From Eutreptiella sp. 'Long Island Sound 2002' (Eukaryota > Protista > Euglenida), in assembly GCA_964036045.1 (NCBI GenBank), contig OZ038379.1, positions 65,472,001-65,536,000 on the forward strand: DNA of 64,000 nucleotides, in the 5' to 3' direction. The stretch's first letter is position 1, and each line of letters begins with the position of its first letter. Positions 1 through 64,000 of the stretch are shown piece by piece. The notes under the pieces were generated by a model that made no database searches, was not told the DNA's origin, and saw nothing but the letters and a program-made list of their open reading frames with translations. A program made the translations under genes and the position numbers.

Positions 1-1269
1 CCACTTTAGGGCATTGATGAAAGTAGAGTGGCCGCGTACCGCACATTGTCCGAAGCGTCTCAGGTGTCGTTGGGGCCGTCTAATACTTTTGGTCGCCCTA
101 TGGTGTCCCCAGTTGTGCTGCGCCATCTTGGAGGCAAGGTTGCGGTGCAGCTCGTCAGCCAGCTGTTGTTCCACCGCGTCTTGAACTGGCTGTAGGCTGG
201 ACGCCGCGGCAATGATGGCGTCCGCGCTATTCAGTGAGTGCATGACGTGATCTTGGTTAGTCGAGTGCGGCTTGGACCACGGCGGCATGTGGCGCGAAAA
301 CTTGCGGAACAACGAGGAGGGCAAGTGCGATGCATTGCCAAAGACCAGCGGCTGCGCCGGCCGTGGTCCCGATGGGTTCATCGGAGACTCTGACCTCTTT
401 GTGGTAACCCGCATGGGGAAAGTATATGCGCAGAGGGGGGGCGAGGGGTGAACGTCCCATGCTGGGGGAGAAAAGAGGACAGTATCCAAGGTCTCCGTCG
501 ATGGTGATCTCTTTATTGTACCCGATGGTGGTCACGAAGTCGGCAATCGTGTCCATTGCCTCCCACTTTTCATCGGCAGAGGGGTCCCCACAGCTAGAGA
601 TCCCGTCGTGATCGGTGGCAGGCATGTAATCCGCGTTTAAACCAGCAGCGTCCGACTTGTCGTTGGCCTAGTAATTCCCATCACTAGTCATCACCTTATT
701 GTAGTTGGTGACACAAGGGTAATGTTCGTCCCTGCGGTGTCCTTTTCGTTGCCATGGTGTGTCTCCTAGCATGGATGTCCGGGGCCTCGGCCGGGAAGAG
801 AGCCACTTCCCTCCGTGGGGCTATCATGTTTCCCAAATGGTAACACTAGAGTGGCGGATATTGGCATATGGCACCTGCAAGGGCTAGGGGCAGACAGTAC
901 CCGGCTCCGGACGGAGTGTCCATGGGACGCCGTGTTCCCTAGTTCCCAAAAGAGCGGCCAGCAAGAAAAAGGCCCATTGCTTTTTAGGAGGATTATTTGT
1001 GTGCCATTGTTGGTTGCTGGTGGCGCCGCTAACTTTGTCGCCGAAGATGCCTTGGATAGCTCGAAAGTGCAAAAGTCCCGCCACCGAGCGGGGTTTGTGT
1101 CGACCCCGAATCAGGCCCACCTGCACCAACGACAGCAAACCGGGTTGCAATGTATAACCATTGCCGGATACCGGAGCGGCTGCATGACGTGGACCAGTTT
1201 GGATGCCTTTGTGCCGACGATAAATACAAATTTTAGGCATGCCTGGGTATGAATACGGGACTTAGTTGA

Positions 1270-1790
1270 AGACTCGTCCCCCATGGGTTCCCGGAGTACA
1301 GGGGGTGTCTATGGGTGGCACAATGGAGGTGCCGCTGCATCGACACTCTCTTGGTGTCCCTGTTGCGCGTTAGGTGGGGTCTACCGGGTACATTTCCCAT
1401 GTGATGGGATCGCGAGTGTGTTTTGAGCCACATTGTGGTTCCGGGGGGTGTGCCGGTTTTGGAAGCGGCGATGGCCTATTACCCGGAGGATACAGAGTGG
1501 GCGGAGGGGAGGTGGCACGGGCACCGGCGGGGTGGGGCCGCTGCGGCCTGGGCGCGTGGGCCGCCGCAAGCATGGTTTTTATTTTGGGGGCGTTGGAAGG
1601 ACAAGGCGACGGCCATGTGTTATGCGAAGGACTTCCAGGACCCTCGGGTATTGGAGGACCGTCTCTTGCCTTGGCCGGGGAAGGGGGGGGCATTGGAGTT
1701 CCGAGAACTCTCCGCCAGCCAGGTTTGGTCCGGGGCTGTCTTCGCCACCGACCGGCTGCGCGATAGCTGGGGCCGCGGGAGGGGGGTCGC
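1270..1790 (+). pseudogene. Tyrosine recombinase, C-terminal catalytic half
   Basis: Frame of ORF 1423..2052 reads WHGHRRGGAAAAWARG...FWGRWKDKATAMCY: HxxR (H 1516-1518, R 1525-1527), WGRW and Tyr (1621-1623). In-frame TGA upstream; first Arg box only tentatively seen (NTRVAD near 845-860). Confidence 0.75.
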
Positions 1791-2907
1791 TACGCCCGAT
1801 GTGCCTACCTCCCCCCCGAAACCCTGTCGTGCAGAGGGAGGGGAGAGCGTGCAGGCTAAGGTTACCCGTCAGAAGCAGGTGCGCCCAACTGATCCGCTCG
1901 GGGGTACGGGGAACAGAAAGGAGGCCTGTGAAAAGTTTGTCACCTCAGAGGCTACCACTACCAGTGGAGAGGAATCTTCCTCCTCCGCCGAGACCCTCCC
2001 CGGGGAGGCTGTTGCCCCTGCCGGTCTTGGGGAAGGGGCGGGGGACTGCTGAGACCAGCTGTGTTTCCTCAGCGTCTGACAGGGAGCAAGGGGGAGAGCT
2101 TGGGGCGGGGGGGGGAAATTTATCATCGGGGCCGGACCCCGGCAGGGTGTCGGCAGGACCCGACCCCCTCCGGTCAGGGGAAGCCCGAAGCGGGTGGTTG
2201 CGGGAAGACCTCTGGCTCCGACCCGGGGTGCGCGTCGGCCGCAGCAGGCAGGTACGGAGGTAGGAGTGGGAGATCGTGGGGGAGGGGAAGGGGGCGCCAG
2301 AGGAGGGCCTGTTAGTGGCAAAAGGGATGCGGCGGGGGCCGGGCTGTCGGGTGGAGGCCGAGGTCAGAAGCGACCCCGGGTGGCCGGCACTGGCAAGGGT
2401 GCTGGCGGGGCTTGCGGGGGTGCCCGTGTGGCTGGCCCCTAAACTGGGGGTCCCTTTTGACTGGATCCTGGGCCGGGGGGTGGTATTGGCGGAGAGGGTG
2501 ATGGCGGCAGCCGAGGACTGGGGCGCGGATGAGATTGTTTCTATGATGTTGGGGGTATTGGGGGAAATGACCGAGGATGCGTTCGACTCCTTGGCCCATC
2601 TAGGGACTTCGCCGCGACCGCGTAAGGCCCCGAACTCTTCCTTATCCCGAGAGCGTCGGTTTGGAAAACCAAGACGCAGGCGAAGAAGTTCCTCGCCAAG
2701 ATGATGGCGGCCGAGGAGGAGGACAAGGAGGACGACGCGGACGCGGACGAGGAGGGGGACGAGAGCAACGACGGGGACGGGGACGGGGGAGACGAAGGGG
2801 ATGGACTGGGGGCAGGTTTGGGTGCTACCGGGGCTAACCGGGATGGGGGCGTCGGGGAAGAGGTCGAAGGGGTGGAGGGGGAAAGGATGGAGGTCGAAGG
2901 GGTGGAT

Positions 2908-2997
2908 GGTGAAGGGGTGGTGGGAGAAGGGGTGGTGGGTGAAGGGGTGGTGGGTGAAGGGGTGGAGGGTGAAGGGGTGGTGGGTGAAGGGGTGGTG
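2908..2997 (+). repeat. Six-copy 15-bp tandem repeat GGTGAAGGGGTGGTG (GEGVV)n in an acidic low-complexity linker
   Basis: Units start at 2908, 2923, 2938, 2953, 2968, 2983 with single substitutions. Confidence 0.95.
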
Positions 2998-3123
2998 GTT
3001 GGTGAGGGAGATGGGGGGGATAGTGGGGCGGGTGACAAGAGTTCGGGGGCGCCCGCCGGGCCCCCGACCACGCAGGACTTTTAGGTGAGAACAAGAGACT
3101 AACCCGATGGGCCCCCGGGGGCA

Positions 3124-3475
3124 CCCTACACAACAATGTATGTTACCATTTTACCCTTCCTTGTGCTTTGCTCTTGTTGTAGAGTGCTTGTTCCGGCGAC
3201 GTTCCAATAACTGGTTCCAGCGGTGTTCCAATGGTGTTCTAACAAAAACTGTTTTTGAAAACAAGTTTTTTTCACGTGGCAACGCGCCGGGCAACAAATA
3301 TGAGCATACCAGCGGGGACCCCCAAGGCTAGCAAACAACATATTTTGCCACCATGTACGGGTAGGCTTGGTTGGGGGGTAAATAAATTTTGAACTTTTTT
3401 TGTTCCGGCCAGATAGCCTAGAACATTGGAACAATTTGGCCGGAACAACATTGGGTTTCAAACGCGCACCAAGGG
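3124..3475. mobile_element. About 350-bp MITE-like insertion inside the YR element
   Basis: Starts CCCTACAC, ends GCGCACCAAGGG, flanked by CA on both sides (3122-3123, 3476-3477). GTTCC motifs at left, GGAAC/AGAAC at right. Right end is homologous to termini at 55125 and 57887. Confidence 0.65.
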
Positions 3476-3477
3476 CA

Positions 3478-5397
3478 AGTCTCGGAGGAACTACTCCGTA
3501 AGGGTTGGGGGACATGGGCAGTTGTCCGATCCCACCTGAACTTTGGGATCGCCTCGTTCCGGAGGGTTTAGGGGATAGACTTCGGGGAGTTTCATTGCCG
3601 GAGGGTAAGGGGTATCCCAGCCCAGCGACCGAAGTTTTGTTGGGGGCTTTGCAGGGCCAGGGGGTTTTCTCCGAAGTGCCGGAGGGGGATGAGGGGGGTC
3701 CAAATTGCACGCCATTTGTCATTCCCAAGAATGACTGAAAGGCGTCACTTATCATGGTTTGCACCCCGGGGAATGAGGCGGACCCTGAGCCCCCCCCTCA
3801 TTTTATCCTGGCTTCGTGGACGGCTCTGGGGGAGTGGTTACAGGTCTACGAGGGGGGGATCTTTTCCTGACCCACGTGGACCTGTCCAATGCTTTTTGGA
3901 GTTTTTTGCTCCCGGAGGGAGCGAGGGAGATGTTTAGGTTTCGTTTTGGGGGTCCATTGTGGGATATGCAGCGCCTTCCCATTGGTTGGAAGTACTCCCC
4001 CGTGCTGTGCCAGGAGTTGCTGGGGGGCTTGGTGAGGGATCTCATACCCCCCGAGGTATTGTTGATTCATTAGCTCGACGATTTTTTGCTCATTGCTAGG
4101 GATAGGGATTTTCTTCGGGGGGTTACTTCTAGGGTGGCGGGGAGGCTGCGTGATTCCAATTTCTTGGTGAGCCGCAAGAGTACTTTGGACCCGGTGCAGT
4201 CGCTTTTTTGTCTGGGGAAGTTTTTTGACGCGGGGGGGGGGGGGGATCTCCAATACACCCTTGGGATTGGCCAAGTTGGTCTTGGCTTGGTTGCGACTCA
4301 GCCTCTCCCCATTTGCGCGCAGGGGCCTGCAGTCTTTTATGGGCTCCTTGCAGTAGGCGGTCCAGCCGCGTACGGGCCTGGGACCGCAGATGGCAGGTGC
4401 TATGGCGTGGGCGATATGGGGGCTGGAGCGTTGCGATGGGCTCCCAGCGGTTGTGGGGGAGGCGTTGGCCCAGGTCTTGGGCCACGCGACGATGCCATGG
4501 AGGCCGGCGGGACGGGCCTTGGGATGGGCACTGGGGGAGATGCGCCGGGGTCTGGGTTTTGGTAGGTTGGGGGGGGGTTTGGCGCCCTGTGGGTTGGTGG
4601 AGTCCCACCCCGTATTGGAGTACCCGCAGTTATTTGTGGATGCGGCTTGGGACCAGTTGCAGGGAGTACCAGGTTTCCGGGTCGGCATTTTTTCCCCGAG
4701 CTTGGGTACTAGGGTGGAGTGGCTGGGGGAGCGTTTTTCTTTGGGCACCCGGCGGCGTCCGTTGAATCAAAAGGCGGCGGAGCTCTGGGGCGTGTGGTCG
4801 GCGGTACGTTTGGCATGCCATATGGGGTGGGGTGGGGTGGCGCTTTTCCTGGACAATGCGGGTGCTATCTACCAGGGGGTAAGGGGGAGGGCATCGGTGG
4901 GCTTGTGGATACAGCAGTGGTTACTCAGGAGGATTAACCTCCTTTTGTTTGGGCATCCGCTAGTTGTACATTTTGTTTTTGTACCCAGCCCCCTGCAGCC
5001 GGCGGATCCGGTGTCGCGTCTGGAGGGGGTTTGTGGGGGTTCGAGGGCGGCTGCGTTGGAGCGGGCGAGGGACATATGGGGCCGGTTGGGGGGGGATCTG
5101 TCCTACGCCCTTTATATAGGATCGGTAGCTAGGTACATTCGAAGGGATTGGGTACCTGTTACTCCGTTGCTTCTCCCTGAGGGGGGGGGCCAGGGGCTGA
5201 TGGGTAGGAGGTGGCTGGTGGGATTTGTGAAAGTGGTTGGGGGTTTCATGCGGTTTGTTAGTTCTAAGGGGGTTTGGGTGTGGGTACCCGAGGAGCCTCC
5301 AGAGCCGTGCTTTCGATGCGTGGCTGCGCAGGTGCCGCAGGGGCGGGCAATGCACTGGTTTGCGGATTGCCCGAGGAGAAGGGTGGGGTTTCCGTGA
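3478..5397 (+). pseudogene. Reverse transcriptase + RNase H (DIRS/Ngaro/VIPER-type pol), inactivated
   Basis: PFVIPKND*KASLIM, VDLSNAFWSF, RLPIGWKYSPVLCQ, IH*LDD (TAG 4071-4073 in place of the Y of YLDD); RNase H NQKAAELWG, LFLDNAGA, FVPSPLQPADPVSR. Stops and frameshifts near homopolymers. Confidence 0.9.
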
Positions 5398-5491
5398 GTG
5401 GTGATCTTGTATGTTGTATGTTTCCTTTCTCTTCGTCCCCCCCCCCCCCACTTTTTCATTTCCGAGCTGATGTGCTGCAGCTTGTGAGCCT

Positions 5492-6448
5492 ATGTCAGCT
5501 GTGTCCATCCCCTTTTACCGCGCCCTGCCGGCTCGTGCGCCGGCTGTGCCGGATGATGAGGCGCACAAGGAGGAGTGGCGGGCGTGGAGGACGGCGGTGC
5601 TTGCGGCGGCAGCGCTGGAGAACCCTGTGCCCTGGCTGCGCTTGTGGGTACGGAGCTTCACGGAGTGTGGGCTGGCCGCGCGCAATTAGCGGGCAGTGGC
5701 GGATGTTGCTTGTGCCCTCTGGGCGTTGCTGGTGGTGGACCCCGAGATCGTGCCTTTGAAGGACATTCTTGTGGGGGCCTTTTTGTTCACGGTGTCTACG
5801 GGCGCTGACCGCCCGCTAGCGGCGATTGGGGCCAGAGCCACCGGGTTGGGGATTGCGGTTCCCACGGTGGCCAACGCGCTCCGCCGGAGGTACCCGGGCC
5901 AGGTGCAGTACTGTCGGGCCCGCCGGTTGCCTTGGGTGGAGGGTGGACTCGTCCCCTTGGTGGCGTGGCTCGTTTGGCTTGTCCTCTTCGGTGGTAGTGT
6001 CCCTGCCCGCCAGGGGGGCACTTTCAGGGGTGACTGGGCGAGGGACCCCAGTTGCAGGCTGCTGCTGGTGGAGGAATGGTTGCCCAACGTCGTGGGCGCT
6101 GCGGTTGGGCATACGGTCGGGGTCACGGCCGACTGGCACGTCTTCTGCACCAGGTTCCGCCACTTCTGGTCGGGCTACGGGGCGGAAGAGATAGCCGACG
6201 TGCTCATATGCCGCCTGCAGCGGGTGTGGCAGGTCTGGTATCTCGTCTTGCCCCCTCAGGATCTTGTCGGCACGCTGCCGCGAGTGTTGGGGGCAGACGG
6301 CTTCCCCGTCTGGCACTGGCGCGTTGGCGAGGAGAGGCTGTGGAGGGTTGCGGTGGCTGCGCTGGGCGACTGCAGGAGGAGGAGGACGCCTGTCCGCAGG
6401 TTCATCGAGGAGCCTGCTCCACTGGTGCTGTGGGGAGGGGGTTATTGA
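5492..6448 (+). pseudogene. Unidentified ORF downstream of pol (one internal TAG), probably part of the YR element
   Basis: ORFs 5492..5689 and 5696..6448 share a frame, are separated by one TAG, and have the same G-rich composition as pol. No recognisable domain. Confidence 0.4.
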
Positions 6449-6963
6449 TGGCCCCAGGAGGGGATACATTGGGTCCATTGGGGGGGGGGTTAGCAAAAGG
6501 GGGGGGGGAGTACGGAGAGCCTTCTGTCCCCCACCTGTATTGCTGGCCCTCCCCATGCGGGTGTTGGGGGGGTGCCTGGATTTGAGGGGGGTCTGGGAAC
6601 GCTTTTTGCTCTTGTGTTTCTTGTCCTAGTCTGCATGCCCTCTGTCCTTTCCACACCGGCCCTCCTGATTGACCTACCGTGGGGGGAGGTCGTATTGGCG
6701 AGCGCCGGCGGGGCTGGATAAGGAGGTTTCCCTCTCCCCTTCGATGGACTGCGAGTCGATTTGGATTGGTTGGGTTTTTGGTCGGGTTGCGTTTGTTCTA
6801 AGGCGGTTCGTGTGCGCTTTTTTGGCACATGTTTTTAGCCTCGTGGTGTTCAGGGTGTGCGGTGGCGGATGGCGGTGTGGTACCTGAGGTGTACGAACCA
6901 GCAGAGTAGCCCTATGCCCACTGAGCGGTGTAGTTTTCTTGCGGGGGAGGTGGGAAATATATA

Positions 6964-7282
6964 CCGCTGGCTGTTCCCGCAAGATTTCTTTGTGCTCTGT
7001 TTGCCGGCATGCGAAACCACTGTTTGGCCCATGCTGAAAAGTTGTTTACCTTGGGACCAGGGGGTCTGTCCTCTTGCCGTTTTGTGAGGTTCTTTAACCT
7101 TTTGAGTGCCCACCCTACCCCGCCCGCCCAGTCTCTATTGTTCGGATGCTCTGCACTCCGAGGGCACGGCGTGTCGTGCTTTGTTGACGTACACTTGCTA
7201 GTTGGTACCGATGCAGAGTATGCCCCGCTGGCTGCTCCCGCAAGATTTCTTTGTGCTCTGTTTGCCGGCATGGGAAACTACT
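6964..7282 (+). repeat. 58-bp direct repeat pair (6964-7021 and 7225-7282)
   Basis: CCGCTGGCTG(T/C)TCCCGCAAGATTTCTTTGTGCTCTGTTTGCCGGCATG(C/G)GAAAC(C/T)ACT twice, 261 bp apart. Confidence 0.9.
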
Positions 7283-7301
7283 CTTGGGTTTCGGCTCACC
7301 A

Positions 7302-7388
7302 CTTGCTTGGAGCCACCTAAGTAAGGCGCAAGAACGCCAACCAATTCGGCGCAATGGGGAAGTAGACCGCCTCGCCAAGATGGCCACG
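7302..7388 (+). pseudogene. RNase H C-terminal fragment, non-LTR-retrotransposon type
   Basis: LAWSHLSKAQERQPIRRNGEVDRLAKMAT resembles the W-x-x-H...GNxxADxLAK motif. Short, no N-terminal part seen. Confidence 0.4.
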
Positions 7389-8826
7389 CGCCTACATGTG
7401 CCGGATTACGATCCCCGGCGCCCCAAAGATATTGCAATATGCGGCGGGTCCGCCCCCACTTCAGAGCTGAAAATGATCCTCCGGCGGGGGCGTGTTCTCA
7501 CTTTCGACGGTTCGCACTGGGTATCATGGACCATGCGGGCACCTCTGTGGATAGCGTGGGCGGCACCTGTAGGTCATAGGGGGGCATGGTGAGTTGGTCG
7601 CGCAGTTGGCATACGCCATGTAGAGCGTGGTACTCGTGCCATGCCACACCATCCTTGAGGTGTACCCGCACATTTCGGGGGATGTGGTTCCATAGGGACT
7701 ATGTTATGCGAAGGGACAAAGCATAGTGTAGGTCCGCCACCGACGCCCTCTTCCACCGATGCGTGGGGACCGACACATGCTCAGGGTCAAATGGCTCTAG
7801 GGCCACGTGCGATGGGATGGGACGGGCGCGCCGTGAGACCATACAAGCCCCAAATGCCCCCTGTGTGCCCTCCATCACGCTACCACTGTCCACAAACGCC
7901 TCATCCACTTCATGCGTTGGAAACTCATATTTCGCAACATGCGGCTTAGCACCTAGGGACCGTGGCAAGAGTTGCGCCCACGTGCCGTATAGCTGAACCC
8001 CACCGACTCTGTCCGCAATCAAGTAGGGTATACAGGGCCCCGGAGAGATCATCGCAGCAGGTTGGCCGCGTCTCTCAAGAGACATCCCACCGTAGAGCGG
8101 CGCGCACATGGGACAGGCCGCAATTGTACCACAACAGCTCATGTGCGGTGAAACATCTCGGCTACTGCCTTTGTTCCACTGCCGCAGACCTAGGGGCACG
8201 GCAGGAAGCATCGGCAATGCAGCATGTGGCCTGGCCTTGGTTTCTTCATCAGCGTGCGGTTCTCGGGGCCCCACGGATGACTTCATACCGCGAGGTGCTA
8301 GATGATCTGGTGCGGCAATCACGGCACTAGCACTCCCTTCTGTGCCGTGCTAGAGTGTGGGCCACCTCTTCCGACTGGCACTACTAGCGGCACAACCGAA
8401 GGGTTCGGCTCTTTACTGTGATGAGCCAGTTGTGAGCGCGCCGCCCACCGGGTGGATTCGCCTCTGCCTAAACGCCAGTGCCGTAAAAGGCCCGGCATCT
8501 TGGGCCAATGCCCGCCACCGGACATGGCCCCTGCACAGGGACGAAAGCCTTGTTACCGTTGAGCACCTGTGGGGAATAGCACACACGTGACCCAACATGT
8601 CTCAACCCCCTTATTTCTTACGCATTATAGGCTTGCCATATGGCGTGGCGCTTTTGCCTGCTGCATCAGAGAGCCCTCTAGTATACGCATGTGAACTTTG
8701 GGTCTTTGCCATGTGCCCCGCGTTGCGGGGATCCACTATATCATATGCCGGAGACACCCACTTTCCCAAGCAGAGTCTTGAGTGCTCTTTGAGTTTTTGG
8801 AGTAAGTGAAAAAAAAAAGTAAATAG

Positions 8827-9576
8827 ATCACCAGCGACGGGGACCACGCGGCTGACACGAAGTGCTTCGCATCTGAGATGATCGCCGAAGTTGTGTCTGT
8901 CTTCGACCACAAGAACGAGTTCTCTAGCGGACGCGGGACACAGTGACCACGTATATGCTATGAGGCATGATTCCCGAAGGTTATGCTTCACACGGCGCAA
9001 AATCATCAAATTACCAGTACCTGGAAGCTGGGACACTCTGAGGACTCAACGAACGCGGACAAGGTCGCTGTCATCAAACAGTACCACAAGGGTCAGGCCA
9101 CCTTCGGTCATTGGAGCATCCTAACTACGCTGGGCCACCTGAACCCGGTACTTAACTTGGTGAAGAAGGAACAACTAGCCATGTACTCGATGTTGAGATG
9201 CACCCTATTCATGGGAGACACCTATGGGAGGCCCTGCTGGACCGTTGGCACTAACACTGGTGACCACTCTAGGGACAAGAAGCGGGACGCTTCTAGGATT
9301 AATGACGACCCCGTACCTGTCATCAACCACAAGCACGAAATCACCAGCAGTGGGGCACCAATCTTCCGACAAGTAGGGTACGCCTATGGGATGAACGCGG
9401 AACTCGTGAACACCACTGGCCATGGTCACGAGAGCTCTAGCTTTGGGGACCACCGTGCCATCAAGAAGGGCGATGTCGCTAGGATATACGTGCATCCGGT
9501 TTGCAGTGGCTACAGTTTGAAAACCCCTAGCCGTGGGGATCCCTCTAAGAACAAGAACTGGGACGCAGCAATATGA
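8827..9576 (+). pseudogene. Apurinic-type (EEP) endonuclease domain of a decayed non-LTR retrotransposon
   Basis: In ORF 8983..9576: KVAVI, LFMGDTY (GDFN-like), RQVGYAY (RIDY-like), FGDHRAI (SDH-like) in the expected order. Motifs degenerate; no RT recognised downstream. Confidence 0.5.
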
Positions 9577-11052
9577 ATGATGACCCCAAGTCCGCCAACG
9601 ACTATTGCAAGGAGATCGCCGTAGTCGACACATGGTCAACAAAGCCAAACAGGTATATGCCACGTTGCATAGAACTAGAAGGCTACTTTTTGCGCCCAGT
9701 GAAATGTTGAGGATTGGCCACTTCACAAACGGTGGCCAGCTTCTAAACTTCGCTCCCTTTGACGTGACGACGGTGCTGAGAGATGCTCCCCGTCCGAAAC
9801 CCAACACATGTGACTCTTGAGAGAGGGTTTACTCCGCTCCCATACGGACACAATAGCACTAGATGCGCCACATCAAACTCCAAGGCCAAACGACCACTAG
9901 GAATGAGCAGCGGGCATGTTACGGTATAGACAATCGGCTACACATAAACTTGTCGACTCACGTTCCGACGACGTTGTGGAGCACTACTCCCCATGTGAAA
10001 GCTCCAGCGCTACGTACTACCACCAGCGGAGTGGGGCACCGCTCCCCGCCCATACCGACCAAACGAACCCACGCCAACCACGTAACGGCACATGAACCCA
10101 AGACGCGTATGTGGAGCCCATCTCTCCGCACACTGCCCGGAAGCATACCATGTATGCGCACACCGGCTGAAACATATGAGAGGATCTCACCACTTCAAAC
10201 TCCCGCAAGGAATACACTTCTCCACACATCCTCAATTTACAGGCCGCCAGAAGCTGGCGTACTTGACCGCCACACATGTCCCTCTACACCCAGCCCCACA
10301 ACCCCTATCTCCCAGTTCGGTGAATCTATAGAAATTCCTAGCCGTGTTGCTTCTTGCCAACACACACCACGCGTCACCCTCACCATCCCTTGCCCACAAA
10401 GCCCCAAAATCACCATACGTCGCGGCTCCCACCAAGGACAGCTGCCCGAAAAACACCACTACACCGGTAGTAGGGAAACGTAGACCCTCCTCCGTGTCAA
10501 TCGAAGGCAACGGTTACACCTTGGCGAGACTTGCGGAGGGCGCAATGGAAGAACGGCTGTCAGACTTGTCTTCACAATCCAGCACGTCGCACCATAAGCT
10601 CGAGCTGTGGTATGGGGGCAAACATGTCCTCGGCACCAGCCGCCATACACTCCCTCCCTTCCCCACGCGCAGCTAGCCCTCCGATAGCCCCTATTGCGAG
10701 GGGGGGGAAACCCAGGGAGCCAAGTACACTGATTTTGAAGCAAACAACGCATTTCATACCTCCTCCTCCCCCCGACTCCCCTTCGAAAAACAAAAAGCGC
10801 GACTTGGGTGCTGTCACAAAAGCTGTGAAGACCACGACACCGATGATTTGGTGAAATGCTTCCAACACAACCAACATCCCCAGCAGGCACATCAACCCCA
10901 ACGGCGGCAATCCCTGTTGCATGGCATGTGTGATCTCCAGTCCTCCGGTGACGAAAAGGCCCGATCAGCCGCCACAGGCCAAACGACACCACCGTGTCCG
11001 CCTCTCCTCCCACATGGGGTACCGGCAAGTGCACATGCATGCCCTGCACTGT

Positions 11053-13395
11053 GCCTTTGTACGTGTATGAAAGGTAGTTTTGTTCATCATAAATTGTTTT
11101 GTAAAATATGAATGCATTTTGCTCTTGCTAGCGTACCCATGGGCCATTTTGGTTCAAAACTTGGGGGGCTGGGTCAACACCCTGGAGGTGTTTTTGTTTG
11201 TGGACCGGGGGTTTTTTGCGAAAAAAAATTACCATTTTTTCCAGTTTATGCAAACTATGAAAACATCCCTCCCGGTCATAATTCCATTCATAATTCCCTT
11301 CATAATTCAGAAGTCGTTTTATGAACGGGTTTTTCGTTTTATGAACGCATTTTATGACCGCCTTTTATGAACAGATGCACAGGCAAACAAAACTTGCTCA
11401 ATTTTCAATTTGTTCTGTCCACTTCACTGCTTTTCCTTGTCCCTTGTCCTTGATTGTTCTTGCCGCCCTAAACCTTGGTGCTAGGGCTTGGCCGGTCCTC
11501 CCAAAGCGGGGCCGTGGCCTGGGTTTCCCCCCCATTTGGGGCCTGGGCATGGGTTTTGGGCAGGGGGTTGTGTTGGCGGTTTGGCCGAGGGCTGCGCCGG
11601 GGCATCCACCTCCATTGCAGCGGCCTCAGGGGCACCTTTGGGCTAGGTCTGAGGGGCCTGCTTAGCCTCAGGCTTGGGATCAGGCTTTGCGAGCTAGGGG
11701 GCCGGCTCAGCCGGCGGGTCACCGTCCGGTTTGGTGTTAGGCTTCTTTTTGGCCTTGGCGGCCTTGTTAGCTGCGGCTGCAGCCTTTTGCTGCTCCCTAT
11801 GGGTCAGTGCTGAAGCATGAGAGGCATAAAACAGATGCCTCTCCACCCAAAACATATGCTTTCCCCCCGGGTGTCCGCCCCACACTCTCCCCCCCCCCCA
11901 CAACCGAGGTTACCACCCCCGGGTAGGCACCTTCGGCGTAGAGCACAAAAACCTATGCACCAAGCCGGGGGTCTGGTGGCTCATCCCCCTCCAAGGAGAG
12001 GGGTCCTTCACGCCGCTTTTGCTGCCGCGCCTGCTTCCCCTCCACCCACCTCCTTCCCGTGTCCACGGGGGAGTGCCTCGTCCGACGATGAGCTGCAGCT
12101 CAATTCGAAGGACTTGCGCTTGTGCGTTGGGGGCTTTTCGTGTTTGGTGGGTTTGGGTGGGGGCATGGTAGGGGGTTTGGGTTCGTGTGCGGGGGGGGGG
12201 GGGGGGTTGCTGGGGAGGCGGTGCGGGTGGTGGGGGGGCTCCACCCACAACTGGACTGCAGGATCTCCTCGTCACCACAACCATCCCACCCCAACTCCCC
12301 CAAGCTAGCCCAGCACGGCGTATTTGCCACCCAACGGTCCGTTAGGTGGCTGGACTGTTCCCACTCCCGCAACGTGGACATAATAGAGCACCCCCGTTGC
12401 GGGTTGAGGAGGAGCAGCTGGTACAGGGCGGACAGGGCGATATTGAAGTCAGCGTTGCCCAGCCGGTAGCGAATGCGAACCCCCGCGACGTCTGCTGGGT
12501 TCACTTCCACGTGCATGATTTGCGACATTGCCGTTCATAAAATGTGTTCATAAAGTTCATAAATGATGTTCATGGTTCATAAATCCGAAGTGCAGTGTCA
12601 CTGAATTCTGAATGGCGAATCATGAACGAATTATGAACGAATTATGAACCCAGATACCTCGAAATCCGGCTCTGGGCCAACGGTGCGCATGGTGCTCAGG
12701 GGGGTCCGTAAATGTGCAGTTGCGCTCGGAGGGGTGCCCTAGGGGGCGCCCGTAGGGGCCGTCGTGCTGCTTGCCGATTGCACGTATTGTGCCCACGACT
12801 GTAGGGGCCAACAGCTACCCGGCAACGGGGGGTCGGCAAATTCCACCAAGGGGGACAGCACAAGCGGCGCGGTCAATGACTACCACGTTCTTTCAAACCG
12901 GTCCCGTGTGGGGATGGGCCGTGGGAAGAGCAGCCCGGTGCGAGCGGTGTAGGCATCACCCCGGCGGGTGATGTACTGAGACAACACACGGAAGCCGGAC
13001 CGAGGTGCACCCAATTCCAAAAGGAGCCCTATCAGATAGGGTGCGGGAAAGAGGGCTTCCGCATACGTACGGATGGCGTGCACTTTTGTTTTGTGCACTG
13101 CCGGGAGGGGAGTGTGGTCCATCGCCTCCGAGAAACGGGCCCGGATGAGGGGGGAGGATGATATCCATTGGTCCAACAGGTCGAAACACTGGCTGTCCCG
13201 AAGATTGGTGGCACCACTCAGCCGAGCAAGCATCATGTTAAGCTCTGTGAAGACGGAGTAAGGGTAAGACATAAAAAAAACTCTGCACACAGAAGCGTTC
13301 ATAACAGCTATTCATCATTCATGGTTCATATATGAATCGTTCATATATGAGAAAGGAATTATGAACAATACTCCTTTTCATACAGGTTCCTAGGG
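11053..13395 (-). mobile_element. RAG1/Transib-like DNA transposon, internally deleted non-autonomous copy (A)
   Basis: Both TIRs present; 5' transposase exon (MSYPYSVF from 13272) joins ORF2 sequence near 12775, removing the catalytic core. Homologous to 41568-48290 and 61298-64000. Confidence 0.8.
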
Positions 13396-16197
13396 ATAGG
13401 CATGAACACGCCGATGCCGAGGTGAGGCCCCTGTGCTTCTATCATGATGTTGAGAGCGCGGATTACAAATATGCCCCCCCCACATCTGAAGGCACATGTA
13501 CGCAAAAATAGGGATTAGCCCCCACCAACCCCGGCCGACAGTGGACGCAAAAGAGTGCATGGAGCATGCAGTGACTCAAGAACGGTGTATTTAATTTTCA
13601 AGTTCCAACCCATTTCATGGTAACTACTAATGTGACCTGCCTTGCAAGTGAGCCTCCCTCACATTCTTTCAATGATTTTACCCCCCCCCCCCCCCGGTGA
13701 AAGTGGCACCCCTAGGGGGGGGGGTCAACAAGTGACGGTTCCTCGCCTCAAGGGGGGGGTTTGCAAGGGCATTTCAAGGCAATTTGTGATAGCCTGCACT
13801 GATGCATCACACGGTACACAAGTGAAGCAACTTTTGCATTGATGCCTTTCCAACGTCATGTGTGTGGCACGAATGTCATTGCGGGTCCAAAGCAATGGTA
13901 CATACTTTGTGGGTACAAAAATAGCACACTTTGAATTGTTACAAATATTTTATTAGCACAACAGGCAAAGGGCATGCGGTACTACCTAATGAGCAGGAGG
14001 CCATTGAGCATGGAACCAGTTTGGCAACCCCTTTTCATCGTGGTCCTGCAATTGGACCACCCTGTTTGCGGGGTTGGTGTTATTGCCTTGGAGGCGGACA
14101 ACAACTTTTTGGGGGTACCAAATCCTTTGGGGTCGAAACTTTTTGTTACATGTATGACATGTGTTATTGGCCGGGATTTTTGGTTGCGAAACGATAGCAG
14201 TACTGTGTTGGAGCATGCTAGCACAGGGGTAGAGGCTTAGATTCTTCAGATAGAAGGCAATGCGGTGACACCCCTTGTTGTTAGCTGTCAGCCCATCACT
14301 CAGGCTTCTAGCTAACCCCCCAGAAAAGCCCCCAAGCCTTCCCTCCAACCCCCCCCCCCCTCACCCACCCAAGGCACCCTTTAAGACAACCTGCAAGGCA
14401 CCGGATGGCGACAAGCCGGAATGCGAGCCCTCCTCCTACTCTAACAGTACTCTCGCACAACCGCTTGCCCAAGGGGCCCCTTGCTCCGACGGAAAAGGAG
14501 GAGAAGGCAGAGGAGAGGATGACAGAGAAGGAGAATAGGAAGGCGGAGAAGAAGCCAAGGATGAGCATTGTGAACGCCCGAGACAACCGCGACTCGTGTT
14601 GAGGGGCATTGGAGCAGGACACCACGATGCGGGTGCCATGGGCGGAGCGGGGTGTCCGATGAAGGTGTCTAATGGTATCTCACTGCAAGGGTCGGGGACA
14701 TGCGTCTTGTGGTTCTCTAGCCGCCCGAACCGGCCGGGTGTGGTTGCACAATATGGGCATTTCTAGTTGATGTTGCCGTTTGATCTACGCCACATTCGGT
14801 TGACCACCTGCCCTTTCTCCTTCGTGCTTGACATTGTGCGTGTGTCACAGTTTGGTGCGGACCGGGAATCTAATAGCACATCATGACAACCCAAGTGAGT
14901 TAGCCCACGGTGCAACGGGGTAGGTAAGGAATGCGGTACATGGGACAAGGTACCCCTCCATGGCAATCACATGTGGCCACCCCAAACGTCTTTTGCCCTT
15001 CTCGTCATGGCCCAGGTCTTTGAGTCGAGCGTATCATACGAGGACTGGGCACGTTCGGGTGATCTCGCTGATTTGCCGGAGCTTGGGGATAGCCCCCCCT
15101 TCCCATGGGACTCTAATGTGGAGACGACTCCCAACAAGTTGGCATTTCCGCAACCCCCCATATTAATAACACCCCCCTCTCCCCAGTGCCACCCGTTGCA
15201 ATGGTCACACCACCGTGTCCTATACCATCACCAGACCCCCCAACTAGCACATCCATCTCCGTACTAGCACCAAACTCCGAAGGCGCACTTTCCCGGATGG
15301 TAACCATTGAATTTCGGAGACCAAAGGCGGCCTCCCATAGGGCTCCCCTAACTCCCAACCCCAAATGGCTGCTGAGCCGAAGCGTTGCTAATGACTTTGC
15401 TGTCGTGGGAAAGGGCGTGGTGGCATTGCCCTCCGTGCGATGAACTTCACATAGCCCTTCCAGTTGTGTGGACAATGGGTAAGCACCGTCCCACGATGGC
15501 GAAAGAAGAAATTCAAATCCCAAAGGAACAAAGAAGTTGCAGAGGAAGGAGTGAGGAAGAAGGTCAAGGAAGAACAAGACAAAGGAGAGAAGCAAAAGGG
15601 AAGCAGACAAAGCACCTTTGATAGCGTCAGTTGCAGCCCCGCCAACCGCATGGGCCGTAGCCGCCCCCACCCCCTAGCCCCACCGGCTGTGCTGCACACC
15701 CTCGCGCCCCCTCTAGTGTGTGTCCCATTTGGTGGACCGGGGCCCCTTGGCCGAGGATATATACATTGTTCCGGCGAGGCATCCTGAGGGGAATATGGAC
15801 GTTGGCCATGGCTCTACCCCTGGGGTCATTTGCCTCTACTTGGGCATTGTCATGGCTATGTAGAGGGACATCATCGCTGCTGACCTGCAGGAGGTAGTCG
15901 GGGCCATTTCGCGAGACACCTTGTCCGCCTTGTACCAGTGATTGGTGTGATACCTCTGCGCCCTCCCACCACCCCCACCGCCTCCGCTGATGGGATAGTC
16001 CCCCTCCACGAGCCCAACGGTGTTTCTTAACACCACTTAGACAACAATGAAGTCTCAAAGGCAAATGTGTATTGCTTGGAGTTTGAAGATAATCCGTCAA
16101 CTATAAGCCCAGCAAGCAATGCATGGAATGTGCAAATTGTCGGTCAACTGAAAGCTCCGTGAGTAGTGCCTAGATTGTGCAGACTATCTGTCGATGA

Positions 16198-16458
16198 ATG
16201 CGCAAAGAGGAGTGCACCAAATCTGCGGACTATTCGTCAACCAAGAGCCCAACGAGTTGTGACTGGAGTATTCGTACTATCGGTCAACCTAAAGCCGGTT
16301 TTGCCTTCCTCAGATTCGTTGAGACACGTCATTCCATCATTTCATTGTCAATGGGTGGTTATACTATATGCAACGGCGTGCTTCTCTACCAAGGGAGGAT
16401 GCCTTCTCTCATGCTCCGTTTGAAGTTGCGGCAAGCGGATGGGGCACTGTGTACGTGA
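16198..16458 (+). pseudogene. Possible decayed RRM domain fragment
   Basis: KAGFAFLRFVETRHSIISLSMGGYTICNGVLL resembles RNP1 plus the following helix; upstream frame has stops and RNP2 is not clear. Confidence 0.3.
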
Positions 16459-19400
16459 CGGATTTTCTAGAAGCCGAGGCACTGCCAATGAAGGAGCTAG
16501 GTCTTTGTTGGCAACCGCCGAGTTGCTTGGCAGCATACCAATAGACGCACAAACTGCCCCCTCAATCCCTTACAAGTGTTGGCGAGCGGCGTGCTTTGTT
16601 TTCGGCATGCAACCAGGGCCTCCAATCGGGTACTCAAGATCTTCAACAAGATAGAACCTGGGGCGGGTTGTCATTCGAACCTTTTGGGGCTTTGGATACT
16701 CGTGTGTTGCCCCGGTATGATTATGCCTTTGAGAACCGCCACCTGCTTGTTAGTGTGGTTGCGCACTTATTCCACCAAAGCGGCCCCTTGATAGGTAAGG
16801 GCTGATCTTCAAACCCTCCCCAACAATGTGCCCCGGCACTAGCAATGTTTTGTTACGGCGTTAGCCCCAAAGGCCGTTGAAATGTGAACATCCAAGCGGC
16901 TCCAGTGGCCATGGAGGGCACCCTTTATCTTTTTGTGGGTATTGTCCCTCAAACTATTGGGGTTGTCATTTGGTGTGAAATATCGAAGATTGAGTACTAT
17001 GCATGGCTGGCGGATAATAGAGCCAAAGAGTTGAATGCACTAGTAGTGTGCCCCTTTTTTTCTTCGTGTCCGCTTTCACGGTTCTTTGCACCGCGCATAG
17101 GCCATAGTTGCCCTCAAATTTCTCATCGCTAACCACCATCGACATGGGTGGGAGCCATGGGGAGGCGCTTGTGTGGTTGGGCCAGGGAAGACGGGGTGCA
17201 TAACATTTTCCTGCGGGAAACCGCTGCCATCGATCAACAACGCTCGACAAAATTTGCTCCGTGACAGATTGCAACATATTCTTGCACTTGACCTAATGTT
17301 GCATAATAGCCATTAGCCGTACATGCGCTGTTGTTTGGTGGGTCCTACACACTGCACACACATAAAAAAAGGTTCCGGTATTTGAGTAACATAGCCCAAT
17401 ACTACCAAAGACCAAAGTGGTCCAGTGACTCCCGGTGGTTATAATCCGCAATGTGGGGCGGCTTCCGGACAGCAGTGTCGCTAACCGTGAGGCGTGGCGG
17501 CTTGTGTCCCTGCTCTTGCAACGGCGACCTGAAAATTCCTCTGCGGGGGGGGGGGGGGGGCGCGACATGGACACCCGCCGAAGGAGCGGGGGGGAGGTTG
17601 GAGAAAAGGGGTTCTGTGTCGGGCCCCTTTTTTTGTGTAAGACCTGATGTTGGCGCCGAAGGCGTAGGAACACAAAATTCGGCTCGAAAAAGGTTTTTCC
17701 ACCAATAGTTCCCCCCCCCTTTGACTAGTCAAAATCATCAGCGCGACATGGGTATCCTTTTGAGCCCTAGATGTTGGGTTAACCCCCCCCCCCCCGCACG
17801 GCGGGTCGGGCACCCCCGCCCTGAACCCCCCCTCCTGTGATGGCGGCCAATGAGGGGGGGTTTGAGAAAATAGGCCTCCGTGTCACCCCCCCGCCCCGCG
17901 CGCAAAGCGATTTTCTTCCCGCCAAGATGCGGTTTTGCCGCTGCCTTATGATGTTTTTTTTTGTGTCCACCTAGCACGTTGTTTTACCAATCTGAAGCAA
18001 GCTACTACAACCAACCACGACATCATGGCGCATTTAGGGCATGATGCACGTGTTCGTCATGCACCTCATCCTCCAATCCAGCGATGAAGGCTGTACTCAG
18101 TTGTCATAGTTTCGAACATGTTTGCCGGCAATATCCTGTACATATGAAGCAAGAGAGAGGGATCTTGGGCTTTTGAGGTGATTTGATGGCCTAACAGCTA
18201 CACCAAGGCAAGGAGCCAGAGACAGTCCCTCTTCTCCTGCGGGGCCTCCGCCAGTGTCCAGCGGGACTTGGAGATCCAGGCGGTGCGGTTGGAGACGGTT
18301 TGAGACCACTAGTTGAAAAGTGCGTGGTCTCACAAGGAACTCCACCTGGCCACAGTGTCCGACATCGTCCGCCGCCTCCTCCTAAAATGCAAATCTGTCC
18401 CTTGGCCTCGGGGCGTGTGTGGCAAACACCCATGCATCCAATGTAAATCGATCACCTAGCTCCGGTAAAGTGTCTGGGTTCACTCCATAATGTTCACTCG
18501 CAGCTGAGAGTGGCATCTGCTCATAGACGCATCAAAATTGCAAGATCACTCACATTTTTCGGTAGGCAAAGGGCGTACAATAGGTAGGCATGAGGCTTCT
18601 GCGGCTTAGGCTACTGCGGTCTCACCATCTTCTGGGAGGTCTTACTTGTAGTGAAAACCTATGTGAGGCGAACCTTGTGTTTTCCCTTTGCTGGACGCCT
18701 TTTTGGGTTTGCACGCGACAAACATATTCATGCTGGTCACATTCATCCAAAAAAAAACAAATTAAAAACACGTTGCATGTTTGCAGCACAATTCGTGCAA
18801 ACCTGCTAGCCCAGAAGATCGTGTGCCACGTGTTCCGTGCTGAGCGCCGTGCCAAATTTCTTAAGTACATCGTTTGTAGGATCACATTTAGGATCACGTG
18901 GGAACATTCACTGAAAGTTTCATCGTTTCCATGATTGGCACACCTATTAGCGAGTTTACCTTACACTATTTCCACTGCATGAATTAACCCCCCAAATTTA
19001 AGAACATACACTAGACCCATCCACACAACCAGTTACCCATGCCAAACAGCACACCGTAAATGTGCCAAGCCGCTCCAAATCTGTATGAAATTCGGTAGGT
19101 AGTCTCGGCCATCTAAGAATTGGCCGCACAGCGATTTCCACCGCCACTACAAGCACTAATGTGGTGCAAACTCAGAGCCCAAATCAAGTGATGCCGAAAT
19201 AAGCTCAATTGCAACTCAATCTTCCACATATGTACTGCTAATTTACTAATTGTTGCTCGCGGTTGAAATCACAGTGCCCATCCTTAATGAGGAGCAACAA
19301 TGTGCAAAACCGTTGCAACAATCACCGACGAAGTGGTCTGCGGCAAGGAGGCTAACTCATGACTCCAATTACGCATGGAATTATTCCATAAGCAAAGCAG

Positions 19401-20166
19401 ACGTTCCTTGAAGCAATAAAGAGATTAGTTGTAGCTGCAATGAGCAGTGGTCACAAACGGTTAGCTTTGTTCTAGACCTTGTTCCACATCCTAAAACCAG
19501 GGCACCACAAAGATGTGAAAGTCTGCTTGTTGATGCGCACTTGACCGTTGACAAGTGGTTCTTTTTTTTTTATATATTTGTTTAGCCTGTGCTTTGGAAT
19601 TCGTTGGGATTTGATGTATGTATGCCCAACGAAGTATGAATGCCTAACGCCTTACAAAATTGGACCTTGCAAGACCCAATGTGTTCTGTGCACAGATGTT
19701 GGGGGAAGGCGACGAAAGAAAGCCTGGTTTTTCTAGAAATGGATATGCGTGGACCCGCAAATTTGCTCTGGAGTCTTTCAGAATTTACATTCCGCAATTC
19801 AAGCTGCAAAAATCGGAGTAAGTGCCGGCGCCGATCTCAAGAACTCCTAAACACATTTCTTTGCTACGCCCAAGGGCTCTGCACATCATAGTCAAAGTGC
19901 TTTGTAGCTCCGTGCCAATGCACACCACAAGTTGTATATGATCTTTCATTTTCTGGTGACACCACGCCTAAGCTACCAAGCGCGTGCAAAAAACCAAACT
20001 CAAGCAATGTCTCATTGTTGAGTCACAACCCCGCCTTGAAATAGAAGGTGCCGTTTCTTCCACATGGGACTATCAGCGAGAAAGGGAGTGTTGCCTTTCC
20101 AACTCGATTTCTCTTTCCTGCACCTCCTCTTGTTTGAACAAATATTTGGATACAGTTTTGTGCTGC

Positions 20167-20365
20167 CACCAGTGCATAGCGTGTGCAGTAGCTACGAATT
20201 GCCCCCCCCCCCCCACCCCGCGCGCAACTCCCCCTACATGGAGACATGCCTCGCCCGCATGAAGCTGTAGGTTACCGAATTCATGTTGTACATACTCACT
20301 GGGCATGAATACCCATGCACATAGGAGGCTTGATGGCCTGACCTCAGTTTGGTGTCACCAAAAGC
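20167..20365 (+). repeat. About 200-bp dispersed repeat, copy 1
   Basis: Collinear with 22762-22965 (GTAGCTAC..ATTGCCC(n)..CCCTACATGGAGA..CCCGCATGA.GCTGTAG). Confidence 0.8.
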
Positions 20366-20479
20366 TTTGTGCTCTTTTATGTCCCATTTATTGTGGGCAA
20401 AGTGGGGCTCAAGTTTGAAGCACCTTTTTGGCACGTGGGCTTTTGCCTTAATTTTTGAATGAAACTAGGCTGAAAATGA

Positions 20480-21420
20480 CTCTTTTTGCAAGTCGAATTG
20501 ATTCCACCCCAATTTCGGAAGCCCAACAAGGCAGAGGTTAAATAGTCATTCTGAAAGTGCACCCATTTGCGGACCCCATGTTGGTGCTTACGTAGCCACG
20601 TTGATTCCTCCCCGCTTTGGGGGACCCAGAATGGTGGAGGCAACATAGCCTCTTTGATTTCATCCCGATTTCGGGACCCACAGGCAGCCGCTTTGAATGC
20701 ACCCCAATTTGGGGACCTTGAGATGATCATCTAGTCACTTAGATCCCACTTGGCTTTGGAGATCCGGAGATGGCAAGCACACCAAACCCCCGTCCCTATG
20801 CCTTGTGCACGTCACCGTCCCCCTCGCTCTTGCACCTCATCAGCCCCCCCGAAGGAGAAAACATGCGTCTTAGCAACATAGCTACTTTCAATGCTCCCCA
20901 ATTGGGGGACCCCAAAACGGTGTTGATGGCGTAGCCACGTTGATTTCTCCCCGCTCTTGGACCCCAGGGAATTCCGAAACCGCTTTGATTTCCATGCCGA
21001 TCCAGGAACCCCGTGATGGCAGGGATTACATAGCCATTTTGATTCCACTGTGGTTTGTGGACCCCCCCCCCCCGTGCTTCGGGGCACTCCGAGATGGCAA
21101 AGGGGTTATGCACCCACTCTAATTCCTCCCTGCTTTATGCACCCAACACAGCAGTCGTTGTGTAGCCTTGTTGATTCATCCTTGAGTGCCTGACCTCCAG
21201 ACATCACAAGCTATGTAGCCTTTTTGATTCCATCCCGCGCCCCCCATTAGATTTCTTCCCACGTTGCAGTCCGGGGGGGTTTTGCAGCCTTTTTGATTCC
21301 TCCTTGTGTTGCAGTGCCCAACACTGTGGGGGCTATGCCACATTCTTTTTGTTTTCTTCCTGCGTTCCGGTCCCCAAGATGGTAAGGGTTGTGTAGCGTT
21401 TTTGATTCTTACACCAGCAG
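20480..21420. repeat. Degenerate minisatellite-like tract with recurring TAGCC..TTGATT(C/T) motif
   Basis: Motif recurs about a dozen times at irregular spacing; minus strand reads (W/R)NQxGY repeatedly. Confidence 0.6.
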
Positions 21421-22761
21421 CCCACACAGTGGTGTCCAAGTGTCCTTCCCATGTGACGCTTTCCCATCTGCTGCATTCTCCAGCCACTAGGGGAATGTAA
21501 AAGCACCTCTTTGAGGCAAACACAGCATGCAATTCTATCCTGAAGGCTGACCCATATCCTATAAACCCCCCATAGTGGTCTGCAGTCATAGTGAGTGCGC
21601 CAATGAGTAGCAGCTGGTGCACAAAGCAAAGCAAGTGCAAGGGAAAGCACATCAGCCACTACAAGAGTGGCCTGGGCCATACCGAGCCATTACTTCTTGA
21701 CTTGTGTGTACATGTAACCCCACAACGAGTGACTTTTGTTTCATGATTGGTCTTTGGCCACTTAAACTTGTGGTTGTTTGGGGCTCTGCCGGATGGTTGT
21801 TTTGCGCACCCCATGCCGCCCCAAGGTGTCCCACTGCAAAGTCTCCAGTACCAACGGCTAGAATCCTACCAAACACATTCGGAATTTTTACTGTAAGGAA
21901 GCATGCACTCAGGGAAGGCTTTTGGCAACCCATCAACCGGCTGTTCCTATGAAAGGTGTGGGGCCTAGAAAAGGATCTTGAAGAGCACCCCTTGGAAATG
22001 AAAAGGTGGTTTGCTGTGCGTCAATTTGAAGTGAGAAACCACAATGTTGCAAGATCCTAACCAACCTCATCATCACTTGCCTCTGCATCCACTTTGCTTA
22101 TCCGTGTGCGCAACCCGGGCACCCACCCAACACCAAACCTCCCACATATGCAAAATGTATTGTTCTCTGACCAACACCTAGCGAGTGAGAAAGTCCCTCG
22201 CAATTGCCTGTGTGGTGCAGCAAAATGCTACAGGAGCAACGGCAGTGGTACTTGCAGAAGAAAATGAAAAGCAGTTGCGCATTGCAAAAAGCAGCCCCAA
22301 ATCTATCATGAGTAATGGTGGCGTAAGTTGCCCACGAGGACCATGGCATGTTGTCTGCATCTGGGACTTTCCTCCTTTACCCACTCTTCAGCCACCATTC
22401 GCTTACTGCTGTTGGACACCCAGTGCATGGGGAGTCGGGCATTAACCAAAGCCCATTCGATACGATGCTGCTACATGATGGTTCCATCAGGACGCTAGAT
22501 CTTGATATGCGGGAGGAGCGCCGAGAAGCACACATCCTCAGGCGGTAGAGTCGGGCTGAGCATCCACACCAGCATTGTCCCATCAGATGGGAGACCCAGT
22601 AAGTTGGATGCCGTCCGTGAATCGGAGAGCTTGTCACATTGGGGACCCTGTGAGTTGCACTCCGCAGTTGTCCCCATGCCCCGTCCCCCACACGAAGTCT
22701 CCCCCAGTATCCAACTCCTCCGATCTGAACTTTGTGGGCTTGATAGAGCCGTGGCAGCCTA

Positions 22762-22965
22762 CACCACTGCATCATGTGTGTGGTAGCTACAAATTGCCCC
22801 CCCCCCCCCCCCGCAGCGTCCCCTACATGGAGAGGTGCCTCACCCGCATGAGGCTGTAGTTTACCCAATTCTTGCCCTGCATACTCTGTGGGCTGAGTGC
22901 CCACGCACACCGGAGGCCGGATGGCCTAATGGCCTGAAGTCAGTCTGGTGTTAGCAACAAAAAGA
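22762..22965 (+). repeat. About 200-bp dispersed repeat, copy 2
   Basis: Direct-orientation diverged copy of 20167-20365. Confidence 0.8.
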
Positions 22966-25900
22966 AAGAAGTGATTTGATGGCCTAACGTCCACTGGTCC
23001 ATACAAAAGCATTGCATAGACGTTGGGCCATGAAACGTACATGAAGCTCTTTGGGCGCCGTGCAAGGCGCTCAAAGGTCCAGTTGTGTCACCTTTAGAGG
23101 TGCGGGGTAGTGATGGAGCAATTTGTGGTGAGTTCCCCCCCTGTGTGGAGAGCGGTGTTCTACTGTTTGCTCGAAAAGTTGTTGCCCGAGGACAAGTCAA
23201 ATGCTACATGCGTGTGGCCACTCAGTCGGAAAACATTACTGCAATCAATGGCCAGCCGCGGTTCCATATGCGTTGCATTTGCAGCCGTTGCGGTGCTGAG
23301 TGGTCGGCGTTGCTGGACCCTTGCGACCTTCGTAGAGGTACGGCACTGACCCACCTGCAACTATGGAAGCCTCGACCCTTTTCCAAACAAAAAACAACTT
23401 GCCAAGGAGCGAAGGAAAGAGAACTCAGTGCGATGCGCAATCAATCAAGTAATGGAACTTGTGACTAGAATGTCGCTGGTGGCAAACAGTGCCGAGGACT
23501 CTGCTGCCTCTTATGCTGCTCCCATCTTTGACGTAGGCACGGTGCACTCGCACCCAATGCGTGAAGCTAGGTTGCAGAGGCACATCGTTGTTGATGCAAA
23601 TCTTTCCTCTCACCTAGACCCAGGCAGTTTCGCATGTGACGGTGGCACCACCTCGGCTGTTAGCATTAGTGCGTCTACTAGCAGTGCCAATACCACTAGC
23701 AGCAACCGTGGCCACGACTCCCCGCTTCCCGCCCAGCCACTACCACAAGGTTTCGCCGCCGAGGGATCCTAGGCAAAGGAGCCGTCAAGGTTGAGCCCAT
23801 TGATGTGGGTGAAGCATCATCCAACACACCCCTTGTAACCTTGCTTCACGAAAGTGACCATTACCCAACAAACTACCCCAACCCTTGACCATTGTTGAGC
23901 TCTACCTCAAGACCCCACCCCTTGAGGTTCCTAGTATGGCTGAGGATACCCAAACCGATTGCATCCACCCGGAATCACACTTGGGCAGTGTGAATGTCGG
24001 ATTGCTGCACCTGGGCCACATACCCAAGTGTTCGAAGGTGCCCGACAACCTTTTTTTTTTTGCGGATTTCCAGGCTGTTTTTTTTCAGTTGTTAGGCGTA
24101 TTGTCCGTAATGCATGCCCCGGGCGATTTTTCCCATGGCCCCACAGAAAATCGCTCGGGATTTATCTAGTGTCTGCTCTGGACGGCCCTAGGGATCGGCC
24201 ATTGCGCCCAAGGAGAAACAGTCGGCGAATTCTAAGGTGGTCCCTGAAGCGAAAGACCCTTTTTGTCCCCGGCGATTTGGCGATTCTAAGCAAAGCGATT
24301 TAGCGACATGGAGACCAAATGCCGTGGATAGTATAGTACATAGTGAGACTCATAAGTTAGAGCAGAGCATGGCACTGACGTGATTGGATTTGACATGTCT
24401 TGCAGACTTGTGATTGCCGTAAACATCATCAGAGGTGGCAAGCACCATCCGGACCTCAAGGCCCTTGGCCCGTGTGCTGGGGAGCGGACACCATCGCCTG
24501 CCTTCACACCCCTCTCAGTAGCGTTAGTTCCATTCGTGCTCCACTCACAGCATTGTCCATCTATTCTCGCAAACCTTCTTCTCTCTTTTGTGGCTCATAG
24601 CATACCAGGCCAATTATGTGTAGTGTGTACATGGTACTGCACGGCATGCCCCAAATCAGGTCAGGGTTCCCAGCCTCCTACACCTGTCGTTGTCAGCTTG
24701 ACCTCTGGTTTAGGGTTTGTAACATCGTGTGGTTCTCGTGTGTAGGCACCCTTTACCGCAGTAGGGAGGGCGTTTGTGTTTGGAGGTGGCACATCTGAGT
24801 TGCGGGGAGGAATGCTAAAGCTACGAATGGTTGCATTAAAGTGGTTGATGCAGAGATGTGGCTCGGGCACGTCTGCTGGTGCCAACCACTTGAAACCACA
24901 TAAATCTTACAATTCCTCGTGACAAACAAGGGGGGAAGATCAAATGCAACAATTGATGTTTGCGGTGCCAAAATATGGATGGAAGATGGCAACACGCACA
25001 GGCTTCAAACAGGCCATTGAAGTGCATGGGCAAGAGTTACTGCGTTCGATTGGCACAATTCATGCGCTGGTGGTGCACTTCTCAAGCTGCACCCATATGA
25101 GGCGTTGATTGCAAGAATAGTGAGGGTGCAGCGTCCAGAAGTTGTCTGTCCCTTTCAGCACATGTCTGAGGGTTATAGCGTGGGAACAAAAGTCAAGGTG
25201 TTTTTCAAGGATGGGGATTGTCATAAGGGTAGGTGGCTCATCAATTGCCATCGGTCGCCAGCTTTGCGCCACTCCTGAGTGACGTCTGCTTCACTATCAT
25301 GCCAGTCACTTGACAGCAAAGACGATTGATGATGCCATATGCGAGAGGTTGATGGGCAGAATGGTTAGAATGGTGGGTGCATAGTGCAGAATCTTCATGC
25401 GACACCTCCCTCTCCTCTATCTTTTTCCTAGGTCAGAAGCGGTTAATTGCTCTTCATTTTCATTGACAGGATGCGACTGTATTGCCCCATGAATACAACA
25501 GTGTGCAACACTTGGTTGTTCAACGGAGAATCTCAGGGCTCAATTAGTTGACATCCATTCGGATTTCTTTGGCCGCCCAGGCTGTTTGCTCAGGGTGGTG
25601 GCAAGGGCGTCTGGGTAGGGAGGCAGCAAGTGCAGTGTGCGCACGGTGCCAACGTTGGGTATGTTCAGGGACCATTGGGTCGAGGAACAGTTGATTAGGA
25701 GCCCGTAAACATTGTTGTACCCATTTGCAGTAGGTATCTGGTTTGCACGTGGCAAAGTGGCAGTGTAGAATCTCAACTAGAACATCACCTCTCACTTTGG
25801 AAGCAAAGATGGGTGGGTTCCTGCAACTATTGTGGGCGTTGAGAACTGGATGGTGTTTTTTTTAGCATCCAGTACCAGGTGAATAGTAGGATGGTGCAGC

Positions 25901-26737
25901 ATGACTGTGCCTGCTTTCACCAGTTGGAGTTCTACATCTGCTCAGGGGGCAAACACTGGTAAAGTCTCCCAAGGACAACCCTCTCTAAAAGCCCACACAA
26001 CAGCACCAAACCTTATTTGCTGCGGATTCTCGGCCTCCTCAGTATGGTAGCTGTTAATTCCTGGAGGATTCTGGATGTCTGCTTTTAATTCCTGGAGGAT
26101 TCTAGATGGTTGCTGCATCTTCGCATCCTACGAAGGGAATGGTGGCGACAGATTTGTTGGGGGGTGGGCTGGGGGGTTCAACTGGAATTTTGTGTTGGTT
26201 GACAAGAATGGTGATTTTTCCAGGTGTTGGGTCTGCAGTGGGTGTCCCTGCCACTGAGAATGGTGCAGTCTTCTGCACACAAAGGAATGGATCTCAAAAG
26301 AAGGTGTAGTTGAAGATGGACAGTTTTTATGCTGTGTGAGGGCGAGACTTTGTTTGGCTGCTTTCGTGACGCTAAGAAATAATTTTTGCTGAAATAAATC
26401 ACGTTAGGATAACGAGCAATTGCTGTGTGTGGTCGACTACTGTTCAAGAGGACGGGGGGACAACAGCCCGTTTTACATCGAACCGCAGATCCATCCATGC
26501 AATACATCCTGACCACAGCCCAAACCTTTGCTCTGACCTGCTCTGGTTTTCACAACGGTACATCATTGATGATGAATGTCACCATTTGATTAGCAGCAGG
26601 TTCTTGTCAATGATTTCACGGGGTTTTTTGTGTGTCTGCTGTGCATTGCAACATCCCCTAATTTTACAAAGCAGGTAACAGAGGAACCCCAGTTTCTAGG
26701 CCGATAATATACCAATGAATACGGGGGCTAAGGGGCT

Positions 26738-26766
26738 TTGCCCCATTCTCTCATTCTTTTAAGCAG
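26738..26766 (+). promoter_or_regulatory. Polypyrimidine tract + CAG acceptor (possible spliced-leader addition site)
   Basis: TTGCCCCATTCTCTCATTCTTTTAAGCAG ends 7 nt before the ATG at 26774. Trans-splicing role is inference. Confidence 0.5.
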
Positions 26767-26773
26767 GTTTAGC

Positions 26774-27346
26774 ATGTCAGACGTGTGGACTGAGACGACA
26801 GACATCACAGCAGAGGATCAGGGGTGGATCCAGACGCACAAGACTATGTGCGAGCTTGTCCTGCAACGGCAATTTCCCGTCTTCGTTCTGGTTAAGAACT
26901 GCATAAAGGGCGCTGAGAACTGGGCGACAATCCAAGTCACTGAAGGTGATGACCCTGAGTATGTCAATATTCACCTTGTGGACGGGCGCGTCCTGGGGGG
27001 CGACTACGAGACCAACTGGAAGCCTAAGGAGTGGAAGCCTATGGGGGCCAGTGCGGCGGCTGCGGCAACCGAAGGTGCGGCCGAAGGTGACTACTTTGAG
27101 ACCACGGACTGCACTGCGGAGGACCAAGAATGGATCCAGAGCCACAAGGAGACGTGTGAGGGGATCATGAATCAGACGTTCGCATGCTGGTGGTTGGTCA
27201 AGAAGGGCTCACAGGGTACCACCTGGTACCTCACGGTCCAAATCTGCGAATCCCCCGAGGAATTCGTCAGCGTTACCGTCATCGAGGGGCTCGACGGCGA
27301 AAGTGTGCAGTCGTGCAGCACGGAAGTCAGACAGGAAGGGTGGTAG
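26774..27346 (+). CDS. 190-aa acidic protein with two tandem stefin (type 1 cystatin)-fold-like domains
   Basis: Uninterrupted ORF with GC-rich third positions; internal duplication (ETTDxTAEDQxWIQxHKxxCE...F...LVK...G...W.T.Q) resembling stefin T(A/P)ExQ...FPVF...GTNY...V...FVH pattern. QxVxG motif absent. Confidence 0.8.
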   Translation: MSDVWTETTDITAEDQGWIQTHKTMCELVLQRQFPVFVLVKNCIKGAENWATIQVTEGDDPEYVNIHLVDGRVLGGDYETNWKPKEWKPMGASAAAAATEGAAEGDYFETTDCTAEDQEWIQSHKETCEGIMNQTFACWWLVKKGSQGTTWYLTVQICESPEEFVSVTVIEGLDGESVQSCSTEVRQEGW

Positions 27347-30300
27347 ACCACCTGGAGTGATACTCCCTTCGGACAACGACTGACACTGTACGTCCAAGAT
27401 TTCTCATTTTTGACCTGTGTCGATTGGTCATGGTCATATTGCTGATGTCTCATCCCTCGGCTTCCCCTTGCTGCTCTCCCAGCCTTGGGCCTGCCTCTCC
27501 ATCCGAGCCCTATTCCCCGCTATTCAGCACCAAGTCATCTTCGAATTCCCCTCCCCCCACCCTGCAACCCTGTGTGAGGACCCCATGTAGAAGTAGTTCG
27601 GGTGGGGTGATGGAGAATGGCATATACTCCAGGCAGCCACTTCACACCCGACCAGTCCAGCAGCTGCTGTAAATCAAGAGCTTGTGGAAGTAAAGGAGGC
27701 AGGTGACGACCAGAGCAACGAGCCATTCACTCATCTTTCGCAAAGGCACGGCCACGGCCCAAGCCACACCCAGTGCCCCTTCCGAGACACGTTGCAATAT
27801 CTTGTGAGGTGTTGCTGGCACAAGGGTCAAATGCAACCACCCAACTCCATCCCTCTGGCCCCCGTTGCTTCTGACCCTGTGACCGCCATTCCCTTTACAT
27901 GCACCATCTGTCTTGTGCAGTTGTGTTACACGGTTTAGAGGATTTGTCCATCAGAGCCCATCAGCAGCCAGGCAGGGCGTCCCTCCCCCCGAATTACTCG
28001 GCTTTCATGGCACCGCCCTCCTCCCCCAACTGCAACCATCTCATTTGAGAGCCACTGCCTGATGGCTTTGCAATGCTTCTCGCACACAGAATTTGGAACA
28101 CAATTTCCATGAAATTCCGTCTTTCAGTCTGTGTCACACGTGATGGAACAATTTTGATTCCTGTAACATGGAGTCCATGTCCTGACTATGTTCCTTTGGC
28201 AATGCTGCAGATGTGAAGTTTTTGAGGCCCTGTCATTCATTTAACATCCACCTCGTCCTGCAGACGTACGCACGTGGCTGTGTCACACGTTTGCAAAACT
28301 GGAACAGACGTAAGATTTGTCAGATCAGGTGGCCAAATTGGAAGACCGACCGCCCAGTGAGTTTTTGTATCTGACTTTTGGCTCTGATGCATACTTCTGT
28401 AGGCACAAGTCCGCGGCGAAGCCGGTACATGTAACATGAGATGAATGCTCGGAGGATGCATCCACCGCATGCAGTCCTGTTCCCATCTCATTGCACACAG
28501 CTCGGGCTTCAACGCGGGACATACCTTGTGTTGCAAGGTGACGAAGTGGCCTCAAAAGTATTTGTCACCAAAATCGCCTTCAAGTTTCCTGTGTGATAAT
28601 GGACAGTGCAACAATATGGTCGTCAGCAGCAGGCCGTCGCACCGCTTGCACACGCATTGTTGAAACCGCTTTCCTTGATGTGCCCCGTCTGTTTCTCGTG
28701 CTCTGTTGTGTGTTGTTGCTGGGGTCATCCCCCCCCCCCCCGCGTTTTGTTAATGTTTTCAAAACATGAGCCAATTATTCGGGGCATTGAACTGTTAAAA
28801 AAAAACGGGGGCATTCACAAAATGTATGGTTTGGACATGTGTGTTTCTGTGCTGCGCCAACAACATGTGAATGCTAACAACCGACCTGAGAATGATGGTA
28901 AACCAATGCTCAAAAAGCATTGCTCATCCCAGCAGCTGTCTTTGAAGACATTGTTTAACCAAAGGGCTTTTACCAGGAACACAAACTAAAGTCCTGTGAC
29001 ATGACAGGATTCTGCCAAATGTGTTGTTGCACCATTGTATGAAGTTGCACATTGGGTATTAACTAATTGTGGGTCGATTGTTCAGGCAGCAAAAGTAGTA
29101 TGGCCATCATCACGTCATGGCCTCCTTAGTATGTTAGGTTATTAACCGTATATAACCCAATCGCCCCCCTAACTTCAGGACCTCTGTCGAGATCCTGATT
29201 GCATCGTGCGAAATTGACCTGCTGTGGTGGTGGCGGCTGACCATGGGCACGCTGCCATGGCTATCGCTTCCATGGCCGATCGAAGGACTGCAGATGGTCT
29301 GTGTGGTGGTCCGCAGATCGACCACGCGGACAGGCCACCCATAAAGTGCATGGCTGCGCTCATTGGGCATGTGGCCCAAAGCATTTTTCATAGGAATATT
29401 ACCAGTGTTCGTCTATTGTACCTCCGTGTGGCCAGGCTGGCCTATAGGGCAATGATGGAGGCAAGGTAGGAGGGGGAAGCAGCCATTGTATGCGTTGCGC
29501 CGTTGACCTTCCGCCCCTATTTGAGTACCTTGGACGAAAGCTGGGCTCTGGGGCTTATGTCAGGGTTATGCACATGCTGTGTGTGCACTGTATTTGCTGT
29601 CCGTGCTTTGTAAGATTGCCCCATGGTTGTGTTTGTGAACTTGAGCATCCAGATCTGTTCTATTTCAAACTATTTCTGGTGGACCCTGTTCTAGTTGAAA
29701 CATTTAATATGCAAACCTAAGCCTGCTGTATCTCTGAGTATTAGTCCTGTTGATATCCAAACCTTCGCTTTCCCCCTCAGATGGATGGCTCAGATGGAGG
29801 TCTAGATCTTGACGTCACGTCTGCTACAATATATGATGTCATGAGCGTCCGAATACCTGCATCGTATACAGCATAGGGTTTCCTGAATGTGTGAACATGG
29901 GAGCACAACTGTGGGAAAACAAACTATTTGGTCCATGTATGACATCTACATATGCACATGCAGTGCAAACTGCTACCTCCCGATGATGGTGCGAGGTTGG
30001 GCATGCATTTGTATGCATGGTTGTGGAAGGTGGCAATCATCTGTTGGTAGGCGCACGGTAGTAATGTTACTTGCACTGCGCACATATGAAAAGTTGGGGC
30101 AGAGGGCCGAACATCATGGTGGTGAAAACCTTGCAATTGTGGTGTCTGAATATCGTTGGGCCGTGTTTCCTGCGCCACGAGATTTTCAGCAGGCGTCATC
30201 AAGGTGGATATGGTTCAGGAGTATTTGTTCTTCGCAATCCCAATTGGCAAGTAGATGCTTGGGGTGTTCTGTCGAGTGGGTGATTCTAAGTGATACACCC

Positions 30301-30924
30301 AAGATGAAATGCGAGCAACGACAAATATGGGAGGCATAAGGCCACTCTGGGTGCTCTGGAGACACAAGTGGTAAAGCCACTGTTTTGCCATTGATGACAG
30401 GGGGCATCTGGGATGTACCTTAAGTCAACAGTTGGCCAAGGTTGGGGAGAAAGGGTCAAAAATGACTTAACTGTTACACTTACAGTCTTTGCCTTGCGAT
30501 GTTACCTATCTCAGTATCTCAGTATCTCAGTATACGGACACCGTCCGGTGCTAGTTATTGCATCACAATGGACTATGCAGCATGTGGTGGAGCCTGTGCC
30601 ATGCAACTGCTCGAGATTCCCAAGGACTAACTACTATGACGCTGCAACCCCAGATTGTCAGGCGGGATTCTTCTGAGTGGGTTGTCCAGCATTTGTATCA
30701 CTGCAAAGTGTAAATGGGAACAAGGAACATGAACATATTTATGGTATCCTCCATGTGGGATGGTAAACGTGGCAAGGGGGCAAGGGACTGGTGTGCACTG
30801 CGTCACATGGGGGGCAGCCACCGAGCACATACCTTCATACCAGCTGCTGGTTTCTCACCAGCGAGAAGTAAGAAAGGCAGAGACCTGCACGTCCATGCCA
30901 TTCCCCTTTACTGCTGCCTGCACT

Positions 30925-30945
30925 GTCTTTATGTTTTCTTGACAG
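30925..30945 (+). promoter_or_regulatory. Pyrimidine-rich tract + CAG acceptor upstream of the nucleoredoxin-like ATG
   Basis: GTCTTTATGTTTTCTTGACAG ends 8 nt before ATG 30954. Confidence 0.5.
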
Positions 30946-30953
30946 CCCCCAAA

Positions 30954-31133
30954 ATGTCAGCATTTGTGGAATTGTTTGGCGAGAATCTGCTGTCAGGCTC
31001 TGAGGCCGTCAAGACTGCTGATGCCCTCAATGGCAAAGTGGTTGCAATTTATTTCAGTGCCCATTGGTGTCCTCCTTGTCGTCAATTTACCCCGAAGTTG
31101 GCAGAGTGGTACAAGAAGAGTCTCAAGGAGAAG
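30954..31133 (+). CDS. Nucleoredoxin/tryparedoxin-like thioredoxin, first coding exon (60 aa)
   Basis: [13 protein letters not shown]...[37 protein letters not shown] active site; similarity ends at a phase-0 AAG|GT at 31133/31134. Confidence 0.9.
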
Positions 31134-33849
31134 GTTGCCAAGAGTTGTGTGGGGTCGTGGGGCGGTTCCTAAGATGGGGTAAGAGGGTTTGGGGGGATTG
31201 TGGGTTGTGCGTTGTAGTGCAACACAGGTGTAGCGTAGGGAGGAGAGGCAGAGGGACGGGATTGTCAACAGGACAGAACCTGGGGGGCACAGTTCCACTT
31301 GATAGCTCAGCCCCGGTTTGGGGAGGGCGGGGGACACCCTCCCGCGCTTGGTGATTCACATGTTGGGCCAAATTGTCCTCTGCACCTTCGGCGCAAGTTT
31401 TCACTGGTGTGGCTGATTGTACCCTCCACCTGCCATCATTCCATCTTTTTCTTGTTCTTTTGTTGGGATTCATGTCGCCTTTTTGGCTTTACCGGTTTTC
31501 CAAAATGCTGCGGAACCTCCACTGATGGTTCTTGGGTGAATGCATTTCTGGGCTGGCCCAAGAATGGCTCTCCAACATCACCTTGTTACATCAAGCGCAG
31601 GCGTGGGCACCATATACCACCCTTTTTTACCCTTTTTTGGAGTCATTTGCGAAGCACACCCCAATGGATGATATCAGAGGTCCAGCCCTTTGTACAATCA
31701 TCTTTTTGGCATACACAATGGTCCCCAATGAATTTGTTAATTTTTACCCCTCCACCCCCCCCCCTGTACCCTCCCTCCCTCCCTCCCACTGGTGCTCCAA
31801 AGCACAGGCACAGTCGCTGACATGACACTTCCCACCAGTCAGGTCACCAATGAGAATCGAATTCCCCTGCCCAACGTCCCCAGACACTGACACGGCCTCA
31901 AGCTGCAGTATGGAGGGGTCCTGGTGCGTCATGCTGTTGTTTCAACAATTGTTATCATCACACGCAACATCACACGCCGATGACACACAGCCACACACTG
32001 CATGTTGTATGTTTTGCTAACTTTATGTGTCACCTGTGCCCACTAGGCCTGTAGGCCCAAGAACCAATCACATGCAAGGGGAGGGCGTGGCCGAATGGGG
32101 CCAGCAACTGCAAGTGCCCGCCCGTTGATGACCCCTGACTAGCATAAACACCCCTGGGGGACGTATTGCGCGTTGTGCCCGCGCCGTGCGCTCGCTGTGC
32201 ACAAATTTTGTATAGTACTAAACTCAGACTGCATAGTGGTGCCTAGTATCAATAACAGTGAGCCCAGGGAGTACCGAGTGTAGTCACCATCACTGCCACC
32301 CTCTCCTAGTCAGCCCGGCCGTAGCTCCTCGCATCCCCAAAGGCTAAGCGGCCCAATCCCACGCCATTGCGGCGGTCATATTCACCGTCACGTCAGTGTC
32401 ACAACCATGTGCAGCAAGCTGGCCAGCACCGTCCCGCTCCGCCTCGACCGCCAGCAGTCCATCTCTACGAGCGCAACGGACGTCACATTTGCGGGCAACA
32501 TCAGGGTCGGGGTATTCGCACTCACGGGGCAAATCGCCTTCGCGCTCAACATCAGAGCCCAAGCCCAAAAGAGAGTGCGCTCCGAAGACTATTGCACACT
32601 CCCGTCAGAACGAGAAGGAGCGCAACACTATCGTTCGACCAATTTGCCCGTCTATGGCATTGGAAGATCATTCGAGACATTTGGATGGGTTCCGCCCGTG
32701 ACTGTTGGTTGGGGTGAAACATCAGGTTTTGCTACATTGTGGGGGTGTAGTATGGTCCACAGAGGCAAGAATATTGTCAATGGTAACGAAAATCCCCAAT
32801 TTCTCCTCGTAATGTGCGCGCTGTGCCCGCACTGTGCATGCTTTGCCCGCCCCGTGCGCGCACTGTGCACAAGCGCCCTCCTGAACCCAGTCCAGGTAGA
32901 GCCCGACATGCCTGTCGGCCAGGCACACGGGCGTTCACCTGGCCAAATGTTCGCCACGCTCACAGCACCACTGGCCGAATGTTTGCCACTCACACGGCCC
33001 GACGGGCGGCAGCTAATTTGGAACGGTGGAATAGGCAGGAAGAGACCTTGGCCTTGACCCTAGCCAAGGAGCACATGGAAAGCGGACACAGAGAACATGA
33101 TGCGGCACACTGAACTGACAGCATTGAAGACTATGGCGGTAGGCTCATTTGGGGTTAATTGCGGTGAAGAAAACCTAACTCACCGTGGCCCCTTGTACCC
33201 GGGTGGCAGTTTTTTGGGGGGGGGGTCAGGGGGGGGGTCAAAATTGTTTTGTGTATTGTGGCCATTGTGCTTCGATTTAGCCCTAGGTTCTAAAAAATTT
33301 TTTTATGCAACCCCTAACCAATGGCAGGGATCTGGGGTCCGAACTCCAAGCAGCCCCCCCCCCCCCCCCCAAAAAAAATGGGCCCTTGCCAGTAAGGACT
33401 TACCCATTTTAAGGCTACCATGTTTTGGCTGAAATTTTTCCAATTCAATTTTTTCTGAAACCTTTCCGTCGCATATTGGATGGATTTGGGTGATTATTTG
33501 GTGACAATACGGGTACTCCAGCACCCATGGAACCCCACATAGTGGCCACCAGGCCCATGTTGGCCCTTGAAGGCCTCCACATTGCCGTTTTTTTCTCCAT
33601 TGGGCCCTAGGGGCCATGTAGGAGCAACTCCCCTGGGCCTTTAGGTGGCGGAAAGCATGGGGTCGTGGTGGAGGGCCACCAATGGGATCCTACATGGTGC
33701 CCCCCTTCACTGATTCGTGTGACAGTCCTCACCATGCTTTGGAAGGAAGTGGGAGCTCGACTCCCTCCGTCTCCACGTCTGCGTAGCCACGGCGGTGTTG
33801 CCGTTGGCCTTGGAGGACATAGACTCCGAGGACAAGCAGGACCCCACGG

Positions 33850-34480
33850 AGTTGCCGCCGCTGGCGGACCACGGCGCTAGGAATGTGGCCTTGGGATCGT
33901 CGGTGTACGCCAACGACAACTCAACGGTGGCCTTGTAGGCGCCGGCCCTTCAGTATGGCGCCCGCCATGGACGAATGGCTCCGGGTCACGGATCAGGATG
34001 TCCGCATGGACAAGTCCTGCTCGCTTGTGGTTGTAGGGCGACGGGGGGGTGGGGAGGTGGGGGCACCAGTTTGAGGATAGGCCCCCCCGATGGCAGAATG
34101 CTTCCACCAGCTCGGGTTGGACATGGCCATGGGCGGCTCGCGGCACACGGGGCTGGTACTCAGCTGGCTGTTCGTGGCAGGGTGTAGGGTGCTGTGCCAC
34201 TTGCCCCACTTACTGGTCTTTCGTCGCCGACTGCGGGCAATCAGCACCTTTGTGACTCCTTTGGCGTTACACTGCGAGGCTTTGGCGCCAAGGCGTGACG
34301 GCGATCTCGCCAAGGTGGAGTCCCTCGTCTTCCGGTGCATGTCGGGGGCCAGCCGGCTCTCCCGTGCTAAGTAGATTGTTTTCTCCATCTTGACGCGAAG
34401 CCACCAAACCTTGCCGCTGACGTATGTGTGCTACAAGTGCATCATATGGTTGGCTTCGGGGGCGTTATGCGCGGGCGTGC
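33850..34480 (-). pseudogene. Possible heavily decayed second tyrosine-recombinase remnant
   Basis: Across frames: WWLRVKMEKTIYLARE (Lys-loop-like) and YNHKRAG...HGGRH (HxxR/GRW-like). Weak, frameshifted. Confidence 0.25.
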
Positions 34481-37400
34481 CCCAAGTGTTTGTACTGGCG
34501 ACCTAAGAGTGCCCACCCCAACCGCCGGTGGACAGTTCGATGGGCCATGCACACCGCATGCTCCGATACCTAGGCTGGTACCCAAGGGGCGGCTAGTGGT
34601 GCTGGGACACACCCGGGTAGACAGAGCCGTGCCTTGGGTGCGGGAGCCCATGTGGGCCATGCGGCACCGAGTGCGGGAGCCACTATAGTGCTACGCGGTG
34701 CGCCACCTGGAGGTGCGCCAACTAGCCACCTTTGGGGGGCTTGGAGCTGGCGTGGACGGCTAGTCTTGCGACGCGGCGCTCCGGGTGGCCTCTACCAAGA
34801 AGGAGGCCTTGGTGCCCCGGGGGTTGCTGTCGGGGGCGTTGTGGATCTCGGCACGTTCGCGCGCGCATAGGCTGTGAACGGCCTTGACCGTTCCATTCTA
34901 TGGCGCAGCTCATGAGTATGACTCACGCGTCCTCTAGGACTGCCCGCAATGGCATGGGGCGCGGGGCAGCTCAGCCCCGCGGCTGCTTGCCGTGGGTGCA
35001 ACCTTACCCCAACTCCGTCCCCCTTAGCTTTCGCCGCTGTGCCTCGCACGCATGGAGCTTTTCGATGCTTGCGTCTCGGAAGGCCTTAATAAGGCCCCAG
35101 AGGATGCCTTCCTCTACCAGTAGTACGGCATGTACCCAGCGGTGTGCAAAGCGCATGGTGGCATGCTGCAATGAGCACGACGACTAGGGGTGCCTACTCT
35201 TCCGGTGAGCACCGCAATTGGGGGAGCGCGGACGCTACCCCTTGGTGGACTTTTGTGGCCTTGTGCCGTGCCTGCCACAAGCAACCCCACTCCGCATGCA
35301 GCAGGATATGCCCCTGTTTGGCCGGGATTGGAGCTAGCCTGTTCCGACGATCTTGTATGCTTGGCCGAGGGGCTAGTGTGGCACCCGGACCGGGGGGACG
35401 TTTTCTTGGGCCGAGCTAGCCCTTGACCACAAGACCTTTGTGGGACAGGCGCTCCCCGCCTCATCGCACCACAAGCTGCGGGGGAGACATCTCCCCCGAT
35501 GGGAGCTTGTCCAAGTGCTGTGTCAGGCAGCGCAGCTGGTGCAGTGGCATGTTGCGGTGGGCCATCTTCCTGGGGCGGGGGGGGGGGCAACGACCGGTGC
35601 GCTTTTGTCCACTCGTTGGTTCGGCGCCTTTGTCACGGGTTGGACGCACGCCCCTATTTTGCGGGCGTTGAAGAGATGGAGCACGAAGGCTGACACACAC
35701 GAGGTGGATGAGACTAGGTCTCTCGCATGCTCATCCTTCAATGTGGGCATGAGGTAGTAGCAGATGCCCTGCTTGAGGCAAGTAGGGGAAGTAGCCTGTC
35801 CAGAAGCGCTCCCTCCCCACGTGCCGGAGAGGGGCAGGGGCCCGCAGCCGCCAGAGCCACAGGTTCGGGCAATTGGAGTCCATTGGTGGGGCGTTCCCAT
35901 GGGGAGAGGGGGCACCCGACCTTTGATGGCCCCCTCCCCATGCCCCTCTGACTCTGTGCATAGGCGTATGATTGATAAACGGAGTTGTACCAAGCGTTAC
36001 CGTTGTTTAGGTATCCTGTTGTGTACACAGCAAGTGGTGGGGGTGCCTAGCTGCGCCACAACCTTGGTGTTTATTATCTTGCGCGTTGCGTGTAGCCCCC
36101 AGGTGCCGGCGACCGCCACGTGGTGCGGGCCTGATTGTCGCAACAGTTGCCCCACCGCCTGACGGTACCAGCGGCTGCCTGGTCCTAGCGACTCCTAGCC
36201 CTCACCACCGGTGGCGCACCCCTCACATATTCCACGCATTAGCGTGTATGCAGTCTACTCTATGTAGCGTACTCCAAGAGCTATGGGCGAGCCGTACACG
36301 GTCGCCACCAAGCTTGCCGTCCTTTCGAAGGTGCCCCCCATCACTACCACCTTGATCGCTGCTTTGGTCCATTTTGTCGCAGCTCCGCCGAACGCAAGGG
36401 CAGCACGCGGCCGCTCTCAGAAAGCCACCAGCACCTCATGCCAATCGGGGGTCCTACTAAGCCACGCCTTCGCCGTGTCCAACCCCACATGGGCCGCCAA
36501 GGACATCAAGCTGGCCCACAAAAACATGAACCTCCACACGGCCGGGCGCTTTGGCTCGAGTCTTGCCGAGGCGGTTGCAGTGAAGATTGCCAAGGCGGCT
36601 GCGAAGAGGGCCGCCACCTGCAGTGTGGCACGTGCGCGCGCACCGACAAAGTGGAGGCTAGCGGGCTCCCATCAAGGCGACGGCCTAGGCGTCTCAACCC
36701 CCCTAGCAGGCACCAGGTGCCGCCTATATGACTTCGGCGCCGTGCTAACAAACCCTTGAATTCCTTACGAGGCCCGGTATAGCTGGTGGCCGCCTAAGGG
36801 TGTGAGTAGGTGCTCCCGTTGCCGGTGCAACCCACTGTGGTAGCGTGGCGCCAGCTCCTCCCGTCGGCGTCGGCCATCTAGCCCCTACGGCTGTATAAGG
36901 GTGCGGCACAGGACACACTATGTGAGCGGGGACGGTGCAAATCACACTTGGCCAGTGCACAATGGAAAGGCACTAACTGACTTGTAGCTGCACACGACAC
37001 CGGGTTCCATGAGAGGCGCCCTGGGGCTATAGCCGCCCTGGTAGCACACAGTGACGTGCTTGAATTGACAACCTTGGTGGCTGTGAAGGGTCACGCCGAT
37101 AAGGCGCCCACGCTTGCCTCCCTCACCAAGACCCTTCGCCGCACGTGCAATAGCGTCTTGTGGAGCACCACCGGGGTTTGGTTCATTGAGAGGGCGACCG
37201 GGGCCTCCAAACGGCTGCCACGCATTATTGCCTCCATACTGGGGTGGTAGGAGGTCTTGCACTAAGGAGGGGGCCAATGTGCTCCCCACGCGCTCAGCGC
37301 GAACATTGAGCCGCCGGGTGTTGGCGGCAGTGGACAACCCATCTGGACAGTGGCTGTGAAGTCCCCTTTCCAAAGGCGCCGGGTCGAGGTGCGGGACCAC

Positions 37401-37599
37401 GGGGGGGAGGGCGACTCCGGGTGCTTACGACACCGACGATCCCCCCCCCCCCCGTATGGGCCTCCGGACAACAGTTAGTTGCCAACGGGGCTGCCCTTGG
37501 GAGTCTATGGGCGCCAAAGGCGTGTCACGCTCCATGGGCACCAAAACTGCCCGAAGGAAAATTTTGTCCACTTTGCACCCCACCACTATTTGGAAACAC

Positions 37600-37756
37600 A
37601 ACCTTGATGCTAACACCCACCCAAACCCTGAACGTAGTCCCAACCCTACCCCTATCACTAGCCCTAGCCATAACCCAAACCCTAACCATAAAACTAACCC
37701 TAGTCCTAGCCCCAACACTAATCCTACCTCTAACCCTAGGCTAGGGTTAGAGTTAT
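37600..37756. repeat. Degenerate interstitial telomere-like (CCCTAA)n tract
   Basis: AACCCT/AGCCCT/AATCCT hexamer variants ending in CTAGGGTTAG; a similar tract lies at about 54920-55020. Confidence 0.6.
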
Positions 37757-38204
37757 CACCAAGCTAGTGGAACCAGTCTTGGTTTTTTAACCCTCTTTAG
37801 TGTCTAGGGTGGACCTAACAAGTTGGGCAAGCAAGCAGCAAGCAGCAAACAGCAAGCTAACACAAATTGGGGGGAAATCACAGCTGCGTCGTGGTGCTTT
37901 GGATTCGCTCAAAATTTTGGTGGATGCTACATATGGGTGTGAGGGACACCCACACAAAGTATGAGCCGGAAACTCAAGGTTCGCGGCTGGGAACAGGCGT
38001 CGCAAGTGCCGGACTTCCATTTCCAATACCCGGAATTTAGGGACGAAATCACCCCTTTTTTGCCCTAAACCGCCCTAGAACGTGCTAAAAACGGCCAAAT
38101 GATGGGAAGTTGTGGCTACTTTACACATGCTGCTAGAGTTCCCCGTGCCGAGGGGCCCTCCAAGGCCCTCTAACTCCACAATATGTCCGGGACCCGCCCC
38201 CCAA

Positions 38205-39560
38205 AGCCCCAGAATTTGTGCACCTTCAAACCCTATCTTGGAGTACGTGGCTCAAAACGCGATTTCAAGTGCACCTAATCCACCCGCAACCGCCCACTTT
38301 TGGTGGTTTCCACCCCTCCAAATTGCCCTAACCTACGCCTAGGCCCCCGTACCTAGGCGCGGTGGGCGACGGCAAGCTGCACGATGTAGCCCAACGAGGT
38401 GGGTGCCAAAACGGGTCAACAAGGTCCACCGGGTGCAAAAAATGACTTTTTTCAAAAATGAACCTGGACCACATGCAATGCGAAAACAAGTGTTTTTGGC
38501 GCGTTTTGACCTCGTGATGACCCTTTTTGCCCCCTCTAAAATCCCAAAATGCCTTGAAAGTGGGCTGTTTTGGGACAAAAAATAGGTAATAGATGGGTCA
38601 AAGATGTTTTTTTCCATAAATGATTGTAGACCGTTCGGGGTGTCCAAACCAGTGTAATGAGCCCATTTTTTAGCCCATTGCAAGCCATTTTGGCCCCTTC
38701 AAAGTCACAAAAAGCCCCCAAAATGAGCTATCTTGGGATGAAAAAGCCCCAAAATGGTGCACATTGGCCGCCGAAAGCCCCAAACCAAAACGAGACCATA
38801 TCTTGGGCTACGTCGCTCAAAGCGTGATTTCAAGCGCATCTAATCCACACGCAACTACCCGCTTTTGGTAGTTTCCACCCCTCAAAATTGCCCTAACCGA
38901 CGCCTAGACCCCCGTACCTAGGCCAAGTGGGCTGTGGCAAGCTGCAAGAGGTAGCCTAAAGAGGTGGGTACCAAAGTGGGTCCACCGGGTGCCAAAAAAA
39001 AGATTTTTTTGAAAAGGGATCTTGGAGCACATGGAATGCCAAAACAAGTGTTTTTGGCGTGCGCTGACCTCATGGTGGCCCTCTTTGGCCCTCCTAAAAT
39101 CCCTAAATGTCTTGATAATGGGCTGTTTTGGGACGCAAAATAGGGCAAAAATGGGAGAAAAATGTGTTTTTTCAAAAATGATTGTAGACCATCTCGAGTG
39201 CCTAAACAAGTGAAATGAGCCCATTTTGAGCCCTTTGCAAGCCACTTTGGCCCCTCCAAAGTCGCAAACTGCCTTGGCCTAGGCCTAGGCTGTTTTTGGG
39301 ACCAAAATTAGTGTGTTTTTCCATAGATGCTTTTTGATTGTTTTGGTTGCACTCACAGGTACAATGGTCCCATCTTGGAAGCATGTTGAGCAACTTTTGG
39401 CCCGTCTCAAGGCCCAAAAAGGCCTGAAAATGGGCCAATTTAGGACCACAAATAGCTCAAATAACGGGTCAAAACCATGGTTTCTCAAAAATGATCCTAG
39501 TCCAGTTGTGCTGCCCAAACGGATGAAAATAGCTCATTTTGAGCTTCTTTTGTGCCGCTC
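38205..39560 (+). repeat. Tandem duplication of an about 560-bp unit (two full units plus a diverged partial third)
   Basis: 38205-38770 collinear with 38770-39270; 39290-39560 repeats the AAAAATGAT..TAG..C..AAAT.G..CATTTTGAGC part. Confidence 0.85.
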
Positions 39561-41929
39561 CCATCCACGTTCCTGTGCGTACCTTGTTTGTCGTTGAACT
39601 CTCCTAGACCATGTTCCTTCCCCCACCAGCTCGGTCCCAACATTCAATCTTGGTTGTTGGGGTGAAAAATGGGGATCAAAGATATGGCAAAAGCAACCAT
39701 GAACGAAATTTCGGGGGATCTTGCTCAATGTAATCAACATTACCGGCACGGCTAAACCAGTGCGCCGCACAGGATAAGGTGAGGTTTACGGTGATGGTAA
39801 GGTTAGAGGGAGGGCAAGGGGAGGTAAGGGGGGCATGTGATGGACCAACACTTTGCCTTGGGGGCATATACCCCCCCAATAACCCCACCTTGAGCACCCA
39901 CCCCCAACCAAGCCTCCCGGACTACCCCCCCCGTGCGGCAAACGCCCCCCTAGACCGCACCCGTGCCCCCCCGAAAGGGGGCATCCGGCAAACTATTAAA
40001 TGGGGGGGCTAGTTGGCGTTGCGAACTCAGGAGGCGCCCCCCTCGAGGGTGCGGGTAATCTTGAAGGCCCTCTTTGTCACCGGTGCCTGCAACCGGCAAA
40101 TCTGCGGCACATGGTCCGCAGGTGCGACGTCGTCGCAACCTTATTCGGCTGTCTCCCGCATGGCCCTCTTGGTTCGCAATCAAGGGTGCCCAATATTGTC
40201 TCTGGGGGTTCCAATGCGTTGAATGCCCCCATACAACGCACATCGTGTGGATGCATCGGCCCCTTGAGCAACGGGGCCCGCTGCCCAAAGATCGTTCCGC
40301 CCTGTCCGTGGATGCGAATCTCGGCCCGTTGCGGGGGCCGTTGCGGGTGCCGTTGCGGGGCAGGTGGAGCACGGTTCCGCGGGGCTCATCAGCATATCAT
40401 TGTTGGGCATCTGGCCCAGTCGCCGAGGCGTGGTGTCCATGTAGCACAACTCTTGGGCGCCTAGTCCCGGCGTAAGTGACCATTGTCCGCTCCGCGATCG
40501 GGGGCTACCTCCCGCCCGTTGCCCTGGCCACTGACGAATGCGCCCCTTTGCCGCGGACAACGTCAGAGATTTTCAGGGGCGCGGCCCCCATTCAGATACG
40601 TGGCTACACCTAGCTGTGCTCCAGCTTTGTGACCGGGCTGGTGTTGAACGTGGAGTTGGAGGGTGTCATAGGGTTGGGGTCCAAAGGGCAAAAATGACAA
40701 AAAACGGTTCAACTGGGCTCAGTGGGATAGGCACTGTCACCATGGGTGCGGTTGGCCATACATTGAACGCACCATGGAGGGGAGTATAGCATGAGTGCAA
40801 GTAGCATATTGTGTACAATTTAGATGAGAGGTACCACCTAGTCATGCTTAGGCCAACCACTGCCAAGGACACGCCGTTGCCCGATAGGCTGTGGGAGACC
40901 ACTGCGGGGTGGTGGGGGGCGTTATGCTCCATTAGGCCACAAGACCTCATCGTGTGCCGCTGAACGCCATCATACTAGGCGGAGGAGCAAGCCACAAAGC
41001 GGCCTGGTAGTGCATAAAGGCGGGGGCGGCCGTGTGTTGACAACGTGGGCGACCATATAATTGCTTAGGTGGAGCACATGGCCATTATTTGCGGCGAGGT
41101 TGTAGGGGATTGAGAGGACACGACATATTGTACATGGTGTGTATCCATGCCATTTCTAACTCTAGTGCATCTAGCCCCCATGTCTTGGCAAGGCATGTGG
41201 TTTTGGTTGGTGGTGCTTCAGATGTTAGTCATAACGGTGTTGCTGGTGCCCGCTTCCTAAGTGGGCTTTGGACTAGGTTGGTGACCCGTGGGTGGTATCT
41301 CTATGCCCTCCACCTAAGGAGGCACCATGAGTACAGCGGGGGGCGGGTGGCGTGGGAGGGTTGCAAGCTAGTTGCTTGCTGTCACTGCCGTGGTTCGTGT
41401 GTGGTGCGTGGGCCAGGACATGCGGGGGTACGCCACCTAATATGATGGTTTTTCCTTCGAAACTGATTCAAGCGTTTTGGGCACTGGGCACTCATGGTGC
41501 ATGCCCTTGTGGTGTCCCTAGTAAGGGAGTAGCCACCCCCAAACCAAGGAAATTGAATCTAGGAGCACCCTTGGTACCTGTATGAAAAGGAGTTCTGTTC
41601 ATCATGCTTTGTTTTATGACAAATGAACGTATTTTGCTCTTGCCAGGGTACCCATGGGCCAGTTTTGTTCCCAACCTGGGGCGCTTGGGGAGCATCCTCT
41701 AGGTGAGGTTTTTCTTGTGGATCGGGGGTTTTTTGTAAAACTTGCCATTTTTGCTAGTTTATGCAAGATATGAAAACATCCTCTCCTGTGCATGATTTGA
41801 TTCATAATGCGATTCCTAATTCACAACTCGGTTTATGGACGCGTTGTTTGTTATATGAACATGTTTTATGAACGCATTTTATGAGCAGATGCACAGGCGC
41901 ACACAACTTGCACAAATTTCAATTTGTTC

Positions 41930-44900
41930 TGTCCACTTGACTGTTTTCTCTTGCTCTTTGTCCTTGCTTGTTGTTGCTGCCCTACACCTCAGGGCTCGGG
42001 CCTATCCGGTCCTCCCAAAGGGGGGCTGTGGCCTAGGTTTTCCCCCCATCCGGGGCCTGGGCATGGGTTTGGGCAAGGGGTTGGGCTGGCGGTTGGGCCG
42101 ACGGTTCGCGATGGGCCATACACCTCCATGGGGGCCGCCTAAGGGGCGGCTTTGAGTTGGGGCAGGGGGGCATCCTTAGCCTAAGTGTTGGGGTCACGCT
42201 TTGCGGGCTTGGGGGCCAGCTCGGCCGGCGGGTTAGCGTCCGGTTAGGGGTTGGGCTTCTTTTTTGCCGGCTTGGCGGCTTTCTTCGCTATAGCAACAGC
42301 TTTTTGCTGCTCCCAACGGCTCACCGCTGCAGCATGAGAGGCATACATCATGCCTCTCGACCCGAAACATCTGCTTTTCCCCTCGGTGTTCCAACCACAC
42401 TCTCCCCCCCCCCCCAACAAAGGTCATAGGCCCCGGCTGGACACCAGTGGTGTAGGGCACAAAAACTTGTGTGCCAAGCAGGGGGTCAAGTGGCCCATCC
42501 CCCTCTAAAAAGGGGGGTTTCTCACTCCGCTTTTGCTGCTGCTGTTGCTGCTATTTCTCCTTCACCCCCTTCCCCTCTCCACAAGGTAGTGCGTTGTCCG
42601 ACGACAACGAGCTGCCCGATTGGAAGGTTTTGCGCTTGCCACGGGGCCCTTTTTCGGTTTGGAGGGTTTCCAGGGAGGTGGGGGGGCACGGCGGGGTGGT
42701 TTGGTGTTGTCGGCGTTGGGGGGGGGGGGGGCTTGCTGGTAAGGGGCTACGGGGATTGGGGTGGGGGGTCAACCCATAACTGGACACCAAGATCTCCTCA
42801 TGAGCACGCCCCTGCCAGCCCAACTCATCTGGGCCTGCCCCACATGACGTAGTCGCTGCCCCAGTGTCCGTTAGGCGCCGGGACCGTTCCGACTCGCGCA
42901 ACCCGGCCAAAATAGAGCACCCCTGCTGCGGGTGGAGGAGGAGGAGCTCGTACAGGGCGGAGAGGGCCATGGTGTACTCACCGTAATGCAGCTGGTAGCG
43001 GATGCGAACACATGCGGCGTGTACGGGGTTCACCTCCAGGTCTTGGATATGTGATTGTACCGTTCATAAAATGCGTTCATTAAAGGCGTTCATAAATCAC
43101 GTTCACGGTTCTTAAACGGGTAGTGCGGTGTCGTTGAATTATGAATGGTGAATTATCAACTCATTATGAACGCATTATGAGCGCAAACACCTTGAAATCC
43201 GGCTCTTGTCCAACCGTGCCCATGGCGCACACGGCAGCCCGCAAATGCGCGACTGCACTTGGACGGGGGCCCTGGGGGGTGCTTGTAGGGGCCGTGGTGC
43301 TGCTTGTGGCCGAGGCTGCCCGGCCAAGGGGCTTGATGGGGCGGGTGATGGTGCGGCCTTGAGCACCCTCTCGTATGAAGCCTCTTTCCCAGGGTCCTAT
43401 AGCCCCCCCAAAAAGGATTCGCACTATGGAATACACTCCCATTTGTGCCCCGAGCAGTGTAGCTTCACCCCCCCTTTTCCCTCCCAGTGGAGGAAGCACA
43501 ATTACCAATAGGACCCCGGCATCCAAGCACCGCGCGGGCTGTAACAACTTTACTTTGTGTCAAGTCCCTCGCACCTATTGGTTCGGGGATGGGGGATAGG
43601 GGTTTTTCCGGCACGGAGCTTCCATGTCCTTGCCCCCCAATGTGTACCCCCCCCTGCACCCTTGTTCCGGATCCGGTGGCGCGAAACTTAGGCCACGCAA
43701 ACTACCCACCTGTTAGGACCCCGTTATGTGCGCTTCCTTACATATTGGCTGTGTTATTTTTGTACGTGTCTTTTTGTGCTGGGGCCGCTACGTCAACAAA
43801 TGGTGCATAAAGGATATGTGTTTTTTGCCTGTTCTGTGCGTGCACAACTGCAATTCCACCTTTCATGTCTCTATGTGCCATTATACCTAGTTGTGGCCGA
43901 AATTTCTTTCAGCCCTCCGTTGATGGGAAGAACGATATGCACATTCCAAGCATTTTATCAAGCTAGACCAAATTTAGTCCACCCCTTCCCCTCCTCCTAA
44001 AATCTATCTCCAAAATGACATTAATTGGTTCTGGACAAAATTTAGGCCCCCCATTGCTATTGCATTGTTCCCACTTGCATTACCCCCACTTGCATTGCTC
44101 CCTTGTGCTTAGGGAATTTAGGAAAGCAATCGTATTGGAATATTTTGCTGTAGGCTTCACACCCCCTGTTGTGTTACCTTTGTTGGGCTTCATGGGATGT
44201 TGTTGTGACTGTTGCTGTAGATGTTTGTGCCTCATGCCTTCATAATGATTGACTTTCATAAATTGGTTGTGTCATTCGCTGTTATTGGTCAAAGGTGGAC
44301 TGAATTTCGTCCAGCTTTCGGATTTCGTGCTTTAATTGTATTATTTGCTGTTATGGTCCAAGCTGGACTAACTTTCTTCCTTGCCCGCCTTTGTCATGAA
44401 TTTGCCAGTCTGCAACACTGTTGCATGGCTGTTGCACATATGTTAGCTATCAATGATTTAGATTTTGTGCGGCCGGCAATATTTTGTTGAGTCTGTAGTA
44501 TAGCGTCTCAAATTTCACTTCAATAGTGCCCCTATGCTTAATTTGCTGTTTCCAAACTGTGTCTGCAACCGCTAATTCTAAAAGACCCAATTCTTCGCCC
44601 ACGGACCACGCCAATGATGAGCCACCTACAAAGCCCAGTGCCAACGGCACTCCCGTGTAGTCCAGCCCTCATCCCACAGCAAGACCCGTGGCCAACACGG
44701 CAATGAATGCCTTTGCGGTCCATTTCACCCCCTCCCAACAGAGTCAGGCTCCAATGTGTATGCTGCCCCGAGGTGGATTCTTAACAGACACCTCAGGCCA
44801 ATGCAGGGAAGGGTGGACCTAAGGGTGTCTAGAAGAGGCCTATTGGTTTGCGCAAGAAGCGCTAGATTGTATGTTCCTTTTTTTTTTTGGCTTGTGTGAC

Positions 44901-46336
44901 GTATATATTAAATTTGTAAAACCCGCTTCTTCGTCTAGCGCCGTCTATGCAAGTGTTGTTGCTATTTTGATACCTCTTTTTTTTATGTTTAAGTTGAGCT
45001 GGACTAAATTTCGTCCAAGTTCGTCTGTTTTGAAGAGCACACAGTGCATTTTCAAGGATGTGCCATGTTTGGCAGAAATTTCGTTTGGGCGCCTCTACAT
45101 TGGCAAATAGAGACCTCATTTAGGATGACCAGTTTTCGGTGACTGTCGGTTGACAGTTGTTTTGCACTTGCACATTGTTTGATGGAATGTCAAAGGTGTG
45201 CCATGCTGTTTGTTGTCATACAGTGCAGTGCTGCATGATCAATATATGTGGGACACTCGAAATGGCCATGTATTAACAAAATTGGGTTTCCAGTGCGGCC
45301 TCTCTCAATACGCATGTATGGTTGTCACGTGGCACTCCCTTGTATGTGTTTGCATGACAATACTATTTTTGAAAATATAAAACACTCCATTTGCCCTCAC
45401 AATGTGCAAGGGGTTATGCTGGTGAAAAATGTACACCCCATTTTTGGGTGTAGCCCCCTTGGGCCAGCATGGCACCTCGTAGTCCAAGCGGAGGGAGGGG
45501 GGGGGGGTAGTTTGCGTGGCCTAAGCAACCGACGGCGAAACGCCCAGCGCAGGGTGATATACGCCAATGTCGGGCTACGAAAAAACGGGGGCATCGGGGG
45601 AGTACCCGTTGTCCAGCGATGCGTGCACTCTGCGGAGCGTTAAGACATTGTGCTAGTTGGCGTGGCTCAGGCCCCATGCATGGCCGGCCTCCGCCCTCAA
45701 CCACGGGTCACAACCAAAAAAGTCCCGCCCCATGTGTCCTCCGCTGCCATCTCCTCCATCTTGGCCTTCAACTCCTCGATCTCCTCCTCGTGTTCCTCCT
45801 ATTTCACCCCCCCCGCTCTGTCCTTCTTCCTCTTCTTGTGCTCCGTCTTCTTCTCCTTCTTCCTCTTCTTCTCCTCCTTCTTCTTCTACTACCTGCTCCT
45901 CATCCTCTCCTCGGTTGAGAGTGCGACGACTCGCTTCTCGCGGAGTTGCCGGCGGTCGGGGATGCAGGGTGAGCGGCGGGGGGTGGCTCAGAGGAATGGG
46001 CTTGAATCGGGGATTGAGGGGGAGTAGGAGCTTGAGGTGGTGGTGGGGGTTGAGCTTAAGCTTGAGCTTGAGGTGGAGCTTGGGCTGTCAGCCGCTACTC
46101 CTATGGACGTAGCAGAAGCAGTTTTTCATAAATTGTTCATAAAACCGGTTCGTAATTCATCCGTTCATAAATGGGTCCACAAAATGACGGCAGTTTCGGT
46201 TTTCTGAACGCCGAATTGTGAACGCAATATGAACACGAACAATGGCAAACAACATGCTACCACGGCGAAGGTCGCCTACGGATTCTCTTGCCTTCTGATT
46301 CTCTTGCACGAACTTTCTAAGTTCGGCGGTGTCCAT
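41930..46336 (-). pseudogene. Multi-exon ORF2 of the transposon, unknown function
   Basis: Starts MDTAELRKFVQE (46336); Q/P- and E-rich exon 46100-45690; VEVNP..RIRY.L...ALSALY.LLLL exon 43050-42790; GT-AG intron 42525-42327; K/A/P-rich last exon. Synonymous differences between copies. Confidence 0.65.
43691..45521. mobile_element. Nested 1.83-kb TIR element with TA target duplication
   Basis: Perfect 17-bp TIR GGCCACGCAAACTACCC (43691-43707) / GGGTAGTTTGCGTGGCC (45505-45521), TA on both sides; host sequence on either side is contiguous in copy D (about 63600-63630). No intact transposase seen. Confidence 0.85.
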
Positions 46337-48177
46337 GGACGGACGAAGAGTGATAAAGCTCAGGGGGCGCAACTGGCGCTTGGGTGGAGGGTGGTTGTGG
46401 GCTGGCGCTTGGAATGGAAGCGGCGGTGCACGCCGCGCTGTGTGGGGTCTTATAGTGCCACACCGGGAGGTCAAATGTTAGAAACCACCATTCCCGCACC
46501 TGTTGGACAACGCTTGCGCCGTGTTCCACTGCACTCTTCGCCGTCCCTCCACCCCTAGAACTATGCCTATGGTACCCCTTCTTCAAAATCTAATTGGTGC
46601 TGTGCACAGCATCCTCTGACTTCTTAGACAATCCCACCCCGCATGCATCCACACTCTCAAGCATTGTATCACAATCCTCTTCGAGGAACAACAAATAGTG
46701 CGACCCTGACTCCGCGCAGCAATGTTCTGGAAGCGCAGCAGCAGACACAAAGGGCGTGGCACAACCGGAACTGGCGAGTACAAAGTGCGTAGCAATCTTC
46801 GGAGACCCACAACCGCTTGCCAAGTGGAGTACTCCTTGGCGTAGCAAGCAGGGGCGCAATCTGTTCCGAGGCAGAGAACGAGTTGTGGGCCTCCTCTTTG
46901 TCCGGTGCGTTGGGCGCCTCCAACCACACACCACATCGGTTCCGGTACACAATTTGGTGTACCTCCTTTGCAACTCCGATGCAAAATCCACAAAAATACG
47001 CAGTTTTTGGCTATGACCAGCGGCAACCGGGAGGTGCATCCTGCCGCATCCAACCTTCAGCCAGTCACCCCATACCCATGATGATTGGTGCTGTTGGATT
47101 GTGTTGTCCTCCGCGCGGCAATGCCATTCCAATTCTTGGCCGTAGGGGCCGCAAGGCACGATTGAAAATACTCCCCACTCGGGGCGCCACGCTGATGTCC
47201 AGCCGCCGCCGCAGACACGGTTGGTGCCCCCTAAGGAGGACTCCTACTGGCACCTAGCTGTCACACGAGTAAAGTTTTTTGCAGTCAATAATGGTTTGCA
47301 TGACCTATGTTCACAAAAGGTGTTCATAATTTGTCCTCATAAAACTGGTTCACCGTTTGTAAATCGGCAGCGCGGCTTTTTATGAATTGTTTTTCGATTC
47401 ATGACCGGGCGAATTACGAAGAACATATGAACACGGAAATGCACACTACAAATCTACACCACCGGAAGCCCAAGTTTGGCCCAAGGCAACCATATCCTTG
47501 TCCCCTGTAACGGCCATGCCGACGACCCATAGGAAGGCGGAGGTTCTCGCCTTTGCCCCAGCGTTCAATAGACCAATCGATAGCTGCGGCCAACTCCAAC
47601 CGGCGCACAGGCGCCATCACCCCACACTACAAAGGTCAAGGGGCGTGCCTAGTCAATGGACTGGCACAGGGCTGGCCGGGATTGCACTCATTGTGCCCAC
47701 GACTGTAAGGGCCAATAGCGACCCGACGGCGGGGGATCGGCACATTCCACCTTGGGGGAACATCGCAAGCGGGGCGCTCGATGATTTCAACGTGGTGTCA
47801 ACTTGGTCCTCAATGGGGATCGGCTATGGAAAGGGCAGGCCGGTGCGAGCGGTGTAGGCAGTGCCCCGGCGGGTGATGTACTGAGGCGACACACGGAAGC
47901 TGGACAGGGGTGCACACAACTCCAAAAGCTGCCCTAGCAGATCGGCTGCGGGAAAGAGAGCCTCCACATACGTACCGATGGCGTGCACCTTGCTTTTTGG
48001 GAGCGCTAGGAGGGGAGTGTGGACCAATGTGTCCCAAAAACGGGCCCGGATGAGGGGGGACAATGACATTCATTGGGCCGGCAGGTCGGAGTAGTTGCTG
48101 TCCTGCAGAACAGTGGCACCACTCAGCCAAACAAGCAACATGTACATCTCCGTGAAGACGGACTAAGGGTAGGATAT
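46317..48177 (-). pseudogene. RAG1/Transib-like DDE transposase, copy C
   Basis: LTFVVWGDG, VLLRGHQPCL, GCTSRLPLVI...FLWILH, GSHYLLF, GLSKKSEDAVHSTN; start codon mutated to ATA, stops and frameshifts; intron about 47445-47306. Confidence 0.75.
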
Positions 48178-51117
48178 AAGAAAATCTTTGGACAAAGAAG
48201 CGTTCATAAAAGCTATTCATAACACATGGTTCGGTTCATTTCTAAAAGAGGAATTTTGAACAATACTACTCTTCATACAGGTACCAAAAGCGCCCCCCAC
48301 CCCATTGATATAGCAAAAGAAGCATCATAGGCCGCTTGGACAGCAAAAGCGGCAAGGCGCCGTGTTTGGGTTTCCTCCATATCGCCATCTCATAAAAGTT
48401 GGCCTTTTCGATTCTGAACCGGTTACATATTGCATGCTTCCCACTGCTTGCTTACTTTCTAGATCATAAAGGTGTTTGCGGGGATTGACTATACTTCATG
48501 ACCAAAAATTACTTCTGGATTGCGGATCCGGATGTATTTGCTTGTTGTGCTTTTCCTTATCGGTGCGCACTTTTGTGGCCTGTTACCTCCACCATCAAAC
48601 AAGCATAAGTGTGAATGATGCGCTACCAAGCATCCCTTTTACTTCCACACAAAGACATCCCAAAGGCACTCTGAATGGTGGGGTCCGCCTCACAAGGCTC
48701 CTCATTTCATGTCAACTCCTCCGAACGTTCCACAGAGGCTCTTGTCCGCCACAGAGCACGCTACAACTCGCTCCATCTCCCATGGGTAGGGGGACAATGA
48801 GGACATGGCCAAAATTGCCACAGTTCCTACACCTCGGACTTTTCAACCGGGTACCACTGCCGGTCACATCTTCTCCAAGCGGTCGGTGTTGATGGCCTTG
48901 CAACCGGGTGAAGGATCGCACCACTTGCTCTCAATGAAGGGGGTAGCGTGCGAAAAAAGTAACCTCGGTACGCGAAATTCAGCCCGGTACGGGAGGGACA
49001 AGTGTCGCAGTTAAAAAGGAAATAACGACCACTGTTGAAAAGTGCCCGGTTTCCAGGGTATGCCCAGGACCATTGTTGGGGTCGAAAAATAGCATGTTAG
49101 TGGCGCACAGCTAATCGCGCATGAGTGATTGCGGTCCTGGTTGACGGTTTTTGGAAGCTTAGAGCTGCCACTGCAGCTATGCCGCAATCTAGAGGTCCCC
49201 CTACTTGGGCAGTACACTGCTTTTTTTAGGCCACATTGCCCAGGTGGGGCGCCCTAGGGGCGCCGACCACACGTGTGCGTCTTCCTCAAACGTTGTTCCT
49301 TCATTTCGAATATTGGTCCTAGTCGGCAGTACGTCCGTTAGACAGGTGGCCAATGGTAACCTCAGGGACTCATTTTGGTTGCACATCTCAAGAGTAGTTG
49401 GTCCGTTGTTGCTTGGTCGTGCTAAATGATCGTGCTTTTCAGTGTGACCGCGCAATGTGGTCACACACATGGCTGGCCGGAGGTCCCGGACAGTGCGAGC
49501 ATTCTTGTTAAACCCACTCCTCCGCGTTTTCGTTGTAGACAATACAAATCTTTCACTTTTCCACAAATGGCTCACATGCGCACATCTCCGCCCTGCTTGT
49601 CTCCCATGAGCGGTGCCACAATGTGGCGCAACTGCACCGTCTCGACGAAGAAGTCACAGTGCCCCTGTGGTAGAGGCCTGCCGATAGTGTAGGCCGAGAG
49701 AGAAAGGCACTAGGTTTCCACTGCTCAGGTGCCCGGCATATGGATTGGATGTTGTACGGCAAAGTCGTGCCGGAGGTCTTTTAGAGTAGTGTCGCCTTAG
49801 ATACTGCCCTAATGAACATGCCCATCCGCGTAGACAAGCATCCGGAGCTCCTAGCTGCTCTGTGGCTCGCCTGTGCATTGGCTGCTTGTGGCGCACCCGT
49901 TGTCGCTTGTGCCCACTCTCCGGGTCTCAGACCTCGATGACTGCTCCGATTGCCCTTAGCGGTTGCAAGTGTCCCTGGGTGCTTCCCAGATAGGTCCCCA
50001 CGTTGTAGCAGCTGCGGCGGATGTACCCCGTCGTGCGGGGCAGCTATGAGAAGCCGCTTTTGAATGTCTGTGACAGACGAGGGCTTTTCGCCCTCATGTG
50101 CCATACGGATGGTCGTTGGGACGACATAGCGGGCCGTTGGTGGCCTTGTTTGCCGTGCCTTGATCTGCTACCCCGGAAGCATGCAGCTAGGCTGAACAGC
50201 TGGATGAACATCGCCATTCGTCCAACCGACATAGAGCCATATTACCGGCAAAAGAGCCATGTGCTGTCCCGGTGCCTCCGCAGGGCCAAGGACAAGGGGT
50301 ACGTTGCCCACGAGCCGTTAGGCCAATTACACGAGGACCTCCGAAAGTTCGGGTAGCGTTGCGAGAGCTACAAGGCGCTCGCTGTTGCCATCGCAGACAA
50401 AGACCGTCCTCTTGTTGACGTCGGGCAGCACGGCTTCTTAAGGCTGCGTGGGCTCGAGCCAAAATGTCGGGTCACCTCTGCGATGCATGCAGCATGCCGT
50501 CCTAGGATGCCTGGGACAGGGATGATGCCCCTCTAGCACCACTAGGCGTTGGGGGGTCCAAGGTGTTGCAAGCGCTCGACAACGCCGGGTACCTACCCAG
50601 CTACGACACCGGCCGAAGGCACGTTGAGGGAGCCCCCCTGTGTAAGCTCCAACGTGCTGCCCACTCTGTCCTGGCTTGTGGAGGCCCTAAGCCACTTCGT
50701 GGGTGTCCATGTGTAGCACCTGTGCATGCACTAAATCCATGTGGAGGACGTCATCATTGTCTCTCGCGAGGCAGTCGCGGTGGGATTGTGCGCTATGTGT
50801 TGCCGGCACGCCATGCCCTTGGCCATGGTGACGCCGTGGAGGCTTTGGCCCAACAGCTGGAGGAGCACCCCGATACGTACCAAGCCACCAACCGTGCAGC
50901 GGTTGTGTGTCCAGCTCCCCATACAGAGCAGGAGAACTACACCATCCCTATGTGGGTCATCCGCACATGCGGCAAGTTCAAGGCGCGGCATTCGCATGCT
51001 GTGTGGAAGCCTATGGCGGAGCTCTGCCTCAATGCTGCATTTCAGGACCGTGGTTTCCTCCTATCCGCAGATGCGAATGGTGATACACGGCGGTCCCGCG
51101 AGATGGAGGCCGCACTA

Positions 51118-51359
51118 CATGCTTAGGGTACTAGCACCCGCTGGTGTATGCCTTGGATTCTACACTGTGCATTCAAAACAGATGAGTTTGGAATGTGTGA
51201 AATCTTTGCCCCCCCTAATTGATGAAACGAGTGTCCCACATGCTTAGGGTACTAGCACCCGCTGGTGTATGCCTTGGATTCTACACAGTGCATTCAAAAC
51301 AGATGAGTTTGGAATGTGTGAAATCTTTGACCCCCCTAATTGATGAAATGGGTGTCCCA
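51118..51359 (+). repeat. Recent 121-bp tandem duplication
   Basis: 51118-51238 and 51239-51359 are nearly identical. Confidence 0.95.
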
Positions 51360-51431
51360 CATGTTGGGGGAGAATACCCTCATTTTGCAGGGGGGGGTTG
51401 TCTTTTGGTGTAATGTTGGAGCTACAGAACC

Positions 51432-52235
51432 ATGGTGACGACCCCAAGCCCGTTTTACCCCCCCCCCCCCGTTTCAGAGAACAATCGAGAGGTTGCGCCC
51501 GGGTTTGACCTCTTGAAGGCAATGTCTCCAATAGGCCGGACAGCCATGGACAAGCCTAGCCTGCCGCCCCCAATGGCCCGTGCTCCCCACCATCCCGTTG
51601 TTTTCGGTACGGCCCTTGAAAAATTCATAGGGTGGGTTCATAACATAGACCTGGGGCCAACGGTAGCACTGGAAGACATCACCAAGACTAACTTTATTAT
51701 ACACCCCATCCGACTCCGGTGTCAACGATTCCGGGATTGCTGGTAGTGGCACTTCGTTCGCACAGTCCAAGGTTTCGCTGTGATTGCCCCCTTTCCCCAA
51801 AGGATGGCCAGAAATAGGCACAGAGCATAGAATTTTTTCCCGTATCTGTGTGGCCACCACGGGGCTAAGGACGGCTTTTGCCTTGTGAGGACCATTGTGA
51901 TCGACCGCAACTGCCTGGTGGCTGAGCTGGCATTGCGGTCGTCAACTGCAATGGTTGTAGCAACGATCTACAGCCGCCACTCCACGTGGCAGTAGACGTG
52001 GTCTTGCTATTCTTACCTTGACCGTACGTTGCCACAGCACTACACGGCAGACTTGGACATCAGCCGGGTCGACCTGCCCTCGGTTTGCCGGCGTGCTGCC
52101 GACAAGGCCATCATTCGTCCGTGGTGGCCCGCTGCAGCGTACCATGACCCCAAGGAGTGTAACTTTTTCGGATCATTGGGGGAGGACATTTTGTACGTTG
52201 ACCCTGATCATGTGTGGGTTTACTACAAGGGATAG
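51432..52235 (+). pseudogene. Decayed coding frame, possibly EEP/apurinic endonuclease
   Basis: One frame broken only by TAG (51744, 51828, 51993, 52233); VVATIYS, HYTADLD, VDPDHVWV resemble EEP motifs. A competing antisense NPPY reading exists. Confidence 0.35.
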
Positions 52236-54504
52236 TGGAGATGGGCAAACCGAGTATGATGAGGATGCCTGCACTGAGCTCAAGAGGGGCGTATTGTGTA
52301 TTGTATAAGCTCATCAATGGGAAGCATGTCCGGCAGTTAGGTTACCCCCTTGCCAGGACTTCGGGCATCCCGGATGGTTTCGGGGTTCCGGTTACCATAA
52401 TGGGCGTGGAAGGGCTGCCCCTTTGTGGCAATTTCGAACCTCACAGGGCAACCATCACAAAGTGCGCCCTGCTGGCTCACCTTTTCATCCACCCTCATTC
52501 GGGGGAGGAGTGTCATTGACCCACGCCATCCATAGCTTTCAAAGGGGGCGGTGTTTGTGATAGGGATGCCGCGCAGGTTTGCTTGCATGGAGGGGGATCA
52601 GAAGTTGGTAAGGGAAGAGGGAGCAGGACAATTTGTGTGGCTGGAATATGCTGCCTGTGAGTGCGTGAACCTTGACTTTGAAGAGGGGGTGTGGATTCTG
52701 CAAGCCGCGTTCTTGGATAATTGTGCCTAGTAGCTAATTTCCAAAACACAGGTAGCAGCACTGCTGCCTAGGGAGGCTGCTGCCAACGACGGGCTTACGG
52801 TGGTGCTCGTAGCGGTCCGTACCCTAGAGACCTACGTTAAAACCAATATGGTAAAGTTTGATCTTTTGAGAAATGAAAGGGGGTGAAAATTTAGATATCA
52901 ATGCACCGCTTTCCTTGTGCGCGTACCATGCCCATTACGGGTTTTCAGTTGGTCAAAGTGTGCACAACGAGGTGGTAGAGGGGTTCCATACTCTTCTGAG
53001 GCTATTACACATGCCCGTATCCCTCTCCCCGGTCCCCTTACTCCCACCACTCCCAACCACCCTTTGCTATCGTGTAGGTCTCATTATGCCTTTCTCTTAG
53101 GACACCATTCTCGAACAAAGTATGACACTCACGCGTTCGAGTGGGGCCAAGAGTGTGCGCGACCCATTGGCCTCACAACTCCTTGGTGACTGAGTGGTGA
53201 CATCCCTTTTGGCTAAGGCCCGTTGGTACGAGGCCACCGAGGTTGTGCAACTCCCCAAAGGCCGCTCTGGAACACCTTGAGTGTCTTGGCAAGTCCAAGG
53301 GCAAGAACCCCCCCCCCCAAAGCCTTCAAGCCTTAACAAACAGAGTCTGAATCTCACTCTTTTAGCACGGATGTGAGTGACACAAGGCGACAGCATAAGA
53401 GGCGAAAGTTCAGGAAAAGCGAAACCTAGGACAAGGCCGCTAACGTCTGCGAAAGACACAGGGAGCAAGAGTCAGAGCAATGCAGAAGCGCACATGATCT
53501 GCGCATCTTGACTGCGGTATCCCTACAGGTATTATACCTGCAAATGCCTGAACGCCCCAAAGCTGCGTCGTGGCGCAGAGGAAACCGTTGATGTGAGCTC
53601 CGCGTTGTGTCGCGAAGCACGGCATCAACGAAGCCCAGCGACAGCCACAGCTGTGTACAAACACAACCTCCGCGTCCTGTCGCGGAGGAGCTCTCTGGCG
53701 TATTGCCTCCAAGAAAGCCATGGGAAAGGCGGGGGCCACATAAGTATCGACATGGTCCATACACACAAGTGAAACTGGCCTCCAAGAAAATCAAGCCCCA
53801 GGAAGCACGCCAGCGTCTCAAGGTACAAGCACTCAACTAGCTGGACGCCATAGCAGAGGAAGGGCTGAGAGCTATCAATGCGGAGCTAAACACTATGGCC
53901 TAGTCCCATAATCAGCAAATCCGGCTTCGACTGGATCAACCTCACAGCACAAACATGCACTGTCAAATTGTGGACAATCATGGAGAACCATTGCTGATGA
54001 ACAATCAAGAACTCTACTCGGTGATGGTCCAAATCAAATGGACTCTGAAGGAAATGGACTCGGGCTCTGACAAACATGCAGATTGAGTGGCGATCCAAGA
54101 GTGCTGGCAAGTGGCATCCGTTCCAATGGGAGGGAATCCTCCCCTGCCCAATGGCAGACGGCCACAGACCGGTGCCTTCCTCTGTCAGCAGGAATGGAGA
54201 CTGCCTGCACGCGTGGCTGACGGGCCGAGCTGATCTCATAAGGCTGCTTCAAAACGCGCTCTTCGAGCAACCGGACCCGGTAACGGGGGACGCTGTACGG
54301 TTCCTCTACACGGTGCTGCGCACACCGCCATGCGAACGGCGATATGCCTGAAATGAGCCAGCAAGCGGAGAGGGGGGTAAGAGGAGGCAGAGACACTAGG
54401 GAGAGAGGGACAGAGAGAAAGGGTGGGGAGGGTGAGAAAGAAAGACAACCTCCTGGGGCGGGTGAGGAGAAAGAGAAACCCCCTTGGGAGGGTGAAGAGG
54501 GCGA

Positions 54505-54528
54505 GACGTTGACAGAGAGAGAGCGAGG

Positions 54529-54573
<45 letters not shown>

Positions 54574-54670
54574 GGCGAGATACAGAGAGAGGGAGTGGGC
54601 GAGACACGCAGAGAGAGAGAGAAGCCCACATAGCAAAAGACCAGAGAGAGAGAAAGAGAGAGAGAGAGAA
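54505..54670. repeat. Imperfect (GA)n microsatellite
   Basis: Interrupted GA dinucleotide runs. Confidence 0.95.
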
Positions 54671-55124
54671 AGAACCGCAGAGCGAGGATTAGAGACTAAC
54701 TGGCACTGTGGGAGGCTGTTGGGTGCGAGGTGACCCAGATGTACAGTTGGCCAAGGCCAAAGCACAATCAAAAGCCACCTTGTGTGGTACAGAACTGGTC
54801 CGCGCTGCAATGTAGCAAGGCAAAACATTGAACTAAGCCGTGATGACCATGCGCCTGTGACACGGGGGCATTTGTGAACCCAGTATCCATTGCCTCATGG
54901 CCCCCCAAGCCTTCGGGTCAATGTGACCCGAAGACTAACCCCGAGATTGACCCCTAGACTAACCCTCCGACTAACCCCAAACCAGACAACAACCCCAACC
55001 CTAACTGAACCCCTCACCCCTCCCAGCAATTGTGGGACCCCAAAGACGGGTCGCAAGAAGTTTGCGAACACTTCGCACTCCAAAAGGTGACACCACTTGT
55101 GGCACCTTACAAAAACTGGCCATG

Positions 55125-57376
55125 CCCTTGGTACACGCTAGAATACCCAATCTCGTTCTAGCCTAGAACCGGCTAGAGCGGCTAGAATGAAAAAAAGAGG
55201 GGGATACCCCCCCCCCCCCCGCATGGGGGCGGGGAGGGGGGGGGATGAGGTGTCTAACCTCGACCCCCCTATCCATACTCGGGGGCCCATACTTTTTTTT
55301 CACAATTTCACAGTTTTCACCTGATTTTGCAGTCCAAAAATTTTTCGTTCTAGCGGTGTTCTAGCTACGTTCGCTAGAACGTCGCTAGAACATTCTAGCC
55401 TAGAACACAATCAGAACAAAAACATTCATGCATGTGTCGCATCTAAGGGACACCAAAGTGGGGGTGGGGTGGAGGGGTAATACACATACACTAATAAAAA
55501 TCAACACACTTGACGCATGCATAGTCATCTGTGCCCCCCCCCCCCCACACACTTTGGCATAGGCATATGCCCGACACAACACACAGCACAAGATGTCACG
55601 GGGGGGGAGGGTGGGCCAAGAGGTCAAACACAAGCACCGCACACACACACCCTCAATGTCAAGCTATCAGCCTCCCCCCCCTCTTTCCATGTTGTGGTCT
55701 GGGTTGTGGGGCCCCTGCTTGTTTTGCCTATGGTTAGGGAGGGTATCCATTTCCTCTTTGCAGTTGTGCTGGTTTTTTTTATTGCCATGCGGATGTCAAG
55801 AAGTTGGTACACAGTGACACCAAGAGGTAGGTGTGTTACTCCTTCCCTCCTCCCTGCCATGTACACGTGTGTGACCGTGTGTCTGTGGTATGGGGTTGCC
55901 TAGTGCACTGCTGTAGCGTCAGGAGCTGTGCTGTGCGGGTCAGTGGTATGCTTTGTCCCTCCTCCTCCAAGTTTATGCAACCCCCCCCCCCCCCCCCTGT
56001 GTGCACTGGTGATTGGCTTGTTGCTTGGTTGGCTGTTGGTTTTCGGGTTGCTTGGTTGGTTGTTGCGTTGGTTGGTTGGTTGTTGGTTGATTGGTTCTGG
56101 CACATCCGAGTCTGGCTGGTTGGTTGGTTGGTTGGTTGGTTGGTTGGTTGGTTTGTTGGTTGGTTGGTTGTTGGCTAGTTGCTGGGGTGTATGTGTGTGT
56201 ATTGTCTGCACACATGCTGTGTGGTGTTGCAGCAAAGTGTGTCTGTGTGTAAGCCTGTATGTGCAGCGATTGCAAAGGTCCTGGGGGGGGTTGCGCACAT
56301 TTCATTTTGGTGTTCTGGGCGCGTTCTAGCGGGGTGTTCTAGTGGCGTTCTAGCGAGGTGTTCTAGCGGCGTTCTAGGGAGCAAAGCGGCGTTCTAGCGG
56401 CGTTCTAGCGAGGTCTTCTAGCGGCGTTCTAGGGAGCGAAGCGGCGTTCTAGCGGCGTTCTAGCGGCGCCGCTTCGCTCCCTAGAACGCCGCTAGAAAAC
56501 CTCGCTAGAACACCGCTAGAACGCCAAAATGAAATGTGCACAACCCCCCCAAAGACCCTTGCAATCGCTGCACATACAGGCTTACACACAGGCACAGTGT
56601 GTAGCAACACCACACAGCATGTGTGCGGACAATACACACATACACACGCCAGTAAGTAGCCAACAACCAACCAACCAACGAACCAACCAACCAACCAACC
56701 AACCACCTCACCAACCAGCCAAACACAGCTGTGCCAGAACCAATCAACCAACAACCAACCACACAACGCAACAACCAACCAAGCAACCCGAAAACCAACA
56801 GCCAACCAACCAACAGGCCAAGTACCAGTGCACACGGGGGGGGGAGGTTGCAAAACCTGGGAGGAGGGGGGACAAAGCATACCACTGACCCGCACAACAG
56901 CACAATGCATAACCCAGCGGGGGGAGTGGGGGGGCAATGGAGGAGGGATGGTGGGAAGGGAGAACCTGTACACTAGACAACCCCACACCACAGACACACA
57001 TGGCAGGGAGGACGGAAGGAGTAACACACCTACCTCTTGGTGTCACCGTGTACCCACTTCTTGACATCCACATTGGAATAAAAAAAACCAGCACACCTGC
57101 AAAGAGGAAATGGATACCCTCTCGAACCTTAAGCACAACAAGCAGGGGCCCCACAACCCAGACCACAACATGGAAAGGGGGGGGGGGGGGCTGATAGCTG
57201 GACATTGAGGGAGTGTTTGTGCGGTGCTTAATTAGTTAATTGTTTTTGGCCCCTTACCCACCCTCCCCACCCTTGACATTGTATGTTGTTTGTTGTGTTC
57301 TGCCTATGCTTTTGCAAAACTGTGTGTATGCTACGGGGGGGGGGGGCATATGCGTATGCATGCGTCAAGTGTGTTG
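55125..57376. mobile_element. Foldback-like element: about 0.9-kb diverged inverted arms around a GTTCTAGC array, preceded by a CCCTTGGTACAC terminus
   Basis: 55502-56467 is the reverse complement of 56468-57376, including (TTGG)n/(CCAA)n; centre AGCGGC|GCCGCT; terminus and small hairpin at 55125-55405. Confidence 0.8.
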
Positions 57377-57886
57377 GTTGCTATGAACATAATGTGAATG
57401 CGCATCTTGCCCAACGGTGCTGTCTTCCCAAATCTTGGCACCCGGTAGGCAACCTCCCCACCCCGCCTCCCTAGAGACCTGTGTCAAAACCAATGTTTTT
57501 AAGTTTTGGCCGAAAAATTAATATGTTCACTAAAAGTGGACCCTTTCTGGGGGGGGGGAGGGGTTGAGGGATTTTGAGGAGAAAAGGCGCACCCCCACAG
57601 GGTGCCTTTCGGGATCGGGTGCCATGTTCAACCGGGGGTCGGGGGGGGCGGTGTCACCGGTTTCCTTGCAAAAAGCGATTAAAATGGTCCTCCTTTTAAT
57701 TTTTGATTTGAATTTTTGGATTCATTTTTAAAATATTAAAAATCAAAGAGTCGCCGGCATAGATATTAACGTGCCAGATATTAAGTCTTTTCTGCAAAAA
57801 TTAACCCTTGCTAAAAAGGCCCTACCAACACAAAACAACACAACATATACCTTTTTCATTTATTCGGATACCATTTCTGGCCATCA

Positions 57887-58015
57887 CCCCTGGCACACGG
57901 TAAAAGACCCAATCTTGTTCTAGCCTAGAACACTCTAGCCTAGATGTCCTAGCCTAGAATGGTTGTAGCCCAGAACACAGATCGTTCTAGCCCGGAGTGG
58001 TCGAATAGGTAGAAC
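57887..58015 (+). mobile_element. Terminus of another copy of the GTTCTAGC-motif family
   Basis: CCCCTGGCACACGG...ACCCAATCTTGTTCTAGCCTAGAAC matches 55125-55170. Confidence 0.7.
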
Positions 58016-60015
58016 ATAAAAAAAACAAATTATCACAGTGGGTTGGGGGGTGCACAACACGAACACTCCATGTGTACTGTGAAACAGTCATTTCTCTTTG
58101 CTTGGGTTTCTTGTGGATTCTTGTTGCGTTTTCTCTATGCCCCGTGTAAAGTGGATGTGGGGGCAGAGGCGCAGCCGCTTTATGCGCAAGTACGTTTTTT
58201 TTGTAACTTCGGCATGCGGGCAGCATGCAAGGAGGGTGTGCAAGTTCTGCATGTTGAATGCCCCGTCGACGGTTGCGGCTGTGTTGGCAGTGGAGGCACA
58301 ACATGCGCCCCCAATGTGGGGAGCAACACTCGGACCTCTAGGTGGCTGATGAACGCGCAGAGCAAAGGGACCGGGGCCTTTGGAGCTTGTTGTCTTGGGG
58401 GAGGGGGAGGGGGCTTTTGGGGACAATAAGAGGAAATCTGGGTGGATGAAGCTCGAAAGGAAGCAGAAGCGCACAAAAAAGCGCACTACGATCCGCAGTG
58501 CCCTGCGCGGCGACACGTAGGAGAGGGTGGAGGAGGGGGGGAGCGGCCTTGCGCCGCCTAGGCGCTCGGTTGAAAAGTTGGACAACTCGGAGGCCCCAGC
58601 AACCCTTGAGAGGGGATTTGACCAACTGCGGAGGAACCTAAGGCGGGCAGAGGCACGGGACCTCGCCTTTGTGCGTGGTGACTCCTCGTGCAACTCGCAA
58701 TCCTTCCCGGGGTCCCCTTCCTTTGCACCGCCTTCAGATGGAAGTAGGGGCCCGAAACAAAACATTTCCCAAGGTTTTGCCATGCCCAGGGACCCGTTGG
58801 CGACTCGGTCAACTATCTCAGTGCCTAGTACGAGTAGTTGCCCCCCCCCCGCCCCGCCCCTTTTCGTGTCCCCCCACCCACACTCCACTGGCCTGCCAAG
58901 TAGGCTGCTGGCACCTCTGACCCTCTCTATACAGCTCGGCATGATGTCGAGCCCTATCATCGTGGCTTCTTCAGTGCCCTGCAGCGGTTCCTTGTGACAC
59001 GAGGACCTCGGCAGGGGGGACATACTTGGGGGGTTGTGGGGGGGATGGTGGTGGCACAGTGGTGGCCATCAGCGCCTTTGCCAGGGCTTCCACTTCCCCC
59101 TGGTATGGAGTTAATGAAAGGTGGGGTCTACGAGGAGGACTTGCTTTCGGTGGAGGAGGTGTTGGTGCCTGGATGGATGGAGGGAGAGAGGGGGGTGGTG
59201 TCAACATCAGGGGCTGGGGCGAGGCCCATTCGCTGAGACACCTCTCAGCATCAGAGTCACACGGGGGCGATGGGCGTTGGTGCCCAAAACGTAGGACCTC
59301 TTGCAAATACCCAAAGACCCCCCCACCCCACAAAACCCACTTTCCAGAAGTTCTACGGTACCAAGACATTGCAGGTCATCCGGGATATCCACAAGAGGGG
59401 GGGGGGGGTTCAATATTTTGTAGACGGGATGTTGAACCGCCGAGCCATGTATCGGTTTGCGGTTCCATATCCTACGAAGGAACGCCTGCTAATATGACAT
59501 GGGGGCATGCGGATTGGCCGTTCACGTTTGCTCAGCAGGGACGAGGAGCACGCAGCACGGGTGCTCGAAACCCTCTTTGCTGCCTCCAAACCCCCCGTGT
59601 ATCTCCAAGCCCGCCCAACCCCCCGCCGTTCGCCTCGTCGACCACTCCCCTCATCCCCCCCCCGCCCCCGCCACTAATCACATGAGGTTGACCCGGTTTA
59701 CCCGCCACTGCTGTGCATCACTGCTGCCAGTTTTTTCAGCCCCAAAGCCGCTGTGGACCGCCTTCGCCTCCTTCCCTGCTTACCGGTGGCAGCTTGGTTG
59801 GTTGCTGCCACGACCCTCCTAGTCTTCTCCCCGCCACAGCGGCCCCCATTCGGTTCGTTGCTCCGAGCGCAACCCCCCCAATAGCGACGCCGGACTTCAA
59901 CGAGACGTTCCAGTCTCCAAGTCTTCGGCGACACCTGAGGAAACAGGTTTTTACGCTGCTTTTCAACACCACCAGCCAATTGTGCACAATGGAGAAACGC
60001 CACAGTATTGTCTAA

Positions 60016-61297
60016 TGGCATTTGACGCGATTCGCCCTGCCACCGGGCAATGCATGCACAAGTGAGGGCATTATGTGTACTCTAAGAGACGCCGCACCGA
60101 ATGGAACAGGAACCGGGTCCATTGGGGCCGGGCCCTCGGAATGTCGGGGGGGGTGGGGGCACAAGTTGGACTTTTTGGGGAGTTGTTGGCCTTTTTTGCC
60201 CATGCTGCGCCTAATTGGCTAGAATGAAAACCCTTGCAGTGCTGACTGATTCCATTTGACGTGTTGCGCCTTGCCAACAAGGTATGCATGCACAGGTGAG
60301 GGCATTATGTGTACGCCACGGGACACTGTAGGGAACAGAAAAGCAATTGGGTTCATCAGGCCGCGCACTTGGGGAACCGGGAGGCACAAGTTGGACTTTT
60401 TGGGGCGTTATGGGCCTTTTTTGCCCATACTCTATGGCATTAGATCGACATAGCAGGACAGAAGAAGGAGAAGCGGCAACGGGATAAGACATGGAAGGTA
60501 GAGAACGAGAAGAAGGAGAGGGAAGACAAGGAGAAGGAGCAGAAGGAGAAGCGGCCGAAGGATAACATTGTGCCGTCGGAGGAGAAGGCGGACAATGAGA
60601 AGAAGGAGAAGGAGAAGGAGAAGGAGAAGGAGAAGGAGAGGGAGGAGCACCCCACCCCCGCCGCCCTCATGGAGGAGCGGCTACTGCGCAGCATTCCTAG
60701 CGATGAGGTGCGGATCCCCCAACAGCCCTCATCCCCGCCTTTCGGCCTCCCAATAGGCCCACCGGATGAAGATTCTCCAGTTCCAAGCGTGAGAACCTCG
60801 ACACTACGGTGCCACAACGCTGCTTTTCAACGCCACTATTCCAGTCTCTACTCTCTACTTTCGTGCATGCCCATACTGCGCCTAGTCCATGGCAATGGGA
60901 ACGCCTGCAACACTGTCTGATGGCATTTGTCGTGAAGTGCCTTGCCAACGTGGAATGCATGCATAGCTGAGGGCATTATGTGCACACCAAGGGACGCCGG
61001 AGCCAATGGAAAAGAAATTAGGTCCATCGGCGACAAGCAGTGGGAGAACTGGAGGCCACAATATGGAGCCTTTGGAGGGTTATTGGCTTCCTTGCCAATA
61101 ATGCGCCTCGCTGGTGCAATGAAAACCCCTGCACCGCTGAGTGATGGTATTTGACGTGTTATGCCCTGCCCACGGGAAAGTCATGCACATTTGAGGGCAT
61201 TACGTGTGCGCTAGGGGACGTCCCAGCCAATGGAAAGGAATGGGTTCCATCGGGGACGGGTACTGGGAGAATTGGAAGGCACAAGCTGGACCCTTTG
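60016..61297 (+). repeat. Diverged about 230-bp repeat, four units (60016, 60251, 60921, 61145), split by a K/E-rich low-complexity insert
   Basis: Shared CATTTGACG..ATGCA..GAGGGCATTA(T/C)GTGT..CACAAG(T/C)TGGAC; unit 4 is cut by the transposon at 61298. Confidence 0.85.
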
Positions 61298-64000
61298 CCC
61301 TAGGTACACTTATGAAAAGTAATATTGTTCATAATTCATTTTTCATATATGAAAAATTCATATATGAACCATGAATTATGAACAGCCTTTATGAACGCCT
61401 CTTTGTCCACAAATTTTTTTATGTCTTACCCTTGCTCCATCTTCACGGAGCCGAACATGATGCTTGGTCGGCTGAGTGGTGCCACTAGTCTTCGGGACAG
61501 CTAGTGTTCCGACCTGTTGGACCAATGGATGTCATCGTCCCCCCTCATCCTGGCCCGTTTCACGTAGGCAATGGACCACAATCCCCTTCTGGCGGTCCAC
61601 AAAACCAAGGTGCAGGCCATCCGTACGTATGCGGAGGCCCTCTTTCCCGCACCCCATCTGATAGGGCTCCTGTTCGAATTGGGTGCACCTCGGTCCGGCT
61701 TCCGTGTGTTGTCTGAGTACATCACTTGCCGGTGTGACGCCTACACCGCCCGCAACGGGCTGCCCTTCCCACGGCCCATCCCCACACGGGACCAATTTGA
61801 CGCAACGTGGAAGTCATTGACCGCTCCGCTTGCGTTGTCCCCCCCCCCCGGTGGAATATGCCGACCCCCCTTTGTCGGGTTGCTGTTGGCCCCTACGGTC
61901 ATGGGCACAATACCTACACTCCCGGCCAGCCCTGTGCCAGTCTATTGACTGGACCCGCCCCCTCACCTTTCTTGTGCGGGGTGACGGGTGACCTTGCGCC
62001 GGTGGGAGTTGATCGCAGCTATCGGTGGGGCCATTGAACCATGGGGTAAACGCGCACACACCCCCCTTCCTATGGGGCATCGGCATGGCCGACGTAGGTG
62101 ACGAGGATATGGTTGCCATGGGCCATATTTGGGCTCAGGGGCGGCAAGTTGGTAGTGTGCATTTTCGTGTTCATAAGTTGTTCATAATTTGCGCGTTCAT
62201 AATTCGAAAAGTGCCGTCATAAAACGCCGTGCTGCCGATTTGTGAATTATGAACACGTTTTTTGAACACCAGTTATGAACAGGCTTTATGAACACAGGTC
62301 GTGCAATCCATTATTGACTGCAAAAAATTTTACTCTTGCGACAGCTCGGTGCCGGCAGCGGTCATCCTTGGTGGGGAGCAGCCGTGGCTGGCGGCTGATG
62401 GGCATCAGCGTGGCTCCCCAATTGGGAGCATTTTCAACGAGGCCGTGCGGGACAATATGGCCAAGCGGTTGAATGACGTCGCTGCTCGGAGGACAACTCA
62501 GTCGGATGCCAACAATCATTGTCGTTTTTCAGGTGACCCGCAAAAGTTTGGATGCGGCAGGATGCACCGGCGAGCCGTTGCTGGTCATAGCCAGAAACCG
62601 GGTATTTTTGTGCATTTTGCACTGTTGCATGGCCTTCGGGAGGCTTTTCATGGCCTTTTTGGAGGCGCAGGTGGGAAATCATCCCCTTGAGGTTGCCGGG
62701 GGGGGGTACAAAAAACCGGTGTGGCGTGTGGTTTGGGGCGCAGAACGCACCGGACCGGGAGGACCTGTTCTGGGACTGGGAGCAGATGGCTCCGCTGCCT
62801 GCATGCGTCGAGGAGGACCCACCGTGGCAAGCGGTTGTGGGGCTCTGATCATTGCTACGCACTGTGTACTAGCCCCTTCCGGTTGTGCCACGCCCTTCGT
62901 GCCGACTTGTTACTGCTGCGTTTCGGGAACACTGCTGCGGGGAGTCGGGGTCGCACTTTTTGTTGTTACTCGAAGAGGACTGTGATACAATGCTTGAGAG
63001 TGCGGATGCATGCGGGGTGGGATTGGCTGCCATGTCGGGGGATGTTGTGGAGAGCACAAATTTCATTTTTGAAGGAGGGATACAATGGGCATATTTCCAG
63101 GGGTGGGGGTGCGGGTAACAGTGCAGTGTAACGGGAAGGAATGGTCGTGTAGCACGTTTGGGAATGGTGGTTTCCAACCTTTGACCTGCCGTTGTTGCAC
63201 TATAACACCCCACACACCGCGGCGTGCACCGCCGCTTCTCCTCTGAGCACCACCCCCCAAGCACCCTCCACCCACGCGCCCTCTGCGACCCAGCTTTATT
63301 ACTCTTCACCCATCCATGGATTCCGCCGAGCTGAGGAAGCTGCTGGAGGAGAGTAACATGGCGACCTCGCCCTGGTGGTATGCTGCCTGTCGGCTGTCGT
63401 TCGCGTTCATATTGCGTTCATAATTTGGTGTTCATGGCCCCGTGGTTGAGGGGGGAGGCCGGCCATGCATGGGGCCTGAGCCACGCCAACTAGCGCAATG
63501 TGCTGACCCTCCCCTGGATGCAGGGAGCGCTAAACAGTGGGTACTCCCCCGATGCCCCCCTTTCTTCGAGCCCCGTGGTCACTTACATTGCCCTGCGCTA
63601 GGCAATTCGCCGTCTTTTGCGGCATCGCATCCGCAACAAGGGTGCGGGGGGGGGCCTGTCGGCACACAGGGGGGGCATCGGCATGGAAGCCCCTGCCGGG
63701 AAAGCCCTTGTCCCCCATCCCCGAACCAATTGGGGCTGGGGATTTGACGCAGCCCAAAATTTCTACGGGCCCACGGGGGGCCTTGACGCGGGGGTCCCAT
63801 TGAAAGCCGTGCTTCCTCCACTGGGAGGAAACGGCGTGGGTGAAGCTGCAGCGCTCCGGGCGCAAGTTGGAGTGCATACCCCAGTAGGAATCAATTTTCG
63901 CGGGGCTATATGTCCCGGGACAGGTGGCCTCGTACCAGGGGGCTGTCGAGCCATCCCATGAAGCCCCTTGGCCGGGCAGCCCCGGCCACCACCAGCACCA
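61298..64000 (+). mobile_element. RAG1/Transib-like transposon copy D (runs off the window end)
   Basis: Terminus CCCTAGGTACACTTATGAAAAG, transposase 61421-63356, ORF2 start 63316, internal deletion near 63436, then collinear with 45710-43300. Confidence 0.85.
61421..63356 (+). pseudogene. RAG1/Transib-like DDE transposase, copy D, with GT-AG intron 62148-62297
   Basis: FLVRGDG (Asp 61983-61985), VILGGEQPWL (62376-62378), GCTGEPLLVI..VFLCILHCC, GSHFLL, MSGDVVESTN (Glu 63050-63052). Removing the intron joins WAQGRQ to VVQSIIDCK in frame. Several stops and frameshifts. Confidence 0.8.

Follow-up and report, generated by a model that had tools for sequence, protein, structure and literature searches.

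Near the end of the window, the whole stretch of 64,000 nucleotides analysed here, a segment of 150 nt interrupts a transposase-like reading frame, and consists of a short motif repeated in one orientation and then in the other. The same motif occupies the ends of the surrounding element. The question raised by this locus is whether such segments are true introns and, if so, why an intron should be built from the motif of a transposon's own ends.

Three Decayed Copies of One Transposon

The motif GTTCATAA has 30 exact matches in the window against 1.16 expected (none of 100 shuffled sequences reaches 30), and its forward-then-reverse arrays are found solely within three decayed copies, A, B, and C, of one TIR transposon. 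An unbiased scan for recurrent 7-mers, with two or more forward copies followed by two or more reverse copies inside 220 nt, returned seven clusters in the 64 kb and none in shuffled sequence; four of the seven are made of GTTCATAA, each inside one of the three copies. The window gave no Rfam match at the gathering threshold. Hairpin arrays of a sister motif, CGTTCTAG, stand free at 55347–55406 and 56300–56525.

Copy C (61298–64000, forward strand), delimited by blastn and MAFFT against A, B, L001, L002, and L009, is cut by the window end and shares 87% identity with the best copies outside the window. Its features all lie on the forward strand. The 5' TIR, CCCTAGGTAC...TGTTCATAATTC, at 61298–61337 includes the first copy of the motif (seven termini were aligned by eye, and the relative L007 has the same layout), and the 5' subterminal array, recognised from the sequence and the motif count and itself palindromic, occupies 61311–61396. 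A remnant of exon 1 at 61571–62147, aligned with the intact exon 1 of L007, L008, and L011, holds an N-terminal helical region and the first catalytic Asp (RGDG), and is disrupted by a stop and a poly-C frameshift. Several apparent frameshifts fall in homopolymer runs and may be long-read assembly errors. After the predicted hairpin intron 1 (62148–62297), the exon 2 remnant (62298–63374) carries GGD with the second Asp, C-x2-H, PDGEE, DVVESxN..LK with the Glu, and RGGG, as identified from the intact 361-residue P0144, alignment A1, the structure model, and Foldseek. Of hairpin intron 2, just the 5' half remains (63375–63435), adjoining a deletion of about 500 bp; the missing segment is present in B, L001, and L002.

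Copy B (41568–48290, reverse strand) is full-length and decayed, with 77–80% identity to other copies. On the same strand it holds a 5' subterminal array at 48202–48262, placed by motif count; hairpin intron 1 at 47305–47453, orthologous to 62148–62297 and with its donor GT mutated to AT; hairpin intron 2 at 46101–46260 (core 46122–46240), delimited by motif and copy comparison; hairpin intron 3 at 43048–43190, which retains the donor AAG|GTGTTT and has a mutated acceptor; and a motif module in the 3' UTR at 41795–41890, whose equivalent in L009 folds with z = -4.5. An AT-richer insertion of 1.84 kb (43687–45524) is absent from other copies and lies outside the family consensus. Copy A (11054–13395, reverse strand) is a 2.3-kb internal-deletion derivative without the equivalent of B 43307–47679. 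It keeps, on that strand, hairpin intron 3 at 12520–12657, with the donor GAG|GTATCT retained and the acceptor mutated to AA, together with a 5' subterminal array (13297–13366) and a 3' subterminal module (11275–11372), both placed by motif count. The coordinates given in the initial annotation for these subtermini and for the hairpins at 46122–46240, 43062–43185, and 12533–12650 are all correct, and so is its observation that the hairpins share their motif with both subtermini and the TIR: TGTTCAT lies inside the TIR of roughly 40 bp, about 28 nt from each tip.

A, B, and C are dead relics and pseudogenes. Compared region by region, the copies diverge evenly over exons, introns, and UTRs, so the comparison does not point to any particular constraint on the hairpins. 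Owing to the neutral decay of the copies, synonymous and non-synonymous differences counted by frame yield no usable coding signal; all three frames show about the same degree of conservation. At least 167 relatives of the N-terminal ORF are recorded, almost exclusively on ENA contigs, and every same-family locus retrieved comes from one ENA assembly, ERZ25074135.

Hairpins with Canonical Splice Borders

The module at 62148–62297 begins with GT at 62148 and ends with AG at 62296–62297. It holds three forward copies of GTTCATAA (62169, 62180, and 62195), and three exact reverse copies (62247, 62273, and 62286) plus one degenerate one. Its description as a GT–AG hairpin of forward and then reverse repeats is thus borne out by the motif positions and also by RNA folding, which gives -44.8 kcal/mol (z = -3.1). 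Its counterparts in the window fold with -31 to -35 kcal/mol (z = -1.9 to -3.5), and modules from all the lineages compared form a hairpin in every case (z = -2 to -11).

Without these 150 nt the frame continues from ...HIWAQGRQ into VVQSIIDC..., in agreement with the initial annotation; reading through meets early stops. In the best copy, L009, the three introns measure 150, 157, and 141 nt, and each removal joins long flanking ORFs in frame. Removal of the modules is needed to yield the conserved protein. At hairpin 1, the GT is present in five of six copies and the AG also in five of six; at hairpins 2 and 3, both borders are intact in all younger copies, and GT and AG are likewise conserved in L007, L008, and L011. 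The acceptor of hairpin 3, for which the initial annotation gave no position, can be placed at cacAG|GTCGTGGAC, where the AG is intact in the younger copies; in A and B it is mutated. The modules occupy identical sites in each of the six copies examined, and the better same-assembly copies carry five modules per element (at the 5' end, in the three introns, and in the 3' UTR) at spacings of about 0.9–1.3 kb. L003–L006, the only contigs to read across the intron 1 site, retain other hairpins, which marks them as genomic.

From these borders and frames we infer that the segments are spliceosomal GT–AG introns. In place of the ORF1 and ORF2 proposed initially, the element probably has a single multi-exon transposase gene.

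The motif of the element is 8–9 nt long, subterminal, and of the form (C)GTTCATAA. It is not distributed evenly between the arms of hairpin 2, which hold three forward and five reverse copies; this imbalance is kept in four of the five complete hairpins 2 (it is degenerate in B), which argues that the motif itself is constrained, beyond pairing alone. On the other hand, the non-motif loop CTGCCGTCATAA is common to hairpins 1 and 2 of the window family, and CAAAATGCGTTTTTTG is the non-motif loop of both introns of L007. Given such likeness between modules within a lineage, gene conversion or module replacement could explain part of the match between ends and introns, without selection for binding.

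A Transposase Model with a RAG1/Transib-Like Core

Pfam had no meaningful match to any of 36 ORFs or exons, which were taken from the window, from L007, L008, and L009, and from homologues in databases. The AlphaFold2 model of the relative P0249 has a pLDDT of 71, rising above 85 across most of residues 130–350. When this model was compared with the PDB by Foldseek, the top 39 matches were RAG1, followed by HzTransib; the best RAG1 match has an E-value of 1.5e-5 over 366 columns and a TM score of 0.45. Profiles searched against PDB sequences gave a weak match to RAG1L for A1 (E = 0.37) and an irrelevant match only for A2. The modelled transposase thus resembles the RAG1/Transib core, with a predicted RNase-H-like DDE core and an insertion domain like that of RAG1 and Transib. 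The exon 1 N-terminal region is modelled with low confidence (pLDDT 58). In alignment A1, a C-x2-H (CILHC) is conserved and an REHC less so, with a spacing that is not canonical for the CMCT clade.

Intron 1 splits the catalytic core, leaving the first Asp in exon 1 and the second Asp and the Glu in exon 2. Its junction falls inside a predicted helix (residues 86–109 of the P0249 model), namely alpha-1 of the RNase-H-like core, so that the intron comes after the first catalytic Asp and before the second.

One Design, Different Motifs

The same layout is found in five related families, each with its own motif. In four lineages with distinct motifs and 36–46% protein identity (the window family, L007, L008, and L011), intron 1 sits at the identical phase-0 codon, with lengths of 150, 185, 294, and 198 nt, respectively. 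A fifth lineage, represented by the intron-less P0249, reads ...LWQHNLSAIQAIID... at this place, with 13 residues from the Trp to the Asp, a spacing identical to that of the spliced window family, L007, L008, and L011. This lineage (L003/P0249) lacks intron 1 and carries a hairpin intron about 85 codons upstream, so intron positions are not fixed. A search with P0249 for further intron-less or spliced relatives gave one partial relative only, P0352, through which yet another lineage was reached.

Unbiased k-mer counts return one motif per lineage, namely GTTCATAA, GTTCAAA, GTTCTAC, and CGTTATAGCG; TTCTAG and TAGCGCGCGCTA were found in addition by inspection. The named motifs have almost no occurrence in lineages other than their own. 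In both lineages with an available end, the subterminal motif is the intron motif, and in L007 the same motif variant appears in the TIR, the 5' subterminus, and both introns. The design is thus conserved in at least five related lineages, with a lineage-specific motif.

Ends, Target-Site Duplications, and Classification

Seven ends share the termini CCCT[TA]GG...CC[AT]AGGG, and L007 has CCCTAG. The two youngest complete copies are flanked by target-site duplications of 2 bp (TA/TA in L009 and TG/TG in L002), and the older window copies are too decayed for duplications to be read. Duplications of 5 bp or 8 bp were considered and dropped, as the younger copies show 2 bp.

These elements resemble the CMCT clade (PMC12730594) in several respects: they have TIRs, each subterminal region carries a short motif arrayed in both directions (the CACTA-type repeat architecture), the target duplication is short (2 bp here and 2–5 bp in the clade), and the DDE core contains a large insertion that separates the second Asp from the Glu. 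They differ from it in their ends, CCCT...AGGG here and CA...TG in the clade, and perhaps in their Cys/His residues, where C-x2-H(-C) and a later H-C stand against the C(2)C and H(3-4)H of the clade (PMC12730594). The best structural matches of the model, RAG1 and then Transib, are a further likeness to the clade. The present element matches no Pfam transposase family. To our knowledge, no described CMCT member has subterminal motif arrays in the introns of its transposase gene, and our literature search found no description of transposase introns built from end-motif arrays.

Proposed Origin and Function of the Hairpin Introns

We consider it rather probable that the segments are true introns composed of element-specific arrays that probably bind the transposase. 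The element would be a high-copy TIR DNA transposon, its host a photosynthetic eukaryote and probably a green alga. The single transposase gene would be split by three short GT–AG introns, each of them almost wholly an inverted array of the element's own (C)GTTCATAA motif; such arrays also lie, one each, in the untranslated 5' and 3' ends. Subterminal repeats serve DNA recognition in CACTA and Ac elements. By analogy, the motif may be bound by a protein that the element encodes, and the helical N-terminal part of the transposase is the likeliest candidate. The internal arrays would act in cis on DNA, in the assembly of the transposition complex or as repressor sites, and splicing might be the sole reason why the gene tolerates them. 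Their inverted arrangement could form an RNA hairpin bringing both splice sites together. Retention of any of the three introns would lead to an in-frame stop within about 10–55 codons, and the unspliced mRNA would accordingly give a protein without the catalytic core downstream of that intron.

Two kinds of known systems offer parallels. Phage Mu has an internal transpositional enhancer, a transposase-binding region that doubles as a regulatory operator, and the P element has internal inverted repeats that are transposase-binding sites besides those at the ends. As in these cases, putative binding sites lie here deep in the element in addition to the ends; however, neither the Mu enhancer nor the P repeats are introns or hairpin arrays. 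In the P element, through retention of IVS3, and in En/Spm, through alternative splicing to TnpA and TnpD, splicing sets the balance between full transposase and a shorter DNA-binding product. Similarly, if intron 1 were retained here, the product would be an N-terminal protein lacking the remainder of the catalytic core, although in those elements the regulated intron is not built from a transposase-binding motif, and regulation in the present element is a prediction.

A less favoured reading, which we regard as unlikely, is that miniature derivatives of the ends inserted in the transposase gene, carried or created splice sites, and persist with no further function, since splicing renders them harmless. 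Such an origin would recall introners, spliceosomal introns that derive from transposons in algae and other eukaryotes (PMC12130899; bioRxiv 10.1101/2022.06.06.494994), which are likewise short, transposon-related, inverted-repeat-bearing sequences acting as introns in algal hosts, where introns made by transposons are well documented (PMC12130899). In its favour, the left border of hairpin 3, GTATTTGCGTTCATAATT, resembles TIR positions 22–40, GTAGTATTGTTCATAATT; the loop of hairpin 1 and the 3' module share CGAGAACTG; the arrays of the sister motif CGTTCTAG stand free in the window; and the L003 lineage, with its hairpin intron upstream of the vacant intron 1 site, points to gain and loss. 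Introners, however, are dispersed in host genes and have their own ends and target duplications, whereas the present modules stay at fixed, conserved sites in the element's own gene, lack element termini, and co-vary with the element ends across lineages. The module borders show no CCCTTGG-type terminus and no target duplication apart from the AG|G(T) usual at splice sites, and no free-standing GTTCATAA module occurs in roughly 90–100 kb of non-element sequence from the window and four same-family loci (the flanks of L001, L002, L009, and L010 contribute about 60 kb). The identical sites in all six copies also count against this reading, and the same intron 1 codon in four lineages with differing motifs would require either insertions of great age, followed by co-evolution with the ends, or repeated hits at one site, which is impossible. 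For the same reasons, independent MITE insertions, which the initial annotation had named as a possible refutation, do not account for the hairpins, as the modules are ancestral.

It is quite improbable that selection acts on the RNA structure itself, with the hairpin introns serving as mirtron-like precursors of small RNAs that target the element, or being excised by a structure-directed, non-spliceosomal route, so that identity with the end motif would be secondary. A long hairpin does form in every module of every lineage, whatever the motif, and the motif is palindromic or nearly so in two lineages (TAGCGCGCGCTA and TTCTAGAA). Moreover, paired inverted repeats trigger RNA excision in animals, in the process known as SOS splicing (PMC12779559), a host defence for host genes by which DNA transposons are removed from mRNAs, apparently independently of the spliceosome. 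The likeness lies in the paired inverted repeats that flank a transposon-derived segment removed from mRNA (a removal predicted in our case) (PMC12779559). Unlike the targets of SOS splicing, which is known from animals only, the present segments belong to the element's own gene and have conserved GT/AG borders, canonical and at a fixed phase in all lineages. The numbers of motif copies per arm are also unequal, and the spacers are mostly non-complementary while the motif copies are still kept. Finally, the same motif builds the subterminal arrays, for which DNA recognition is established in CACTA and Ac elements.

A chance match, or decayed non-coding spacers between separate small genes without splicing, would fit the pseudogene state of the window copies and their three about equally conserved frames, but is extremely improbable given that the module divides a catalytic core with its junction within one helix, that the relative without the intron is collinear residue by residue, and that reading through the 185-nt intron of L007 would shift the frame.

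Significance

Beyond the reading of the segments as introns made of putative binding arrays, a broader proposal is put forward tentatively, as a possibility that we rate short of probable: the elements may form a hitherto undescribed transposon lineage with a RAG1/Transib fold, common in algal metagenomes, in which the end motif is embedded as regularly spaced hairpin introns that co-evolve with the ends. These introns would serve both as functional DNA elements, in assembly or repression, and as a splicing gate coupling the level of transposase to its own synthesis.

If true, this would clearly exemplify introns that are retained for what their DNA contributes to a mobile element rather than as by-products, with an intron sequence that tracks the end-recognition motif across lineages. 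The family would offer a natural system for asking whether a transposase controls its own splicing or transcription via sites inside its gene, and would extend the transposases related to RAG1, Transib, and CACTA by an unclassified group of algal elements that Pfam does not detect. It would also bear on how transposon-derived sequences turn into efficient introns.

Transposon copies in the window and beyond

The window has a eukaryote-like sequence (GC about 55%, frequent poly-C/G runs) and, according to repeat analysis and blastn, holds one family of TIR transposons in three copies that are 77–88% identical. These are copy A (11054-13395, minus strand), which is 2.3 kb long and derived by internal deletion; copy B (41568-48290, minus strand), which is full-length; and copy C (plus strand), which extends from 61298 to the window end. 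Conservation among them is about equal in all three reading frames, indicating that they are decaying relics, and the tested long ORFs of the window match no Pfam family. The exon 3 region of copy B carries a foreign, AT-richer insertion of 1.84 kb (43687-45524), and that of L010, a locus of the same family outside the window, carries one of 5.8 kb (9951-15814), both absent from the other copies. At 25649-25849 (minus strand), a weak tblastn match to a distant family member, P0264 (E 5e-4, 30% over 67 aa), covers the C-x2-H region; it may be a third relic of a related transposase, and a very old one. Other repeats comprise a 135-nt unit present four times just upstream of copy C (59989-61252), a tandem duplication of 121 nt (51117-51363), and a duplication of about 560 bp (38230-39227).

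At least 167 relatives of the N-terminal ORF of copy C are recorded, almost all of them on ENA contigs of megabase scale. Four further loci of the family were fetched, L001 (5'-truncated), L002, L009, and L010, all from a single assembly, ERZ25074135; a chlorophyll a/b-binding protein gene near one family locus shows that the host is photosynthetic. L002 and L009 are complete copies with a mutual identity of 94%, and the two youngest complete copies are flanked by 2-bp target duplications (TA/TA and TG/TG). The most complete copy, in L009 (6949-11885), holds five modules of forward and then reverse motif copies, located in the 5' subterminus, three internal hairpins, and a 3' UTR hairpin, with centres spaced about 0.9–1.3 kb apart.

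Hairpin modules and their motif

The motif GTTCATAA occurs 30 times in the window, against 1.16 expected. An unbiased scan for any 7-mer with at least two forward and then at least two reverse copies within 220 nt returns seven clusters, and none in shuffled sequences; GTTCATAA accounts for four of the seven, all inside copies A, B, and C. The segment 62148-62297 of copy C, proposed in the initial annotation as a hairpin intron, is indeed 150 nt long, starts with GT and ends with AG, holds the motif three times in forward and three to four times in reverse orientation, and folds at −44.8 kcal/mol (z = −3.1). The other proposed hairpins (46122-46240, 43062-43185, and 12533-12650) and subterminal arrays (61311-61396, 48202-48262, 13297-13366, 41795-41890, and 11275-11372) also lie where they had been placed, and the TGTTCAT reported in the TIR is found about 28 nt inside this repeat of roughly 40 bp, whose tip is CCCT[TA]GGTACC. 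The orthologue of the first hairpin in copy B (47305-47453) had been overlooked.

Separately, the stretch 55630-57235 forms an almost perfect palindrome of some 1.6 kb. Copies of a sister motif, CGTTCTAGCG, are arrayed at its centre (about 56467), about 13 in forward orientation (56309-56468) and then four in reverse (56470-56525). Its arms are non-coding, rich in GGTT repeats, and without transposase homology, and it could be either a non-autonomous relative of the foldback type or an inverted duplication for which a hairpin array acted as the seed. About 220 bp to its left, two forward and three reverse copies of this sister motif, as GTTCTAG, make up a small hairpin that stands on its own (55347-55406).

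Modules as probable introns of the transposase gene

Among six copies of the first hairpin, GT is kept in five and AG in five, while the second and third hairpins have AG|GT-type donors and cacAG acceptors in all younger copies. The acceptor of the third hairpin, previously left open, is an AG that is intact in the younger copies and mutated in A and B. In L009, the flanking ORFs are joined in phase 0 across the 150-nt and 141-nt modules, and the 157-nt module provides exactly the frame shift needed to link the 361-aa ORF with a Pro-rich ORF. This 361-aa exon (protein P0144) has real, conserved relatives at 30–49% identity (468 matches) that share the blocks GGDxPW, C-x2-H, PDGEE, DVVESxN..LK, and RGGG.

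One relative, P0249, is uninterrupted across the site of the first hairpin (...LWQHNLSAIQAIID...), and only removal of the module at the proposed GT and AG reproduces its Trp-to-Asp spacing of 13 residues. Read-through of this module meets a stop codon within about 11–55 codons. Removal of the modules is needed for the conserved protein. The AlphaFold2 model of P0249 places the junction within helix 86-109, which lies between two strands, one with the first Asp at its end (GDG, exon 1) and the other with the second (GGD, exon 2). It is therefore unlikely that the two exons yield separate polypeptides. A poly-C run in exon 1 (61835-61850; L002 9495-9503; L009 about 7495-7503) is 5 to 11 C long, depending on the copy, and changes the reading frame; most copies encode a short ORF ending in ...VPVY, and a minority continue into the catalytic region, like the relatives. 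This variation may be real slippage or a homopolymer error of long-read assembly, and some of the frameshifts, being located in homopolymers, may likewise be assembly errors.

Conservation of the design across lineages

The same layout is found in loci of distant relatives from other metagenomes, each with its own motif. L007 (44% protein identity to the window family) bears GTTCAAA arrays in the TIR and 5' subterminus, intron 1, and intron 2; L008 (36%) a TTCTAG array in intron 1; and L011 (39–41%) CGTTATAGCG arrays in three hairpins, including intron 1. In L003, which encodes P0249 (36–37%), the intron 1 site is empty, one GTTCTAC hairpin intron lying about 85 codons upstream and another directly after the catalytic exon, so that intron positions are not absolutely fixed. 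Intron 1 occupies one shared phase-0 codon position in the window family, L007, L008, and L011, where it measures 150, 185, 294, and 198 nt, respectively. Homopolymers aside, each lineage's own motif is the top k-mer in L007, L003, and the window family; in L011, only simple repeats, (CA)n and poly-C, rank above it. The named motifs are nearly absent from the elements of other lineages. Every module folds into a hairpin (z = −2 to −11). The TIR of L007 aligns with that of the window family (CCCT, TGAAA.GTAG), with the first motif copy at an equal offset but in the L007 variant. The module design is conserved across lineages, and the end motif and intron motif co-vary in both lineages with an available end.

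A further related family (L012 7335-10950; 42% identity to P0249), with clusters of the palindromic TAGCGCGCGCTA at similar intervals, comes from the same assembly as the window, so the transposon group is represented there by at least two coexisting families. Degenerate telomere-like CCCTAA repeats occur in the window (37642-37810), in L007 (50-66), where they adjoin a 5' TIR that itself begins with CCCTA, and in L003 (1757-1775), inside the intron after the catalytic exon.

Relationship to known transposases

No part of the element matches a Pfam family. The P0249 model (pLDDT 71, pTM 0.67) best matches RAG1 core structures in the PDB (E 1.5e-5, probability 1.0, 366 aligned columns), followed by HzTransib and, more weakly, P element transposase. 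These matches, the 2-bp target duplication, and the subterminal repeats place the family near the CACTA/Mirage/Chapaev/Transib (CMCT) group; however, its CCCT...AGGG termini and Cys/His pattern differ from the published definition (PMC12730594), and it is treated here as an unclassified relative rather than a member. In the C-terminal exon (L009 10960-11200; copy B about 42250-42500; copy A about 11800-12000), a stretch GEQVFAPYPDGVYPGVV...VWVEYPGEKEMFRVERHLL resembles, on visual inspection, a domain of the Tudor or chromo-barrel type; Pfam returns no match for it. A poly-G frameshift splits the stretch, and a Lys/Pro-rich tail comes after it.

Proposed mechanism

By analogy with the subterminal repeats of CACTA and Ac, the motif is a putative protein-binding site, a role supported by the second hairpin, where three forward copies face five reverse ones and copies are kept even without a pairing partner. 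Splicing of the modules is predicted from sequence. At the DNA level, the internal arrays would serve in assembly of the complex or in repression; in RNA, their inverted layout would give a hairpin that brings the splice sites close together. If an intron were retained, the product would be an N-terminal protein that lacks catalytic activity. Loops too are similar between the modules of a lineage, so gene conversion or module replacement may contribute to the match between ends and introns.

A neutral, introner-like origin would account for the end-like sequence of the modules and for their gain and loss in L003, but it seems unlikely, leaving unexplained the fixed sites in lineages with different motifs and the module borders without termini or TSDs. 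A role purely at the RNA level, as a small-RNA precursor or through structure-directed excision (PMC12779559), is consistent with the universal hairpins but quite improbable, as it accords poorly with the conservation of GT/AG, with arms of unequal content, and with the motif identity shared with the subterminal arrays.

Several internal deletions terminate in or beside hairpins: copy C retains half of the second, L002 lacks the left arm of the third, and L001 ends at the third. On this pattern, the repeated arrays may favour template switching or slippage and so give rise to shorter derivatives.

Searches of the literature turned up introners, SOS splicing, and the CMCT classification, but no description of transposase-gene introns made from the element's own subterminal motif. 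As a TIR/DDE transposon with subterminal repeats and introns, the element belongs to a known kind; there is a real chance that it represents a new regulatory architecture.
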